DNA of 59,208 nucleotides, counting the filler, from Basidiobolus ranarum (taxonomy: Eukaryota): the NCBI GenBank assembly GCA_040143965.1. It is 5 parts of 5 records of this genome, joined end to end, with 100 filler letters (N's around TTAATTAATTAA, not from the genome) between each part and the next. Parts side by side here need not be neighbours in the genome. Positions count along the whole stretch, not along the records: positions 23,784 to 35,544 come from JASJQH010007465.1; 4 more parts are not named here. The stretch is one strand, 5' to 3'. The translations under genes were made by a program, and so were the position numbers. The notes under the pieces were generated by a model. That model was not told the origin of the DNA. It ran no database searches and saw only the letters and a list, made by a program, of their open reading frames with translations. Below are positions 1 to 59,208 of the stretch, piece by piece (the stretch's first letter is position 1; each line of letters begins with the position of its first letter).

Positions 1-171
1 CTTTTAGGACTAGCTCTCAAGATCTATACATATGAGAACCTCTAAGTTGGTAAAAATATATCAAATAAATTCCTCTTTAGAATAATGAGTGAAATCTTAG
101 TTCAATATGGAATAACTAAACACCAAGCTATATATGACTATATAGATGTTTAGGCTATGGTAATTTCAACA
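1..171. repeat. Partial copy of the copia-type LTR family (reference copy 58521-58868), cut by the window start
   Basis: Collinear similarity to ~58700-58868 (tctaagttggtaaaaatat...aaattcc...aataat...ataactaa...aagctatatatgact...ttaggc). Ends in the same terminal tcaaca at 171. Confidence 0.75.
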
Positions 172-702
172 GATATTTGCAATATCACCAAGAGGAGAGG
201 AATTATGTTCAAATTATCAAAGACTCATAATTGAGCTCTACTTATGCCATGTGACAATGAGCAAGTTGCATGGAGTAAGTGCATGCAAAAAAAGAGAATT
301 GGTCATAAGTGCTAATGTATCAGAGTAGAATGATAGTGTTGATAGGCCACTTCAAATGATTTCATTAAATAATCTCAATATTCATGGGTAGTCCATATCA
401 TGGTATCAAGTCTAGCTATATGTATTACCAAGAACTTGATCACAGTGTATGTCAGAGAGATGATAAAAAGAAATATATAGCCTCAACTTGGAATATACAC
501 AATCTAAATACTAGTTGGCATAATCCAAATACTAATAAAAATATATGTTAAGCACTAAAAAGGATTAAGAAACCAGTAAAATGGCGTAGCTATTACCAGA
601 GGGATACTGTAAAAATAATATGCTAATCCTGAAGTCAATATTTTACAAAAGAGTTTATTCATGAGCATGAGATTTAATACATAAACAGAGGAAAGAAATA
701 AA

Positions 703-1712
703 TTATTTGCAATAACGATCTGACTTAATTTTGGCACGTCTATCAAGTAAAGTTTCCGAGAAATTCCCTTCTTTCTTGGCTTTCTTAAGTTCAGTTACAT
801 CATCTTCGGATAGCTTCACACGACCAAGTCCCCAACTTTGAAATCTACGACTAAAATTCATTTAAACGTCAGTAAAGTGAGCGATAAACTTTCTTTAACA
901 TCGAAAGTGGTTACTTACATGTTATGGAATTCCACTTCGGTAGAACTTTGATTCGTTTGACTTTTAACTTTATCTTTCCTTCTTACAGCAGCTTGACATT
1001 TTACCCGAAATACTTCACAGAAACGTATATCTTCAGCATCCCCGCGTAATTTACCACTACTTTCCTCAATAGACAAATACTTTCCATGGACATTTTGAAA
1101 AGCAACTCCATCTTCACGAAGTATGGGTGTCCAACTTTCTTGAGGTCCGACTGCTTCGGAATCTATACTAAGCACACCGACTTTATCGCAGGAGAGGTAC
1201 TTCCCTGTAGAGGATTTAAAGGTGAATCCCTCTGAACCAGGTACTCTGCGTCCTACAAATACATGATGTACTTGTTCAGGTTCTACTTCTGCTATAGGTT
1301 TTTCTTGAATTTGAGACACTATCTCTTCTTTATCGTTAGTTCTAATACAGCGTGGTGGTTCGCCATTGAATAAGATGAAGATGGGGCCAACTAATTCGTC
1401 CAGATTCTCAGTAAATACCCAACCTAAAAAGTGAAAATAGGGGTAATTGGTTAAAAAAAGGAGCTCCTTTACGAAGTATCGGCCGTTTTACATAAATATT
1501 TACCAGAGTCAGTATTAACGCTACTCTCGGTCTCCTCAGTTATTTCCTTACTCTTTCTCTTCTTCTTCTTCCTAAATTACAGGAAACCCAATAGATCAGT
1601 ATAAAAGTTACCTGATCCGATCTGAAAATAAAATAGAAAAATTTAAGTACTTCTTTTCGGATTCCCCTTTAAAACTGAGCTTGTTACTTTTGATCGCTTT
1701 ATAATCAGACAT
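703..1712 (-). CDS. FRG1: FRG1-family protein (fascin-like domain, splicing/actin associated), 4 exons
   Basis: Spliced N-terminus MSDYKAIKSNKLSFKGE, core FKSSTGKYLSCDKVG...EAVGPQESW, and C-terminal RFQSWG...ETLLDRRAKIKSDRYCK*. All are FRG1 hallmarks. Three GT-AG introns. Confidence 0.92.
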
Positions 1713-1998
1713 CTTTCCCGGTTTGTGCAGAGTCAAGGATAAAACTCTAAACACACCCACTGGTAACTTATATATCGTTGGTACTGATTGATATACGTGA
1801 CCAGTTAATTGAAAAATGATTAATCAAAGATCGAATTGGAGGATCGATTATTCAAAATGCTTTAATATTACTACTTCTATGCATCGGTAATAAATAGTGA
1901 GACGGTGGATGGTAGAGAGTGGATGTCACTGGAATTAATAGTGTAGTGAATGGGAGGGGGTGGGGTGGGATTGAAATGGTGTAATATACGAATTTTGA

Positions 1999-3053
1999 TT
2001 ACTGATGTAGATCTCTTTGGTAGTTCAGTTTTGGTGGCAATTCAGAGGCGAATTTGTTGGTGATATGGTTTGAACATAGCAAACCGACGAAAATTACAAA
2101 TAAATGTGCAGGAAGTATGGCAAAGGCTATGATATAGGTGATCTTTAGCCCGCTGGCCATGAACCTCTGAAGCTTGCCTCTACATCCGGGCAAGGTGGTA
2201 CGTGGAAAACACTTGTTGGTGTAAGCTGGAAAGTGAGTTTTGTCCAGATAACCACAGCAATGCAACTGCGTAAGAAACAAGAAGGTAAGTTTCAGACTAA
2301 TTGACATGAATCCAAAATGACATACATTACTCTGGATCCGCTGCCTCTCATTATTGTTTAGAACACGCCATTGCGATTGCAACTTCGCCTCAAGATTCCA
2401 AAGTTGACGCCTGTAGGTAACATACCCAACTGATGCAATCCCTGCCATCAGGGGCCACAGTAGAATGCAGTAAAATGTGAGGAGTTTACGGTTGTTGAAG
2501 AAGATTCCCAAGTAACCAAGAGCTCCGATGACTATCGTGAAGCAGCTTACTGTCGTAACCACTGAGAAAGGGGAGGTTAGTGGATTAAGTATGAGAAGGT
2601 GGCTTGACAGAAAACCTACATATTACATAGCTCCCTGATATCACTAGAATCACATCGGCTCGAAGATAGACTAAATGAGTGTGAGAATGGATTATCGTTG
2701 ATAAGACAACTCAAATGCACTTACGCTTAAACCACGTCAACACACTAAGCACCAGGCTACAAATCCCAATAGAAATCAACTGCTCGTAAAAGTCAGCTCC
2801 TCCTACTTGTATGTATCAATAGAATAGGTAAATTAAAACGTACCAGCGTGTTGGCAAAAAGTAGTATCCATTTGAATCTAGTCCAGTGCTTTGGTTTTTT
2901 GAGAGTACTCAACTGACCGGCAATCTTGGCCTCTCGGTCCTGTAACATCGATGTTCGCTTGAGGGCCTCTTTCCTGGTGTCAGCAGAGCTTCGTAACTGT
3001 GGGGCTTCTTTAATTTGATCCACTCCACTTTGACAATAGACATATTCGGCCAT
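1999..3053 (-). CDS. Fungal tetraspanin (Tsp2-like), 5 coding exons
   Basis: WTRFKWILLFANTL first TM, four hydrophobic segments, and large loop with LHCCGY plus further Cys (KCFP, LPGC). GT-AG introns join ORFs 2793-3053 and 1999-2562. Probable 5' UTR intron at ~3055-3110. Confidence 0.82.
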
Positions 3054-3529
3054 TCTTCACATCAAGTTAGTTAAATATGATCAGAGTGAAATATTCGATT
3101 GCAAGCCATACCTGAGTTGAAGAAATCAAACGCATTGAGGAAAGACATACACCGAGATATATATATGAGAGCAAAGTAGGGAGTGGATCATCAGTATATA
3201 GTCCCAAATTTGCATGCAGATTGATCCTCGCCGATTTGTTAGAATTGTTGGTAATTTGGCCTGTTCATCTTGCCAATAATGTTAGTGATGTAACTGATGT
3301 GAGCAGTGAATCCAGAAACTGATGCGCATCCTCCTTATCAGACATCCCCTTTTCTATATATATATATACCTATCCTGTCCACTACTCCTGCCTAGCTATA
3401 TTAAACAGAGGTTGATTAAGTTAGCATGAATGCAGTGAGTGTACAAGGGATGGTTCCATAATCAGTAATGGCTGTCTGTATGCTTGTTCGTGATAAGCAA
3501 GCATAAGATCGATATGAGAGTTGTTTGTG

Positions 3530-3868
3530 GCATAAGATAGAGAGGAGCACCTCCAGAGCATAAGATAGAGAGGAGAATATACCTGGGAATGGCAAATCTC
3601 TTCACTGCGACTGGGCACCCTGTCTATCACTGATTTGGCTGTGACTAGCACCCTGTAGATTGATGATTTAGAGCATTCTTAGGATTAGTCTATATATGCA
3701 TATGATTTTGGGATTGCAATGACCAGAGTTCTATGATTTTGGGATTGAGATGACCAGAGTTCGGAATTGACTGAACATGTTCTCCATTTTGTTGGGATAT
3801 CCTCGTCCAGTCACTTGAGTAGTATTGTCATGTGCGATTTTTTGAGGGATTTTGAGGGATTTTGAGGT
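3530..3868. repeat. Cluster of short direct/tandem duplications in the divergent intergenic region
   Basis: gcataagatagagaggag at 3530 and 3558. A 31-bp tandem (tatgattttgggattg.(a)atgaccagagttc) at 3701-3762. tttgagggat x2-3 at ~3840-3868. Confidence 0.7.
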
Positions 3869-4147
3869 ATATACATATGCCGCTTTCTACCTAGTAAATT
3901 TGTAAGCATCTCATTGAGAGATATATCCATTTTTTTTAAACTGGAGTGGATGATTCGTTTACTAATATTCTGAACTCTCTTTTCTCCCTTTACCCCTTCT
4001 CTAATATATCGTTACTTACCTCGACTTTTGTCTAGTCTTTTTTGATTGCTTTTTAATCCCATTTTGCCTCGTCTCACTCGATAATAACGTTTATTTGGAA
4101 ACGTTCCTTCGTGGATCTTTTTAGTACATACTCATCTACCTATTTTT

Positions 4148-7100
4148 ATGCTTTCCATAATGAGTAATCCTGATGCTGCACCATTAACGGAGGCCCCCAA
4201 AAACCTCTCTACTATACGCATCGAAGTATCCCTAAAAGATACACCTATCGTTTCTTATGCTGAACTTTATAAGCATGCAAAAGAAAAAGTCGACACGAAA
4301 CATACACAAGCTGAAAAGGGCTCACGACATTCCAACGATGGCGCGCTCGATTCCTATGAGTTCGGTAAAGATCCGTTTTTCGATAAAATCCTCGCTAACG
4401 CAGCCCGATATGGGGATGACGATGAAGGAGAAGAATTCGAAGAAGGGGATACAAAACCAGACGAAGAAAAAGAAAGTGAAACGGAAGAAGTACCGGTAAG
4501 TTTATTTATTTACGAAAGAGAAGGAAGTTTACTTTCTTCTTTTCTTTTCTTTTGACTCTATCATATGAGTGGACTTGATCTAATAACTACTCCTTCTTTA
4601 ATATCTTACGCGGTTTATTTTCCTACTTGGTTTATTTCCCTCTTTGTATTATATATTCTCTTCTCACTCGAATGTCTTTTTAATTCAGACGAAACGGAGG
4701 CGTCGGCGACGTTTCGAAGTTGAAGATTATGATGTGAACGACCCTTTCATCGATGACAGTGAATTATTTATCAGCGGTCTAGGCTTGACGAAACCCAAAC
4801 AGGATGGCTTCTTTGTATATAAAGGGCCACTCGAAATGCAAAGCATTTATGACGATATGTATGTAGAACCTAAAGAAAGTTATATATATTTCAATTTAAC
4901 GTTACAACCGGAACCATTCCTAGTACCCTTCAATACATCAACAAGGGAAACCCGAATATTCCATTTTATTTAATCAAGTAATTTCAATCCGCTTTTTTAA
5001 ACTTCTCCCTCTTTCCATTGAATTCATAGAAATTCTTCCGATGCTTTTGAAAGCTCTGGCCTCCGTAGGAAACCAAAAAAGAACAAAACTAGCTCTAAAT
5101 TGAATACGTTGTCAATCAGTGATACTGAATCATCAAAGAAAGACGGTCAAAGCAAAGAAAAAACTCATATAAAGAAGTATTCGAACGAAGAAAGAATCAC
5201 TCAATCTGCTGAATTGAAGAAACGACCATGGTTAGATGAAGAGAGCTCAATGGAGAGCTTTATTGATACGCCTATAAAATCAGGTGGGTTTGTGAATGTG
5301 CGTCTTTCATAATGAATCTATCGTCTCATTGATTTTTTATCACCATGCGCATATCACAGGATCCAAGAAAACCTCCGAGAATCCTAAATCCAAGCATTCA
5401 AGCGAACATAAGTCTTATAGAGAAGATAGAGTCAAAAGCAAGACCTATAAAGATGAGAAATCTAGCAAGCATCATAAATACTCTCACGATAAAAAGAAGA
5501 AGAAATCCGGCTCATTAGTACGCATATCTTCCTTGTTGATGCTAAGAATTTTTCTAACGTAGTTCTCACGCTCTTACAGCCTCCTTTACCACCATCCGTT
5601 GCAACACTGATGACAGAGCTCAAGGAAGCCACAGGGAAAGGTTTGTATGAAGCAAATGGATCGAAACGTTGATTCTATAGTATCACTGATGTAAGCTCCT
5701 TATTTCTTGCTACAGAGAGCTTTGAAAACAAAGCGAAATTCCCACCCGCACTAAGACCCATCTTAACCCGTATCGCCAACGCATATATGCTGGCGACTGG
5801 GGTGACAGCTCCGGATGAAGACCTAATCTCGCACCTTACCTCCATTTTGCCTTACAATAAGTTTACCTTGAAGGTGAATGAATCTCAGTCTATATGCTGA
5901 CTACTCTCAATTACTCACCACTGATGTCTCTCCATAGAAATTATCTACCAAGATTATGCTGCAAGAACGACTAAGAGTTCGGGAAACTCAGTTTGAGGAA
6001 TTTTTCACTGGATTTGGAGAGAAAGTGAAGGCACAAATGAAGCTTCTGGTTGAACAACACGAAGAAATGAGAAAGCGAGGTAACTTGGATGGCAATTCAT
6101 CATTCTGGCATGAACATGAATTGAAGCATTTCGCGTTTTAGGTGAAGAAGGAGATGAAAATGGAGAATTTAGTATGGATAGATCTGCTGAGGTTTGTTTG
6201 ACATGCGGAATCTCCACTCACAACCAACCACTTCCCCTTCTAACCGAATCCCTCCATTACTTTAGCCCAATGAAAACACCCCCGTAAAGAAGGAGCCCGA
6301 AGAATACCTAACGCCCAACTCTAAATTAGACCAGTCAATGAACACGCCTAACTCCATCGCCGAAGATGGAGGCCTGGTATCTAGCGAAGGTAAGCTATAC
6401 TGGATTGAATTCATCTACACTGGGGCCTAATCCACTCTGATAATCAGATAAATTGAAAAAATTCCGCTGGAATGAAGACCTAAGACATGGCTTGTATCAG
6501 GTCATGAAATGCGAAATGGACATCACGAATCTGAAAAATGAATTACTGTAAGTATCAACAAAGACCACCCCAACCGCCCCTCCGTCTCGCTAAACATTAA
6601 CCCATCTCTTCGTTTGTAGTGAATTGGAAGGGCATTCAGTCAAACCACTCTCAGAGACGAATCAACGTAGAGCAGTATACCAGAAGGTGAGTATACATTT
6701 ATTTGAATCCACGCCAACAGACGAAGTAGTGACCAGTGAGCCATTTTAGATCCTGATCTTCTTTGAACCTGGATGGACCACCTCTTATGAAATCAGTCGT
6801 GAATACAGTCTTTACAAGAGACGTATCGACAAACGATTGAGCAAGGAAGTATCCAGAGAAGACACACAAAGTCAGAAAAAGACCCTCACCACCGAATCAC
6901 GATTACATGAATCCAAGCATCCCTCATCTCCTGGGAAGAAACGACCATCCTCTAGCAATGGCGGGAAATACGACTCGAGAAGCAAAGTCTACAAAATCCT
7001 TAGTGAAATGGGACCATCGTTCCTCAGTGACACTGATAGTAGTGATGATGATGTAGTCCACTCGGCCCCAAGTAAGAAATCCTCGCATAGTCGTGGCTAC

Positions 7101-7601
7101 TCTCAAAAACATTCCAACACCGCATCCACTGTGATCGATTACGACGATATTACAAGCACCGACGATGACGATATCTCGGCCAGCAACACCGACTCCTCTA
7201 TCTCCAGTTCATCGATATCATCTGGGTCGAGACGCCGCTTATCCAGCATGAAAAAGAAGAAACTGACAGCGACCGAATCCTTGGTTAATTACAAAAAGAG
7301 TAAAGAAGAAAAGGCGGTAGATTCCATGATCGCCAAGAGAAAACGACAAAAGAAACGACAACAAATGGAGAAATTAGAACAACAAAAGCAACATGAAAGT
7401 AAAGGAAAAGAACAAAATCGAGTCAAAGAAAGTAAAGAAGCATCGTTAATAAGGAAATTTTCACTAAATCCTGAATCGAATAGTATCATTTCAAATAATC
7501 CCAATTCTAATGAACCTTCACGTCCACTTATTTCTTCCACTGGGAATCGATCCACTACTCCTTCCTCTTCTGTAATGGATCTCAGAAATTTGATTGTGTA
7601 A
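4148..7601 (+). CDS. HPC2: HPC2/ubinuclein-like HIR histone chaperone complex subunit, multi-exon
   Basis: N-terminal IRIEVSL...IVSYAEL, HUN/HRD motif EDYDVNDPFIDDSE...GFFVYKGPL, and ubinuclein middle region (ESFENKAKFPPALRPIL; ILPYNKFTLK; KKFRWNE; GWTTSYEISREY). Long Ser/Lys-rich tail. About 10 GT-AG introns. Confidence 0.85.
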
Positions 7602-8417
7602 AGTATATATTATCTTTGTAGATGGCAACTTTGTAATTTCTTCCCCTCTTCTTCCCCTCTTCTTCCTCGATTATTCATTTCATTCCTTGATTTACCTCAC
7701 TCCTCCTCTCTTTAGTTCAGTTCGATATCTGGGAGATCCCTTCATCGATAATCATCTATTTCTATTTCTATTGAAACTGAAATTGAATAAAATCTCTAAC
7801 CTCAGAGAATACGCAAGAGTGGATTTCTCCCAGAAAATTCCATTGAACGAGGCAACATATTCCGTTTACTAGGAAACAATCCCAACATGATGAATTCTTC
7901 CAAGATATTCGATTCAGGATAATTCAGGATAGTTCAGGACATTTCAATTGATTCGAACCATTTAATAATTCAACCTTCTAACATACATTTCCCTTTCAAA
8001 AATGAATAGAAAAAAAACCAATCTGATAAATTAGGGTACAAGCAATAGGGAAATTTCATCATATACAAATGTTATTAAACCGAAAGGGGAATTATTCGCT
8101 TTGGCAATTTCAAATTATTGCCTTTCGCAAAAAATTTCCTCCATACAAAATTATTTCAATTTACCAACTGAAATTCAAAAAACTCTCCCCCAATCCATTC
8201 ATATTTAGGAATCATAAGAAGTGAGGGGGAGTGTAGGGGAAAGAACTGAAGTGAGAGTGAGGGTCAGGGGGAAAAAATACAGCCGATTTGCCAAGTACAA
8301 TTGGTTAATCTTTCGGGTTATGTTTGTTGAGAGCTATTGTGCGTGTTGGGTGTTGATGTTGTAGAATACATATATGGTAATACCAGATGTCAAATATTTC
8401 TTAGAAATGTCAAATGA

Positions 8418-9536
8418 TTATGACAAACTAGGACACCCTTTGATAAGATGACGGTGAAGTCCATCCTTTCGAGAAAAACTTTTGTTACATGACTCACAAC
8501 TGAATGGCCGTTCTCCATTATGTACGGTTGCCAAGTGACGACTAAGATCGTGCTTTCGACCAAATGCCTTGGTACACAGAGTACAACAAAAAGGTCTGGC
8601 TAGTTTAGGGTCGTGCCCGCGTGAATGAACGTTCAAGTTAAATTTCCGTGCAAACTGCAGACCACAAACGTTACAGGCGTACTTCTTTTCTTTTGGTGCC
8701 ACTGGTCGAGAGGAAGGAAGTGAATTTGGTTTCGATGGATTTGGTGTAGATTTCTTTTCATCTTCATGTTGTGGCTGGGCATCCGATTGCTTATTGTACG
8801 ATGCCACTTCCTCTAACGGTGCAATAAAAACCGGCGGACGAGTATCACAAGGTTCATCATCAACGTGAAATGATCCATCTTTACAATAAAGTGAAAAATC
8901 AAACGATTTCTGCTTGGTGAGAGGTACATTTTGAACATGTTGGGGAGCTGTATTGAAATTTCCTTTTTCGAAATCGATATGCGGCGTTAGAAACGGTGTG
9001 GATTGAGCAGGACTAGAATCAAATTGTTCTGCTTGACCAACATATGGTGTAGGCATAAAATCTAGAACTGGATATACCGGAGTATATGGACTGATAAGAG
9101 AAGTATCAGTCGAAAAATCCGATTGATATGGTGTATATGGTGTGGCAAATGAGGACATGAAGTCAAAATCAACCTCATTACTGCCTTTCGGATTTGTCCG
9201 AGAGATTAAAGGAATGTTGGTCATTTGAGGTGTTTGATTTATAGAAGGGAAAATGTGTTCAATATTTTGAGAAGGTGTTTCAGAAATAGAAGGAAGCTCA
9301 GTGCTTTTTTGCAAGTTCACCTTGGGGACTTCAATATCATGATCAAACAACGTAAAGTCAGTGCTAATGCTAGGGTAGAATTGATCTATATTGTCGGAAT
9401 TCGTGGTGTCAGTGTTTCGTAGAGAGTTGTTCGTAAGTTGTTGTTGCATATTACACAAATTATTTGCAAAGTTTTCGCCATCATAGAGCGTAAAATCCGA
9501 ACCGAAAGGTTGATTTTGATCTTGCGTTGGCACCAT
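8418..9536 (-). CDS. C2H2 zinc-finger transcription factor with three C-terminal fingers (Crz1-like recognition helices)
   Basis: Single-exon 372-aa ORF. Fingers CNVC..H..H, CTLC..H...H and CESC..H....C with an HNGERPF linker. Acidic/Pro/Ser/Thr-rich N-terminal region. Confidence 0.9.
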   Translation of the reverse strand: MVPTQDQNQPFGSDFTLYDGENFANNLCNMQQQLTNNSLRNTDTTNSDNIDQFYPSISTDFTLFDHDIEVPKVNLQKSTELPSISETPSQNIEHIFPSINQTPQMTNIPLISRTNPKGSNEVDFDFMSSFATPYTPYQSDFSTDTSLISPYTPVYPVLDFMPTPYVGQAEQFDSSPAQSTPFLTPHIDFEKGNFNTAPQHVQNVPLTKQKSFDFSLYCKDGSFHVDDEPCDTRPPVFIAPLEEVASYNKQSDAQPQHEDEKKSTPNPSKPNSLPSSRPVAPKEKKYACNVCGLQFARKFNLNVHSRGHDPKLARPFCCTLCTKAFGRKHDLSRHLATVHNGERPFSCESCNKSFSRKDGLHRHLIKGCPSLS

Positions 9537-10335
9537 TGTAAGTGCAGTGGTGGAAAATGAGTGACAAATAGAAGCTTTGGGAATCGTTTCAGTTATAAAT
9601 GTGCCCTTGAAATAATGTCTTCGTCAAGAAGGAAAGACAAGAAATGAGAAAATTGGGGAAAAGTAAGGAAGAAGACTATTTTAAAGGATTTTGATGGCTG
9701 GCTAGCTTAATAATCATTATTATAATGGAAATTTACCAATATATGCAATCTACCCAAATAGCCTAAATACTGTTAAATCATGATCTGTCACATCTATTCC
9801 TCAACGAATAGTAACAAATAGAAAGCGTTGATAAATTTAATAGAATAGAATAAGCTGAATAGAATGGAATAATGCAGAATATGCTATGAAACAACATGTA
9901 ACAAATCTATCGAAATTGAGACGTTGTTGTATTGACTTTCCCATATTCTACACTATATATTAGACGTTTTTGTCGCCTCAAGATACGCTGTATACATATA
10001 TATATCTGCTTACTATATTGTATTTGATTACAAAGCTTACTTTGATTGAAAACATGGAACAATCTACAACACTTCCTCGGAAAAACCGGCTATCCTACCG
10101 TGGTCATGTGAACCCAACTTTATTATGAATCAGGAAACATGGAGCGGAAGGATCAGCAAACAGATGCACAAAACGGTAATCTGTTGCGGAATGTTTCTGC
10201 CAATACAATTGTTATAATTACCTGGAGAGATTGCATAACTTACTTAGAATGTTTTAATCAACATTTCTACGGTAATTAACTAGCAAATGGGTGGAAAATG
10301 GAAATGGTTGGGTTCATCGTAGAAAGAAAAAAATT

Positions 10336-10431
10336 ATGTGATCCAATCACATCCTCGCAAGGCCAAGAGAAATTTGAGGAATTTATAAAACTTTCTAATT
10401 GTCCTTAGTGTCCTTCCTTTTTGCTTGCTCC
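10336..10431 (+). promoter_or_regulatory. RPS27 core promoter: inverted repeat, TATA box and polypyrimidine initiator-like tract
   Basis: ATGTGAT-cca-ATCACAT at 10336-10352, TATAAAA at ~10384, and ccttcctttttgcttgctcc about 28 nt downstream, ahead of the ATG at 10459. Confidence 0.5.
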
Positions 10432-10458
10432 ACGCGGCCACATTTTCAATCGTTCAAA

Positions 10459-10881
10459 ATGGTGGTAAGTACACTTAGTACCCATTGCATCATTTGAGTA
10501 AGAAGATGTATCTTGACCCATTGCTTCAACTCGTCGCGCGTTGCTACTTAACGTTGCGCGAGATGACGGATGGATGCAAGTAAAACCAAATTGGATCGTT
10601 GCAACATTTGCTTACTATTTGCTTAATTGTAGTTAGCAGTAGATCTCCTCAACCCAACCATCGAACACGAGAAGAACACCCATAAGCTCAAGAGATTGGT
10701 GCAATCCCCCAACTCTTACTTCATGGATGTTAAGTGCCCCGGTTGTTTCAACATTACCACTGTTTTCAGCCACGCCCAAACCGTTGTCTTGTGCGGTTCT
10801 TGCGCCACTGTCCTCTGCCAACCTACCGGTGGTCGTGCTCGTTTGACCGAAGGTTGTTCTTTCCGTAAGAAGGCCAACTAA
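10459..10881 (+). CDS. RPS27: 40S ribosomal protein eS27 (S27), 2 exons
   Basis: ATG GTG, intron 10465-10632 (gtaagt...tag), then LAVDLLNP...[41 protein letters not shown]...GCSFRKKAN*. Confidence 0.97.
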
Positions 10882-11810
10882 AATGTATCACTTTTGTGTA
10901 AACATCTTTACCCTACGTAAATAAACTATGCACAAAGAAATCTTCTTCCACTCTGGCTGGAATCCAATTGAAAGCCACTTATATTAATGATTAACGTGTA
11001 GTAATGTCCACTTATAAAGTTTGTTGTACTCTTGTTGGTCAATGAATGTTGGTATAAAGCCACTAATTAAAATATATGTAGTTCAAGCTCCTTTTGATTA
11101 GCACAAAGTGGACTTCCCTTGTTCGTTACACAGAGCGGGTGATGAATATGGAGTGAGTCTCATGTGCCTATTTAGCCATTGGGTCTGGCCTTACCTTCCA
11201 CATTTTCACGTGAGTCACGGTAAATCCCTAATCAACCAATTTAATATTGCTAGGTCGGAGCGATTAAAAGCTGGAGAATCCCATGAGACGTTTTAAACGA
11301 GGAGCGTGGGTGGTGAGAATATGGCTAGTAAGGGTACATCTAAGGTAGATAAAGGTGGGGGTGTGGTGGTATTTGAGTCCAAGAGCAAGTCAAACTCCTA
11401 TAACGGTGTAATATGTGCATGATTCGGAAATCTTCGGGTACTTGAAACAGTCAATCAATGAATCACCGCACCTAATCTCGATTCAATAGTACAAACGGCT
11501 CTATTTTGACAACATTCGTCAAGGTCACCAACAATGCTACTTATCGGTGAAGGCATGAGTCTGATATAGCGATTGGTGGGGAACCAATTCAATATATGAA
11601 TTTAAGTCCAAGTCGATTTAAACCTCATTATCGATCCTAGATGAGCATTGATCCAGGCTAGAGTAAGACTTAATTGGTGGGATATTGCAACGGTCAAAAA
11701 TCAGTACTTGCACTACAATGATGTTGAAAATTTTTTCCTTCTCTACCGAGGCATATAAACTTCTGGTATCCGTCACTCTTCGTCTTCGGATTAACATTTC
11801 CTTCTCTTAC

Positions 11811-11910
11811 NNNNNNNNNNNNNNNNNNNNNNNNNNNNNNNNNNNNNNNNNNNNTTAATTAATTAANNNNNNNNNNNNNNNNNNNNNNNNNNNNNNNNNN
11901 NNNNNNNNNN
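11811..11910. other. Artificial contig spacer
   Basis: N44-TTAATTAATTAA-N44, which places stops in all six frames. Confidence 0.97.
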
Positions 11911-12389
11911 CTATCGTACAGATCCATCGCAGATAGCTCTGAACACGGCTATTTCGAAGAAATTCGACACCGAAGCAATAAAACCACCATAAATTCAAAA
12001 ATATCCTAGTTCTGCATCAGCAGTTGTGGATCGGATAGCTAATTTCCCGAGGAAGTGCTATGTATAGTGTACTTGGCACCGACAGAGACTGCTGCATACC
12101 TATAAATACAAGTCATGTTCTATTTAACCAGCTTTTGTAGTTTTAATCAAAATCTTTTAGATTAGTACAACAGCCTAGCCAGGGTATTTGTAAAGTCTAC
12201 GCTTAATGTGTCGGAAGACTGAGCATTTGATAAAGTTTTGCTATTTGTTTGTAGAACACAGGGACCGTTTAGTACTGTATCAAATCCTGAGTATTCTTCA
12301 TCCTTCGAACAATTGAAAAAGCACAACAAAAATAGCAAGAAGTGATTTTATTTTAAATTCATCTACTCCATCGGGATGTGAGCTATTCT

Positions 12390-13100
12390 CTAGTAGTAGT
12401 TGCTGGAACCATCTGATTTGAGCTCTCCACAATCACGGATAATGACACTCTCATAGGGCTTATGATTTTGATCTACTGGAGTTTCAGAAATGGATTTCAC
12501 GACATGCATTCCATCTAGCACTCGTCCAAAAACTAAAGATCTTTCAGCAAAGTGAATGCTAGAAATATTGTCAATGTTCAATACGTACCAACATAGGAGC
12601 CATCCAACCACGGCGTGGATTTCAAGGTAATAAAGAATTGAGATGTGTTGGAATCTGGCCCAGCATTAGCCATGCTAAGAATACCTGTGGAAGGTAAACT
12701 CAGTATGAATATTGTTAAAGGGTTAGGAAAGTCTCTTACCAGGAGAATCGTGAGGAAGTGAGAAATTCTCGTCTTTGAAAAATCCGCCATAAATACTATC
12801 TCCGCCGTGAGGGGTAATGCTTCCGGCTTGGATGATAAAGTCTCGCAAAACTCTATGAAAGCTATTTCCAGAGTATCGCAATGACTTCCCTTTCTCTCCT
12901 GTAATCAGAGACCTGAAGTTACCAACCGTTTTGGGTACGACATCGCCATAAAGACCCAGGACAACCCGTCCCAGAGGTTTGCCGCCTTGCGTAAGGTCCA
13001 AGTATACCTTGTTGGTCACTTTAGGATGTGGGTATGGTGCGCCAGTCACCATACATGCAGCTACCAGAACAAGTAGAAATGATTTAGTTAGAGCTATCAT
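12390..13100 (-). CDS. Cyclophilin-type peptidyl-prolyl isomerase with signal peptide (cyclophilin B-like), 3 exons
   Basis: Hydrophobic leader, VTNKVYLD...[67 protein letters not shown]. Confidence 0.93.
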
Positions 13101-13938
13101 TGTGTTTTGAGATGAGGTTGCTTCAAACGTAGACGATTCTTATATTGATCTATGGAATGCATATTTCTATAATATATATATCTATAACTACAGTTGTAAA
13201 CAGTCAACCTTGAATCTGATTTGGCACGAACATCGCTTTCTTTTTTTACTGGGCTGGTTGTAATCATCACTTATAAAAATAGAATCAACAATGTCAAACA
13301 TCCTATTTTTTCATACATTACAGATGATGTAAACTTGTCACTAGCAATTGGCTCTGGCTTATTTATTTAAAGCAAGTACAGATTGCCGATGTTGTTGAGG
13401 CTTTCGCTTCATGTTGTTTAACTCTACAAGATGGTGACTAGATATTGAGGCTTATTTTCAATTTTAGTACGTTCTATTTATTTTTATTGGACATCGAGGT
13501 GTCCAGTAACCGGTACAGAAGTCCAATATCTAATTATCAACTTCGCCAATCCAGGGTCTGATAAACTTAACCACATGTCCACGTTCTTGGAACCCAACTG
13601 GATAATGAATAGAAGTCCGTTGAGGTTTAAACATCCATTCCGCGATCACTCGGTTGGTTTTACAAAAGAAAGGGTCTGGACTTTAATTTTAAAGGTATAT
13701 CCACTAGCCATTTACTTTAGAAAATGGTATGCTTGAACTTAATACCATATTGATGAATAATTTTTTGGAAGTTTGTCCGATTTAATATAGTTAATTGGTA
13801 TAAAATGTATATTTATTTCTTCTCGGTTACTAGGATATATTTATATTGAATTGTCTCCTGTGACTCTTCCACTTATTTTGATCCTTTGCGTTACAACTAG
13901 TAACCACTTTTTGTCCAGTATATTTTGCATACATCCTC

Positions 13939-14774
13939 ATGGAAGAGTTTAGACGTTTCCGCCAACAACAACAGCCCCAAGTCAGTAATGAGCTAGGGTA
14001 TACTCCTAGCGGCGATGTAGATGAAGATTCCGAAGTTCTTGCTCTTCGTCAAGAAATCAACAGAACTCGCGACGAATCTTTGGCATCTACTCAAAATGCT
14101 ATTCGTGCCTTAAAGCAAACTGAGGATAGAGCCCAAGATACTTTAGTGAAGCTTGGTGAACAGTCGGGTAAATAAATACTCTACTTGATATATTCTAAAA
14201 TGATCTAATCGGTTTTGTACGTATAGAGTCCATCAATAGCATCCGAGGCCAGCTAGATATTGCCGACACACAGGCTGATCTTGCTGCACAAAAAACTGCT
14301 GAACTCAAAAAGATAAACGGCTCTATTTTCAAGATTAGTTTCTCGAATCCTTTTGGTTCAAAAAAGAAGAAGGAAAAAGAACTGGCTAGATTGCAGGCTG
14401 AGCACACATTACAACAAGAAAGAAAAGAAGAATTACGTAAATTCGATCTCGAAACGAAACAACGCGTAGCTCCTGCCACAGGGAACCGTCATGGTGCTCG
14501 CCACGGCTACCCTGGTCCTGGTAACTCTGGGAACCCAACTTTTGGTGCACCCAGCGCATATACCTTTGAAGGTGAAGGGGAAGAGCAAGAACGTCAAATA
14601 GATGAGAATTTAGGTATAATGTCTGACTCTTTGTTACGCCTAAAGAACATGGGATTGAATATGCGTGAAGAGATTGACCTTCAAAACCAAGTCTTGGACA
14701 CAATTAATCAGCGTGCTGATGAAGTAGACCAGAAAATTCACACTAACCAATACCGCCTTGACAAAATAAAATAA
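13939..14774 (+). CDS. SEC9: Sec9/SNAP-25-family Qbc SNARE, 2 exons
   Basis: First SNARE helix ESLASTQNAIR...TLVKLGEQ, linker IFKISFSNPF, second helix ERQIDENL...LKNMGLNMREEIDLQN...LDKIK. Intron ~14168-14226. Confidence 0.88.
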
Positions 14775-15252
14775 ATCCATCTTTACTTTTGATAGTTATG
14801 TACCACACATAACAATGTCCCCTTAATCGTTTATTCCCTTAAAAATTCCTTAGCTATACTTCAATCAATTTAAGAATCATGACGCTATGACTTGAGCGTA
14901 TTTTGGCAACTTTTTTATGGTCAAGCACACCAGACAACGGATTGGTAAGAAACTTTCGCTGAGAGCATAAAATAGCAATCACTACAAATTCCACTCATTA
15001 ACATATCCTAATTGAAGGATACATAAATCACTGAATGTTTGAATTCGCTCTGTGATTGTTTAATTCAATTTGATTATCTATGTTTGTTTACTTTGAAATC
15101 CATTCTTTTTCTACTTCGAAAAAAAACCAACATTACTATTGACTCTTAGAGGGTACTTACATCGTCTAATTTTAGAGTAAAATCCTGTAGAGGGTACTTG
15201 CGACGTAACTTAAACAACCTGACCATTATTTGGAATATCCTGCCAACAGAGA

Positions 15253-18200
15253 ATGTCAGTACCTTGTTCTCGACGTCAGTCAGTTGCTTCTTCGATTGGT
15301 TTTCAAATAAGGCACTCAAAAGAGGACTCATCTATATGTAAGTATTTCTTTTAGAGGAGGGGCAGTCACCTCGAACAATAAACTAATAATTGCATATTCA
15401 ATAGTCAAACTTAATTATCCTGAAACACCTTTTGCAAATCTCTATGAGCAATACGATGAGGTTTGAGCATTTCGCTGATTACACTAAGATTGTTTAAAGA
15501 GAAAGAGCTGAGATTGACTAAAATTTATTGTTAGCCTGGCCCGGAAGAGAAATTACCTATAGGCGCATATCCAACTGCTTTACAAGAATATCATGTTTTA
15601 CAAGATGTCTTGTATATTTTGGTGGTATTCATCTTCCCACCCAAATTTGGAATTCTAACTTCAAACCAATCATACATTAACAACAATATTGGTAGGGAAC
15701 AGATGGTCGGTTTGTTAGACTGCAAGAAGAGGCTATAGATGAAACGGATTTAGTGGGAGGTGTTTGTAAAATTGATACATCTATGGGTACTTCATTTCTT
15801 CATTACTTTTTTATTAAGAAAATTCTTTTAACATACTTACAACGGGTGGAAATTTCCATGGTTCTCCTTCCACAATGAACAGAGCCTTCTTTACAGGATT
15901 TAGTTAGTAAAATTGCTCCGATAGTTACTTATTACACATCAATTGAGAACTTCATCGCCATCTATTCTCGGTTTGATTGTGGTAAAGTTAACCACGCACT
16001 CTGTGCAGCTATTCGCGAGTTACTTAAAGTAGATACTAGTTTTGATCGATTTTAGCATATATCAGTATTACACTAATACAGATGGTAAACCTTTTAGGAA
16101 TACACCATGCTTGTAGTACAACTCGAACAGAAATTTCGAGAAACTCCCGAATTTACGCTCCATAAGCTTTGGTATCATATTTCACCAACCTTGGAGACCA
16201 TGAGATCACTTCACAAACTCATCATGGCAATTCACAATGAAGTGAGAAGAAACAGTCGTGGAGTAACATCATACCCTAAAGGACATGTCATCCTGGACGT
16301 GATGGTAAAGCTATATGTCGACTGGGGAGGGTGAGAGATGATTGGATTGTTTACCACTTGTAGCTACACTGGACTAATGAAACTTTCCTTAAGTGATCAA
16401 TCTACGAAATATTTATTTGCACACCTACTCTCCAAAGCATCAGCTCCATACTTTCAAATGCTATTGTCGTGGATTCATCAGGGAGAGCTTCGAGATCCGT
16501 ATGGAGAATTTATGGTCAAAGTCAGAAGCATGAAGAATTTCGAATGGAAATATGATGTGAATGATACATATCCTTTTTGGCAAGATCCTTATCTACATGG
16601 TCCTATTTACATTTAACTTCATCTTCACTCAACCATCTTTAACTCTTGAATACATTATGGGAACGTCAATACTTATTTCGAGATGGTAGGATTCCTTCCT
16701 TTCTCGAACCATACAAGGACAAGATTTTATTGGCCGGGAAGTATCTCAATATCATGAAGAGATATGGTACGCTGAAGGCCAGAACTAAGACTACATCTGG
16801 TGAAGATATTAGCCCGGAAATAAGACTGAACGCCCAAGAGGGACAAGTTATAGATGTACTTCAGGCGCTGGAGGGCGGAAGGTATTGATTTAGTGGTAAT
16901 TATTCGTACGATAGATTCCACTAACTCGCCCCACTTATCCCAATGAATTTAGATACATCAAAGAAATTGACGACGCTTACATATATTCAAATCGATTACT
17001 TTTGGACCTTTTGATGAAAGAGAAACAGGCCTTCATTAGACTTCGGTAATACAAAACGAAGTTAATTTTGTATGAGCACCAGACTGACTTCCTTTCCAAC
17101 TGTATCAAGCTCCATGAAAAGATACTTTTTCCTAGACCAATCCGATTTCTTCAACCATTTCTTGGACTTGGCATGGCCCGAGCTTCGAAAGCCCTACTTG
17201 GAGGCATCATTCTCTAAATTGCAACTATTTTTGGATCTAGCATTAAGAAATCCTGATTCTCCAGTCTCTGCAGACCCATTTCGTGAGGAACTGAGGGTAA
17301 CAAAATCTGGGCATTCCCTAGTGTCCCGATTTGAGTCGCCCAATATCTCCGGGAAAAATACCAGAGACATCGAATCGGATTTACAAAGAAACCTGGTAAA
17401 TCTAACCTCAGATGCTAATAGTGAGTGAATATCTCGAACCAGATCAGTCAACTGTAACCCACATTTACCTTATGAATCTTCGTTTTTATAGAGTCGGCGA
17501 TGGACATGCTCAATCTAGACATTAACATCGAGTTTCCGTTTTCGCTGGTTATCTCACCTAGAGCTGTTGCCAAGTATCAACAGATCTTCCGACATTTGGC
17601 GAAACTTAAAGGAGTTGAGAAGCAATTAACCAATGTGTGGAGTCTTTCAAGACAAATACAACATAGCAACAAGCAGAAAGACAAGGAGAGTCTAAAATTC
17701 ACCATGCAAATTCAAGTCCAATGCCACAGAATGCTTCAATTTGTACAACAAATCATTTATTTCGTCTCCAGCGAAGTGTTGGAGCCCAACTGGAGCAAAC
17801 TAGAGAGGCAATTGATAAAGGTTTGTCATGCTCACTGTCCTTTTATTGTCTCTTTGGCTAGATTGGTATGGATCACTTACTTGGCTTACCCTTAGGTGAA
17901 TACTGTCGATCAAGTGCTACAGTGTCATACTGATTTCTTGGACTCTTGTTTGCACGAATGTATGATTGACAGTTCTAATGAGAGTAGACGACAGGTAATT
18001 ATTCACAAGGCAGTGATCTTTCATCTCCTGGAGCGAGCAATATTAATGCCAAACTGATTGTTATTAGGTTCTGTACATGATACTAGATGTATGTAGTAGA
18101 TTTACTAGTTTTGCCGAAAGAATCTTGAAACGTGGTTCGAGCCAGTCCCATTCAGAGCCAATTGATCAATACCAGATTCCACAAGATAATAGACATCTGG

Positions 18201-18334
18201 CAACCAGTGACCGATTATTCTTGGTAAATTTAAGGGAGTACATTGAGACATTAGAGTACCGAGACTCTGCCGCCTCAAAACGGCAAAGCTTGGCCGTACG
18301 TTTAGATTACAATCTATGGTATTCTATATCGTAA
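15253..18334 (+). CDS. SPC97: Gamma-tubulin complex component GCP2/Spc97, multi-exon, including one AT-AC intron
   Basis: Spliced motifs QEYHVLQDVLYILVG, GKVNHALCAAIRELLKEY..LVVQLE, TLHKLWY, WIHQGELRDPYGEFMV, IPSFLE..KDKILLAGKYLN, LRSMKRYFFLDQSDFF, FPFSLVIS...KYQQIFRHL, EVLEPNW, RLDYN. The start codon is inferred from the exon chain. Confidence 0.9.
16568..16653 (+). other. U12-type (minor spliceosome) AT-AC intron in GCP2
   Basis: 5' end ATATCCTTT, branch-site-like TCTTTAAC about 10 nt before a TAC 3' end. Removal joins the two ORFs in frame (YDVNDT-LWERQY). Confidence 0.88.
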
Positions 18335-19684
18335 ACATACTTCAAGGTTCCTGATTTGAAATAAAGAATCTTGGATCTACCGAATTACATCAATATGAAG
18401 GAATTAGGACCAGGTAACAATTGTTTTTCTCCCCGAAAGTAGGATGTCATTTGCATATCGCTCATATCATTCTGCAAGATGGATTAATGACTACAGATTC
18501 TTGACTCTAGCAGGATGTAGATGTCAGTATGTATAGTGAAATCACTATACTCACGTCTTTCTCGGCATCATAAGACACATCAAACCTGGCTATTCTAGAT
18601 TACTGACGAATGTAAACACGTTAATAGTTCGCAGCATACAGAATATATTCAATTTAGTAAGACATAGGAGAGCAAAGAGATGATTCAAAATCACACAAGT
18701 GACCTTTGTTACATAAATTTATTGATAGGAAATAGGAAAAGATATAGGCGATGTAAAGGTCAAGATAAACATGAACATTTGAATAACAATCGCTCTGGCT
18801 ACATATTTAATCCCCACTATATTTATAAAATTTACACAAGGGCCAGTTTACATGTTTGATCAGATACCTGTGGAGCATATGTACTTATTCAAAACAGTGC
18901 AATCCTTTACATATGCTTTTGTTACCCTATGCTTGGCTTGGCGGACTGATTCAGGATATTTGCGAACAAGGTGCTCTTATAATTTCCTTAAATAAATAGT
19001 GAGGAGGGGGTTAGCTTTCATGAGATATTTCTCACCGAATAATCTGCTTCACAATGGTCGTACTATGCTTGGAGGCTAAACAAAGTCCTTTCTTGGCATC
19101 AATTGCTATGATCTTTATGGCCGTATTCGATGCCAATCAAACATGAGATCACAATACCACGTTGAGATTGTGACCGTTTATGGTTACTTCCTGAGCTTAC
19201 TTCCCATAAACTGATCTCATGCGAAGAAAAGTACAGTGTATAAAAATTTAGGAAAATAAACAGGTTTAGTATTTCGAGTGGAATCCTCATATTGGTCACT
19301 GCAGCCAATGGCTGGTGACAGATACTCACTTTCCTCTATAGCTAGCCCGTTACTGCCTCAATAGAGATTTCCACAAAGAATCCATCCTCCAATTTACTTG
19401 CATCTCTTAATCCTGTGTCCACATTTCCTGCTGTAAAAGTACGCTGTACTATCAGATCACTACTGAGCATTGCGATTTTATTATCAATTCACTATAGGAG
19501 AGAGTGGTTGCGATAGATATTCACAGAATAATCAGACAAGTTGAGCATGAGTTATGAAAAGCTGGTAGGTAATGCTTGATATAGGGGGATCCTTGACGTG
19601 GTAGTGGCTTACTTTTTACATGGATATAACTGATGAAGCGATAATTAAGATGCTCAAATGGAGCGGTTCTAGACATCTCTGTAT

Positions 19685-20779
19685 CTACTCTTGATGATAA
19701 TTCAACTTGGGTGCTGGTTCGGTGCCAAATTTATCAGTAATATGATTAGAGAACAGAAGAGATGAGAACAACACGAATAAGTGCGGGATTAGAAAACTAA
19801 AAGCAGTGATATAGGTGTTCTTCAGATAGGTCCCAACGAGTTTGAACAACTTGTAACGGCAGCCATAAAGCTTAGTGGTTAAATACCCAGCTCTACACTT
19901 GTTAGAGGATACTTCGGACCCATCATTGATCGAGTCGAAACCACAACAATGCAACTGAAAAATAAATATTTGGTTACAAAACTCCAGATTTATCATTATT
20001 ACTCCTGTAAGGAAACTTACGTTGGCCTGGATGCGACGACGATCTTCCACTGAAAACCCTTCGTGGTTCCAACTGCTCCGGAGTTTGCCTTCTAAATCCC
20101 ACAATGAGTACCTGTAGGTCACATACCCAATGGAAGCAATTCCACCCATCATCGGCCACAAAAGAACGGCGTATATCGTGAGAATCTTACGGCTGTTAAA
20201 GAAAATACCAAAGTAGCCTATGGTTGATATAGCGATGCCACAAGAGCTTACAGCAGTGACAACTAAACGGAGTTTTAACCAAAAGAACAGCAGTTAAAGA
20301 GGGATACAAAACCACTCACGAATTACAGTACTCCGAGATATTATTAAGACCACCTCGGCTCTGATATACACTACATTCAAGGCAAGTTAAAATCGTTCTA
20401 TAGAGGAAATTCAGATTCAAATAGCCTACATTTATACCACGTTAAAAGAGAGAGAATTAACCCTACAAGTCCCATAGCCATTAGCTGCGACAATAGTTAA
20501 TGATCGGGGTTCTTTGTCTAGTATTTCAGTTGAATGAATAGGCCTTACAATAGTATTTGATAGCAAGAGAATCCATTTAGAAGAAGTCCACTTCTTTGGC
20601 TTCTTGGGGATCTTTACAGGATTCAGGCTATCATACATAGCTACACCATCCGAGCTTCGAAAGCTTTCCAGAGATATGGTAGAGTTGATTTGATTCCGTG
20701 AGACACTTCCTAAAGATAAACCGGATTCGGAGAAGGGTGACCGAAAGCTCGACGAGTTGTTATTCATTCTACCAGCCAT
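19685..20779 (-). CDS. Fungal tetraspanin (Tsp2-like), paralog of 1999-3053
   Basis: KWTSSKWILLLSNT, GYFGIFFNSRKIL, LHCCGF, SNHITDKF...PKLNY. Introns fall at the same four positions as in the first copy. Confidence 0.82.
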
Positions 20780-22391
20780 GCTCTTGTGATATATATAGAC
20801 GTTGTTTTAAAGTGATCTAGAGAGAAAGATACTATATCCTAAAGAGACTGAAATCTGTGTCGATATGTCTAAGAAAAATATTAAATTGAGCGATAGATAC
20901 CATAAGAAGCCGAAACATCTTAAATACTTTGGCATGTTGTGAGATTGATCCTATCAAATGCTTGCCATTTCGCCTATCTTAAATAAGCTTCATTGGCTAC
21001 CATCGCATTTAGTAATTCTATTTGTGTGATTCCATCTTTGCCATGGAAACTGACTAAACTTAAAATATCCAGAGTGGCCTCGGTATTGAAATACCATGTG
21101 AAGATAGGAAAACTCTATTGGCCATGCCGCTTGTATTTTTTATTGTCGGAAACTGGGGCAGTTATGAAACTGCGTTCTTCTAGAAACAAGTTAGCCTGGC
21201 ATGATTGTAAGATGTAGATCGGATTTCCACCAGTTAGGCAGCCTGTGTTCCCTGGCAGGTTACATTCGATCCATATGACCTCCAGCGGTTGAAAATACAA
21301 AGAGGCCTAGAGGTGTTGAGGCTTGAAGTACAGATAGCATACGGAGAAACTATGAATCAAGTTGAAGTTGAGACAGAGTTTCTATGTTCTCTGGAGACTG
21401 TCAAACCAGATGTAGCTGGGTTCAGAGTATAAAGCTATGGATTATTTCAAAGTAAATTCCAAGCAGAAGATCCTCTCCAGCGCAAGAACGCTTGGTCACT
21501 TCTTATTGCGGATCCGATCTTCCTCATCCATCATGCTGTGGTAGATCGAACAGCTGTTGCATATGTGGATAGTAAATCTGATTTACGTGTCCTGACTCAG
21601 TTTACATATGTCCATGTCTAAAGGAGTATTCGCTTCATATCTGGGATCTCCAGTATTAGGGTGTAGAGCTATCAGTTAAGCACTTCTGGATGAGTGACTT
21701 CTTTGGAGGCCACTTCTGGAGAGACAGCGGTTTATGGAATATTATGGAAGACGCGCTCAGAGTTCACTTATGTTATTCAAATGAACCGGCATAAAAGCCC
21801 CTACAACTCCGCTCAGAGCTACTGACAACTATATCTTTTAAGAAGAAATCAAAGCAACCATGTTGGCTTCACTTACTACTTTTAGCTTTTACTACTTGGA
21901 TTAATCAAATCTAATTTGTATGCTATGTTAGATCAATTAGATTTGGAATACAGATTAACATGATGGGTTGGAAAATACAGATTAACAAGGCACAGAATGT
22001 GAGCATTTGTAGCTATTGTGACTCCCACAGCTTTCCAAGAAGGTACAAAGCTTAGCTGCTGTCATTGAAATATCTTGTGCTTGCCTTCTAAGTCACGGCA
22101 AGTTGGCTACATTAGTCAACTTTATGTGGTCTAATTTCAAGTACTAGCTTCGTTTTCGTGAGTCGATTCTGCTAGAGTTTATTTGTTCTCGTACCTTGGG
22201 TGAAGCTAGAGATGACTAATGATATCTATCGATCAAAGTGCCCAGTGAGCATATATGGCAACTACTTTTCCCAAATGATTTACAATCACCTGTCACATGG
22301 TTGAGTAATTACAAATCACTACTTGTATGCAAGCCAGATTTCAGTATTTAACGATGGCTTAGACACTGTCTTTACACTCCATTCATAACCA

Positions 22392-22948
22392 ATGTCGTTG
22401 AAGCCACCATATACCGAAGAAACTGCCCGCCAGAAGGTTCAACTAGCGCAGAACCTGTGGAACACCCAGGACCCCGAAAAAGTGGCATTAGCTTATACGG
22501 AGGATTCAGTGTAAGTGACCCAAGGTCGATGCTTAGCAAGATATAATTCAGTCTAAATTTCTTCAAAGATGGAGAAACAGAGATGAATTCTTCACTGGAA
22601 GAAAGGCGATTCAGGAATTTTTGACCAAGAAATGGCAGAAAGAAACCGAATATCGTTTGAAAAAAGAGTTATTTGCTTTTCATGACAACCGAATTGCAGT
22701 ACAGTTTTGGTACGAGCACAAGGACGAGCAAGGTCAATGGTATAGAGGTGAATTGTTGTTTTCTAGCCGTATAGTATCATTGAAATATTGTATTAATCAC
22801 AACTACACTCAAAGCGTATGGAATTGAACATTGGACATTCAATACTGATGGCCTAATGAAGCACCGCCAAATGTCAGCAAACGATATAAAGATTGCTGAT
22901 CATGAGCGTTGGTTCAAGGATGGTATCCCTGACCATATTGATGTTTAA
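22392..22948 (+). CDS. DUF1348 (SnoaL/NTF2-like) family protein, 3 exons
   Basis: Spliced: [82 protein letters not shown]...[27 protein letters not shown]. Introns 22511-22568 and 22748-22814. Confidence 0.9.
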
Positions 22949-23575
22949 GAATAATGGATCTTACTCTATGCCACATGTGGGGACCATTAACCTTTAGTTG
23001 ATTTGGTCCGCATGACATGACTTTCTAACCATTTGATTGTGAGCAAGTATTCTATTTCTGTATACAATAATAAATCCTGCATTATTTTCTAGTATTTCTG
23101 CTTTGCCAAAGATCTCACTGAAGCAATATGAGTGATCATATTTTCTGAGTTTTATCTCTTTAAGTTAAAGAATCTTTGCCCAAGAATTTATTAATCAGGC
23201 TATTTTACTTCATAATATTCTCTCAATGTTGGAATTTGTAATGGCTGCTGTAGAGATTTCAATCACGTTTAGTCTCCCAATTCTTTTCAAGTCAGAAGAA
23301 CTGGCTTAGAATACTGAAAATAGCCGTAAATAGGAGGATCTATATTGGAGAAAACTGGCTACTAGGAGCCTTGAGATTTAGGGAGATTGAAGTGGGTCTA
23401 GAAGACAAGTCTGGGAGCATGTATCTATCATAAAAAACACCCTATATATATCTGAGATAGCCTGAAATTTACTATCAGGAAGTAAAGCAACCCTAGAGAG
23501 ACTTGCTTGACTTACCCAAGAATTAACTAAGTTGAAGTTTCAAAGATATCCAAACATATTATAGACAGTTCATTA

Positions 23576-23683
23576 TGTTAAAGTATTTGGGAGCCTGTTG
23601 GAAGTGGTTTGGAGAATTAGAGAAATTGGTGGTTTTCACTTATTGAGTTGACATTTATACTTTTGTCAAGATGTAAACAAACT
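23576..23683. repeat. Partial copy of the copia-type LTR family, cut by the contig end
   Basis: tgttaaagtatttgggagcctgttggaagtgg...gttgacatttata.ttttgtcaagatgtaaaca is nearly identical to 58521-58643 apart from a short indel. Confidence 0.85.
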
Positions 23684-23783
23684 NNNNNNNNNNNNNNNNN
23701 NNNNNNNNNNNNNNNNNNNNNNNNNNNTTAATTAATTAANNNNNNNNNNNNNNNNNNNNNNNNNNNNNNNNNNNNNNNNNNNN
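23684..23783. other. Artificial contig spacer
   Basis: N44-TTAATTAATTAA-N44. Confidence 0.97.
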
Positions 23784-25691
23784 AGGATTATGTATATAGT
23801 ACATTCCCAGTCTTTGTTTCCCAACAAAGACACTAATACCAAGCTGGTTGACGAGTGGTAGTGCGCTGTCCGCAAAGGGAAGTGTGGGATGTGTTCGTTT
23901 AGTTCTTCGGAACTTCTGAACCCTCTCAGTTGATGATCTTGCCGGTCGATTATTCCAACGACCAGGCGAGGACGGTTTGCACATTCTGACAGCTTATCTT
24001 TTTCTCTCAATTTCATCAAACATCAATACAAAATTGTTAGTTAATAATAACTATCTACGACTATGATTGGCTAGTGCTTAGAAACCTATTTAATAACAAC
24101 TTATTTGGTGTTTGAGTAGTAAGTTCAAAGAAGCAGTGGTGAACATCATAAGTGTCAACTGGCTAAAGTAATGGCAGAAAAGTATCCCTATGTTTCTTTA
24201 TGATTCTATGACAGTCCATATACGTATGGTTATGTTATTGAAGTAGAAAATAGGCACTTGTCTAATGGAGAAGCGAGTGATAAACAATAAAATGGATATG
24301 ACGCTATCACTACAGTTGTATAAGAGTACACTTATCGATGATGAACTGAAAATCGTTGGGGATATATACACTCCATTCCATGTACCGATTTATTAAAAGG
24401 TTTCCTTTCTTTACCAACATGTGTTACTTGGGGTATGCGCTGTTTGTCTACTACACTGGATAACTTACAGAAAACTAACTGCTACTTAAGAAAAGTGTTG
24501 AAGCAATATCAAAAGTGGACAGTATCTGATGCTCATGTTAGTTTCAAAAACGTTACTAGTTTCAACTTGAAGATGGTAGCTACTGGGTTAACTCTATGCT
24601 TCAAATCAATATCAGCGAAACAGAGAAGTAAAATAAGTAACACTAATGATAACATAGATTTGCCCGTTTTTTTTAGTTACTTATTTAGTTACGAATGTGG
24701 AGATAGAAGTGAACCCTCTTTGTCGATCATTGTATGAAAGTTTATTATTGATCTCTTAATAATATCCTAATCTTTCATTGGTGAATTTACATTTCTCCTT
24801 CGATCATATCTTTTTCCATCTACACAGCTTAGTAAAGATCATTTTCAACTTTACGGCTATCCTCCATATTAGCTGCCTGGGCTACTTTTACTACTTTAGT
24901 GAATTTGACAGTCTTAATCGACGATGTGCCGTTAGAGTTTTACTGAGGTTTCCGAGGTGATGTGAAGATTTGGTAACAAATATTTTAGACAGTATTTTAC
25001 GAAGAGTTTCTAGCCAGTAATTTCAGTTTGTATCGGATACTTTCCATGGGCGTATGCTAATTTCAAAACTAGAAATCTATTCGAAAATAGAAACTAAAAT
25101 AAAGAAGGATTACTCTTTCTCATTGGTAATTGCATTACTTTTTCTTTCCTAAATCGTACACACATTAGTACTTAAGTGAATATGATTGGTTATTAATTAA
25201 AAAACTGTCACATTCGTTCAACTAACGTTTTAAGTAGAACTAAGGGGTATATGTTGGCGCTTGTATGTTGACATCTACAGGAATGGTTACATTATATATC
25301 ATCAATTAAAAAAGCGAGGATGTAGATCCAGATCAGGCCAATTAGTGCAATTTGCTAGCTTGTTTAGATTCACAGCTTTCTATTTTGCGGGCGAAGAGTT
25401 ATTCTTTTTCGTTACTTGGGAATTAAACACTTGAGTCCCACATATACAGAATAGTGACCAAATCGCTCCTAAATTTCTTTTATTAGGCACTTTTTGAGTA
25501 GCCCCATCTAGACCAAACGCTTCAATCGACTTTGGAATGTATCCTTTTGTGGAAAAGTAAGCAGTATGTGTAAAGTCCCATTCACTTCATGATATATTTA
25601 GGAATTTTGCGGCGATGAAAGCGTCTCCATAGGAAACCTTAGATGTATGTAATGATGGCTAGTTAGTTATAAAAGACCCAAAGCAAGCATC

Positions 25692-26159
25692 ATGACATAT
25701 CAATTCAAAATGCACTTTCTAACATTCCTTTTTATCTCTGCTACATTGGCTCACGAAATCGTTGGTCAGTATGTATTTTATGGAAATTACATCCATTCCG
25801 TGAACATTACAACTTTGGAGTACATCACTGATGGTGTCATCGTGGTGGATGCTGCAGGAAAAATTACTCAGGTGGAGAAGAGCTCGTCTGAGTCGGAGGC
25901 CAAACTCATTGCTCACAACCACGGAGTAAATCTAACTCAGTTAGATAACCACAAGTTTATCATGCCGGGATTGATTGATACTCATATTCATGCTCCTCAA
26001 TATGTTTTCACCGGTTCTGGTATGGACTTGCAATTACTTGAATGGCTCGAAAACTACACTTTTCCACGTGAAGCACAGTTTAATAACACCAAATATGCCA
26101 CAATGGCATATAATTTGGCAGTCGGTGCGAAGTGCTTGTACTGCCGACTCTGGATCTAA
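25692..26159 (+). pseudogene. 5' fragment of a guanine deaminase (amidohydrolase) with a signal-peptide-like leader; remainder missing
   Basis: FIMPGLIDTHIHAPQY and LLEWLENYTFPRE are guanine deaminase motifs. Similarity stops at ~26122, before the expected GTTT motif. No downstream exons were found before the neighbouring MFS gene. Confidence 0.8.
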
Positions 26160-27291
26160 AGAATGCCAAGGTAGATTAAGTGCGCTGTCCTTCTCCATGG
26201 CCATTTGATGTGTTTATCTTTGAATAATCATCAAGGTTTCAATGCTCTTTTATATTACCATAGATCTGAAATTTGGAAATTACTAAGTAAGAATTGGAAG
26301 TGGACAAACCACTTTCACCATGCTAAATGTATCTGCGGACACCAATGCCAAATAGAGATAGTAGGCGATCGATATCCCACCACGTGATCATGCGGATCCA
26401 ATAGCAATATGAAAGACTATTCCAAGGCGGCTGGAAACCGATGATAGAGTGTAACATGGAACTCATTGGATCAACTAGGGATAAGTTAAAAAGCATTATA
26501 CGTACCTGAGTCACACTGAGATCACATATACTTTTGATTTGGTTAGGATATCCGGGCCCCAATCGGATTGTATAGCTCAAGGAGCAAAACTGCGTATGAA
26601 ATATCCAATTATATTATCAGTGAAATAAGCCAGTTAATTTTATCTTATGGTCGTATACAAGAATCTGTGTAGTAAGGGGAGTGAGCTACATATGTATTTT
26701 TCCATAATCATAATAATTGAACTACCATTTGGTGAATCATCCCTAAGATGCTATACTAGTTACTTTGCAGTCAATCAAATTCACGCTACAATTGATGGCT
26801 TACCAACATCAGAGCACAACGTTTACCTAATGTTCTGCATGAAGTAACCATTACTTGATTTTCTTAAACTGACCTACTAAGCCAGATGTTTTTACCCCAC
26901 GTGTAACTATAGCTCTCCTATCTTCCCCAGGGTGGTATCAGTATTAGTCTTCATTGTGTACAGTCCAATCCACTGTCCAATTTCGCTGAACGTATTATTG
27001 CAGTAGCCAAAAAACTGTGAAGAATGGCGACAACCTCTTTGCACGTATCCTAGTTCCGAATGGAAAGATAGCTGTAGAGAGCCTTAACCTTGTAACACAA
27101 ATCAATGATAGCTATTCAAGGGTATTCTCTATAGAAGGAACTAAGCAAGAATTAAAGAGTACCAAAGTTACTTTTTTTCCTAAGTATATGTTTACATACT
27201 TCTAGTCAGAATGTTATTTAAGAAGAGTACGTATGATTCATGTAAGGCAGCCATTTCATGTAAAACTTTAACAAAAAATAGGGTATTTTAT

Positions 27292-28990
27292 TTAGCTAAT
27301 TACAGGATTTCTTCTAGGTTTAGCGATGATAAATGGAATCAACAGTGCATTCACAATTGCAAAAATCAATAGAGTGAATAGGAATCCGATTCTATCATAA
27401 GCAATGCCACCAATAATTGGTCCGATGAACATTCCTTTAAAATGAAATGATTTAGTAAATCTTACTACACTGAAGATTCTAAAGTTCTCTACTTACCGCC
27501 ACTAAATGCCATGTTAAAAAGACCGAATGCTTGAGCAAAAGCGCCCCCACCAAGCTTACGGATATAATCACCAAGCTCCGGCTGAACTGGGGTCATGACC
27601 TAAAATCTAGTTTAAAGGCCTGGTCATTTTTACCAACAAATAAGTCACAGGAAACTTACCATGGATTGACTAGCACCACATAACATCATCACAATGACGA
27701 GTGACCAAGCGGCCTTTGGAACAGCGAGAAAAGTTATGATCGCTGAGAAGGCGGTCAAACCAATGCTACATATAAACATGCGTCCAAAGCGATCACTCAG
27801 CCATCCAGAAATCGGGGCAATGAATACATTGGGAACCACCAACGCGATGAATAACAAGCCGATGGTACCAGTGCTGTATCCAAACTCTTCGCCAAGGTAG
27901 ATCGTAAGTGTAGGCTCAACACCTAATAATAAATATCTTTAGAATGAGATCGTTCATGGTGGAGGTAATTAGGTTTCAGATAAGTACATGCGTAAGCCGA
28001 GGAAGATAGTAGTGTAATTAGGAAGCATTTGATAATAGGCCAATGCTTCAACATTGTAAGCATGTTCAAAGGTTTTTGTTCTGCCATTGCGTTATCCACA
28101 TTTTCAGTATCTGCTTCTGGCGTCTTCTCTGTACTATCTTGAAGTTCTCTAGTAGCCTCCTCTATAGCATTTGACATCTCTCTCATTTGAGCATCACTGG
28201 GTGCGATGCATAGTCGTACCAAAAAATCGAAAAAGCAAAGCACTGAGCATAAAATAAATGGAGAAGAATCACTAGAATTTTCAAAAAGAAGTCCACCAAT
28301 GGTTGGCCCAATAGCAAAGCCAATTCCGTGACCACCCATAGCGGTTCCTACAGCGACACCGAATTGATGAGGAGGGAAAGCGTCGGCTAACATCGCTACA
28401 CCGATGACCCAAGAAGCCGCTGCTGAAATTCCTTGGATGATACGTATGATCAAAAATTGCCAAAAAGTGTTTGCCAGCGGGAAAAGAGCGCAGGCGATAC
28501 ATAGACATAGCAGACTGATAAGCATGGGAAGCTTTCGCTTTTTATAGCGATCGCTAAGAAGTGCAAATATCGGAGTTGCACCTAGCAAACCAGCAGCTAT
28601 TCTGGAGGTTATTGAGAAGTCCATGTAGAATTACATATTCAGAAGACATACCAAAAGAGCCCATAAGAAGGCCAACAGTAGTAGAATCCCCATGAAGTTT
28701 CTTTTCAACAATTGAAGGTAGAATAGGAACCTGTAAACAAATTTTAACCGATAGTGTGAGCATTGAAGTGACTCGTATACAACATAATAGAGCTCCACTT
28801 ACCACAATACCGTATATAAGCATATCACTTTAAGAGATGAAAACATAGGTTAATCATTTGGAAAGAGCAAGAGGAAGTCTAGCAATGATACGTACGTAAA
28901 TATAGCCAAAGTAACCACGATTAAGACAGCTGTCCTAGACTCACGAAAGGCTTTAAACCGATCTATAATCCCATTTTTTTCGGTAGACAT
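27292..28990 (-). CDS. MFS transporter (DHA1/vesicular amine transporter-like), multi-exon
   Basis: TDMLIYGIVV-PILP, motif A (LSDRYKKRKLPM; GWLSDRFGR), RIIQGISAA, GPTIGGLL, final GPIIGG. About 12 hydrophobic segments and GT-AG introns. Confidence 0.9.
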
Positions 28991-29516
28991 GGAGAATATG
29001 CAAGTATCGAAGAGCTCGGTGCTTAAGAAGATAATAATAAAATAAATAATCCGAAGGGCATTGAAGAGTATTTATCTTTTGTCTTTGGGAGATAGGATTA
29101 GCTCAGAAGCTAGAGAAATTTACTTTATCCACAATAATTTACGAGAAAGGAAATTAGAAGATTTTCTCGATGATTCTTTCTCAACAATGCTACTACTTAG
29201 TATCATCTGAGGACATACATCCAACTATTTACAAATGGGTGAAGACAATATAGCTTCTTTAGGGATTGCTGCAAAATAAAGTGTGAATATCGTCCGCGAA
29301 AGATTATAATTGTCCGCCATATTAGAATATTCCAACTACGTCAACCACAATGAAAATCATCATCTGATTGTCAACAATAATACCAAATCTGGGATAACGT
29401 AAATCTGAGACAACGCCTAACTTGAACTTAAAATTTTCGTCCACATGCAGTCAGATAAAATGACCCTTGTACACCTCATTAGAGTTGAATCCATAGGCAT
29501 AAGCCACACTTTGAAG

Positions 29517-29558
29517 TTAGGGTTAGGGTTACAATTACGGTTAGCAAGATTAGGGTTA
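29517..29558 (+). repeat. Short degenerate TTAGGG (telomere-like/telobox) cluster
   Basis: ttagggttagggtta...ttacggttag...ttagggtta. Confidence 0.5.
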
Positions 29559-29619
29559 TGAAAATAGATTTATTTAATATCTACATCGAAGAGACTAGTA
29601 CCCAGCCAATGAAGTTTGA

Positions 29620-31344
29620 CTATTCCATCATATGATGATGAACATTTTCTCCAAAAAATAAATAGTGTAGCTGAGGAGTGACAATCAGAGCTTCTTCGTT
29701 ACTACTAGCAACAGATATATGCTGGGTGCGTCTCTTCAATTTCCTCGGACTCTTCGTATTATCCCTAAAGTCCCAAGAATCAAGCAATTCCCCAGACTCA
29801 CAAGAAATAAACTGAAGTTGGCATAACTGTTTGTTCATCACGGAGAGCGTAGGTTTAAGATTCGGGAATTTCGTGATGTGATACTTGGAGTATTTCGACA
29901 GTGCGTCGATGGAAGTATATCTGGTGTAACTGCCAGAGCTTCGGGTTAAATTCAAGAACACAAATTGGGAATGAGTTCGAATCGCAATAACTATCAAGTT
30001 TCGTGGGTTGAATGAAAATATTTGATTTTCATCATAATGTCTCCAATCATTAGACTCAGTCCAGAGTCTAACTGTGAATCGCGTACGCCAATCAATTTGC
30101 ATTTTCGGAATTCGATGATTTTCTCCACAAGAGTCGCACTTGATTTCAACGCAATTACTTGAATCTATTCCAACTTTTAGGCAATAGATTCCACTGTTTG
30201 TAGATGCTACTAATGGGTCAAGGGGGTGTACAAGCCAAGTTATAATAGCACAAGAATCTTCAATGTAACCACTCTGTCGGTCTGGCTGCTTTTGCCAGGT
30301 TACATTTGGGAATTCAAATTCATTCCAATGGCCCTTGGTAACTTGTAAATTTAAGTCAATGTTAAGTAGATGTGTTACGTGCCGCTTAGTACCGGCTTCA
30401 CCATGATGCATAAAAAAGTGCGCTTGGCCTGAAGTAAGCACCATGACTATAGGTAATCGAGGATGGAGGAAAACCTCATCAATCGCGTAAGTCTCTGTAG
30501 GCATCTTATTAACCTTTTCACCAAAATTTTCCTCGAATATTCCATTCATCTCTGGCTCGATAGTGAAGGTCACTGGAGTGTATATTTTCTCTCTTATATC
30601 GATGATAACACATTCAGGAGTAAGCTCAGAAGTCTTTTCCAATACCAATATGGGTTCTCTAAACCTTAAAAACCCCTTTTTAAGTTGTAGCGAGTTGACG
30701 TGTATATCATAGGATGAGTTTGTCTTGAAATTGAGGATATTTATGATGCGCTCTGTAGAAGATGACTCTTCATTCTCTAAAGATCGAATATCCGTAAGTA
30801 GCCACTGGCCATGCGCTATGAGGAAACAGATCTCTTCTGTTAATTGTGATAGTTGAATTAAACGGTCTGAGCCATCTTTCAAAGAATGAATGGTCAATTG
30901 AGTAGAAGAGTACGGTATCGTTCCAAGTAGGTTGGGATTCTCTCTTATAAGATGTACCTTAGCTTGAGAAGGTTTTTTGAATTTCTGGACTTGAAATTTT
31001 CTTTTAAGCCAAAAGTAAGATAACTGTGCACGCGCTCGGAATAACCAAAACCACTCGGATACTTGAGGAGTTACAGAATTGGTAGTAACACCTGAGTGTT
31101 TGTGGAATATCTTGTGTTTCACTTTAGTTTCCGTTTCTGAGATGAATTTACGACATTTCGCTCGCTCATAAGCGTCTAGCTCGATACTAAAGCATTGTAA
31201 CCATTGACGATGCCAGAATGCGTCATTGCAAAGGAGATAACCAAATAAACTTTTATTTGTTTTTAGTAACTTTTGAAAAGTTTGAGAAACGTCATTTACC
31301 TCGTTCAGTATGTAGAAAAAGACTTCACTAGGTAACTGTTCCAT
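29620..31344 (-). CDS. F-box-like protein with unrecognised beta-rich C-terminal region
   Basis: Intronless 574-aa ORF. The N-terminus MEQLPSEVFFYILNEV...TNKSL...NDAFWH matches the F-box pattern (LP.E....I, later D..W). Confidence 0.65.
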   Translation of the reverse strand: MEQLPSEVFFYILNEVNDVSQTFQKLLKTNKSLFGYLLCNDAFWHRQWLQCFSIELDAYERAKCRKFISETETKVKHKIFHKHSGVTTNSVTPQVSEWFWLFRARAQLSYFWLKRKFQVQKFKKPSQAKVHLIRENPNLLGTIPYSSTQLTIHSLKDGSDRLIQLSQLTEEICFLIAHGQWLLTDIRSLENEESSSTERIINILNFKTNSSYDIHVNSLQLKKGFLRFREPILVLEKTSELTPECVIIDIREKIYTPVTFTIEPEMNGIFEENFGEKVNKMPTETYAIDEVFLHPRLPIVMVLTSGQAHFFMHHGEAGTKRHVTHLLNIDLNLQVTKGHWNEFEFPNVTWQKQPDRQSGYIEDSCAIITWLVHPLDPLVASTNSGIYCLKVGIDSSNCVEIKCDSCGENHRIPKMQIDWRTRFTVRLWTESNDWRHYDENQIFSFNPRNLIVIAIRTHSQFVFLNLTRSSGSYTRYTSIDALSKYSKYHITKFPNLKPTLSVMNKQLCQLQFISCESGELLDSWDFRDNTKSPRKLKRRTQHISVASSNEEALIVTPQLHYLFFGENVHHHMME

Positions 31345-32231
31345 TGAATATTAACAGTGGCGACGTGTTCGTTCTCCTTAAATTTGATTTACATTACATA
31401 AAATATATTGAAAATCAGCCCAACTGATTTATATACAATTAAGAGTGGATATTTCTTTAACTTATCTAAGCTACAGAAAACAATGATTGTGTTTATAAAC
31501 AAATAAACATACACCAGTAGCACGAACTTTACAATCGGATCTGAATGTTCTGAAAGTGCGGTCCTTTCTATATTTGTATCAATAGATGTTCTTTTGGGAC
31601 TAGATCCTTGGAACCACTAGAAATATAATGTTGCAAGAAGTTTGTTCACTTATCCGGAAACAGCCAACAGGTCCCCAGTTCCAATAGGATCCGATGATGT
31701 TTCTTATTTAGTATCGGCAGAGACCAAATCCAGTCAGTTGTTTATTGCGCTATGCTTGGTCTAAATGATTGACTGCAACACATTTGAACAGTTTATTTGA
31801 CATAATATAATCTATATAATTTACAATACCCTCGCGGGAATAAAGTACGAATATATGTTACAGTAACTGTGAGAATATATACAACATCTAACTGGGCAAT
31901 AAATAAATATTTCTTGCCAAATTAATCATTTTTTTAAGTTTATTCCAAATACAGTGTGCTATAGTGAAATCATGACGTAAATATGCCAGTAATAACATAG
32001 ATAGCGGCGCATCTACCAAAATTTAAGGATTAGACGAATTGAAGGAGTTGCGTTGTAAAAAAGGTTTGCAATGGTACTTCAGCCGAAAGCTTATATATAG
32101 GCATGGAATCAGCTTGGGAATCAAGCATCACACATTCTCGTGGCATCTTCTTGAGTGTAAGTAGAGCAATTTACAGCGTATACATAGGGCCATCAGTATA
32201 TTTACTCACATTTTTGATTCCTAGTGTTCCA

Positions 32232-35200
32232 ATGAAGACTTCTTTTTCATCACCGATGTATACACTGGCTATACTGTGTATATGTATCTCTAGTATCTCA
32301 GCCGTTCCTTTCAACACGAGTAAGTTCTGTAATTCTATCAAGTCTTCTTGCAAATATCACTCACAAAAATATCATTGTTGGCAGTTAATGACTTTGGTGC
32401 TGATAAACAACAATGTAAATTACACACAAAGTACAACATGGAATGTCCCACACTTTGCGTCTCAGATATCAGGTTATGCCCACATGATTTAACTCCAAGC
32501 TGTCCTGCTGGTCAGGTATTTTGTGGAGATGGTGACTGTCGCGAGTCATGCCAAGGAATCAAGAGTATATGTAGTTGTGATGGATCCTCCTCTAACCTTG
32601 TACCCTGCCAAGGTAAAAAGAGAGTCAATATCCCTCAATTCGATCCTAAAAACTCCGATAAGCAAATATCAAATACTTGCTCATCATCCGTCGGTTTCTC
32701 AAACATCCCAGTATGGTCCAAGGAGCTATCTTCTGAAAGTGCGTGGTTGATTTGTCCACCCAAAACCCAAACTGGAAGCTTCACCTGGTCCGAGCCCATG
32801 TGGATTACAGTTTTCTCCATTGTTGGAGCCGAGTTTTTAATTCTGTGTTCTTGGGCAATATACAAACGTTTTTTGGAAAGGAACGCGACCGACATCTCTC
32901 GCGCCGAGACCGTTATTAATCGTATTGAAGAAAAAAAACAAGATAAGGAGAAAGATTATGACCAAGAACAGGATCAAGAGGATGTCGATGATTTCACCCT
33001 TACTGGTTACAGAAATGATTATTTGGGTAGCTTTGCATTTGGTTCCGTGATTTTTATGGGTTTGGCGTGGTTGGTATGGTTGGGAGTTATTACCGCTGAC
33101 TACTACGGTGCCATTAGTGGGGTAGCCTTGGATATGTTCTATGGCGATGGTGCTCTCTCTATGTGGGTGTATGTTGCTGCCTGGTACTTGGCAGCTGCTT
33201 GGTTACTTGGGATGAATGCTACTCGCGCTAGAATGAGAAATTTCTTTCGTATCAAATCCGATGCTACCCATTGTCAATTTGTTCAAATCGAGAAGCCTCT
33301 AACTACCACAATTCTATTGAGCGACAATAGCAGATTGTTAGGCTTAGTAACTTCCATAGAAAACAAACTCAAATCTGCTTTTAGTTGGGATTTTCATGTG
33401 ACAACCTCTGTAGTAAAGATGACAACACTTGGCCGTCGCTACTTCGAATTCCAATGCACACGTTATGTGTATGATGAGCATCTCGCTATTTACAAGCCCT
33501 TTGACGTGGAGATCGGTGATAGAAACTCCGAATTAGTCAGACTTAGCATGGGCTTAAACAATGAGACAGTCTTGCATCGTCGTGAATTGATAGGAGAGAA
33601 TTTCATTCAAGTTGATGTTCCTTCATTCCCTATTGCTCTATTGCAAGAATTCGCTTCTCTCTTCTACCTGTATCAGATTATGATTCTATGGCTTTTCTAC
33701 TACTTCAGCTACTATTACATTGGTCTCGTTGATACTTGTGTTATTCTCATTTCTGCCTTGATCAGGGTGTTTACCAGATTGAACTCTGAACATCGTGTAA
33801 AGAGAATGGCTGAGCATCAGAGTGAATGCATTATTCTTCGTGATAATCAATGGAAGAGTTTGTCTACCTCAGACCTTGTACCTGGTGATGTCTTTGAAGT
33901 TAAGAAAGGAATCACCGTCCCATGTGATGCCGTCGTACTCGGAGGAAACATCGTAGCAGATGAGAGTTCTTTGACTGGAGAGCCTCTTCCCATTCGTAAG
34001 TTTCCCCTCAAAGATGATGATTTGGAGTATGACCCACTCGGTTCTGGTAAAATCAGCACTCTATATGCAGGGACGATAATCTCTCAGGCTAGTTTGACAG
34101 GTGATATGAGGGGAGATAAAGTTACAGCACTTGTTACACGTACAGGTACCTCTACCGACAAAGGTCAACTCGTTCGTCGCATTCTTTTTCCGAATCCAAT
34201 CGCATTTATCTTTGACATGCAACTCAAGATTGTTATGCTAGTACTTCTAATTTGGGGTCTTCTGTGTTTCGTTGCTTCTATTTGGCTTGGTGGCAAGGGA
34301 GGTATTGCCTCTTGGTTCTATGGTATGTTCGCTATCTCACAGATCATTAGTCCTTTATTACCTGCAGCTCTTGTTGTTGGACAAACAGTAGCGGCCAAAC
34401 GTCTTCGGGATAAACAAATATTCTGTGTTGATCTTCCCAGAATCATCATTGCTGGTAAAATTCAAATGTTCTGCTTCGATAAAACTGGTACTTTGACAAA
34501 GGAGGGTTTAGAATTCTATGGTGTTCAACCAGTTGATGGCTACGAACAAAGAATTGGACAGGATCTATCTCAAACCACCTTTGGGTTCGGACCACACACT
34601 GAAAACTTTGTTGATATCACCAGTTTATTTAAGGTTGGTCTTGCCACATGTCACTCCGTCACTCAGGTGGAGGATCAATTGATTGGTAATCCGGTAGATA
34701 TCGAGATGTTCCGCTCTACCAGATGGCAACTCCAGGACCAGCCTGAACACGGATTTGTTGATTCGCTGAGATCATCTGATGGCCCCAATGGTCAACTCAT
34801 TCATGTTGTCAAACGTTTCGAATTCATCCACGCTAGAGCCTCAATGTCAGTCGCAGTTCTGGACCCTGTCACACAGCATGTTCACATATTTGTTAAAGGA
34901 TCATTTGAGAAGGTCAAAGAGCTATCAAATCCGAACTCTGTTCCAGCTGACTATGATTTGATGGCCAATAAACTTGCCATGGAAGGCTGCTATGTTTTAG
35001 CCATGGCTCACTGTGACTTGGGCAAAATCGACCCAACCACTGTTCGTTCACTGAGTCGTGAACAATTAGAGTCAAACATCGACTTTATGGGACTTGTTCT
35101 TTTCAAGAATATGCTCAAACCAGATACCAAGGAAGCTATTGAGGAGCTCAAAGCTGGTGATACTCGTACTCTCATGATTACTGGAGATACCGCTTTGACA

Positions 35201-35544
35201 GGCATTTATATTGCACGTGCCTGTGGAATGCTTCCATCCGATAATCAAGTTCTACTTGGTGATGTCGATCGTAACGGAGCCGTTGTCTGGACGGATGTTG
35301 ACTCTGGAGAAGTTTCTGATGTAGAGAAAGCCCTTGAACATAAGCATACTCATCCTGTAGAATTGGCAGTTACAGCAAAAGCCTTCAATGTCCTTTGTGA
35401 TATGGATCAAATAAGAAATCTACTGTTGGATATTCGAGTTTTCGCTCGTATGAAACCTCACGACAAGGTCGAGTGCGTTCAATTACACATGGAGCGTGGT
35501 GTTACTGCTATGTGTGGTGATGGTGGTAATGACTGTGGAGCTCT
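32232..35544 (+). CDS. P5-type P-type ATPase with signal peptide and Cys-rich N-terminal domain; 3' end cut by the contig end
   Basis: Exon 1 32232-32319, intron 32320-32384 (gtaagt...gcag), then a long exon with LVPGD, PCD, DESSLTGE, LYAGT, FCFDKTGTLT, GNPVD, RFEF, VKGS, MITGD, VFARMKP.DK and MCGDGGNDCGA. Confidence 0.93.
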
Positions 35545-35644
35545 NNNNNNNNNNNNNNNNNNNNNNNNNNNNNNNNNNNNNNNNNNNNTTAATTAATTAA
35601 NNNNNNNNNNNNNNNNNNNNNNNNNNNNNNNNNNNNNNNNNNNN
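35545..35644. other. Artificial contig spacer
   Basis: N44-TTAATTAATTAA-N44. Confidence 0.97.
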
Positions 35645-35648
35645 AGTC

Positions 35649-36648
35649 ATGATATTGAAGACAACATTTTATTCATTTATCGGGGGTTTAATAGTGTTAT
35701 TGACTTGGAATATCTTCACTGAGAAACCTAATATGTCCAAAATTCCCACTGCTCAATACAAGTCTGCTTTACAAACCTTTCAAAGTCAGGGTTTACGTGC
35801 TCTCGTTTTAGGTGGTACTGGTAAGTTTGGAAATAGTTTACTTTTTATCACGAATGAGCCTGTTTAATTATCAAATTCACTTTGTTCTTTAGGTGCGGTT
35901 GGAAAGTCTGTTTTAAGCGATTTATTAGAAACCGGTATCTTTAAGACTGTGACTTCCGTTGGTCGTAGAGAAGTTCCCTATGACGGACCTAACAAAGAAA
36001 CTTTGGTCAGTTCGAGACTTTCTTATCTATTCATCGAACTTATTCCCGGAAAACTAACTACAGTTCCCCCTTTCCTTTTAGGTTCAAGAAGTTGTGAACT
36101 TTGAGAAGATCGGAGAGAGTAGGGAGAAATTCCGGGATCAGAATGTAGTATTCTGCTCTTTTGGTACTACTAAAGCGGCCGCCGGTTCTGCGGAAGCGTT
36201 CGTAAAGATTGACAAAGATTATGTTATTTCCACTGCCAAGATAATTCATGAAGAGAATTTATCTAAAGATAGTCCAAGTACTTCGAATGTTCATTTTATT
36301 TACGTTTCTTCCGCCAATGCCAACAAAAATTCCTGGTTTTTATACCCTAAAACTAAGGGAGAAATAGAGGAAGAATTATCTAAGATTGGATTTAAAAGAT
36401 TAAGTATACTTCGTCCTGGTATTTTATATACTCAAGGTGGACGTGAAAACCCTCGTCTTTTTGAAACTATTGCTCAGAAAATCTCTTCAATGACTTTCGA
36501 AAAGGCATTGGGGGCTTCTGTAAACACCGTAGCTCGCGCTATGCGTTGGGTCGCAGTTAATCCATCTAAGGTGACCGAGACGAACGAACATGGAACATTA
36601 GTGGAAGTTCTTAGCAATGGGGACATTCATCAATTGGACCAATTTTAA
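35649..36648 (+). CDS. TIP30/CC3/HTATIP2 (Fmp52-like) atypical short-chain dehydrogenase, 3 exons
   Basis: ALVLGGTGAVG, VGRRE, FCSFGTTKAAAGSAEAFVKIDKDYV, YVSS.NAN.NSWFLYPKTKGEIEE, ILRPG. The start may be 35649 (hydrophobic leader) or ~35733. Confidence 0.9.
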
Positions 36649-36970
36649 AGTCGATAGCTTAGAGTCGATAGCTGAATCTTTTTTCTTATTACTTTCTTCA
36701 ATAACATTAACTGTCCATCAAGCTTGGTTATTCTTCAAAAAGAAATAGTAAACATAAAAAAAACTTCCAGTCTAGATGTTGTCTTACGTTTTATATTAAA
36801 ATTCTGCTGTTTTACACTAGTGATTGAAAGAAATATTTCAGAAAAATGATGATGGAAGAGAATATAAACTAATCTACACAAGAAAGTAAAGAGGTGAATG
36901 GATTACATAGTCATGATGATAATGTCTAAGAAAGAAAAGTGGGAGGGGGGGATGTTGTATGAGATGTGAA

Positions 36971-37989
36971 TTATGGCATGATAAATACGGAGGAAGAGCA
37001 GGAGCTACATGGTTCTTCGTTCTCTTCCCACCAGTCGCATTGATTCGAACCATGTTGATTCAAGAAGTTAAGACGTTCCAAGACCAACTCATCTCGTCCC
37101 TGTTCCCATGCCAGTTCAGCCAAACTCTCTTGTAATGGTTCCATTTGGTGATGTGGATGATTTAGACAATATTCGGAGCATTTTTCTATATCAAGGATCT
37201 TCCCTCCCCTTGCACAATCTCCTCGATATCTTCTACATAAATAACACCGAGAATTACTTGAACTATTAGCGTGAGTGATATTCAATTGTTCTTGTATGTT
37301 CCATATATCTACATTCCAAGATTTACTGGTTTGTATCGTATTTATACTCTGAGCTTCTAAAACCACCGGAAATATTCCTTTCTCTTTGGATAACGTACGA
37401 TCAGTGGGAATCGTTTCGGTATGAGTCAAGTGGAGTCTATAGTTAGGTCGAGCATCTACGCCGGTTTCAAATTCATACTCCAACATAGAGGTCAATCCGA
37501 ATACATGACGTAATTTGTATACCCGTTCGTCTCTCAGAATCCTCATGGTAAGAAGTTCTTTCGGTTGGTTCAAGCTGTGTAAAGAGAAAAGAGGTGCAGG
37601 GTCATGTGGGTGTGTATGTTCTATTGAAAAGAGTAGCGAGTTAAGCAATTTAACCTATATATATTTATGAAATTTTATAACTTACCTATGAATAAACCAG
37701 GAGCGATATTCTTTATCCAACCGTCACAAGTATCTGGGGTGACTAGTTGATAAATCACATCAGGGTTAACGGTAGTGAGATTGTTCTCATTATTGATGTA
37801 CGGAAAATGTCTAAATGAGTGATAAGAGTCTCTTGTTTCTGACCACCCAAATAGCCCTTGAATAACTACGTGTAGTTGAAGTAATGAAAAAGAAGCGGGC
37901 ACTAGTACAGTCCGAATAATTTCAGTTCCTCTCAATTTCTCCACTAGTGTCGCTTGGATGACATAAAAATCTTCCCTAAATACTGCCAT
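36971..37989 (-). CDS. pRiA4b ORF-3-like (MM3350-like) domain protein, 2 exons
   Basis: IIRTVLVPASFSLLQLHVVIQGLFGW....HSF and DERVYKLRHVF...LEYEF match the family pattern. Cys-rich C-terminus. Intron ~37623-37685. Confidence 0.7.
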
Positions 37990-39239
37990 TGATTGGACTG
38001 CAGATGTATATAGGGAGAATAGGGTATTTTATCAGTCGCTTGGTTTCTAGTTGAGTAATAAGTTATTGAATGTGGTGATGGGATTTCTCACAAAACAGAT
38101 AATAATGGCAAGCAAAAAGAGAGAGGGGGGAAGTGGATGAACAAAGAGAAGATCCAACCGCTTCGACACATTTTATAGACCACCTGGAATGAATCTGATA
38201 CATAAATGGCAAGTTTCGGTAGGGCATTCAAGCATTCATCGTGAAAGTTTACGAAACAGGGGAAACAGTGGTACGTCAACACCATAAACGGGAGTCGTCA
38301 AGTAAGGGGAAATTTATTCGGAAAGGGGAATTCAAAAAGGAGTGGAATACAGTGGGAGAAAAGTCAGCAAATTCACGGGTGTTCACCGCAAAAGGATATC
38401 CACCACATATATATATACAAGTATGATTTAATCCATGATTTAATCCATCTTTCCTGCTGAGCAAATGCACAAAGTGGATATATATATACATATGGGTTTG
38501 CTTTGGTTTTAGAGCTAGTTACATTTTTGACAGATTATAGCCAGAAGTTGGACAAATTGAGCTGAGGGAGTTGGAGGTGTTCCTCTGAGTATCTTTATGT
38601 AACTTTCCTAAACGAACACTCTTATTGATACTGCCACTGCCAAACGGGCAAAACTACCTAATATGTATGTGCGAACTATCCAAAGAAATCCTTTGTGACT
38701 CATCTAAACTTCCATCTGCTAGTACGAGGGTGAGCTCGAATAATGTGTGCTCGAATAATGTGGGGTAGAGCACCCATTTCAAAGCTTTGTTGCGACTTGT
38801 CCCGTGTTGATCATGATGATCGACCTGACATGGCTTGTCTTTGCATAAGTTGAAGATGTTGATCACGCCTGGATTGTTACCTGTATTGCTACCTGTATTG
38901 TTACAACATCTGAGATACATTGTCAAGGCACGAGCATCTGTACTAGTCTATCCAATGCATCACATGATCTACCTTGGTATCGGTTGATTTACTGATGAGT
39001 GTAGATATTGGTTCGATATGGAGGTTAAAAGAGTAGTTAAAATCGACGAAAACCGGTAGTGTTTCACCAAATAGAATGATACAACGTTACCGTTATGTGA
39101 GCCTGTTATGTAAACCCAACCCCGATACTCAATTGCCGCTTTATGACTCACTTCATCCGACAAAGCACCAAGAGAGCGATGTTTGATGTGTAGTAAAGTG
39201 TAGTGGGGTGATGGGCAGTTAAAATCAATGTATATTCTA

Positions 39240-39330
39240 CCTGCATCTGCCTGCATACTGAACACTGATATCCTGCCTGCATACTGCACATTGAATACCG
39301 ATATCCTGCCTGCATATTGAACATTGTATG
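39240..39330. repeat. Imperfect ~27-33 bp tandem repeat (about 2.5 copies)
   Basis: ctgcctgcata(c/t)tg...gatatc recurs three times. Confidence 0.7.
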
Positions 39331-39997
39331 ACTTTCTATTTGATGATATATCGGGGATGAGACTATTAAATAGCATTCTTTTTTCCTAAAACAGAATGAT
39401 CACCCAGCCCATGGAATCTTTAGTTCACCCTTTGTCAATTCACCAGTCCTATCATCCTTTCTAATTCCAAGGCAATCTCCATCTATTTTGTATGTCATTA
39501 ATCTAGAAACCCAGACTAGAAGTGGCTCGTACAAATTAAATACCGATTAATGTGTGTACTACGCATATTACTATAGCAAATCGCAGATAGACACCACTAT
39601 TTAGTCGACAAACCATCACACACTACACTATTAGTTAAGAAAGTGTGAAAATTGCACCAATTTAAAGAATGGTTAGAACTATAAGAAATGCCCACTCCAC
39701 CAAGCCAACAAAAATATGAATAGAGCGAGAACTGTATGTATATATTCAAGTTAACTTGCACAGAAGAAAGTACCATCCTTCCCGAGAATGAGAGAATGTC
39801 CAAATGTTAAAGCAATAGACATGAAAGAGAAAACAGGTGAAGGGATAAAGAAAATCGCAAAAACCTCCCGAGTTAGGCGGCGACATACAAAGCAAAAGAG
39901 CTCCTAATATGCAGAATATTGTATGTGCGTGTAAATGATATTGACTTGTACTACTTTCTCTTGTGATTCTTAACCTCTTCGATCGGCGTACATTCCA

Positions 39998-41200
39998 TCA
40001 CCAGTTGGATCCTCGTACCTTCTCCGATTCTAAACGTGTGTAGAGTAAATAAAGGGCCATCTGGTTACATTCTGGTGGACCTGTAATGGTGACCAAACGT
40101 TCATTGGAGTCATTCTGTGGCTCCCCGATTTTGATATGTGAACCGGACATTTGTCTTATTTCGTTGATCTTGGAACCACCCTTGCCAATGATACATCCAA
40201 CCATGTCGTTAGGAATAAATATTTGCTGTGATTGAGTTTCGTGACTAGGAGAGCCATGTGCCCCATGATGAACTGGGACTGACCTATCATGACGCATGGG
40301 TGGTATGCCTAAAGGTGGGTATGCGGGAGGTGCCCCGTAGAATTGAGGTGGAGCAGGCCCACCCATATACGCCATCCGTAACTGAGGTTTGTAAGGAATA
40401 CAATCGGATGAACGATCCATATGATCTTGAAGAATTTGGCAAACATGATAAATTGCAATCTGTATGGCATCCGCAACTCCATTAATGGTAAGGATACGCT
40501 CTGTGGAATGAGGTAGCATTTCTTCAGAAGCATTTAATTTGGCTCCAGAAGCCTCCTGAATCTCCTTAATCTTTGAGCCACTTTTGCCAATCAGATATCC
40601 CATGCGTTTGTGAGGAATCAAGAGTCTGATAGTAGCCCCCTTAAGTGTTTTAGTCGTATCCTCCTCAACATCTTCGGTTAACCTCTGAGCAACTAAAGAA
40701 TAGGCCTATATTGAAACTGTTTAGTTGGCGTTCCGCCTACACTTTTAAAATGAACTATACCTTAGCGGTTGTATCAACCAAGCCGGTTATTGTTAAAATT
40801 CTCTCGTTTACTCCTTGAATCTGTTCAGAAATAGTAACTTTTGTTCCTGAGCGCTCTCTGATCTCTTTAACACTTTGACCACCTCTACCGATAATGACAC
40901 CTGCTTCTTTGGCGAATACTAGAGAGCGCAAAGACATACCTGTCGAGGAAGTGGTACTGGAATTTTCCTCATCTTGACTTCTGCGACAAATATCAAATTT
41001 CCATTAGTAATTATGTTCATAGGACTTTATCACGCTGTCTAATCTTCATACTTGACTTGCTCGTCGGAGTGTTTATCCGCGTCTACGTCGTCAAGAGTGG
41101 GCTTTCTTGACTTGGAAGCTTTCTTATCAGAGTCGAAATTCTGTATATCGTCCGCGTGTTGACGCTTCCGATCTGTAGGGGATTCGTGACCGTTTTCCAT
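39998..41200 (-). CDS. Triple-KH-domain RNA-binding protein (PCBP/hnRNP K; Pbp2/Hek2/Rnc1-like), 3 exons
   Basis: Three GxxG loops (IIGRGG, LIGKSG, IIGKGG), MLPHSTER, QQIFIPNDMVGCIIG, NQMALYLLYTRLESEK. Confidence 0.93.
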
Positions 41201-42434
41201 TCTAAACAAGCTTTAATGCATTAAATACTATACTTCAACTACAACACTCATTTTATAGGGACTACGAAATACGAGAATAATTGACCAAAGTGAAAAAGAA
41301 ACCATGTCCTAAAATAGGGTCGTTGATAAACTTTAAACCTAAGCTAAAGTGAAAAAGACGGAGTCAAAGGGATATACATTTATGGGATCAAAAAAACCAA
41401 GGAATCCCTTCTGCTGAAACTAATATGAAAATATGGGCATAACATACCGCGAGAAGGGAAGTACTTGTATGGAAAAGCGTGGAAAAACGTGGGTGTTCAA
41501 CGGTTTTCACGAAAATAACCGTGCCAAATGTCAGACTTAAACTAGTTAAACTGACAATGTATTTTTTTTACTTTTTTTCAGCAACTATTTTCCAAGTAAC
41601 TTTAAGTACACTTTCGATATTTTTGATTAAGTTAATCATTTAGATCGGGAAGCATCAACCCTAACCCTCTATTCATAAATTACGATACTGATCTGACGTG
41701 ATTCCTAGAATTAGCTCGGTATTTAAACGAATAGCTTGCTGATAGGTGTTTTAAACCAGAACTTTCTAGTTTCAAGTAACCCAATGGGTATACTTAGAAG
41801 TCTCATTTGGAGTTTGCCAAGCAAATGAATTAGCATCCAATGGCACGAGGATCAGATTCAGAAGTTCCATTGAGAAATACGTTGTTCAATAGGGCTTAGG
41901 ATTGAGTCAAAGAATAGGATTCGTATGTTTTTGATAACACGGTCGAAAGCTGCGCATAGCAGTCTAGGAACATTCCTGGATATTTATCTATTCGCATTTC
42001 CAAATCCTCGTCTATTTTTACAACGGGTAAACCTGAATACGGTACTACACGTAATCTATCAACCTTCAATATACTTTTCCCTTTGTTGACCCTTGGTTCT
42101 CCCGTATCCTAATATGGAAACTATACCATATGATAGCCATTTGTTAGCCAAATACAGGTACTAGAGGCATAGTAGTTACCAAACTGGGAATAGGAGATTA
42201 GTTGTTTATTACAAACAATACAAGCAATAGAATCAGGTTACGTCAAGACATTAGAATTTCCTATTTCCTCCCTCAACAGAAGCCTGAGAGATGAATGGCT
42301 AAGCCCAAAATAGCACTCAGCAAGAGACCAATCGAAATGAATTGAATGGAAGTGACATGTTTGCACCATCAGCTGTATAAAAAGAGGAGATTTGCCACTG
42401 GAGTTACATATTCTACTCTACTAGTTCATACACA

Positions 42435-43025
42435 ATGTTTGACTTTGCTAACTTATTCGGTTTGGGCGACAGTGAACAAGCTCATCAACAGGCCTATAAC
42501 ACCCCTGAGCATCACAAGAGCTCTTTGACCCACGAGGTGATTGCTGGTGCTGCCGGATTCGAAGCCATGAAAGCTTATGAGAATCACGTTAGACGTACTG
42601 GAGAACAACCTAGTCACTCTATGATGAAGGAACTTTTGGCTGGATTTGCTGCCGCTGAAGCTGACAAGCTCATTGAAACCAAGGGTCTTGACTGGATGGA
42701 TGCCGAGAAGGTCAGACATCAAGCCCAAGCTCAGGCCCATAGAATTGCTGATGAGAAGTATAATGGTGGAACTGGTTATGAGCAAATCACCAACACAGAG
42801 ACTATCTATGAAACTAACAGTTACGGAAACAACCAAGGCTATAACAACTACGATAATGCCCCTAGAAACGAATATGGTGGCAACCAAGGTTACAACCAAC
42901 CACAATATGACAACAACCAAGGTTACAACCAAGGCTACAACCAAGGTTATGAACAACAGGGCTACAACCAAGGCTATAACAATGAACAACAAGGTTATAA
43001 CAACGGTCCTAGAGGAGGATGGTAA
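42435..43025 (+). CDS. cipC: CipC-like (DUF3759) protein with N/Q/G/Y-rich repeat tail
   Basis: HKSSLTHEVIAGAAGFEAMKAYE...SHSMMKELLAGFAAAEADKLIETKGLD. TATAAAA at ~42377. Confidence 0.9.
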   Translation: MFDFANLFGLGDSEQAHQQAYNTPEHHKSSLTHEVIAGAAGFEAMKAYENHVRRTGEQPSHSMMKELLAGFAAAEADKLIETKGLDWMDAEKVRHQAQAQAHRIADEKYNGGTGYEQITNTETIYETNSYGNNQGYNNYDNAPRNEYGGNQGYNQPQYDNNQGYNQGYNQGYEQQGYNQGYNNEQQGYNNGPRGGW

Positions 43026-43123
43026 TCATACCAATCTTAATAATGTATAAATCAGTTTCAAAATAGTAATAAATCTACAACACGTACAACCCATTCTCAA
43101 TATGGACATTTATTATGAGTAGA

Positions 43124-44698
43124 TTAATAGTAATCTACACTTGAGCTCATATATGCTCCAGCCACTCTTGCTAATCCATTTCCATCGGGGTTGGCAACAC
43201 TAGCCTTATTGGCTCTTGCCTCAATTTCGCCCACAGGAATTCCAGTTCTCAAGGACTCTTCCATTATAGGAATGAAAGCACATGTAGGGAACGCTTTATC
43301 GCAAGGATATATTTGATGATCTGGGCGCTTGTCATCTTCATATGCTGATTTGTACGATTTGCCAATCTCTTTACAACGCTCTACTGAGCTTTGAAGTTGA
43401 GACAAACAAACCGGGGAAATATAGCCTTGGTCGTTTAACCCATTTACGTACTCAGCATTAATACTCTCTAATTCACGAACCTCTGTGACATTCAAAAACA
43501 TCATACCTGCCCATTCTGAAGATAATCCGAACGGAATACGTAGATTTTTTTGGTGATCTCGATCATTCAGATCAGGTCCACCGAACTTCTCTTGATAGGA
43601 AAGTGGTTTGAAAGGGTTGGAAGCTACCTTTCCTACATCAGCTGCAGCCCCACTCCAATCTTGTGGACGTGTGAAGTCTACCTGACGGAGTTCATCCGAA
43701 GGTGAATTTGAGTAGATAGAGCAGAGGCCGGGTCCACTGTGATCAAACATGGCGCGGACTGGAACACCAAATGGAACCATCATGTCAGTGTCTCTAGCTT
43801 GAGTGCCTCCAATTGTATTAGTTCCACTATAATCACGATAGTTTTGAGGGGCATTAGCTTGCCATAAAGCCCAGTTCTTGTCCACGAAACCGTGATGTAG
43901 ATAGAAGACTGGACTATTAAACGAGGTGAGTATTCATTTGTTACATGTATAATACGCATTTAACATACTCATTTGGACTGAAAAAGTTGACCATTTCCCC
44001 GTTGATTGCTTGATGCATCACACCATGCGGTCCTTCCTCAAAACGAGCACAAAATGGCCCGTAATTTTCGTAACTCTCTCGTACAAATTTTATAGATTCT
44101 GGCGACCACAAAGCCAGAATACGACCTTTCTCACCATTAAAATTCCTGGTTAAACAATGAGGTAAAGGTACTGTCAATGTCCAGTTTGCAAATGGCCCAT
44201 CTTCTATACAATTATCTGGACCCTTTCCATTACCGCCGATAATTTTGAAAATAAAGCTTTGCTCTGGAGCCTGTGAGTCCAGTGACCAATCCTAAGTAAT
44301 TTGAGAGGAATGTTAAAGACCTTCATAGCTTGGCAATTGTAAAATAGATACTTTACCCAATATGGGATCACTACTTCGGGAGCAACTGATTGTAGTGCAT
44401 ACTCGTATAATCGTATGAAATACCTATGCCAAGGGAAGAACGCAGGTGTACCGTGAGCAAAGGGTACGTACGAATTGTGAATATCTGAGAATCGATCATA
44501 TATCTCCAAAGTTTTAAGTTGCTGTATGGCACTGAGCCAACCTTCTATTTCTTGGGGACTCATTTGGCGTATTTCTTTGCGTACAGAAATTGTGCGGCAT
44601 TTTCCAGGTATCTCACCATACAGTTGTCCAGAGGATTCTTGGCCTTGGACTAATACAGCCGCTGATAATGATAACAAAAATAGTGCCTTTATAAGCAT
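43124..44698 (-). CDS. Secreted tyrosinase / type-3 di-copper oxidase, 3 exons
   Basis: Signal peptide, VRKEIRQM, CuA H...AHGTPAFFPWHR, IPYW|DW, CuB EGPHGVMH...SPND|PVFYLHHGFVDKNWALWQ, LCSIY. Confidence 0.93.
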
Positions 44699-45535
44699 GA
44701 TTTTACTCGATATCCTTCGTTTTCCTTGAATAATTCCTAACTTTGGTGCTGGTAACTATCAACCTTTTGAGGACTTTGAAGGGTAGAGGATAACAATTAA
44801 GTGGAATCTACGTGATGTTATGAGTTAGTACTAAGGAATATCTTGAAGCCTCTAATTTTCAAATGTTGGTCTTTAAAGTCTGTAACCTAGAGAAGTGAAC
44901 CAGATTGCTGTAATTCATTAAACATTGGTAACGTTTCGAATTTTTTGTTGACGGTGAATATGTTACAGCTTTTGGATATTTTACGAAACAATGTAATTTT
45001 TCTAGCGAGTCGATGCCATTTGAGAGTATTTAGTCTTAAGAGCAATTACTAAATCCCAGTCGATTTCGTGGGTGTTTTTGAACATACCCAACCGTTTCAG
45101 AAAGAATATTTGCAGATCGTAAACAAAGTGTAATCGGTGCACAATTTTGAGGTACTTTTGCTTATTTCCCTCGTGTGGAGTGGCATAAGCAGTAGTTTCG
45201 TACTGATCCATGTTTAGTCATCAGAAAGTGTACGCTTTTAGAAAGGAAGTAAACATTGGTTTGTTGGTTCAAGTTCATATGGACAACTACTACTGTTGAT
45301 GTACAGCATTCTCTCAATATTAGCGTTTTATTTCAATAATACAAAATAGTGGAAATATGTCAAAAAATTAATTAAATTTATCTTTGAAGCGATTTAAAAT
45401 AATGTTGTAAGTAGGCTGCTATACATCTATATGAGGGTTTGTACGTTTCTTTTTTTGGGATTTTACGCTGACAATAGTGTCGCCTTAACAATAACTTTGA
45501 TCGCCAATAGCTCTTTGTCAAATACGGAATAAATA

Positions 45536-46653
45536 TTATGATTTACATGCGACCCATGAATCGCCTTTGGCCCAAAGATAACTTCCAAATATTACCACCA
45601 TAAAGCATTGCCCCAAAAGGATGGATATAAATCCATAAAGGAGTGCTTTACGTTTTGGCAAAGAGATCAATTCATTGGTGAATGTAGAGATGGTAGTCAA
45701 GCAACCACAAAAGCCGTCAGCCATACCTGCGATAATTTGACATGAAGTAGCATTGGAAACTTCATGAGCTATTAAATTTAGAGCAGCTAAAACGGCTGTT
45801 CCTATCATATTTGCCAAGAATGTTCCAATTGGGAAACCGGGACGCTTCGCGTTTAACGGAGAAAGCTGCCAACGTAAAAAGGTTCCTAAAAATGAAAATA
45901 GAAATCAATATCTCTTGTGTAGAATGGATATTGCTTGTGCCGTAGCACATGTATAAAATTCAATTCTCATTATTCACTTACCAAGAGGTGCAAAAAGCGC
46001 CGCAAAGGTTATCGCACGTTTGTTTTCAATTGTACTTGGGATGACAATAAAGACCACTAAAGTTATCACGCCTAAGCCAATACCGATATAATCCTTGTTG
46101 GATAATTGGTTTATTGCGTAAACTCGAACAGCCTTTGGTGTTTCCGCATCCTCTGGTTCCTCACCGAAAATCACTTGACAAATATATTTGCCAAACAGTA
46201 GGCTGACAACTGACATACCAAGAGTAATAATTATAACAGAGAGACCAGAAAGAAACTAATCAAAAGAGGTTTCAAATTAGATTACATGGTAGCTTTCAAG
46301 AGAAAAATATGACTTACATTATCAACACCATGATCATATACTCTTCCATAGTTTGCGAAAGCCTCAAATAATTCAAGATTCCAAGAAGAAAAAGTTGTTA
46401 TAGAGCCGCATAGGCCAGTAGTGATAGCAGTGTATAGGGGTATATAGTAGTTGGAGATAGTAGAACGTCTGGCGATGGCGGCACCCATAAACATACAACC
46501 AACGATTTGAGCGTAGATAAGACCAAAGACTGGCTGGCCCTTATATTTGAAAGCTAGACCCAGACCTATTCGTATCAAGACGCCTATAGCAGAAGTAAAA
46601 ACGAGTAATCCTGACAAGGAAAACAAATGCTCATTTGACGTGAGACTTCTCAT
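45536..46653 (-). CDS. FEX1: FEX-type fluoride export channel (two fused Fluc/CrcB domains), 3 exons
   Basis: GVLIR...TGLCGSITTFSSW in domain 1. GTFLRW...FPIGTFLAN...DGFCGCLTTISTFTNE in domain 2. ATG at 46653. Confidence 0.92.
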
Positions 46654-47386
46654 GTCCAAGTCGAAATATTGTTACGTGGAAAGTGTTTGTATATGGCAAT
46701 AAAGTAAGCAGTACGTTAAAGCACCTTTTATATGATAATTATCCCAGAAAAGAAAATATGTATCATGGTAAATATCAGATAAAGGTGAAAACACACCTGG
46801 GTGGGAGATAGTTCCTCCAATAAACCATGACATCATATTCGATTTAGAACAGCAACTTGTAGAAGTTTAACTAAAATAGGATCCACAACCCATAAACACC
46901 CTTTATCTATTGAGTGTCTATTGGTTTACCGCACTATACACAAGCCGTCCAAGGAGCTTGGATTTAGTTCCGAGATTACTAAATGTTGTTCAAAAGCCCC
47001 CTCACAAGGAATAAATGGGGAGCTGCTATCCAAAATAGAGCATAAAATAATGATTAAAGCTAATCACGATGGTTTAGTATATTCCAGATTTACTTTTTCT
47101 TCATTCTAGAAGCGAACTTTCGACAAACAGGAATATCAAGGGGATTGAGGATCAAGAGTGGTAGTAGAAATGGCAGATGAAATACCAAATCAGTGTAAGT
47201 AGATAACAAAAAGAGGCTCAGGTTTGGGGTTGAAATTGTTGATGCTGGATTGCAACGGACTCACACTTGTCTAAAACGGAGAATGCACCAAAGTACTTTA
47301 GCAACAGTCAATATGCCAACTAAATTACACTAGTAACAAACCAACCTGAGACAGTACGAAGTAACCACACCATCAATCCAACCAAC

Positions 47387-47486
47387 NNNNNNNNNNNNNN
47401 NNNNNNNNNNNNNNNNNNNNNNNNNNNNNNTTAATTAATTAANNNNNNNNNNNNNNNNNNNNNNNNNNNNNNNNNNNNNNNNNNNN
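47387..47486. other. Artificial contig spacer
   Basis: N44-TTAATTAATTAA-N44. Confidence 0.97.
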
Positions 47487-47760
47487 ATCATGTTTCTGTA
47501 GAATAGTAAGTTAAGTCAATAAACTTATTCTCTACAGTCTCTCTAATTAAGTGATGCTTAATATCTATATGTTTGCTTCTATTACAAGACATGGGATTTT
47601 TAGCTAATTTAAGGCAACTTTGATTATCTTGAAATATTGTAGTTGGTGAATTTTGAGAATAACCTAAATCTGTTAAGAGTTTTCTTAGCCATATTGCTTC
47701 TTTTGCTGCTTCACAGGCAGCCATGTATTCTGCTTTACTACTCTATTATATCTTATTACA
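47487..47760 (-). mobile_element. Ty1/copia retrotransposon RNase H fragment (degenerate)
   Basis: AEYMAACEAAKEAIWLRKLL.DLG...IFQDNQS...SKHIDIKHHLIRE is the copia RNase HI signature. Confidence 0.92.
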
Positions 47761-48163
47761 GAAACCACTCAATAACTCAAACAACTGATCTACTTCTCTC
47801 CTATATGTGTCACCCTATGCTGCTAGGAATAAAGCCACTAAAGTCAGTTTCACAAGTTGTCTCTAAATTACAAAGTCTGTACTCATTCTGACCAGATCCT
47901 CCAGCAATATTCTAAGTAAATTCCCAATAGTTGAATAGAATCACAGTGAATTTAGGGAGCTAACAACATGACCATATAGATACCTAAGCTACATCAATTT
48001 TAACATTTGAGACCAGTTTTATATGACTCATATCATTTTTTGACCATTACTGATAGCGTTTAAATGCGTCTTGATCGCACCAAGTACATTTCTCATAACT
48101 AGTTCATGGCCAATGATATTGAGGATGTCATATATTAAGTATCCAAAGAGTCTTATCAGTACA

Positions 48164-48268
48164 AAGTAAATTCCGATTGAGAATGGTGGGTGGTATCTTA
48201 GTGAAACATGGAATAACTAAATACTAAGCCAAATATGCCCATATGTTTAGGCTATGTTAATTTCACCA
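48164..48268. repeat. Diverged fragment of the same LTR family
   Basis: aagtaaattcc.attga...gtatctt..tgaaa.atg.aataactaa.tactaagc...ttaggctatg aligns with 58760-58868 and 64-171. Confidence 0.65.
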
Positions 48269-50214
48269 ATAATATCACTTGGTAGTTGTGAAGTCAACAT
48301 TTTAATGATTTATAGTACACAAAATGGAAGAGTTTATTTTCAATATTATATATACTCTACATCCATATGGCAAATTCAACATGCTGCCTTGTAGCTACAT
48401 GGCCTTATCAATGTTTATATTCACTCATTTGCTTGTAGGGATATAGCGAATGTGAAATTAGCAGGGTGCTAGTAGATAAAGTATCCAGTTTCATCTAAGA
48501 GTAAGCAAGAAAGCGTTTGTCGGCTTTGATGCTATACTAGCAAATCAAGATTACATTTCAGATTTCCCGAAGTTTACACTTAAACATGAAATATCTCTCA
48601 ATGAGCGTTGAGTCGAATTCAAAGTCACATCAAGTAGTAATGTGTAAAGTGCGTGTTAGTATTGCCAGTACTTTGGAAGTGAGGTGCTTGAGATGATCCC
48701 AAAACATATGCAATATAGGTATGATGTGTTAATACATTGAAAATATGTATTTATACTGATATCTATAATGGCGAATCAGATCTGGATTTATCCTATTTAG
48801 TTTGAATATATTTATGAGTATCAGTAACTGCCAAGGTACGTTTTCGACTGGTTGTATAATGAAGAATGATGTACAGGTATCTTGAAAGATCCTAGAGACA
48901 TGATTTGAATCCAACACCTTGATAATCATACGAAATGGTATCTGATCCACTTAGCTAATCTTGAATATTCCCAGGTGCTACGGATAGTTTTACTCAAGGA
49001 CATTAGGATATTGCTACATACCTATATTGCCCAACGTAGTCTGTTTATTCCCCTTCACACCAGGTTTAGAAATATTGGGTATCTCTTAAGATTCACAATT
49101 GTTGACAGAACGTTCATCTTGGCCGTCGTACCAACGCTGGCGGATTATACAGTTTCCACCTTCTGTTGTCTTGATATATTACTAGTGCCTGAACCACACT
49201 TGGCAACCGTATGTCTAAATTCATCCTCATATTGTTGTGCTATTTTTAAATCCTTCTCCGGAACTTACACAAAGCAGGTCACTGGACATTACTTTTCACT
49301 GATTAGAGCCTTTCAGAGCTGATTAAGTGGTCTATGCATTTAGACTTTGACGAAATCTGAGCTAATATTTTCTCAGGAGGCCATACAAAGTCCCACTCTA
49401 TTGGTAGGTTGATGATCATTACTCTTTGAATAATGGTGTACCTCTACTGATCTAGTATGAGGAAAGCTCGCAAATCAACCATTGGCGGCAGCGTAGTTGT
49501 TCAAATAACCGAGAGTAACATAATGTCATGCCTTGATTGGGCAGGACATTCCTATACCCATGAGTGAGATTCAGAAATTAAAGTTACAACAAACAAACGC
49601 GAAATGAATGCCTCCTTCAAGCCATATTGACCATGTTCAAGGGAATTTGCTCAGTAGAGACTGTGGCAGAGATATCAGACACCGAGTAAAGAGATTCTAG
49701 GGTAGAAAAATTTATTTTACTTGATAGAAACAACTCCATGGACATTGTCAGGTTAAAATCATTTGGCAAGGCATCGCGGATGTGAGCTAATTATTCGAAT
49801 CCTCTGAAATTTTCCATATGTTTCATAACCTTTATTTTAGGTGCATTTGTAGCGTTTAGGTTTCTCATTAATAGATTTGTAACTGGATCCTCTCTCGATC
49901 AACCACAAAGATCATTTATCGAACTTGCGTTTTGTGGTACTAAAAATGCTTTCACATGAGTATGCATTTCGAATGCCAAAACAAGCTGAACTTGGGAAAC
50001 TCGAACTCAGAACAGGCTGCCGCAAACTTCTTAATCAAGACGCTACTGTATATCCACAAAACAACTTATCTCAACTAGAAATGTTTGATGAGAGGAGAAT
50101 GGAGTAATGTAAATACTAGTATCAACTACAGAATACAACCACTTGGTATAAATACTACCCTTTTGCTCAACTACCACATCATCAGTTTATCTTTTGGAAT
50201 CTTCAAATTTATCA

Positions 50215-51290
50215 ATGAGACTCATTCCTACCTTGACTTTCTGCTGTGCAGCCATCTCCTTGATATCTGCAGCTCCTCTGGCTAAACGTGGAGGATCAGA
50301 GATCTCTTCAGCAACCAAGGAGATGTTAATTCGCCACGGTAACTATGCTGCCGCTAGTTACTGTTTGAAGTCGCGTGTCGTCAAGTGGGACTGTGGTAGT
50401 CGTTGTGTAGGAGATGTCCAAGTAACATCATACTTTGACGATTTATTTACTGGACTTGCCGGCTATGTTGGAGTAAATCATAAAGAAAAGACCATTATTG
50501 TTGCATTTAGAGGGTAACTAGCATAAAAAATATCCTCATACCTATAAACTAACTGACCCGATTTTCCCCCTATAGATCAGCCAACATCCGCAACTGGCTT
50601 CACGATTTTGATTTTCTACCTTTGAACTTTGCCTATCCTGATGCCGAAAAAGATACTCTGGTTCACGGTGGGTTCTTGAAAGCATTTAATAGTGTATCGG
50701 AAGATGTTATTTCTGGGTTAAAGCAGGTTGTAGATCAACTTCCAAACAACCCTGATGACTATCAGCTCTTAGTGACTGGACATTCACTCGTAAGTCGTCT
50801 TTGCCTCTTCAACTAGAGAAAATGGAACTAACAATTCTCTATGTTACAGGGTGGTGCAGTTGCAGTTCTTGGTGCTATGGAGATCAAGAATCACCTACTG
50901 AATCCCAAGAGTCCCCGTTGTATCACTCCACCAGCCAAAACCATTAATCCTGCGAAGATTCTTCTTCATACTTACGGACAGCCTAGAGTTGGAAATGAGA
51001 AGTTTGCCAAATTAGCATACAAAACCATTTCAAACTCCACTGTTAGTGACAACATGATTCGTGTTACATCCAAAAGTGATCCTGTTCCCCACCTTCCTCC
51101 GGATATTATTGGATTCAAGCACTCCCCTCACGAGGTATATATCCATTGGTTCACTGGAAAAACTGTTAGTTGCAACGACGGATCTAGCAGCCCAATTACT
51201 GAAGACAGGAACTGTATCCGTGGTTACTTGCCAGTGGATATCATCTCTCATATGACATACTGGGATCTCAAGTTTGGCCCTTGGTGCTAG
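50215..51290 (+). CDS. Secreted class 3 lipase (fungal triacylglycerol lipase), 3 exons
   Basis: Signal peptide and KR site, AASYC, IIVAFRG|S, VHGGF, VTGHSL|GGA nucleophile motif split by an intron, TYGQPRVGN, DPVPHLPP, C-terminal SH. Confidence 0.95.
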
Positions 51291-53392
51291 TTTGATAACT
51301 ACCTATTTACATACATATTAATATAATGAATCTATCATCCATGAAATAAAGCATACACGCTTTGTAGTAACTACATCTAAGAAAGACTGCTTGCTCAAGT
51401 AACTAAATCGGTACTATTTCCGAATATGCGGGGGTGGAAATAGTACAAGCTAGTAGAGTAGGGATCTACTTGGTCCTTTGTGCAACACACAGGTCATATG
51501 AGCATCCAATCATTTTTCATAGTTGGTATCATATGATGGTGGGTGTACTACGTTTTACAGTCGCCCTGTTGTAACGTAATATGCATTCATATCATTATTC
51601 AATGTTGAACCATTTAGTAACCAACGTTTTTTTCGTTACCCAGCATAAGAGCAACTTGAGAATGTTACACCAGAGTGTCACTACAATGTCACAAAGGATG
51701 TTGTAAATTGATACACACTGTACGCTTTTTGCCAGTTACTGGTAGTGAATTGCATGAGCAAAACCAACATTATTGCACTATTACATATCTATTTTAGTAA
51801 TGCCATGGAGGGGGTCAACTAGATTAACAGCTACTAGTCTACAAAAAATGTAGATATGAGCCAATATTGACCAGGTTGCAACCGGTAAAGAGACTCATGC
51901 TGTATCCAGTACAATTCCTGGAATTTAAAGATGATAGCCCAGATGGAACAATGAATGCCCTAGAATGGATCGCTGTAAGAGCTGCTTGTTTGACCAGGCT
52001 TTCCGTAACCAGATTTTTCGAATAAATTGGCATTCATATCAAGTGCTAACCATAGTTATATCAACTAATGTACAATATTTTAGTAATCACTTTCAGTATT
52101 TACTGCCGCTTATTGTCACTCGTAAGTGGAGAACGTTGCTGCAATAGGGACACTAATACTGGGGGTATAGCTCTATGCAAGCAGCTTTTACTATACCATT
52201 AACTGACAGTTCACACTTTTAAAATATGATGCGCCTATAATATCCGTCTCCTGCACTATATTCCACCATATACGACATAGTATTATTCACAGATTAAAGA
52301 AACTATATCTTACATTGAAATTGTGTCCGATGAAAAACTGGTCTGGAGCTGAACTTGTGATCTTTGTATCGTACAGGGTAAACATATCATGATGTATTGT
52401 CTTTGGGCAGCAATAGAAGGAACTGAAAACGAAGATTCATATAAACAGCTTCACGGGTCTCTAATAATCCAATGAAATAAGAAACCTAATTCCAATCGAT
52501 AAAGGGTCTATGTTTATCAGTAGGAGAGCATTGATGGGCTATATAATACTATACAAATGTCTCTACTGCGAATATCCACTTCGTTAAAAGCTGTAGAGTA
52601 GGCAAATAGTATCATCACTACTCTAATCGAAAATATTTTACCCCTAGATTGAGACCGGGCACATATGCCAATAAAAGCCTCTCTTAATACTTCAACATCT
52701 CTATTCCAAGTAAGTTGTCAGTTTCAATATTTGACTTAAGAATAGATTAGGCACATTTATGAGCTACAATAATGATGACTGTGGCTGGATTTAAGACAAA
52801 CGATCATGTGCATATAGCACGTTGCATAGTTTTCATGTTATCTATTGCATGAACACCGAATGTTTGTTAATCACCATTACTTATGCTCAATTAGCACACT
52901 TAAGTGGCATTAAATTTAATATACAATTTTATCGGTTTCAAACGACGGAAAAACGAAAGAGCCACCAATAGTGTGTGTAAGGAGGGGGATTCATACCAAC
53001 AATCACCACATACAGAGAGGTATCAGGATTAACCATCCTATCTCGATTTATTCGATCGTAGTGAATATACCATATATGATAGAATATGAAAATGAACCCT
53101 TCATGTGCATCACTATTACGTAGGTTTTCACTACGATTTTGATGGACTATGAAACCTCAGAGTGATACTCAATAGGGATTTGCGATACTCTTGAATGATA
53201 AAGCATATTCTACAGCCTATAGGCCGTTGTGTTCTATCTGCTGACATGTATTGTATCAGTGACCAATGACCTCTTGGCCATATATATGTTTACTCCTCCG
53301 AAATCACCGCCTACGAGATGAACCAAATTCAACTAGAAGGTCACCATCAGTTAGTTACTAACTAAAAAATCGTTCAATTGAACCTTGCAAAG

Positions 53393-53830
53393 GTGGTCAC
53401 TTGGTATTTTCCTTACTCAATCGGTATAAATCCATTAAGGAATATGGATGATGTTTGGCAGCAACATATTCAGGAGTATAACATCGATGTCAAGCTTCTC
53501 GATACTACCCTTATTCCAATACTGATCCGAACACAGGAAGATGTTGAGCGAGCTCTTCAGCAGGTTCCAACACTCAAGCAGCTTAGTTGTACTGAGGGCT
53601 CAATCCAAAGCCCGTTTGGTCACGGCGAGTCCGGTATAGGACATTTGAAAGCGGCTATTTGGCCCCAAATACAAGCTGGATTGGTTAAGCGGAATGTCCT
53701 TAGTGATGCGTCCCAGATGACAGATTTCATTGATAAATACTTTATGAAACTACAGCGGTTGTATGATGGCTACCATTAGGAGATGTTAACTATGCTTTTT
53801 ATCACCATTGAAAAAGTGACTGATATTTAA
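53393..53830 (+). pseudogene. C-terminal fragment of a SABATH-like SAM-dependent carboxyl methyltransferase (frameshift plus internal stop)
   Basis: After a ctaac...aag acceptor the frame reads GGHLVFSL, as in ELxPGGxLV. It shifts to MDDVW...TLIPILIRTQEDV (IPxYxRxxEEV-like). A TAG at 53777 precedes a terminal strand MLFITIEK. The N-terminal SAM-binding exons were not found. Confidence 0.55.
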
Positions 53831-54468
53831 CTATAAGGATAGCAAATATAGGACCCAATCGGTGAATATAAGCAATAAAGTTGCTACACAATTCAATACT
53901 CATTGATTTCAGAATTCAATAGATGTGTTAAATAAGCACTTAGTATTAGGCTTTGTATTAGGCACTTGAGAAAATGCATCCTCATGGGGTTTTAAATGGA
54001 CAGCGCTCAGCTTCATTTCCTAGTCCATTTGATACAACAATAACCTTGCATCACTTGCTAATTTACCATCATTCTAGTTATTCAACACACTCTAGTGAGA
54101 TATGAAGATATTACATATGATATTTGCGTTGTACTTCTTGGAACAGTGTATTTATCGGCCGGTGGACGAGACTTCATACACACAATCCAGCAGCTAGATC
54201 TGTATTTACAAATTCAATTATTACACAAACTGTTGGTAAAGATCCTGGAATTCAGTTATTAATGCTAAATATCTTTTCAGGGAGAACAACCTTACATCTG
54301 CTCAATATTGTACCTGGAATGTTACTGTGGCTATTATGCCATACTTAAGAGATTATGTCAAAGATACTAATGTATTAGTGATAGATTAGCTAATAAAATG
54401 ATATGTTGGGATCTAAATATATATATCTGTTTGAAAATAATCATGAGTAAATTATTGGACATACAATT

Positions 54469-54549
54469 TGTTAAAGTATTTTGGGAGTTGTTGGAAGTGA
54501 TATGGAGAACTAGAGGAATTCACAGTTTTCACTTAATGATTAATTGAGT
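54469..54549. repeat. Fragment of the same LTR family (tgttaaag end)
   Basis: tgttaaagtattttgggag.tgttggaagtga.atggagaa.tagaggaatt...tttcactta.tgatt.attgagt matches 58521-58601. Confidence 0.8.
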
Positions 54550-55720
54550 GTAAGTTGCTTTTTATACGTAATTCACATTAGAAATATGTCTGATGGTCTA
54601 AGGTATATATCGAAGTTGATCCGTTGTTGGTTAACTTTGATGAGCTGTATATTAAAGAATATAGTTATCTATACCTTATACTTATATTTTCGGGAAGGTC
54701 CAAGTATTTTGGATAATATAAATAGAAAGATATCGTCAGACGTGTACTCATCGAAAATAAATACCGCGAGGAATGCAATTGGAAGCTGCTTTTCGAGTAA
54801 AGCTAGGGCAACTTGAAAGTGATGCCAAGCTTTTTACTGCTGCTGATATTTCATAATGAATGGTGCTCTTCATGTGCCTCCTGAATAGGAATAAATTAAG
54901 CTAAACATGCACTGAAAGGGATTTTTCCAGTTTTCATATTCATGCCTGCACAAAGTGGCTTTAGATATCAAATTAGTAATATAATCAAGTTCTACTGTAC
55001 TGCAATAACAAGCCCTTACGGTAATATGGTAAGAGTATGTTTTGATCCCAAATTTAAGCGATTTAACCAATTCTAGTGATGAAAATGCGGAACATAGAAT
55101 GATGCGTTGTTGTGATGGCCGATTAAAAATACCTACTTGTACTTCGATGCTGGGTTTGAGTAAATAGATTTTCAGAAATTTCTTGGCCAACACAGCACAT
55201 ACTTTTTGGTCGTTTTTTCTCTAAACGTAAACATGGCCAGAGTAGGATGTTTTTGACAACTAATATCGGAAACACTAACCAATATGCGCTGAGAGGGTAG
55301 AATTAAATCATTGTAACCATAAGAAAATCACCACAATTTCCTTGAAATCTCAAAAGATAGGATTCTGCGGAGTATCTGATTTGCTGAAACTCTAGCAGCA
55401 GTCAATACATATCTGCTAAAAGGTTTTTAGATTGTGGTAAGCTTTATTTCCCGGAAAATACAGTGAAAGAGTTTTACAGGTAAAGGAATGGAGAAACTGC
55501 GTCTATGAACCTTGGTATTCTAACAGATATACAAATTCTTAGGCACTGATATCAATATATGTTTGTAGAATGTTCCAATGCCTGGGTTGCTTCGATAGGA
55601 ATTCCTGCGCTATATTAGATAAATAATGTTGCACAACATGATCGATTCTTCACAATAAATTTCATGCCGTTACTACGTTGTATGTTAACTCTGAGTAACT
55701 AGACATAGCGTAGCTTTAGG

Positions 55721-57238
55721 TCAAGGTTGGATACTCTGCGGATTCTGAAAAACATTCATTGGGTCGTATTTTCGTTTAATGTCGATGAGGCGCTTCACAT
55801 TATTACCAAAATAGGATTGCAAGGGATTTTGAAGTTCAAGAGATACATAACCTTGATATGAACCTCCATTAGAATATGGCCAGAGAAGATTGAACATGTT
55901 TTTGCTCCACGTATGGGCAATCTCGTCAACTAAGGGTGCACCCGTGATGTATATGCCAAATTCTATTTGAAATAAAATTCCCTGTCTATGTGGATAAGGT
56001 GTCATTGACGTCGACTGCGTTGCAAATATGCCACCAAACGCTTCGATATTTACATAGGTGATGCTAGGGGCAATCGTTAACTGTTGATTAAACTGGGCCA
56101 AGATATGGTCGGGTAGTTCTTGAGTAAAAAATAAGCTTCTAGCATAGGATTTTTCATTTTCCGTGATGTCTTTGTAAACTAGAGTAGAAAAAGATGCATG
56201 ATCTTGACAAGAATCGTCGAAATTGAAGAACATTTTAGCACCAAGAGCAGAGCACGATTTTGTGTATAAGACGGGGACACCAATATCCAACAATCCACTC
56301 TCCTTCAATACCTCATCAAGTTGTTCCATGGTCCCCAAAAAATGCCCATAAATACGAAGAAACACAGGAAGGTGCTGAAGGTACATGGTGAGCTTCTCTG
56401 TTGTTTTGGGTGCCCAGCGCAGCCATCGTTTTAGTACTTCTACTGTATCTAAGGGCGTCCAGGTGATATGAAACATGCTAATCAAAGGTGTTCTTACAAG
56501 TTGTAGAGTATAAGAAAGAACTAGACCAAATGTTCCTCCTCCTCCTCCCCTTAACGCCCAAAATAAATCAGGATGTTGATTTTCACTTGCTTGAATAATT
56601 TCACCATGATGATTTACGACTGTCGCAGATTGAATATAAACCGCAGATATACCAAATTTTCTTGCCACTGGTCCATATCCACCAGAACTCACAAGTCCTC
56701 CCAAGCCAACCGTAGGGCAAGTTCCTGCTGGAAACGTTAGTTCTGGATTAAACTTGTGGATTGCTAAATATAGATCTCCCAGGGCGATACCAGCTTGAAC
56801 TATAGCTGTATTTCCACGAGCGGCAACAAGTTTGTTCATATTTGAAATATCTATAACGAGAGTGCCAGTAGTGGTCGAAAAAGACTCAAAGCTGTGGCCC
56901 CCACTACGGGGTGTTACCACCACCTTTGCGGAAACTGCACACTTGACAAGCTTCTGTACTTGATCGTCTGACCGAGCATAAGCAACGGCTATCGGTGTAT
57001 TAATTACTCTAGTTCTCTTTCCCAATCTTGCCGTGTTGTAGCGCAATATATCACTAGGAAGAACAACATCAGCTTTGGTTTGCATTAAGCAGAGGGTAAA
57101 AGTCTCATTTTCCCTACTAGCAGGCACAATAGTGTCGAGGGGTAGAGGCGGTAAACTCAGCTGACTGAATACGCTTGTAATAGAGCATGCGAAAGTAAAG
57201 AGCAATGTAAAATTAGATGAAGAACATGTAGGTTTCAT
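55721..57238 (-). CDS. Secreted FAD-linked oxidase, berberine bridge enzyme-like (VAO/PCMH, AA7-like)
   Basis: Intronless 505 aa with a signal peptide. RSGGHSFE and AGTCPTVGLGG provide the His and Cys for bicovalent FAD. PDLFWALRGGGGGTFG. BBE tail YFGNNVKRLIDIKRKYDPMNVFQNPQSI. Confidence 0.93.
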   Translation of the reverse strand: MKPTCSSSNFTLLFTFACSITSVFSQLSLPPLPLDTIVPASRENETFTLCLMQTKADVVLPSDILRYNTARLGKRTRVINTPIAVAYARSDDQVQKLVKCAVSAKVVVTPRSGGHSFESFSTTTGTLVIDISNMNKLVAARGNTAIVQAGIALGDLYLAIHKFNPELTFPAGTCPTVGLGGLVSSGGYGPVARKFGISAVYIQSATVVNHHGEIIQASENQHPDLFWALRGGGGGTFGLVLSYTLQLVRTPLISMFHITWTPLDTVEVLKRWLRWAPKTTEKLTMYLQHLPVFLRIYGHFLGTMEQLDEVLKESGLLDIGVPVLYTKSCSALGAKMFFNFDDSCQDHASFSTLVYKDITENEKSYARSLFFTQELPDHILAQFNQQLTIAPSITYVNIEAFGGIFATQSTSMTPYPHRQGILFQIEFGIYITGAPLVDEIAHTWSKNMFNLLWPYSNGGSYQGYVSLELQNPLQSYFGNNVKRLIDIKRKYDPMNVFQNPQSIQP

Positions 57239-58520
57239 TTTTGTAATGGAACCAAATTCTATAGGCGCTTCAAGAGATTGCTCGAATATTTAATAAAAAA
57301 TTAATACTGAAATATTGGGGTATATTCTCCTGAGGTAAATGCGGGAGCAACTAGCAACTGATAACGGAGGTACGACGGGGATGACATTGTTCTGCTCCTT
57401 GACATGCATGAATGTAAGTGCACTGATGCAAAAAGGAGTACGATTAGGGAGATTGTTTTGATTGCCATACTAGCAAGATATATGCTAACTCACCTCTACT
57501 GACAATTGAATTCTTTGTATTCACGTAGCGTAGCAATCTGTACTAAACCTTGTGTACATTTAGCATTACTCATTGACAAGCCAAAATCAAATTTGTTATA
57601 TTCTGTGATATCTGGGACAATTTCAAATTCTGCTCTTCGTGATCATACCGTACTAAACTGCACAAAATATGTAAAGGTTGATAATGTATAATGGATGACA
57701 TATATCTTTCATAATATACCTAGAATCTAGAATATCTTTTAAATATATATTGCCATAACTTATGACAATATATATTGTATCTTAAAATAAATTCTATACT
57801 TATCTTGTTCTCTATGATATACATATATATTTGCTATATCTAGATTACATCACCTTATGTATACCATAAGTTAGGAGAAGAAAAATATCAGCAGGTACTT
57901 CTCTACAGATAAACAAACTGATGTATACACATTGCAAGTCCGAGCAGTATCTTAGAAAATGGCAGTAGTTGACCATCATTTTCTTTGGTAACAAGGTCAA
58001 TTTTGTTGTTGGAATTTATAAACTCATTTACTGTGTGCAGTAGATACCTGTTTGGCTTTGAGGGGAGGATAAGAACCTAGTGGTGTAGCCTTTATTTAGT
58101 TATATTAGCTATGCTGGAGCATTCATTAACAACATAAATAGCATCGTTAAAACTTCCTAACTATTCCTTCAAAGGTAATACTAATATCAAGCAGTTGCAT
58201 TGTGCCCAGAACATCTGTGGGAGGAAATTACAGGTTCCGCACTGCTAATTTTTGGGTATACAAAAAGTAAATATCTTGTGTTCTCATTTTTGATGAAGCA
58301 AAACTTTCTTAACCGACTTTGATTGGATATATAAAATAGTATATTTGTGAAGTTTGGGATAACTAGTTGGATATGCATTGAAATATTTATTCAGAATGCT
58401 AGTGCTAAATTGCTGCCATAAATGTATGTTTAAAAAAAATTCATTTCAACACACAGGAATTTGATTTAACTTCCGTGGTCAATGAGGTATTTTATCCATA
58501 TCAACCTTCCAACCATTCTA

Positions 58521-58970
58521 TGTTAAAGTATTTGGGAGCCTGTTGGAAGTGGATTGGAGAGTTAGAGGAATTGGTGTTTTTCACTTATTGATTCATTGAG
58601 TACTCAGTTGACATTTATAGTTTTGTCAAGATGTAAACAGACTAACATGTAGAATATGTTAGGGAAGGTCCCATGAACATGTGTGCACAGTTTGGGGCTT
58701 CTAGCATAAGTTTCAACTATCTATATATCCAAGACCTTCTAAGTTGGTAAAAATATTCTAAGTAAATTCCAATTGAAAATAATGGATAGTATCTTGTTGA
58801 AATATAGGATAACTAAGTACTAAGCTATATATGACTCTATCAGTACTTAGGCAATACTAATATCAACACTCTCCCTCAACTGAATAGTCATATAAACTAA
58901 TCCAAACAAAGGTCTAAATATCTCAAATTTCTATCTGCCTAATGGCTTGGTTAATATATCAGCAATTGTC
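58521..58970 (-). mobile_element. 3' end of a degenerate Ty1/copia element: end of RNase H, polypurine tract and complete 348-bp 3' LTR (58521-58868)
   Basis: The minus strand reads IADILTKPLGR*KFE..., then the PPT ttgagggagag directly before TGTTGA...TTAACA (TG..CA termini with a short inverted repeat). Confidence 0.85.
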
Positions 58971-59208
58971 ATGATTCTGATCTTGGCATACTGATCCACT
59001 ACAAATAGAACTCCTCTATTATTAGATTATGACATCATATCTGCTGTGCTATCCCTTCTCAGCAATCTGGTGTCAGTTCATCCAGATTACCTTATATGTA
59101 AGTCATGTCCTTTGGAACATTCCATTAAACCTAACCAATCATGTCATCCCACACATAGTGTATTTCTGCCAAGACCTTCCATGGAAGGTCACCTGATCAT
59201 CCTTACAT

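What the first reader, a model, noticed from the sequence alone, without database searches (positions are those of the whole stretch)
32232..33240. P5-type ATPase fused to a signal peptide, a Cys-rich ectodomain and extra N-terminal TM helices (receptor-like pump architecture)
Seen: splicing out 32320-32384 places a classical signal peptide (MYTLAILCICISSISA-VP) in frame with a ~135-aa segment holding about 13 Cys (e.g. CPTLC...CP....SCPAGQVFCGDGDCRESC...CSC). A TM helix, an acidic/charged linker and two more hydrophobic helices follow before the normal P5 N-terminal domain. The ORF track misses the leader. Established: characterised P5A (Spf1/ATP13A1) and P5B (Ypk9/ATP13A2) pumps have no cleavable signal peptide or disulfide-rich luminal N-domain. 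Inference: this may be a distinct P5 subfamily whose extracellular/luminal module captures substrate or gates the pump, like a built-in beta subunit or sensor. I cannot tell from sequence alone how widely it is distributed or whether it has been described.
Basis: partly seen in the sequence, partly recalled or inferred. Interest (0 to 1): 0.78.

Follow-up and report, generated by a model that had tools for sequence, protein, structure and literature searches.

The report
P5 pump with built-in luminal cysteine-rich domain
This fungal gene encodes a P5-type membrane pump that starts with a secretion signal, a conserved 13-cysteine domain facing away from the cytosol and one extra membrane helix, a layout shared by a whole third branch of P5 pumps and apparently not yet described.

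Summary
A 65-nt GT-AG intron (32320-32384) joins an 88-nt first exon to an open frame that runs to the end of its contig at 35544. The product has a hydrophobic leader, a 13-Cys domain of about 140 aa, one membrane helix (TM0), an acidic linker and two long helices, followed by a P5 core. The core has SPLLP in M4, DKTGT and GDGGND.

At least 118 homologues share this layout. All 13 Cys are at least 90% conserved across 115 aligned sequences.

In trees the gene falls in a strongly supported third P5 clade, outside both PPALP (P5B) and PPELP (P5A) sequences. This clade holds zygomycete, chytrid and blastoclad fungi, Amoebidium, Paulinella, oomycetes, Chromera, Selenidium and Amoebophrya. It is probably the "P5C" clade named in 2025, which I infer from its distribution without a direct test.

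Only the leader, Cys domain, TM0 and linker are extra. The next two helices align with the N-terminal membrane element of solved P5A and P5B pumps.

The Cys domain alone folds confidently (pLDDT 90.5) but matches no solved fold.

Its function is untested. I favour a fused, beta-subunit-like luminal cap. This is a new variant of a known kind.

The parts
32092..32099 (+). TATA-like box upstream of the gene (inferred promoter element)
   Evidence: Read directly from the sequence. It lies 4 nt before an upstream in-frame ATG at 32103, which is therefore unlikely to be in the mRNA. This is inference only.
32232..32319 (+). Exon 1: start codon, leader and the first residues of the mature protein
   Evidence: The leader and junction align with P0001, P0002, P0003, P0005, P0006 and P0008.
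32232..32303 (+). Predicted cleavable signal peptide (24 aa), with cleavage expected after Ala24 and before Val-Pro
   Evidence: The hydrophobic window appears. Homologues end their leaders in the same Ala|x-Pro-x-Phe/Trp context. Of 118 complete homologues, 93 have a strongly hydrophobic leader. No SignalP run was possible.
32320..32384 (+). Intron, 65 nt, GTAAGT to CAG, with CTCAC as the likely branch point
   Evidence: The frame is restored by the split codon ATT, and the alignment to P0001 across the junction has no gap. There is no transcript evidence.
32385..35544 (+). Exon 2, open to the end of the contig. The 3' end of the gene (M5-M10, about 270 codons) is missing.
   Evidence: The Basidiobolus ranarum fragment P0013 (89% identical) shows what the missing C-terminal part looks like.
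32304..32794 (+). Luminal or extracellular Cys-rich domain: mature residues 25-166, 13 Cys, interrupted by the intron
   Evidence: All 13 Cys are at least 90% conserved in 115 sequences. The AlphaFold2 model has pLDDT 90.5. No Pfam match, no PDB sequence match and no fold match.
32795..32863 (+). TM0, the extra transmembrane helix, preceded by the conserved E-P-M-W motif and followed by K-R
   Evidence: It is a helix in both models. No solved P-type ATPase chain aligns with this part.
32864..33001 (+). Acidic cytosolic linker (46 aa, 15 D/E against 9 K/R), variable in length among homologues
   Evidence: The equivalent stretch in the P0061 model is disordered, with pLDDT below 50.
33023..33100 (+). 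Helix Ma, the first helix of the N-terminal membrane hairpin
   Evidence: It is a 28-residue helix in the P0061 model. This region aligns with the N-terminal membrane element of Spf1, ATP13A1 and ATP13A2.
33149..33220 (+). Helix Mb, the second helix of the hairpin, followed by the conserved N-F-F-R-I motif
   Evidence: It is a 24-residue helix in the P0061 model.
33221..35544 (+). P5 core up to the contig end: N-terminal beta domain, M1-M4, and the A, P and N domains
   Evidence: TIGR01657 matches at E 7.8e-157. PF00122 matches. PDB scores are ATP13A2 297 bits, fungal P5B 266 and Spf1 228.
34349..34363 (+). M4 motif S-P-L-L-P, at the place where P5B has PPALP and P5A has PP[D/E]LP
   Evidence: Of the 125 homologues have xP[LIMV][LIV]P and none has PPALP or PP[ED]LP.
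34478..34492 (+). DKTGT phosphorylation motif
35516..35533 (+). GDGGND hinge motif, the last conserved motif before the contig end
35545..35644 (.). Artificial joint between contigs (N44-TTAATTAATTAA-N44). Sequence after it is unrelated.

Best explanation
What it is (shown). This is a real, spliced gene of a Basidiobolus-like fungus. It encodes a P5-type P-type ATPase from a third P5 clade, separate from P5A and P5B.

Topology (inferred). A cleavable signal peptide puts the N-terminus in the lumen or outside the cell. There a conserved 13-Cys domain of about 140 aa folds with disulfides. One extra helix (TM0) returns the chain to the cytosol. A disordered acidic linker follows. The usual P5 N-terminal two-helix element (Ma/Mb), the N-terminal beta domain and the pump core then have their normal orientation.

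Mechanism (inferred; my preferred reading). The Cys domain plus TM0 acts as a beta-subunit or CDC50-like module fused in cis. It would cap the luminal loops of the pump, needed for folding, ER exit and stability, and it may form the luminal vestibule.

A speculative detail follows from cysteine counts. The domain has an odd number of Cys (13). The luminal loops carry one conserved Cys in L7-8 and a Cys pair in L9-10, giving 16 in all. An inter-domain disulfide to L7-8 is therefore possible.

The substrate is unknown. By analogy with other P5 pumps and with TgFLP12, I expect an organic or lipid-like substrate moved towards the cytosol.
For: Gene and splice: plus the gap-free alignment across the junction with P0001.

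P5 identity:
- TIGR01657 matches at E 7.8e-157, 523.6 bits.
- Best PDB sequence hits are ATP13A2 at 297 bits, fungal P5B at 266 and Spf1 at 228.
- The model of paralogue P0061 aligns with ATP13A2 at Z 29.8 (861 residues aligned, rmsd 6.8) and with Spf1 at Z 27.0 (913 aligned, rmsd 3.7).

Conservation of the module:
- All 8 hits to the N-terminal 345 aa are pumps with the same layout.
- 118 complete homologues are Cys-rich.
- All 13 Cys are at least 90% conserved in 115 sequences.
- Of 100 third-clade tree rows with a complete N-region, 37 have exactly 13 Cys in the ectodomain.
- The core of the domain matches the unnamed protist-clade protein P0226 at E 1e-7.

Third clade:
- FastTree gives 121 of 131 rows in the clade, support 99.
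- IQ-TREE with LG+C20 gives 49 of 58 rows, SH-aLRT 100, stem length 0.74.
- All PPALP and PPELP rows fall outside in both trees.

What is extra: none of the 50 listed solved chains aligns before model residue 174, and P5A and P5B alignments start at residues 192-197.

Fold: the domain with TM0 has pLDDT 90.5 and pTM 0.72.

Topology: K-R follow TM0, the linker is acidic and disordered, and Ma and Mb are helices of 28 and 24 residues. Only an N-out start leaves the catalytic domains in the cytosol.

Luminal Cys counts: the L7-8 Cys is present in 40 of 40 rows with at least 12 ectodomain Cys, in 6 of 6 oomycete 7-Cys rows and in 1 of 10 P5A/B rows. Both Cys of the L9-10 pair occur in 38 of 40, 0 of 6 and 0 of 10.

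Independent hint: a 2025 modelling paper reports that AlphaFold gives Plasmodium ATPase3 two N-terminal TM helices plus an extra membrane-crossing helix, which its authors treated as wrong (PMC12655044, section 3.10 passage read).
Against:
- No dedicated signal-peptide or topology predictor was run. Residue -3 of the proposed cleavage site is Ile.
- Nothing tests the function.
- The link between the Cys-rich domain and the L7-8 Cys is not independent of phylogeny. On 91 rows the counts are 54 with both, 23 with neither and 14 discordant. The L7-8 Cys changes only twice on the tree, and the independent-pairs test has no power (median p 1).
- In the long model the ectodomain is less confident (block pLDDT 49-81). 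I could not read coordinates, so neither docking nor any disulfide was seen.
- The module is not universal in the clade. Oomycetes carry a different 7-Cys domain with no detectable similarity (E 0.4). Chromera and others have only about 30 residues before TM0. TgFLP12 is reported to lack an N-terminal targeting sequence (PMC12217143).
- The identification with P5C rests on distribution and on alveolate members of the clade. No Toxoplasma or Plasmodium sequence was in my trees.
Confidence: 0.45

Rival explanations
1. The luminal Cys-rich domain is a substrate-capturing or gating receptor. It would bind the transported molecule, or a regulator, on the luminal or extracellular side and hand it to the M1-M6 entry site, rather than mainly acting as a structural cap.
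For: The domain sequence and all 13 Cys are strongly conserved, beyond what a mere stabiliser might need. Other P5 pumps take substrate from the luminal side (PMC10654040, P5B section read). Weak, non-significant Foldseek rows point to LDL-receptor class A ligand-binding repeats (E 7-10, 31-35 columns).
Against: There is no significant fold or family match to any binding domain. Lineages in the same clade replace the domain with an unrelated one or nearly lose it. That fits a structural role better than a substrate-specific one. Nothing was tested directly.
Confidence: 0.2
2. The module is mainly a targeting or quality-control device. The signal peptide and TM0 would secure co-translational insertion, and the disulfide-rich domain would serve ER folding checkpoints or sorting to a specific compartment. 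It would have no lasting contact with the pump.
For: A long, disordered linker of variable length separates TM0 from the pump. That would allow the module to sit apart. Some clade members keep TM0 with only a very short N-terminal stretch.
Against: A sorting tag would not need 13 invariant Cys and a conserved juxtamembrane motif across fungi, Amoebidium and a protist clade. The luminal-loop Cys are present in 40 of 40 and 38 of 40 Cys-rich members, which suggests a structural partnership.
Confidence: 0.15
3. The N-terminal hydrophobic stretch is an uncleaved signal anchor rather than a cleaved signal peptide. The mature pump would then keep an additional N-terminal helix. The Cys-rich domain would still be luminal.
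For: No cleavage predictor was run, and Ile sits at position -3. The hydrophobic core of about 13-16 residues lies between typical signal-peptide and signal-anchor lengths.
Against: Homologues end the leader with small residues at -1 and -3 directly before a conserved x-Pro-x-Phe/Trp motif, which is the usual signal-peptidase context. The leaders themselves are not conserved in sequence.
Confidence: 0.1
4. Artefact. The Cys-rich segment is not translated with the pump, either because two genes have been merged or because translation starts downstream.
For: There is no transcript evidence. Exon 1 is short and is missed by ORF callers. 25 of 118 homologue models also lack a clear leader.
Against: One uninterrupted frame runs from the Cys-rich part into the pump. 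The same fusion is present in more than 100 independent gene models from many genera, and in transcriptome-derived proteins of Amoebidium, Paulinella and Selenidium.
Confidence: 0.03

Closest known systems
P5C-ATPases (TgFLP12 / TGGT1_289070; Plasmodium ATPase3 / PF3D7_0504000), named in Nat Commun 2025, PMC12217143
   Same: Both are a third P5 clade distinct from P5A and P5B. [quoted passage not shown] That matches the taxa in the clade that holds this gene. AlphaFold is reported to give ATPase3 two N-terminal TM helices plus one more membrane-crossing helix (PMC12655044), which fits TM0 plus Ma/Mb.
   Different: No signal peptide, Cys-rich luminal domain or extra helix is described for P5C. 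TgFLP12 is said to have 12 TM domains and no N-terminal targeting sequence. Its proposed role is fatty-acid export from the apicoplast, which cannot apply in a fungus. My assignment is indirect, because no Toxoplasma or Plasmodium sequence was in my trees and the paper's figure and supplements were not visible.
P5B-ATPases (human ATP13A2, yeast Ypk9)
   Same: These are the best sequence and structure matches for the core. They share the P5 N-terminal beta domain, DKTGT, GDGxND and a proline-kinked M4.
   Different: M4 is SPLLP, not PPALP. There is no Pfam PF12409 hit. In both trees the gene lies outside all PPALP rows. The N-terminal membrane element is modelled as two long helices. The signal peptide, Cys domain, TM0 and linker have no counterpart.
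P5A-ATPases (yeast Spf1, human ATP13A1)
   Same: Two N-terminal helices (Ma/Mb) come before the beta domain. The model aligns with Spf1 from its residue 9-10 (Z 27.0) and with ATP13A1 from residue 47 (Z 28.0).
   Different: The PP[D/E]LPxE motif is absent. Sequence similarity is lower (228 bits). No solved P5A has a luminal N-terminal domain or a helix before Ma.
Accessory subunits with disulfide-rich ectodomains: Na,K/H,K-ATPase beta subunit and CDC50 of P4-ATPases (recalled knowledge, not tested here)
   Same: This is a functional analogy only. In both cases a membrane-anchored, disulfide-bonded luminal domain sits beside a P-type pump and could cap its luminal loops.
   Different: Those subunits are separate polypeptides with other topologies (type II single-pass, or two-pass) and other folds. 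Here the module is fused in cis at the N-terminus with type I orientation. No fold similarity to them was found, and the absence counts only as 'not found'.

Membership tests
P-type ATPase superfamily | DKTGT phosphorylation motif, E1-E2 ATPase (A-domain) region, and the HAD-type P domain with GDGxND | tested here: met
   DKTGT is at 34478-34492 and GDGGND at 35516-35533. PF00122 matches at E 4.6e-25. TIGR01494 matches at E 1.4e-50, above its cut-off.
P5 ATPases (type V) | Sequence membership in the type V family model, and a P5 N-terminal beta domain before M1 | tested here: met
   TIGR01657 matches at E 7.8e-157, 523.6 bits. This is below the curated 618.25, but the protein is cut off after the P domain. 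The best PDB hits are all P5 pumps, aligned from the N-terminal domain onward. The model of paralogue P0061 aligns with P5A and P5B structures from their N-termini.
P5 ATPases (type V) | Ten core and support helices M1-M10 | not testable with these tools
   The window copy ends at the contig end before M5. Orthologue fragment P0013 and the paralogues do have the M5-M10 region.
P5B ATPases | PPALP motif in M4 (PMC10654040) | tested here: not met
   The window has SPLLP. None of the 125 close homologues has PPALP.
P5B ATPases | Groups with ATP13A2/Ypk9-type sequences in a tree | tested here: not met
   All PPALP rows, including an alligator ATP13A2 (P0286), lie outside the clade that holds the window gene. 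Support is 99 in FastTree and SH-aLRT 100 in IQ-TREE.
P5A ATPases | PP[D/E]LPxE motif in M4 (PMC10654040) | tested here: not met
   The window has SPLLPAAL. The single PPELP row was used as the outgroup.
P5A ATPases | Two extra N-terminal transmembrane helices before the N-terminal domain | tested here: met
   Helices of 28 and 24 residues lie before the beta domain in the P0061 model. They fall within the range that aligns with Spf1 and ATP13A1. This is a resemblance in one feature, not membership.
P5C ATPases (PMC12217143) | Falls in the clade that holds TgFLP12 (TGGT1_289070) and PF3D7_0504000. The family is defined only by phylogeny. | tested here: inconclusive
   No Toxoplasma or Plasmodium sequence could be obtained. 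The gene's clade excludes P5A and P5B and holds Chromera, Selenidium, Amoebophrya, an oomycete, Paulinella and fungi. That matches the published distribution.
Secretory or type I membrane N-terminus | Cleavable signal peptide followed by a luminal domain and a stop-transfer helix with positive charges on the cytosolic side | tested here: inconclusive
   A hydrophobic leader, a small residue at -1, K-R after TM0, and 13 conserved Cys in the intervening domain are all present. No signal-peptide predictor or experiment was available.

The most novel reading that the evidence does not exclude
A signal peptide, a luminal Cys-rich domain and one extra helix (TM0) ahead of Ma/Mb are the ancestral hallmark of the whole third P5 clade (P5C). 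That would make these the only P-type ATPases with a luminal N-terminus and an odd number of membrane helices. They would carry their own beta-subunit-like cap in cis, disulfide-linked to the L7-8 loop. The oomycete 7-Cys domain and the short Chromera-type N-termini would be derived forms. The 'hallucinated' extra helix of Plasmodium ATPase3 would be a real TM0.
Probability: 0.3. Interest if true: 0.8.

Novelty: new variant of a known kind. Interest (0 to 1): 0.66.

Why it matters
P-type ATPases are textbook pumps whose N-terminus is cytosolic. Where they need a luminal partner, such as the Na,K-ATPase beta subunit or CDC50, it is a separate protein.

This gene shows that a whole, widely distributed branch of P5 pumps starts outside the cytosol. 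That branch has several paralogues per genome in Mucorales, Kickxellomycotina and Entomophthoromycotina, and it also occurs in chytrids, blastoclads, an ichthyosporean, Rhizaria and alveolates. These pumps carry a confidently folding, 13-Cys domain with no known relatives.

This gives the recently named and almost uncharacterised third P5 clade a concrete structural signature that can be tested. It suggests why automated gene models and homology models of these pumps go wrong at the N-terminus: the short first exon is missed, and an extra helix was dismissed as an error.

It also offers tractable fungal systems (Mucor, Rhizopus, Phycomyces) for finding the substrate and the role of the luminal module. 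Some hosts of this family are opportunistic pathogens, and the family is absent from animals according to PMC12217143. A fungus- and parasite-specific exposed domain may therefore also be of practical interest.

Tried and rejected
- **Own genome.** None is held, so I could not recover the 3' end or list paralogues in the same organism.
- **Docking test.** Complex prediction was run with the Cys domain plus TM0 of P0010 against its M5-M10 region. The result was no verdict (score 0.02, mark 0.34). ESMFold2 did not use my alignments and folded the partner poorly. This says nothing either way.
- **Model coordinates.** AlphaFold2 coordinates are not returned, so disulfide pairing and docking of the domain could not be read from models m3e452adda89e or m84c5f897da6d.
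- **Full-length modelling.** This was impossible because all complete members exceed the 1200-residue limit. I used residues 21-1220 of P0061, which lacks M9-M10.
- **Fold searches with the Cys domain.** Foldseek against PDB gave no hit at E <= 0.001, the best rows being E about 5-10 and including LDL-receptor class A repeats. VIA-align against 48,161 chains gave a best Z of 2.2. BFVD gave nothing. Absence of a match does not prove a new fold.
- **Family and sequence searches.** Pfam at E <= 10 gave only a chance-level DUF4199 row over the region around TM0 and the linker (residues 128-227). PDB sequence search gave nothing meaningful. ESM Atlas gave a best score of 0.75 to an unnamed cluster.
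- **Co-evolution of the Cys-rich domain with the L7-8 Cys.** The independent-pairs test has no power, because the L7-8 Cys changes only twice on the tree. I keep only the parity argument.
- **Stand-alone copies of the Cys domain.** These were not searched for. All three word-index searches and the one exhaustive search went to the pump itself. The short hits (for example P0152, 465 aa) run on into the P5 N-terminal region and look like truncated models.
- **The 'longer' search.** It did not return Toxoplasma or Plasmodium proteins, so the P5C link stays indirect.
- **First large alignment (A1).** It was too big for the structure server. A 50-sequence version was used instead.
- **Literature.** Searches found no description of a signal peptide or a Cys-rich luminal N-domain on a P5 pump. 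Subscription-journal papers (Moller 2008, Sorensen 2010) and all supplements were not visible and may bear on this.
Full report
**What is in the sequence.**

The window is not one locus. It is five pieces of about 11.8 kb joined by N44-TTAATTAATTAA-N44 linkers. The gene lies at the end of the third piece (23784-35544) and is cut off there.

From the ATG at 32232 an 88-nt exon runs to 32319. Bases 32320-32384 are a 65-nt GTAAGT...CAG intron with a CTCAC about 20 nt before its end. The frame continues from 32385 through a split ATT codon.

Left unspliced, the exon 1 frame stops at 32492, and the long frame has no ATG before residue 48 of the spliced protein.

The spliced product, 1082 aa up to the contig end, has these parts:
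- a 24-aa hydrophobic leader;
- 13 Cys between residues 40 and 153;
- a hydrophobic helix, TM0, at 167-189, followed by K-R;
- a 46-aa linker with 15 D/E against 9 K/R;
- two more hydrophobic helices at 243-268 and 285-308;
- a P-type ATPase core.

**The pump core.**

- Pfam finds the E1-E2 ATPase domain.
- NCBIfam's type V model TIGR01657 matches at E 7.8e-157. The score of 523.6 bits is below the cut-off of 618, but the protein is truncated.
- Against solved structures the best sequence matches are human ATP13A2 (297 bits), a fungal P5B (266 bits) and Spf1/ATP13A1 (228 bits). All of these align only from residue 350 of the exon 2 translation onward.
- M4 reads SPLLPAAL, where P5B has PPALP and P5A has PP[D/E]LPxE. 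Both reference motifs are taken from PMC10654040, whose passages I read.

**The N-terminal module is conserved.**

A search with the first 345 residues found 8 proteins, all pumps of Basidiobolus, Rhizopus, Conidiobolus, Dispira, Coemansia or Linderina. All have the same order of parts. The B. meristosporus orthologue P0001 aligns across the splice junction with no gap.

A search with the core gave 736 hits at E <= 1e-30. Of the best 120 listed, 112 carry an organism name, and by my own taxonomic knowledge every one is a Mucoromycota or Zoopagomycota fungus. There are several paralogues per genome, at least four in B. meristosporus.

Among the 125 proteins from these two searches:
- 121 have xP[LIMV][LIV]P in M4;
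- 3 have SPLLN at that position;
- 1 lacks the region;
- none has PPALP or PP[ED]LP.

118 complete proteins are Cys-rich at the N-terminus. In an alignment of 115 sequences all 13 Cys are invariant or at least 90% conserved.

Of the 118, 93 have a strongly hydrophobic stretch ahead of the first conserved Cys. Most of the other 25 are models that begin inside or after the leader. That is the same failure as the ORF track that missed the leader here.

**Place among P5 pumps.**

An exhaustive HMMER search gave 19,009 hits at E <= 0.001 and 1,555 at E <= 1e-30. I took the best 150 representatives and eleven long proteins from a further search.

Both trees were rooted on the only PPELP (P5A-type) row.
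- **FastTree.** With 131 rows and 728 columns, all PPALP rows, including an alligator ATP13A2, sit near the root. 121 rows form one clade with support 99.
- **IQ-TREE.** With LG+C20+F+G4 PMSF (quick search) on 58 rows and 727 columns, the same clade has 49 rows, SH-aLRT 100 and a stem length of 0.74. The window gene is sister to P0001 with support 100, inside a zygomycete clade with support 100.

Named members of this third clade:
- blastoclads: Coelomomyces, Sorochytrium;
- chytrids: Polychytrium, Kappamyces, Irineochytrium;
- the ichthyosporean Amoebidium;
- Paulinella;
- the oomycete Globisporangium;
- Chromera;
- the gregarine Selenidium;
- Amoebophrya.

A 2025 paper named a third P5 clade 'P5C' around Toxoplasma TgFLP12 and Plasmodium PF3D7_0504000. 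[quoted passage not shown]

The match in distribution, together with the alveolate members of my clade, makes identity likely. I put it at about 0.8. I had no Toxoplasma or Plasmodium sequence and could not see the paper's figure or supplements.

**Spread of the module within the clade.**

Of 100 third-clade tree rows with a complete N-region, 37 have exactly 13 Cys in the stretch before TM0, 43 have at least 12, and 7 have seven.

- **13-Cys form.** It occurs in fungi, in Amoebidium and in a protist clade with PPLLPTVF in M4 that includes Paulinella. Its core matches the window domain at E 1e-7 in P0226.
- **Selenidium.** It shares the motif just after the leader but is only marginally similar overall (E 0.08).
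- **Oomycetes.** They have a leader, a 7-Cys domain of about 180 aa with no detectable similarity to this one (E 0.4), and TM0.
- **Chromera and others.** They have only about 30 residues with two Cys before TM0.

A helix before the Ma/Mb pair is thus widespread in the clade, while the luminal part varies.

A modelling paper on Plasmodium P5 pumps reports that AlphaFold gives ATPase3 two N-terminal TM helices plus a further membrane-crossing helix. Its authors regarded these as errors (PMC12655044). My data suggest these helices may be real.

**Structure.**

The window's Cys domain plus TM0 (165 aa, 50-sequence alignment) folds with mean pLDDT 90.5 and pTM 0.72. It has a few short strands, one 15-residue helix and the TM0 helix. 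I found no relative of it:
- Foldseek against PDB gave nothing at E <= 0.001;
- VIA-align against 48,161 chains gave a best Z of 2.2;
- BFVD gave nothing;
- Pfam, PDB sequence search and ESM Atlas gave nothing.

No complete member fits the 1200-residue limit. I therefore modelled residues 21-1220 of paralogue P0061. The result had mean pLDDT 80.9 and pTM 0.68. It shows these elements:
- the TM0 helix at 141-179;
- a disordered linker at 180-194;
- a strand at 197-203;
- helices of 28 and 24 residues (Ma, Mb);
- the P5 fold.

VIA-align gives these matches:

| Chain | Z | Model range | Chain range |
|---|---|---|---|
| ATP13A2 | 29.8 | 197-1200 | 35-1066 |
| ATP13A1 | 28.0 | 193-1200 | 47-1119 |
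| Spf1 | 27.0 | 193-1200 | 9-1121 |

None of the 50 listed chains starts before model residue 174. So the leader, Cys domain, TM0 and linker are the additions. The 'two more helices' are the normal P5 N-terminal membrane element.

**Topology and mechanism.**

The catalytic domains of a P-type ATPase must be cytosolic. With Ma/Mb forming a hairpin, this requires the linker to be cytosolic and the segment before TM0 to be luminal. That fits the leader, the K-R after TM0 and a domain with 13 conserved Cys.

The luminal loops of Cys-rich members carry further conserved Cys:

| Feature | Rows with >= 12 ectodomain Cys | Oomycete 7-Cys rows | P5A/B rows |
|---|---|---|---|
| One Cys in L7-8 | 40 of 40 | 6 of 6 | 1 of 10 |
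| Cys pair in L9-10 | 38 of 40 | 0 of 6 | 0 of 10 |

The sums are 13+1+2 and 7+1, both even. This suggests that the odd Cys of the domain pairs with L7-8.

This is only a parity argument. On 91 rows the association is 54 with both, 23 with neither and 14 discordant. The L7-8 Cys changes just twice on the tree, so an independent-pairs test has no power.

My preferred reading is a beta-subunit or CDC50-like luminal cap fused in cis. Substrate capture or gating, and a pure targeting or quality-control role, are the main rivals. None was tested.

**Literature and novelty.**

Seven full-text searches found no description of a signal peptide or a Cys-rich luminal N-domain on a P5 pump. Only PMC12217143 uses the term P5C-ATPase. 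It says nothing about this module and states that TgFLP12 lacks an N-terminal targeting sequence. Older subscription papers on P5 phylogeny and all supplements were not visible.

I rate this a new variant of a known kind. The pump family is known and its clade was probably named recently, but the luminal N-terminal architecture appears to be undescribed.

That is a parallel, not evidence.

Noticed in passing
window 11811-11910, 23684-23783, 35545-35644, 47387-47486: The window is five pieces of about 11.8 kb joined by N44-TTAATTAATTAA-N44 linkers. Genes on either side of a linker are not neighbours in the genome. The pump gene is cut by the end of its contig, not by a deletion.
   Followed up: yes
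window 32159-32224: A possible second intron lies in the 5' leader. GTAAGT at 32159 runs to TAG at 32224, with CTCAC about 20 nt upstream of the end, just before the ATG at 32232. No transcript data were available to check it.
   Followed up: no
window 29620-31350 (-): A 576-codon open frame is divergently oriented upstream of the pump gene. It has no Pfam match at E <= 0.001.
   Followed up: partly
window 27923-28630 (-), 8418-9623 (-), 39998-40705 (-), 43124-43933 (-), 55721-57289 (-): Other open frames carry ordinary eukaryotic domains: an MFS transporter fragment, a C2H2 zinc-finger protein, a KH-domain protein, a tyrosinase fragment and an FAD/BBE oxidase. Most look like single exons of spliced genes.
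   Followed up: partly
P0001 (Basidiobolus meristosporus orthologue), C-terminal part: Compared with its paralogues and with the B. ranarum fragment P0013, the public model P0001 lacks short conserved stretches. One is in the P domain and one is in the L9-10 loop, where one Cys of the pair is missing. These are probably mis-called introns.
   Followed up: partly
P0148, P0155, P0160, P0167, P0171, P0179 (oomycete-type members): Oomycete-type members of the same clade carry a different N-terminal luminal domain of about 180 aa with 7 Cys, plus TM0 and the L7-8 Cys, but no L9-10 Cys pair. This may be a case of domain replacement at the same position. Only P0148 carries an organism name.
   Followed up: partly
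P0255, P0271 (Chromera) and unnamed P0157, P0172, P0178, P0163: This subgroup starts with a short conserved stretch (Y-P-x-G-P followed by two Cys) of about 30 residues directly before TM0, with no obvious leader. It may be a minimal N-out form of the same architecture.
   Followed up: no
P0285 (Irineochytrium annulatum, 1854 aa): This chytrid member is annotated as one long protein with WD40 and other unrelated Pfam domains added. It is probably a merged gene model.
   Followed up: no
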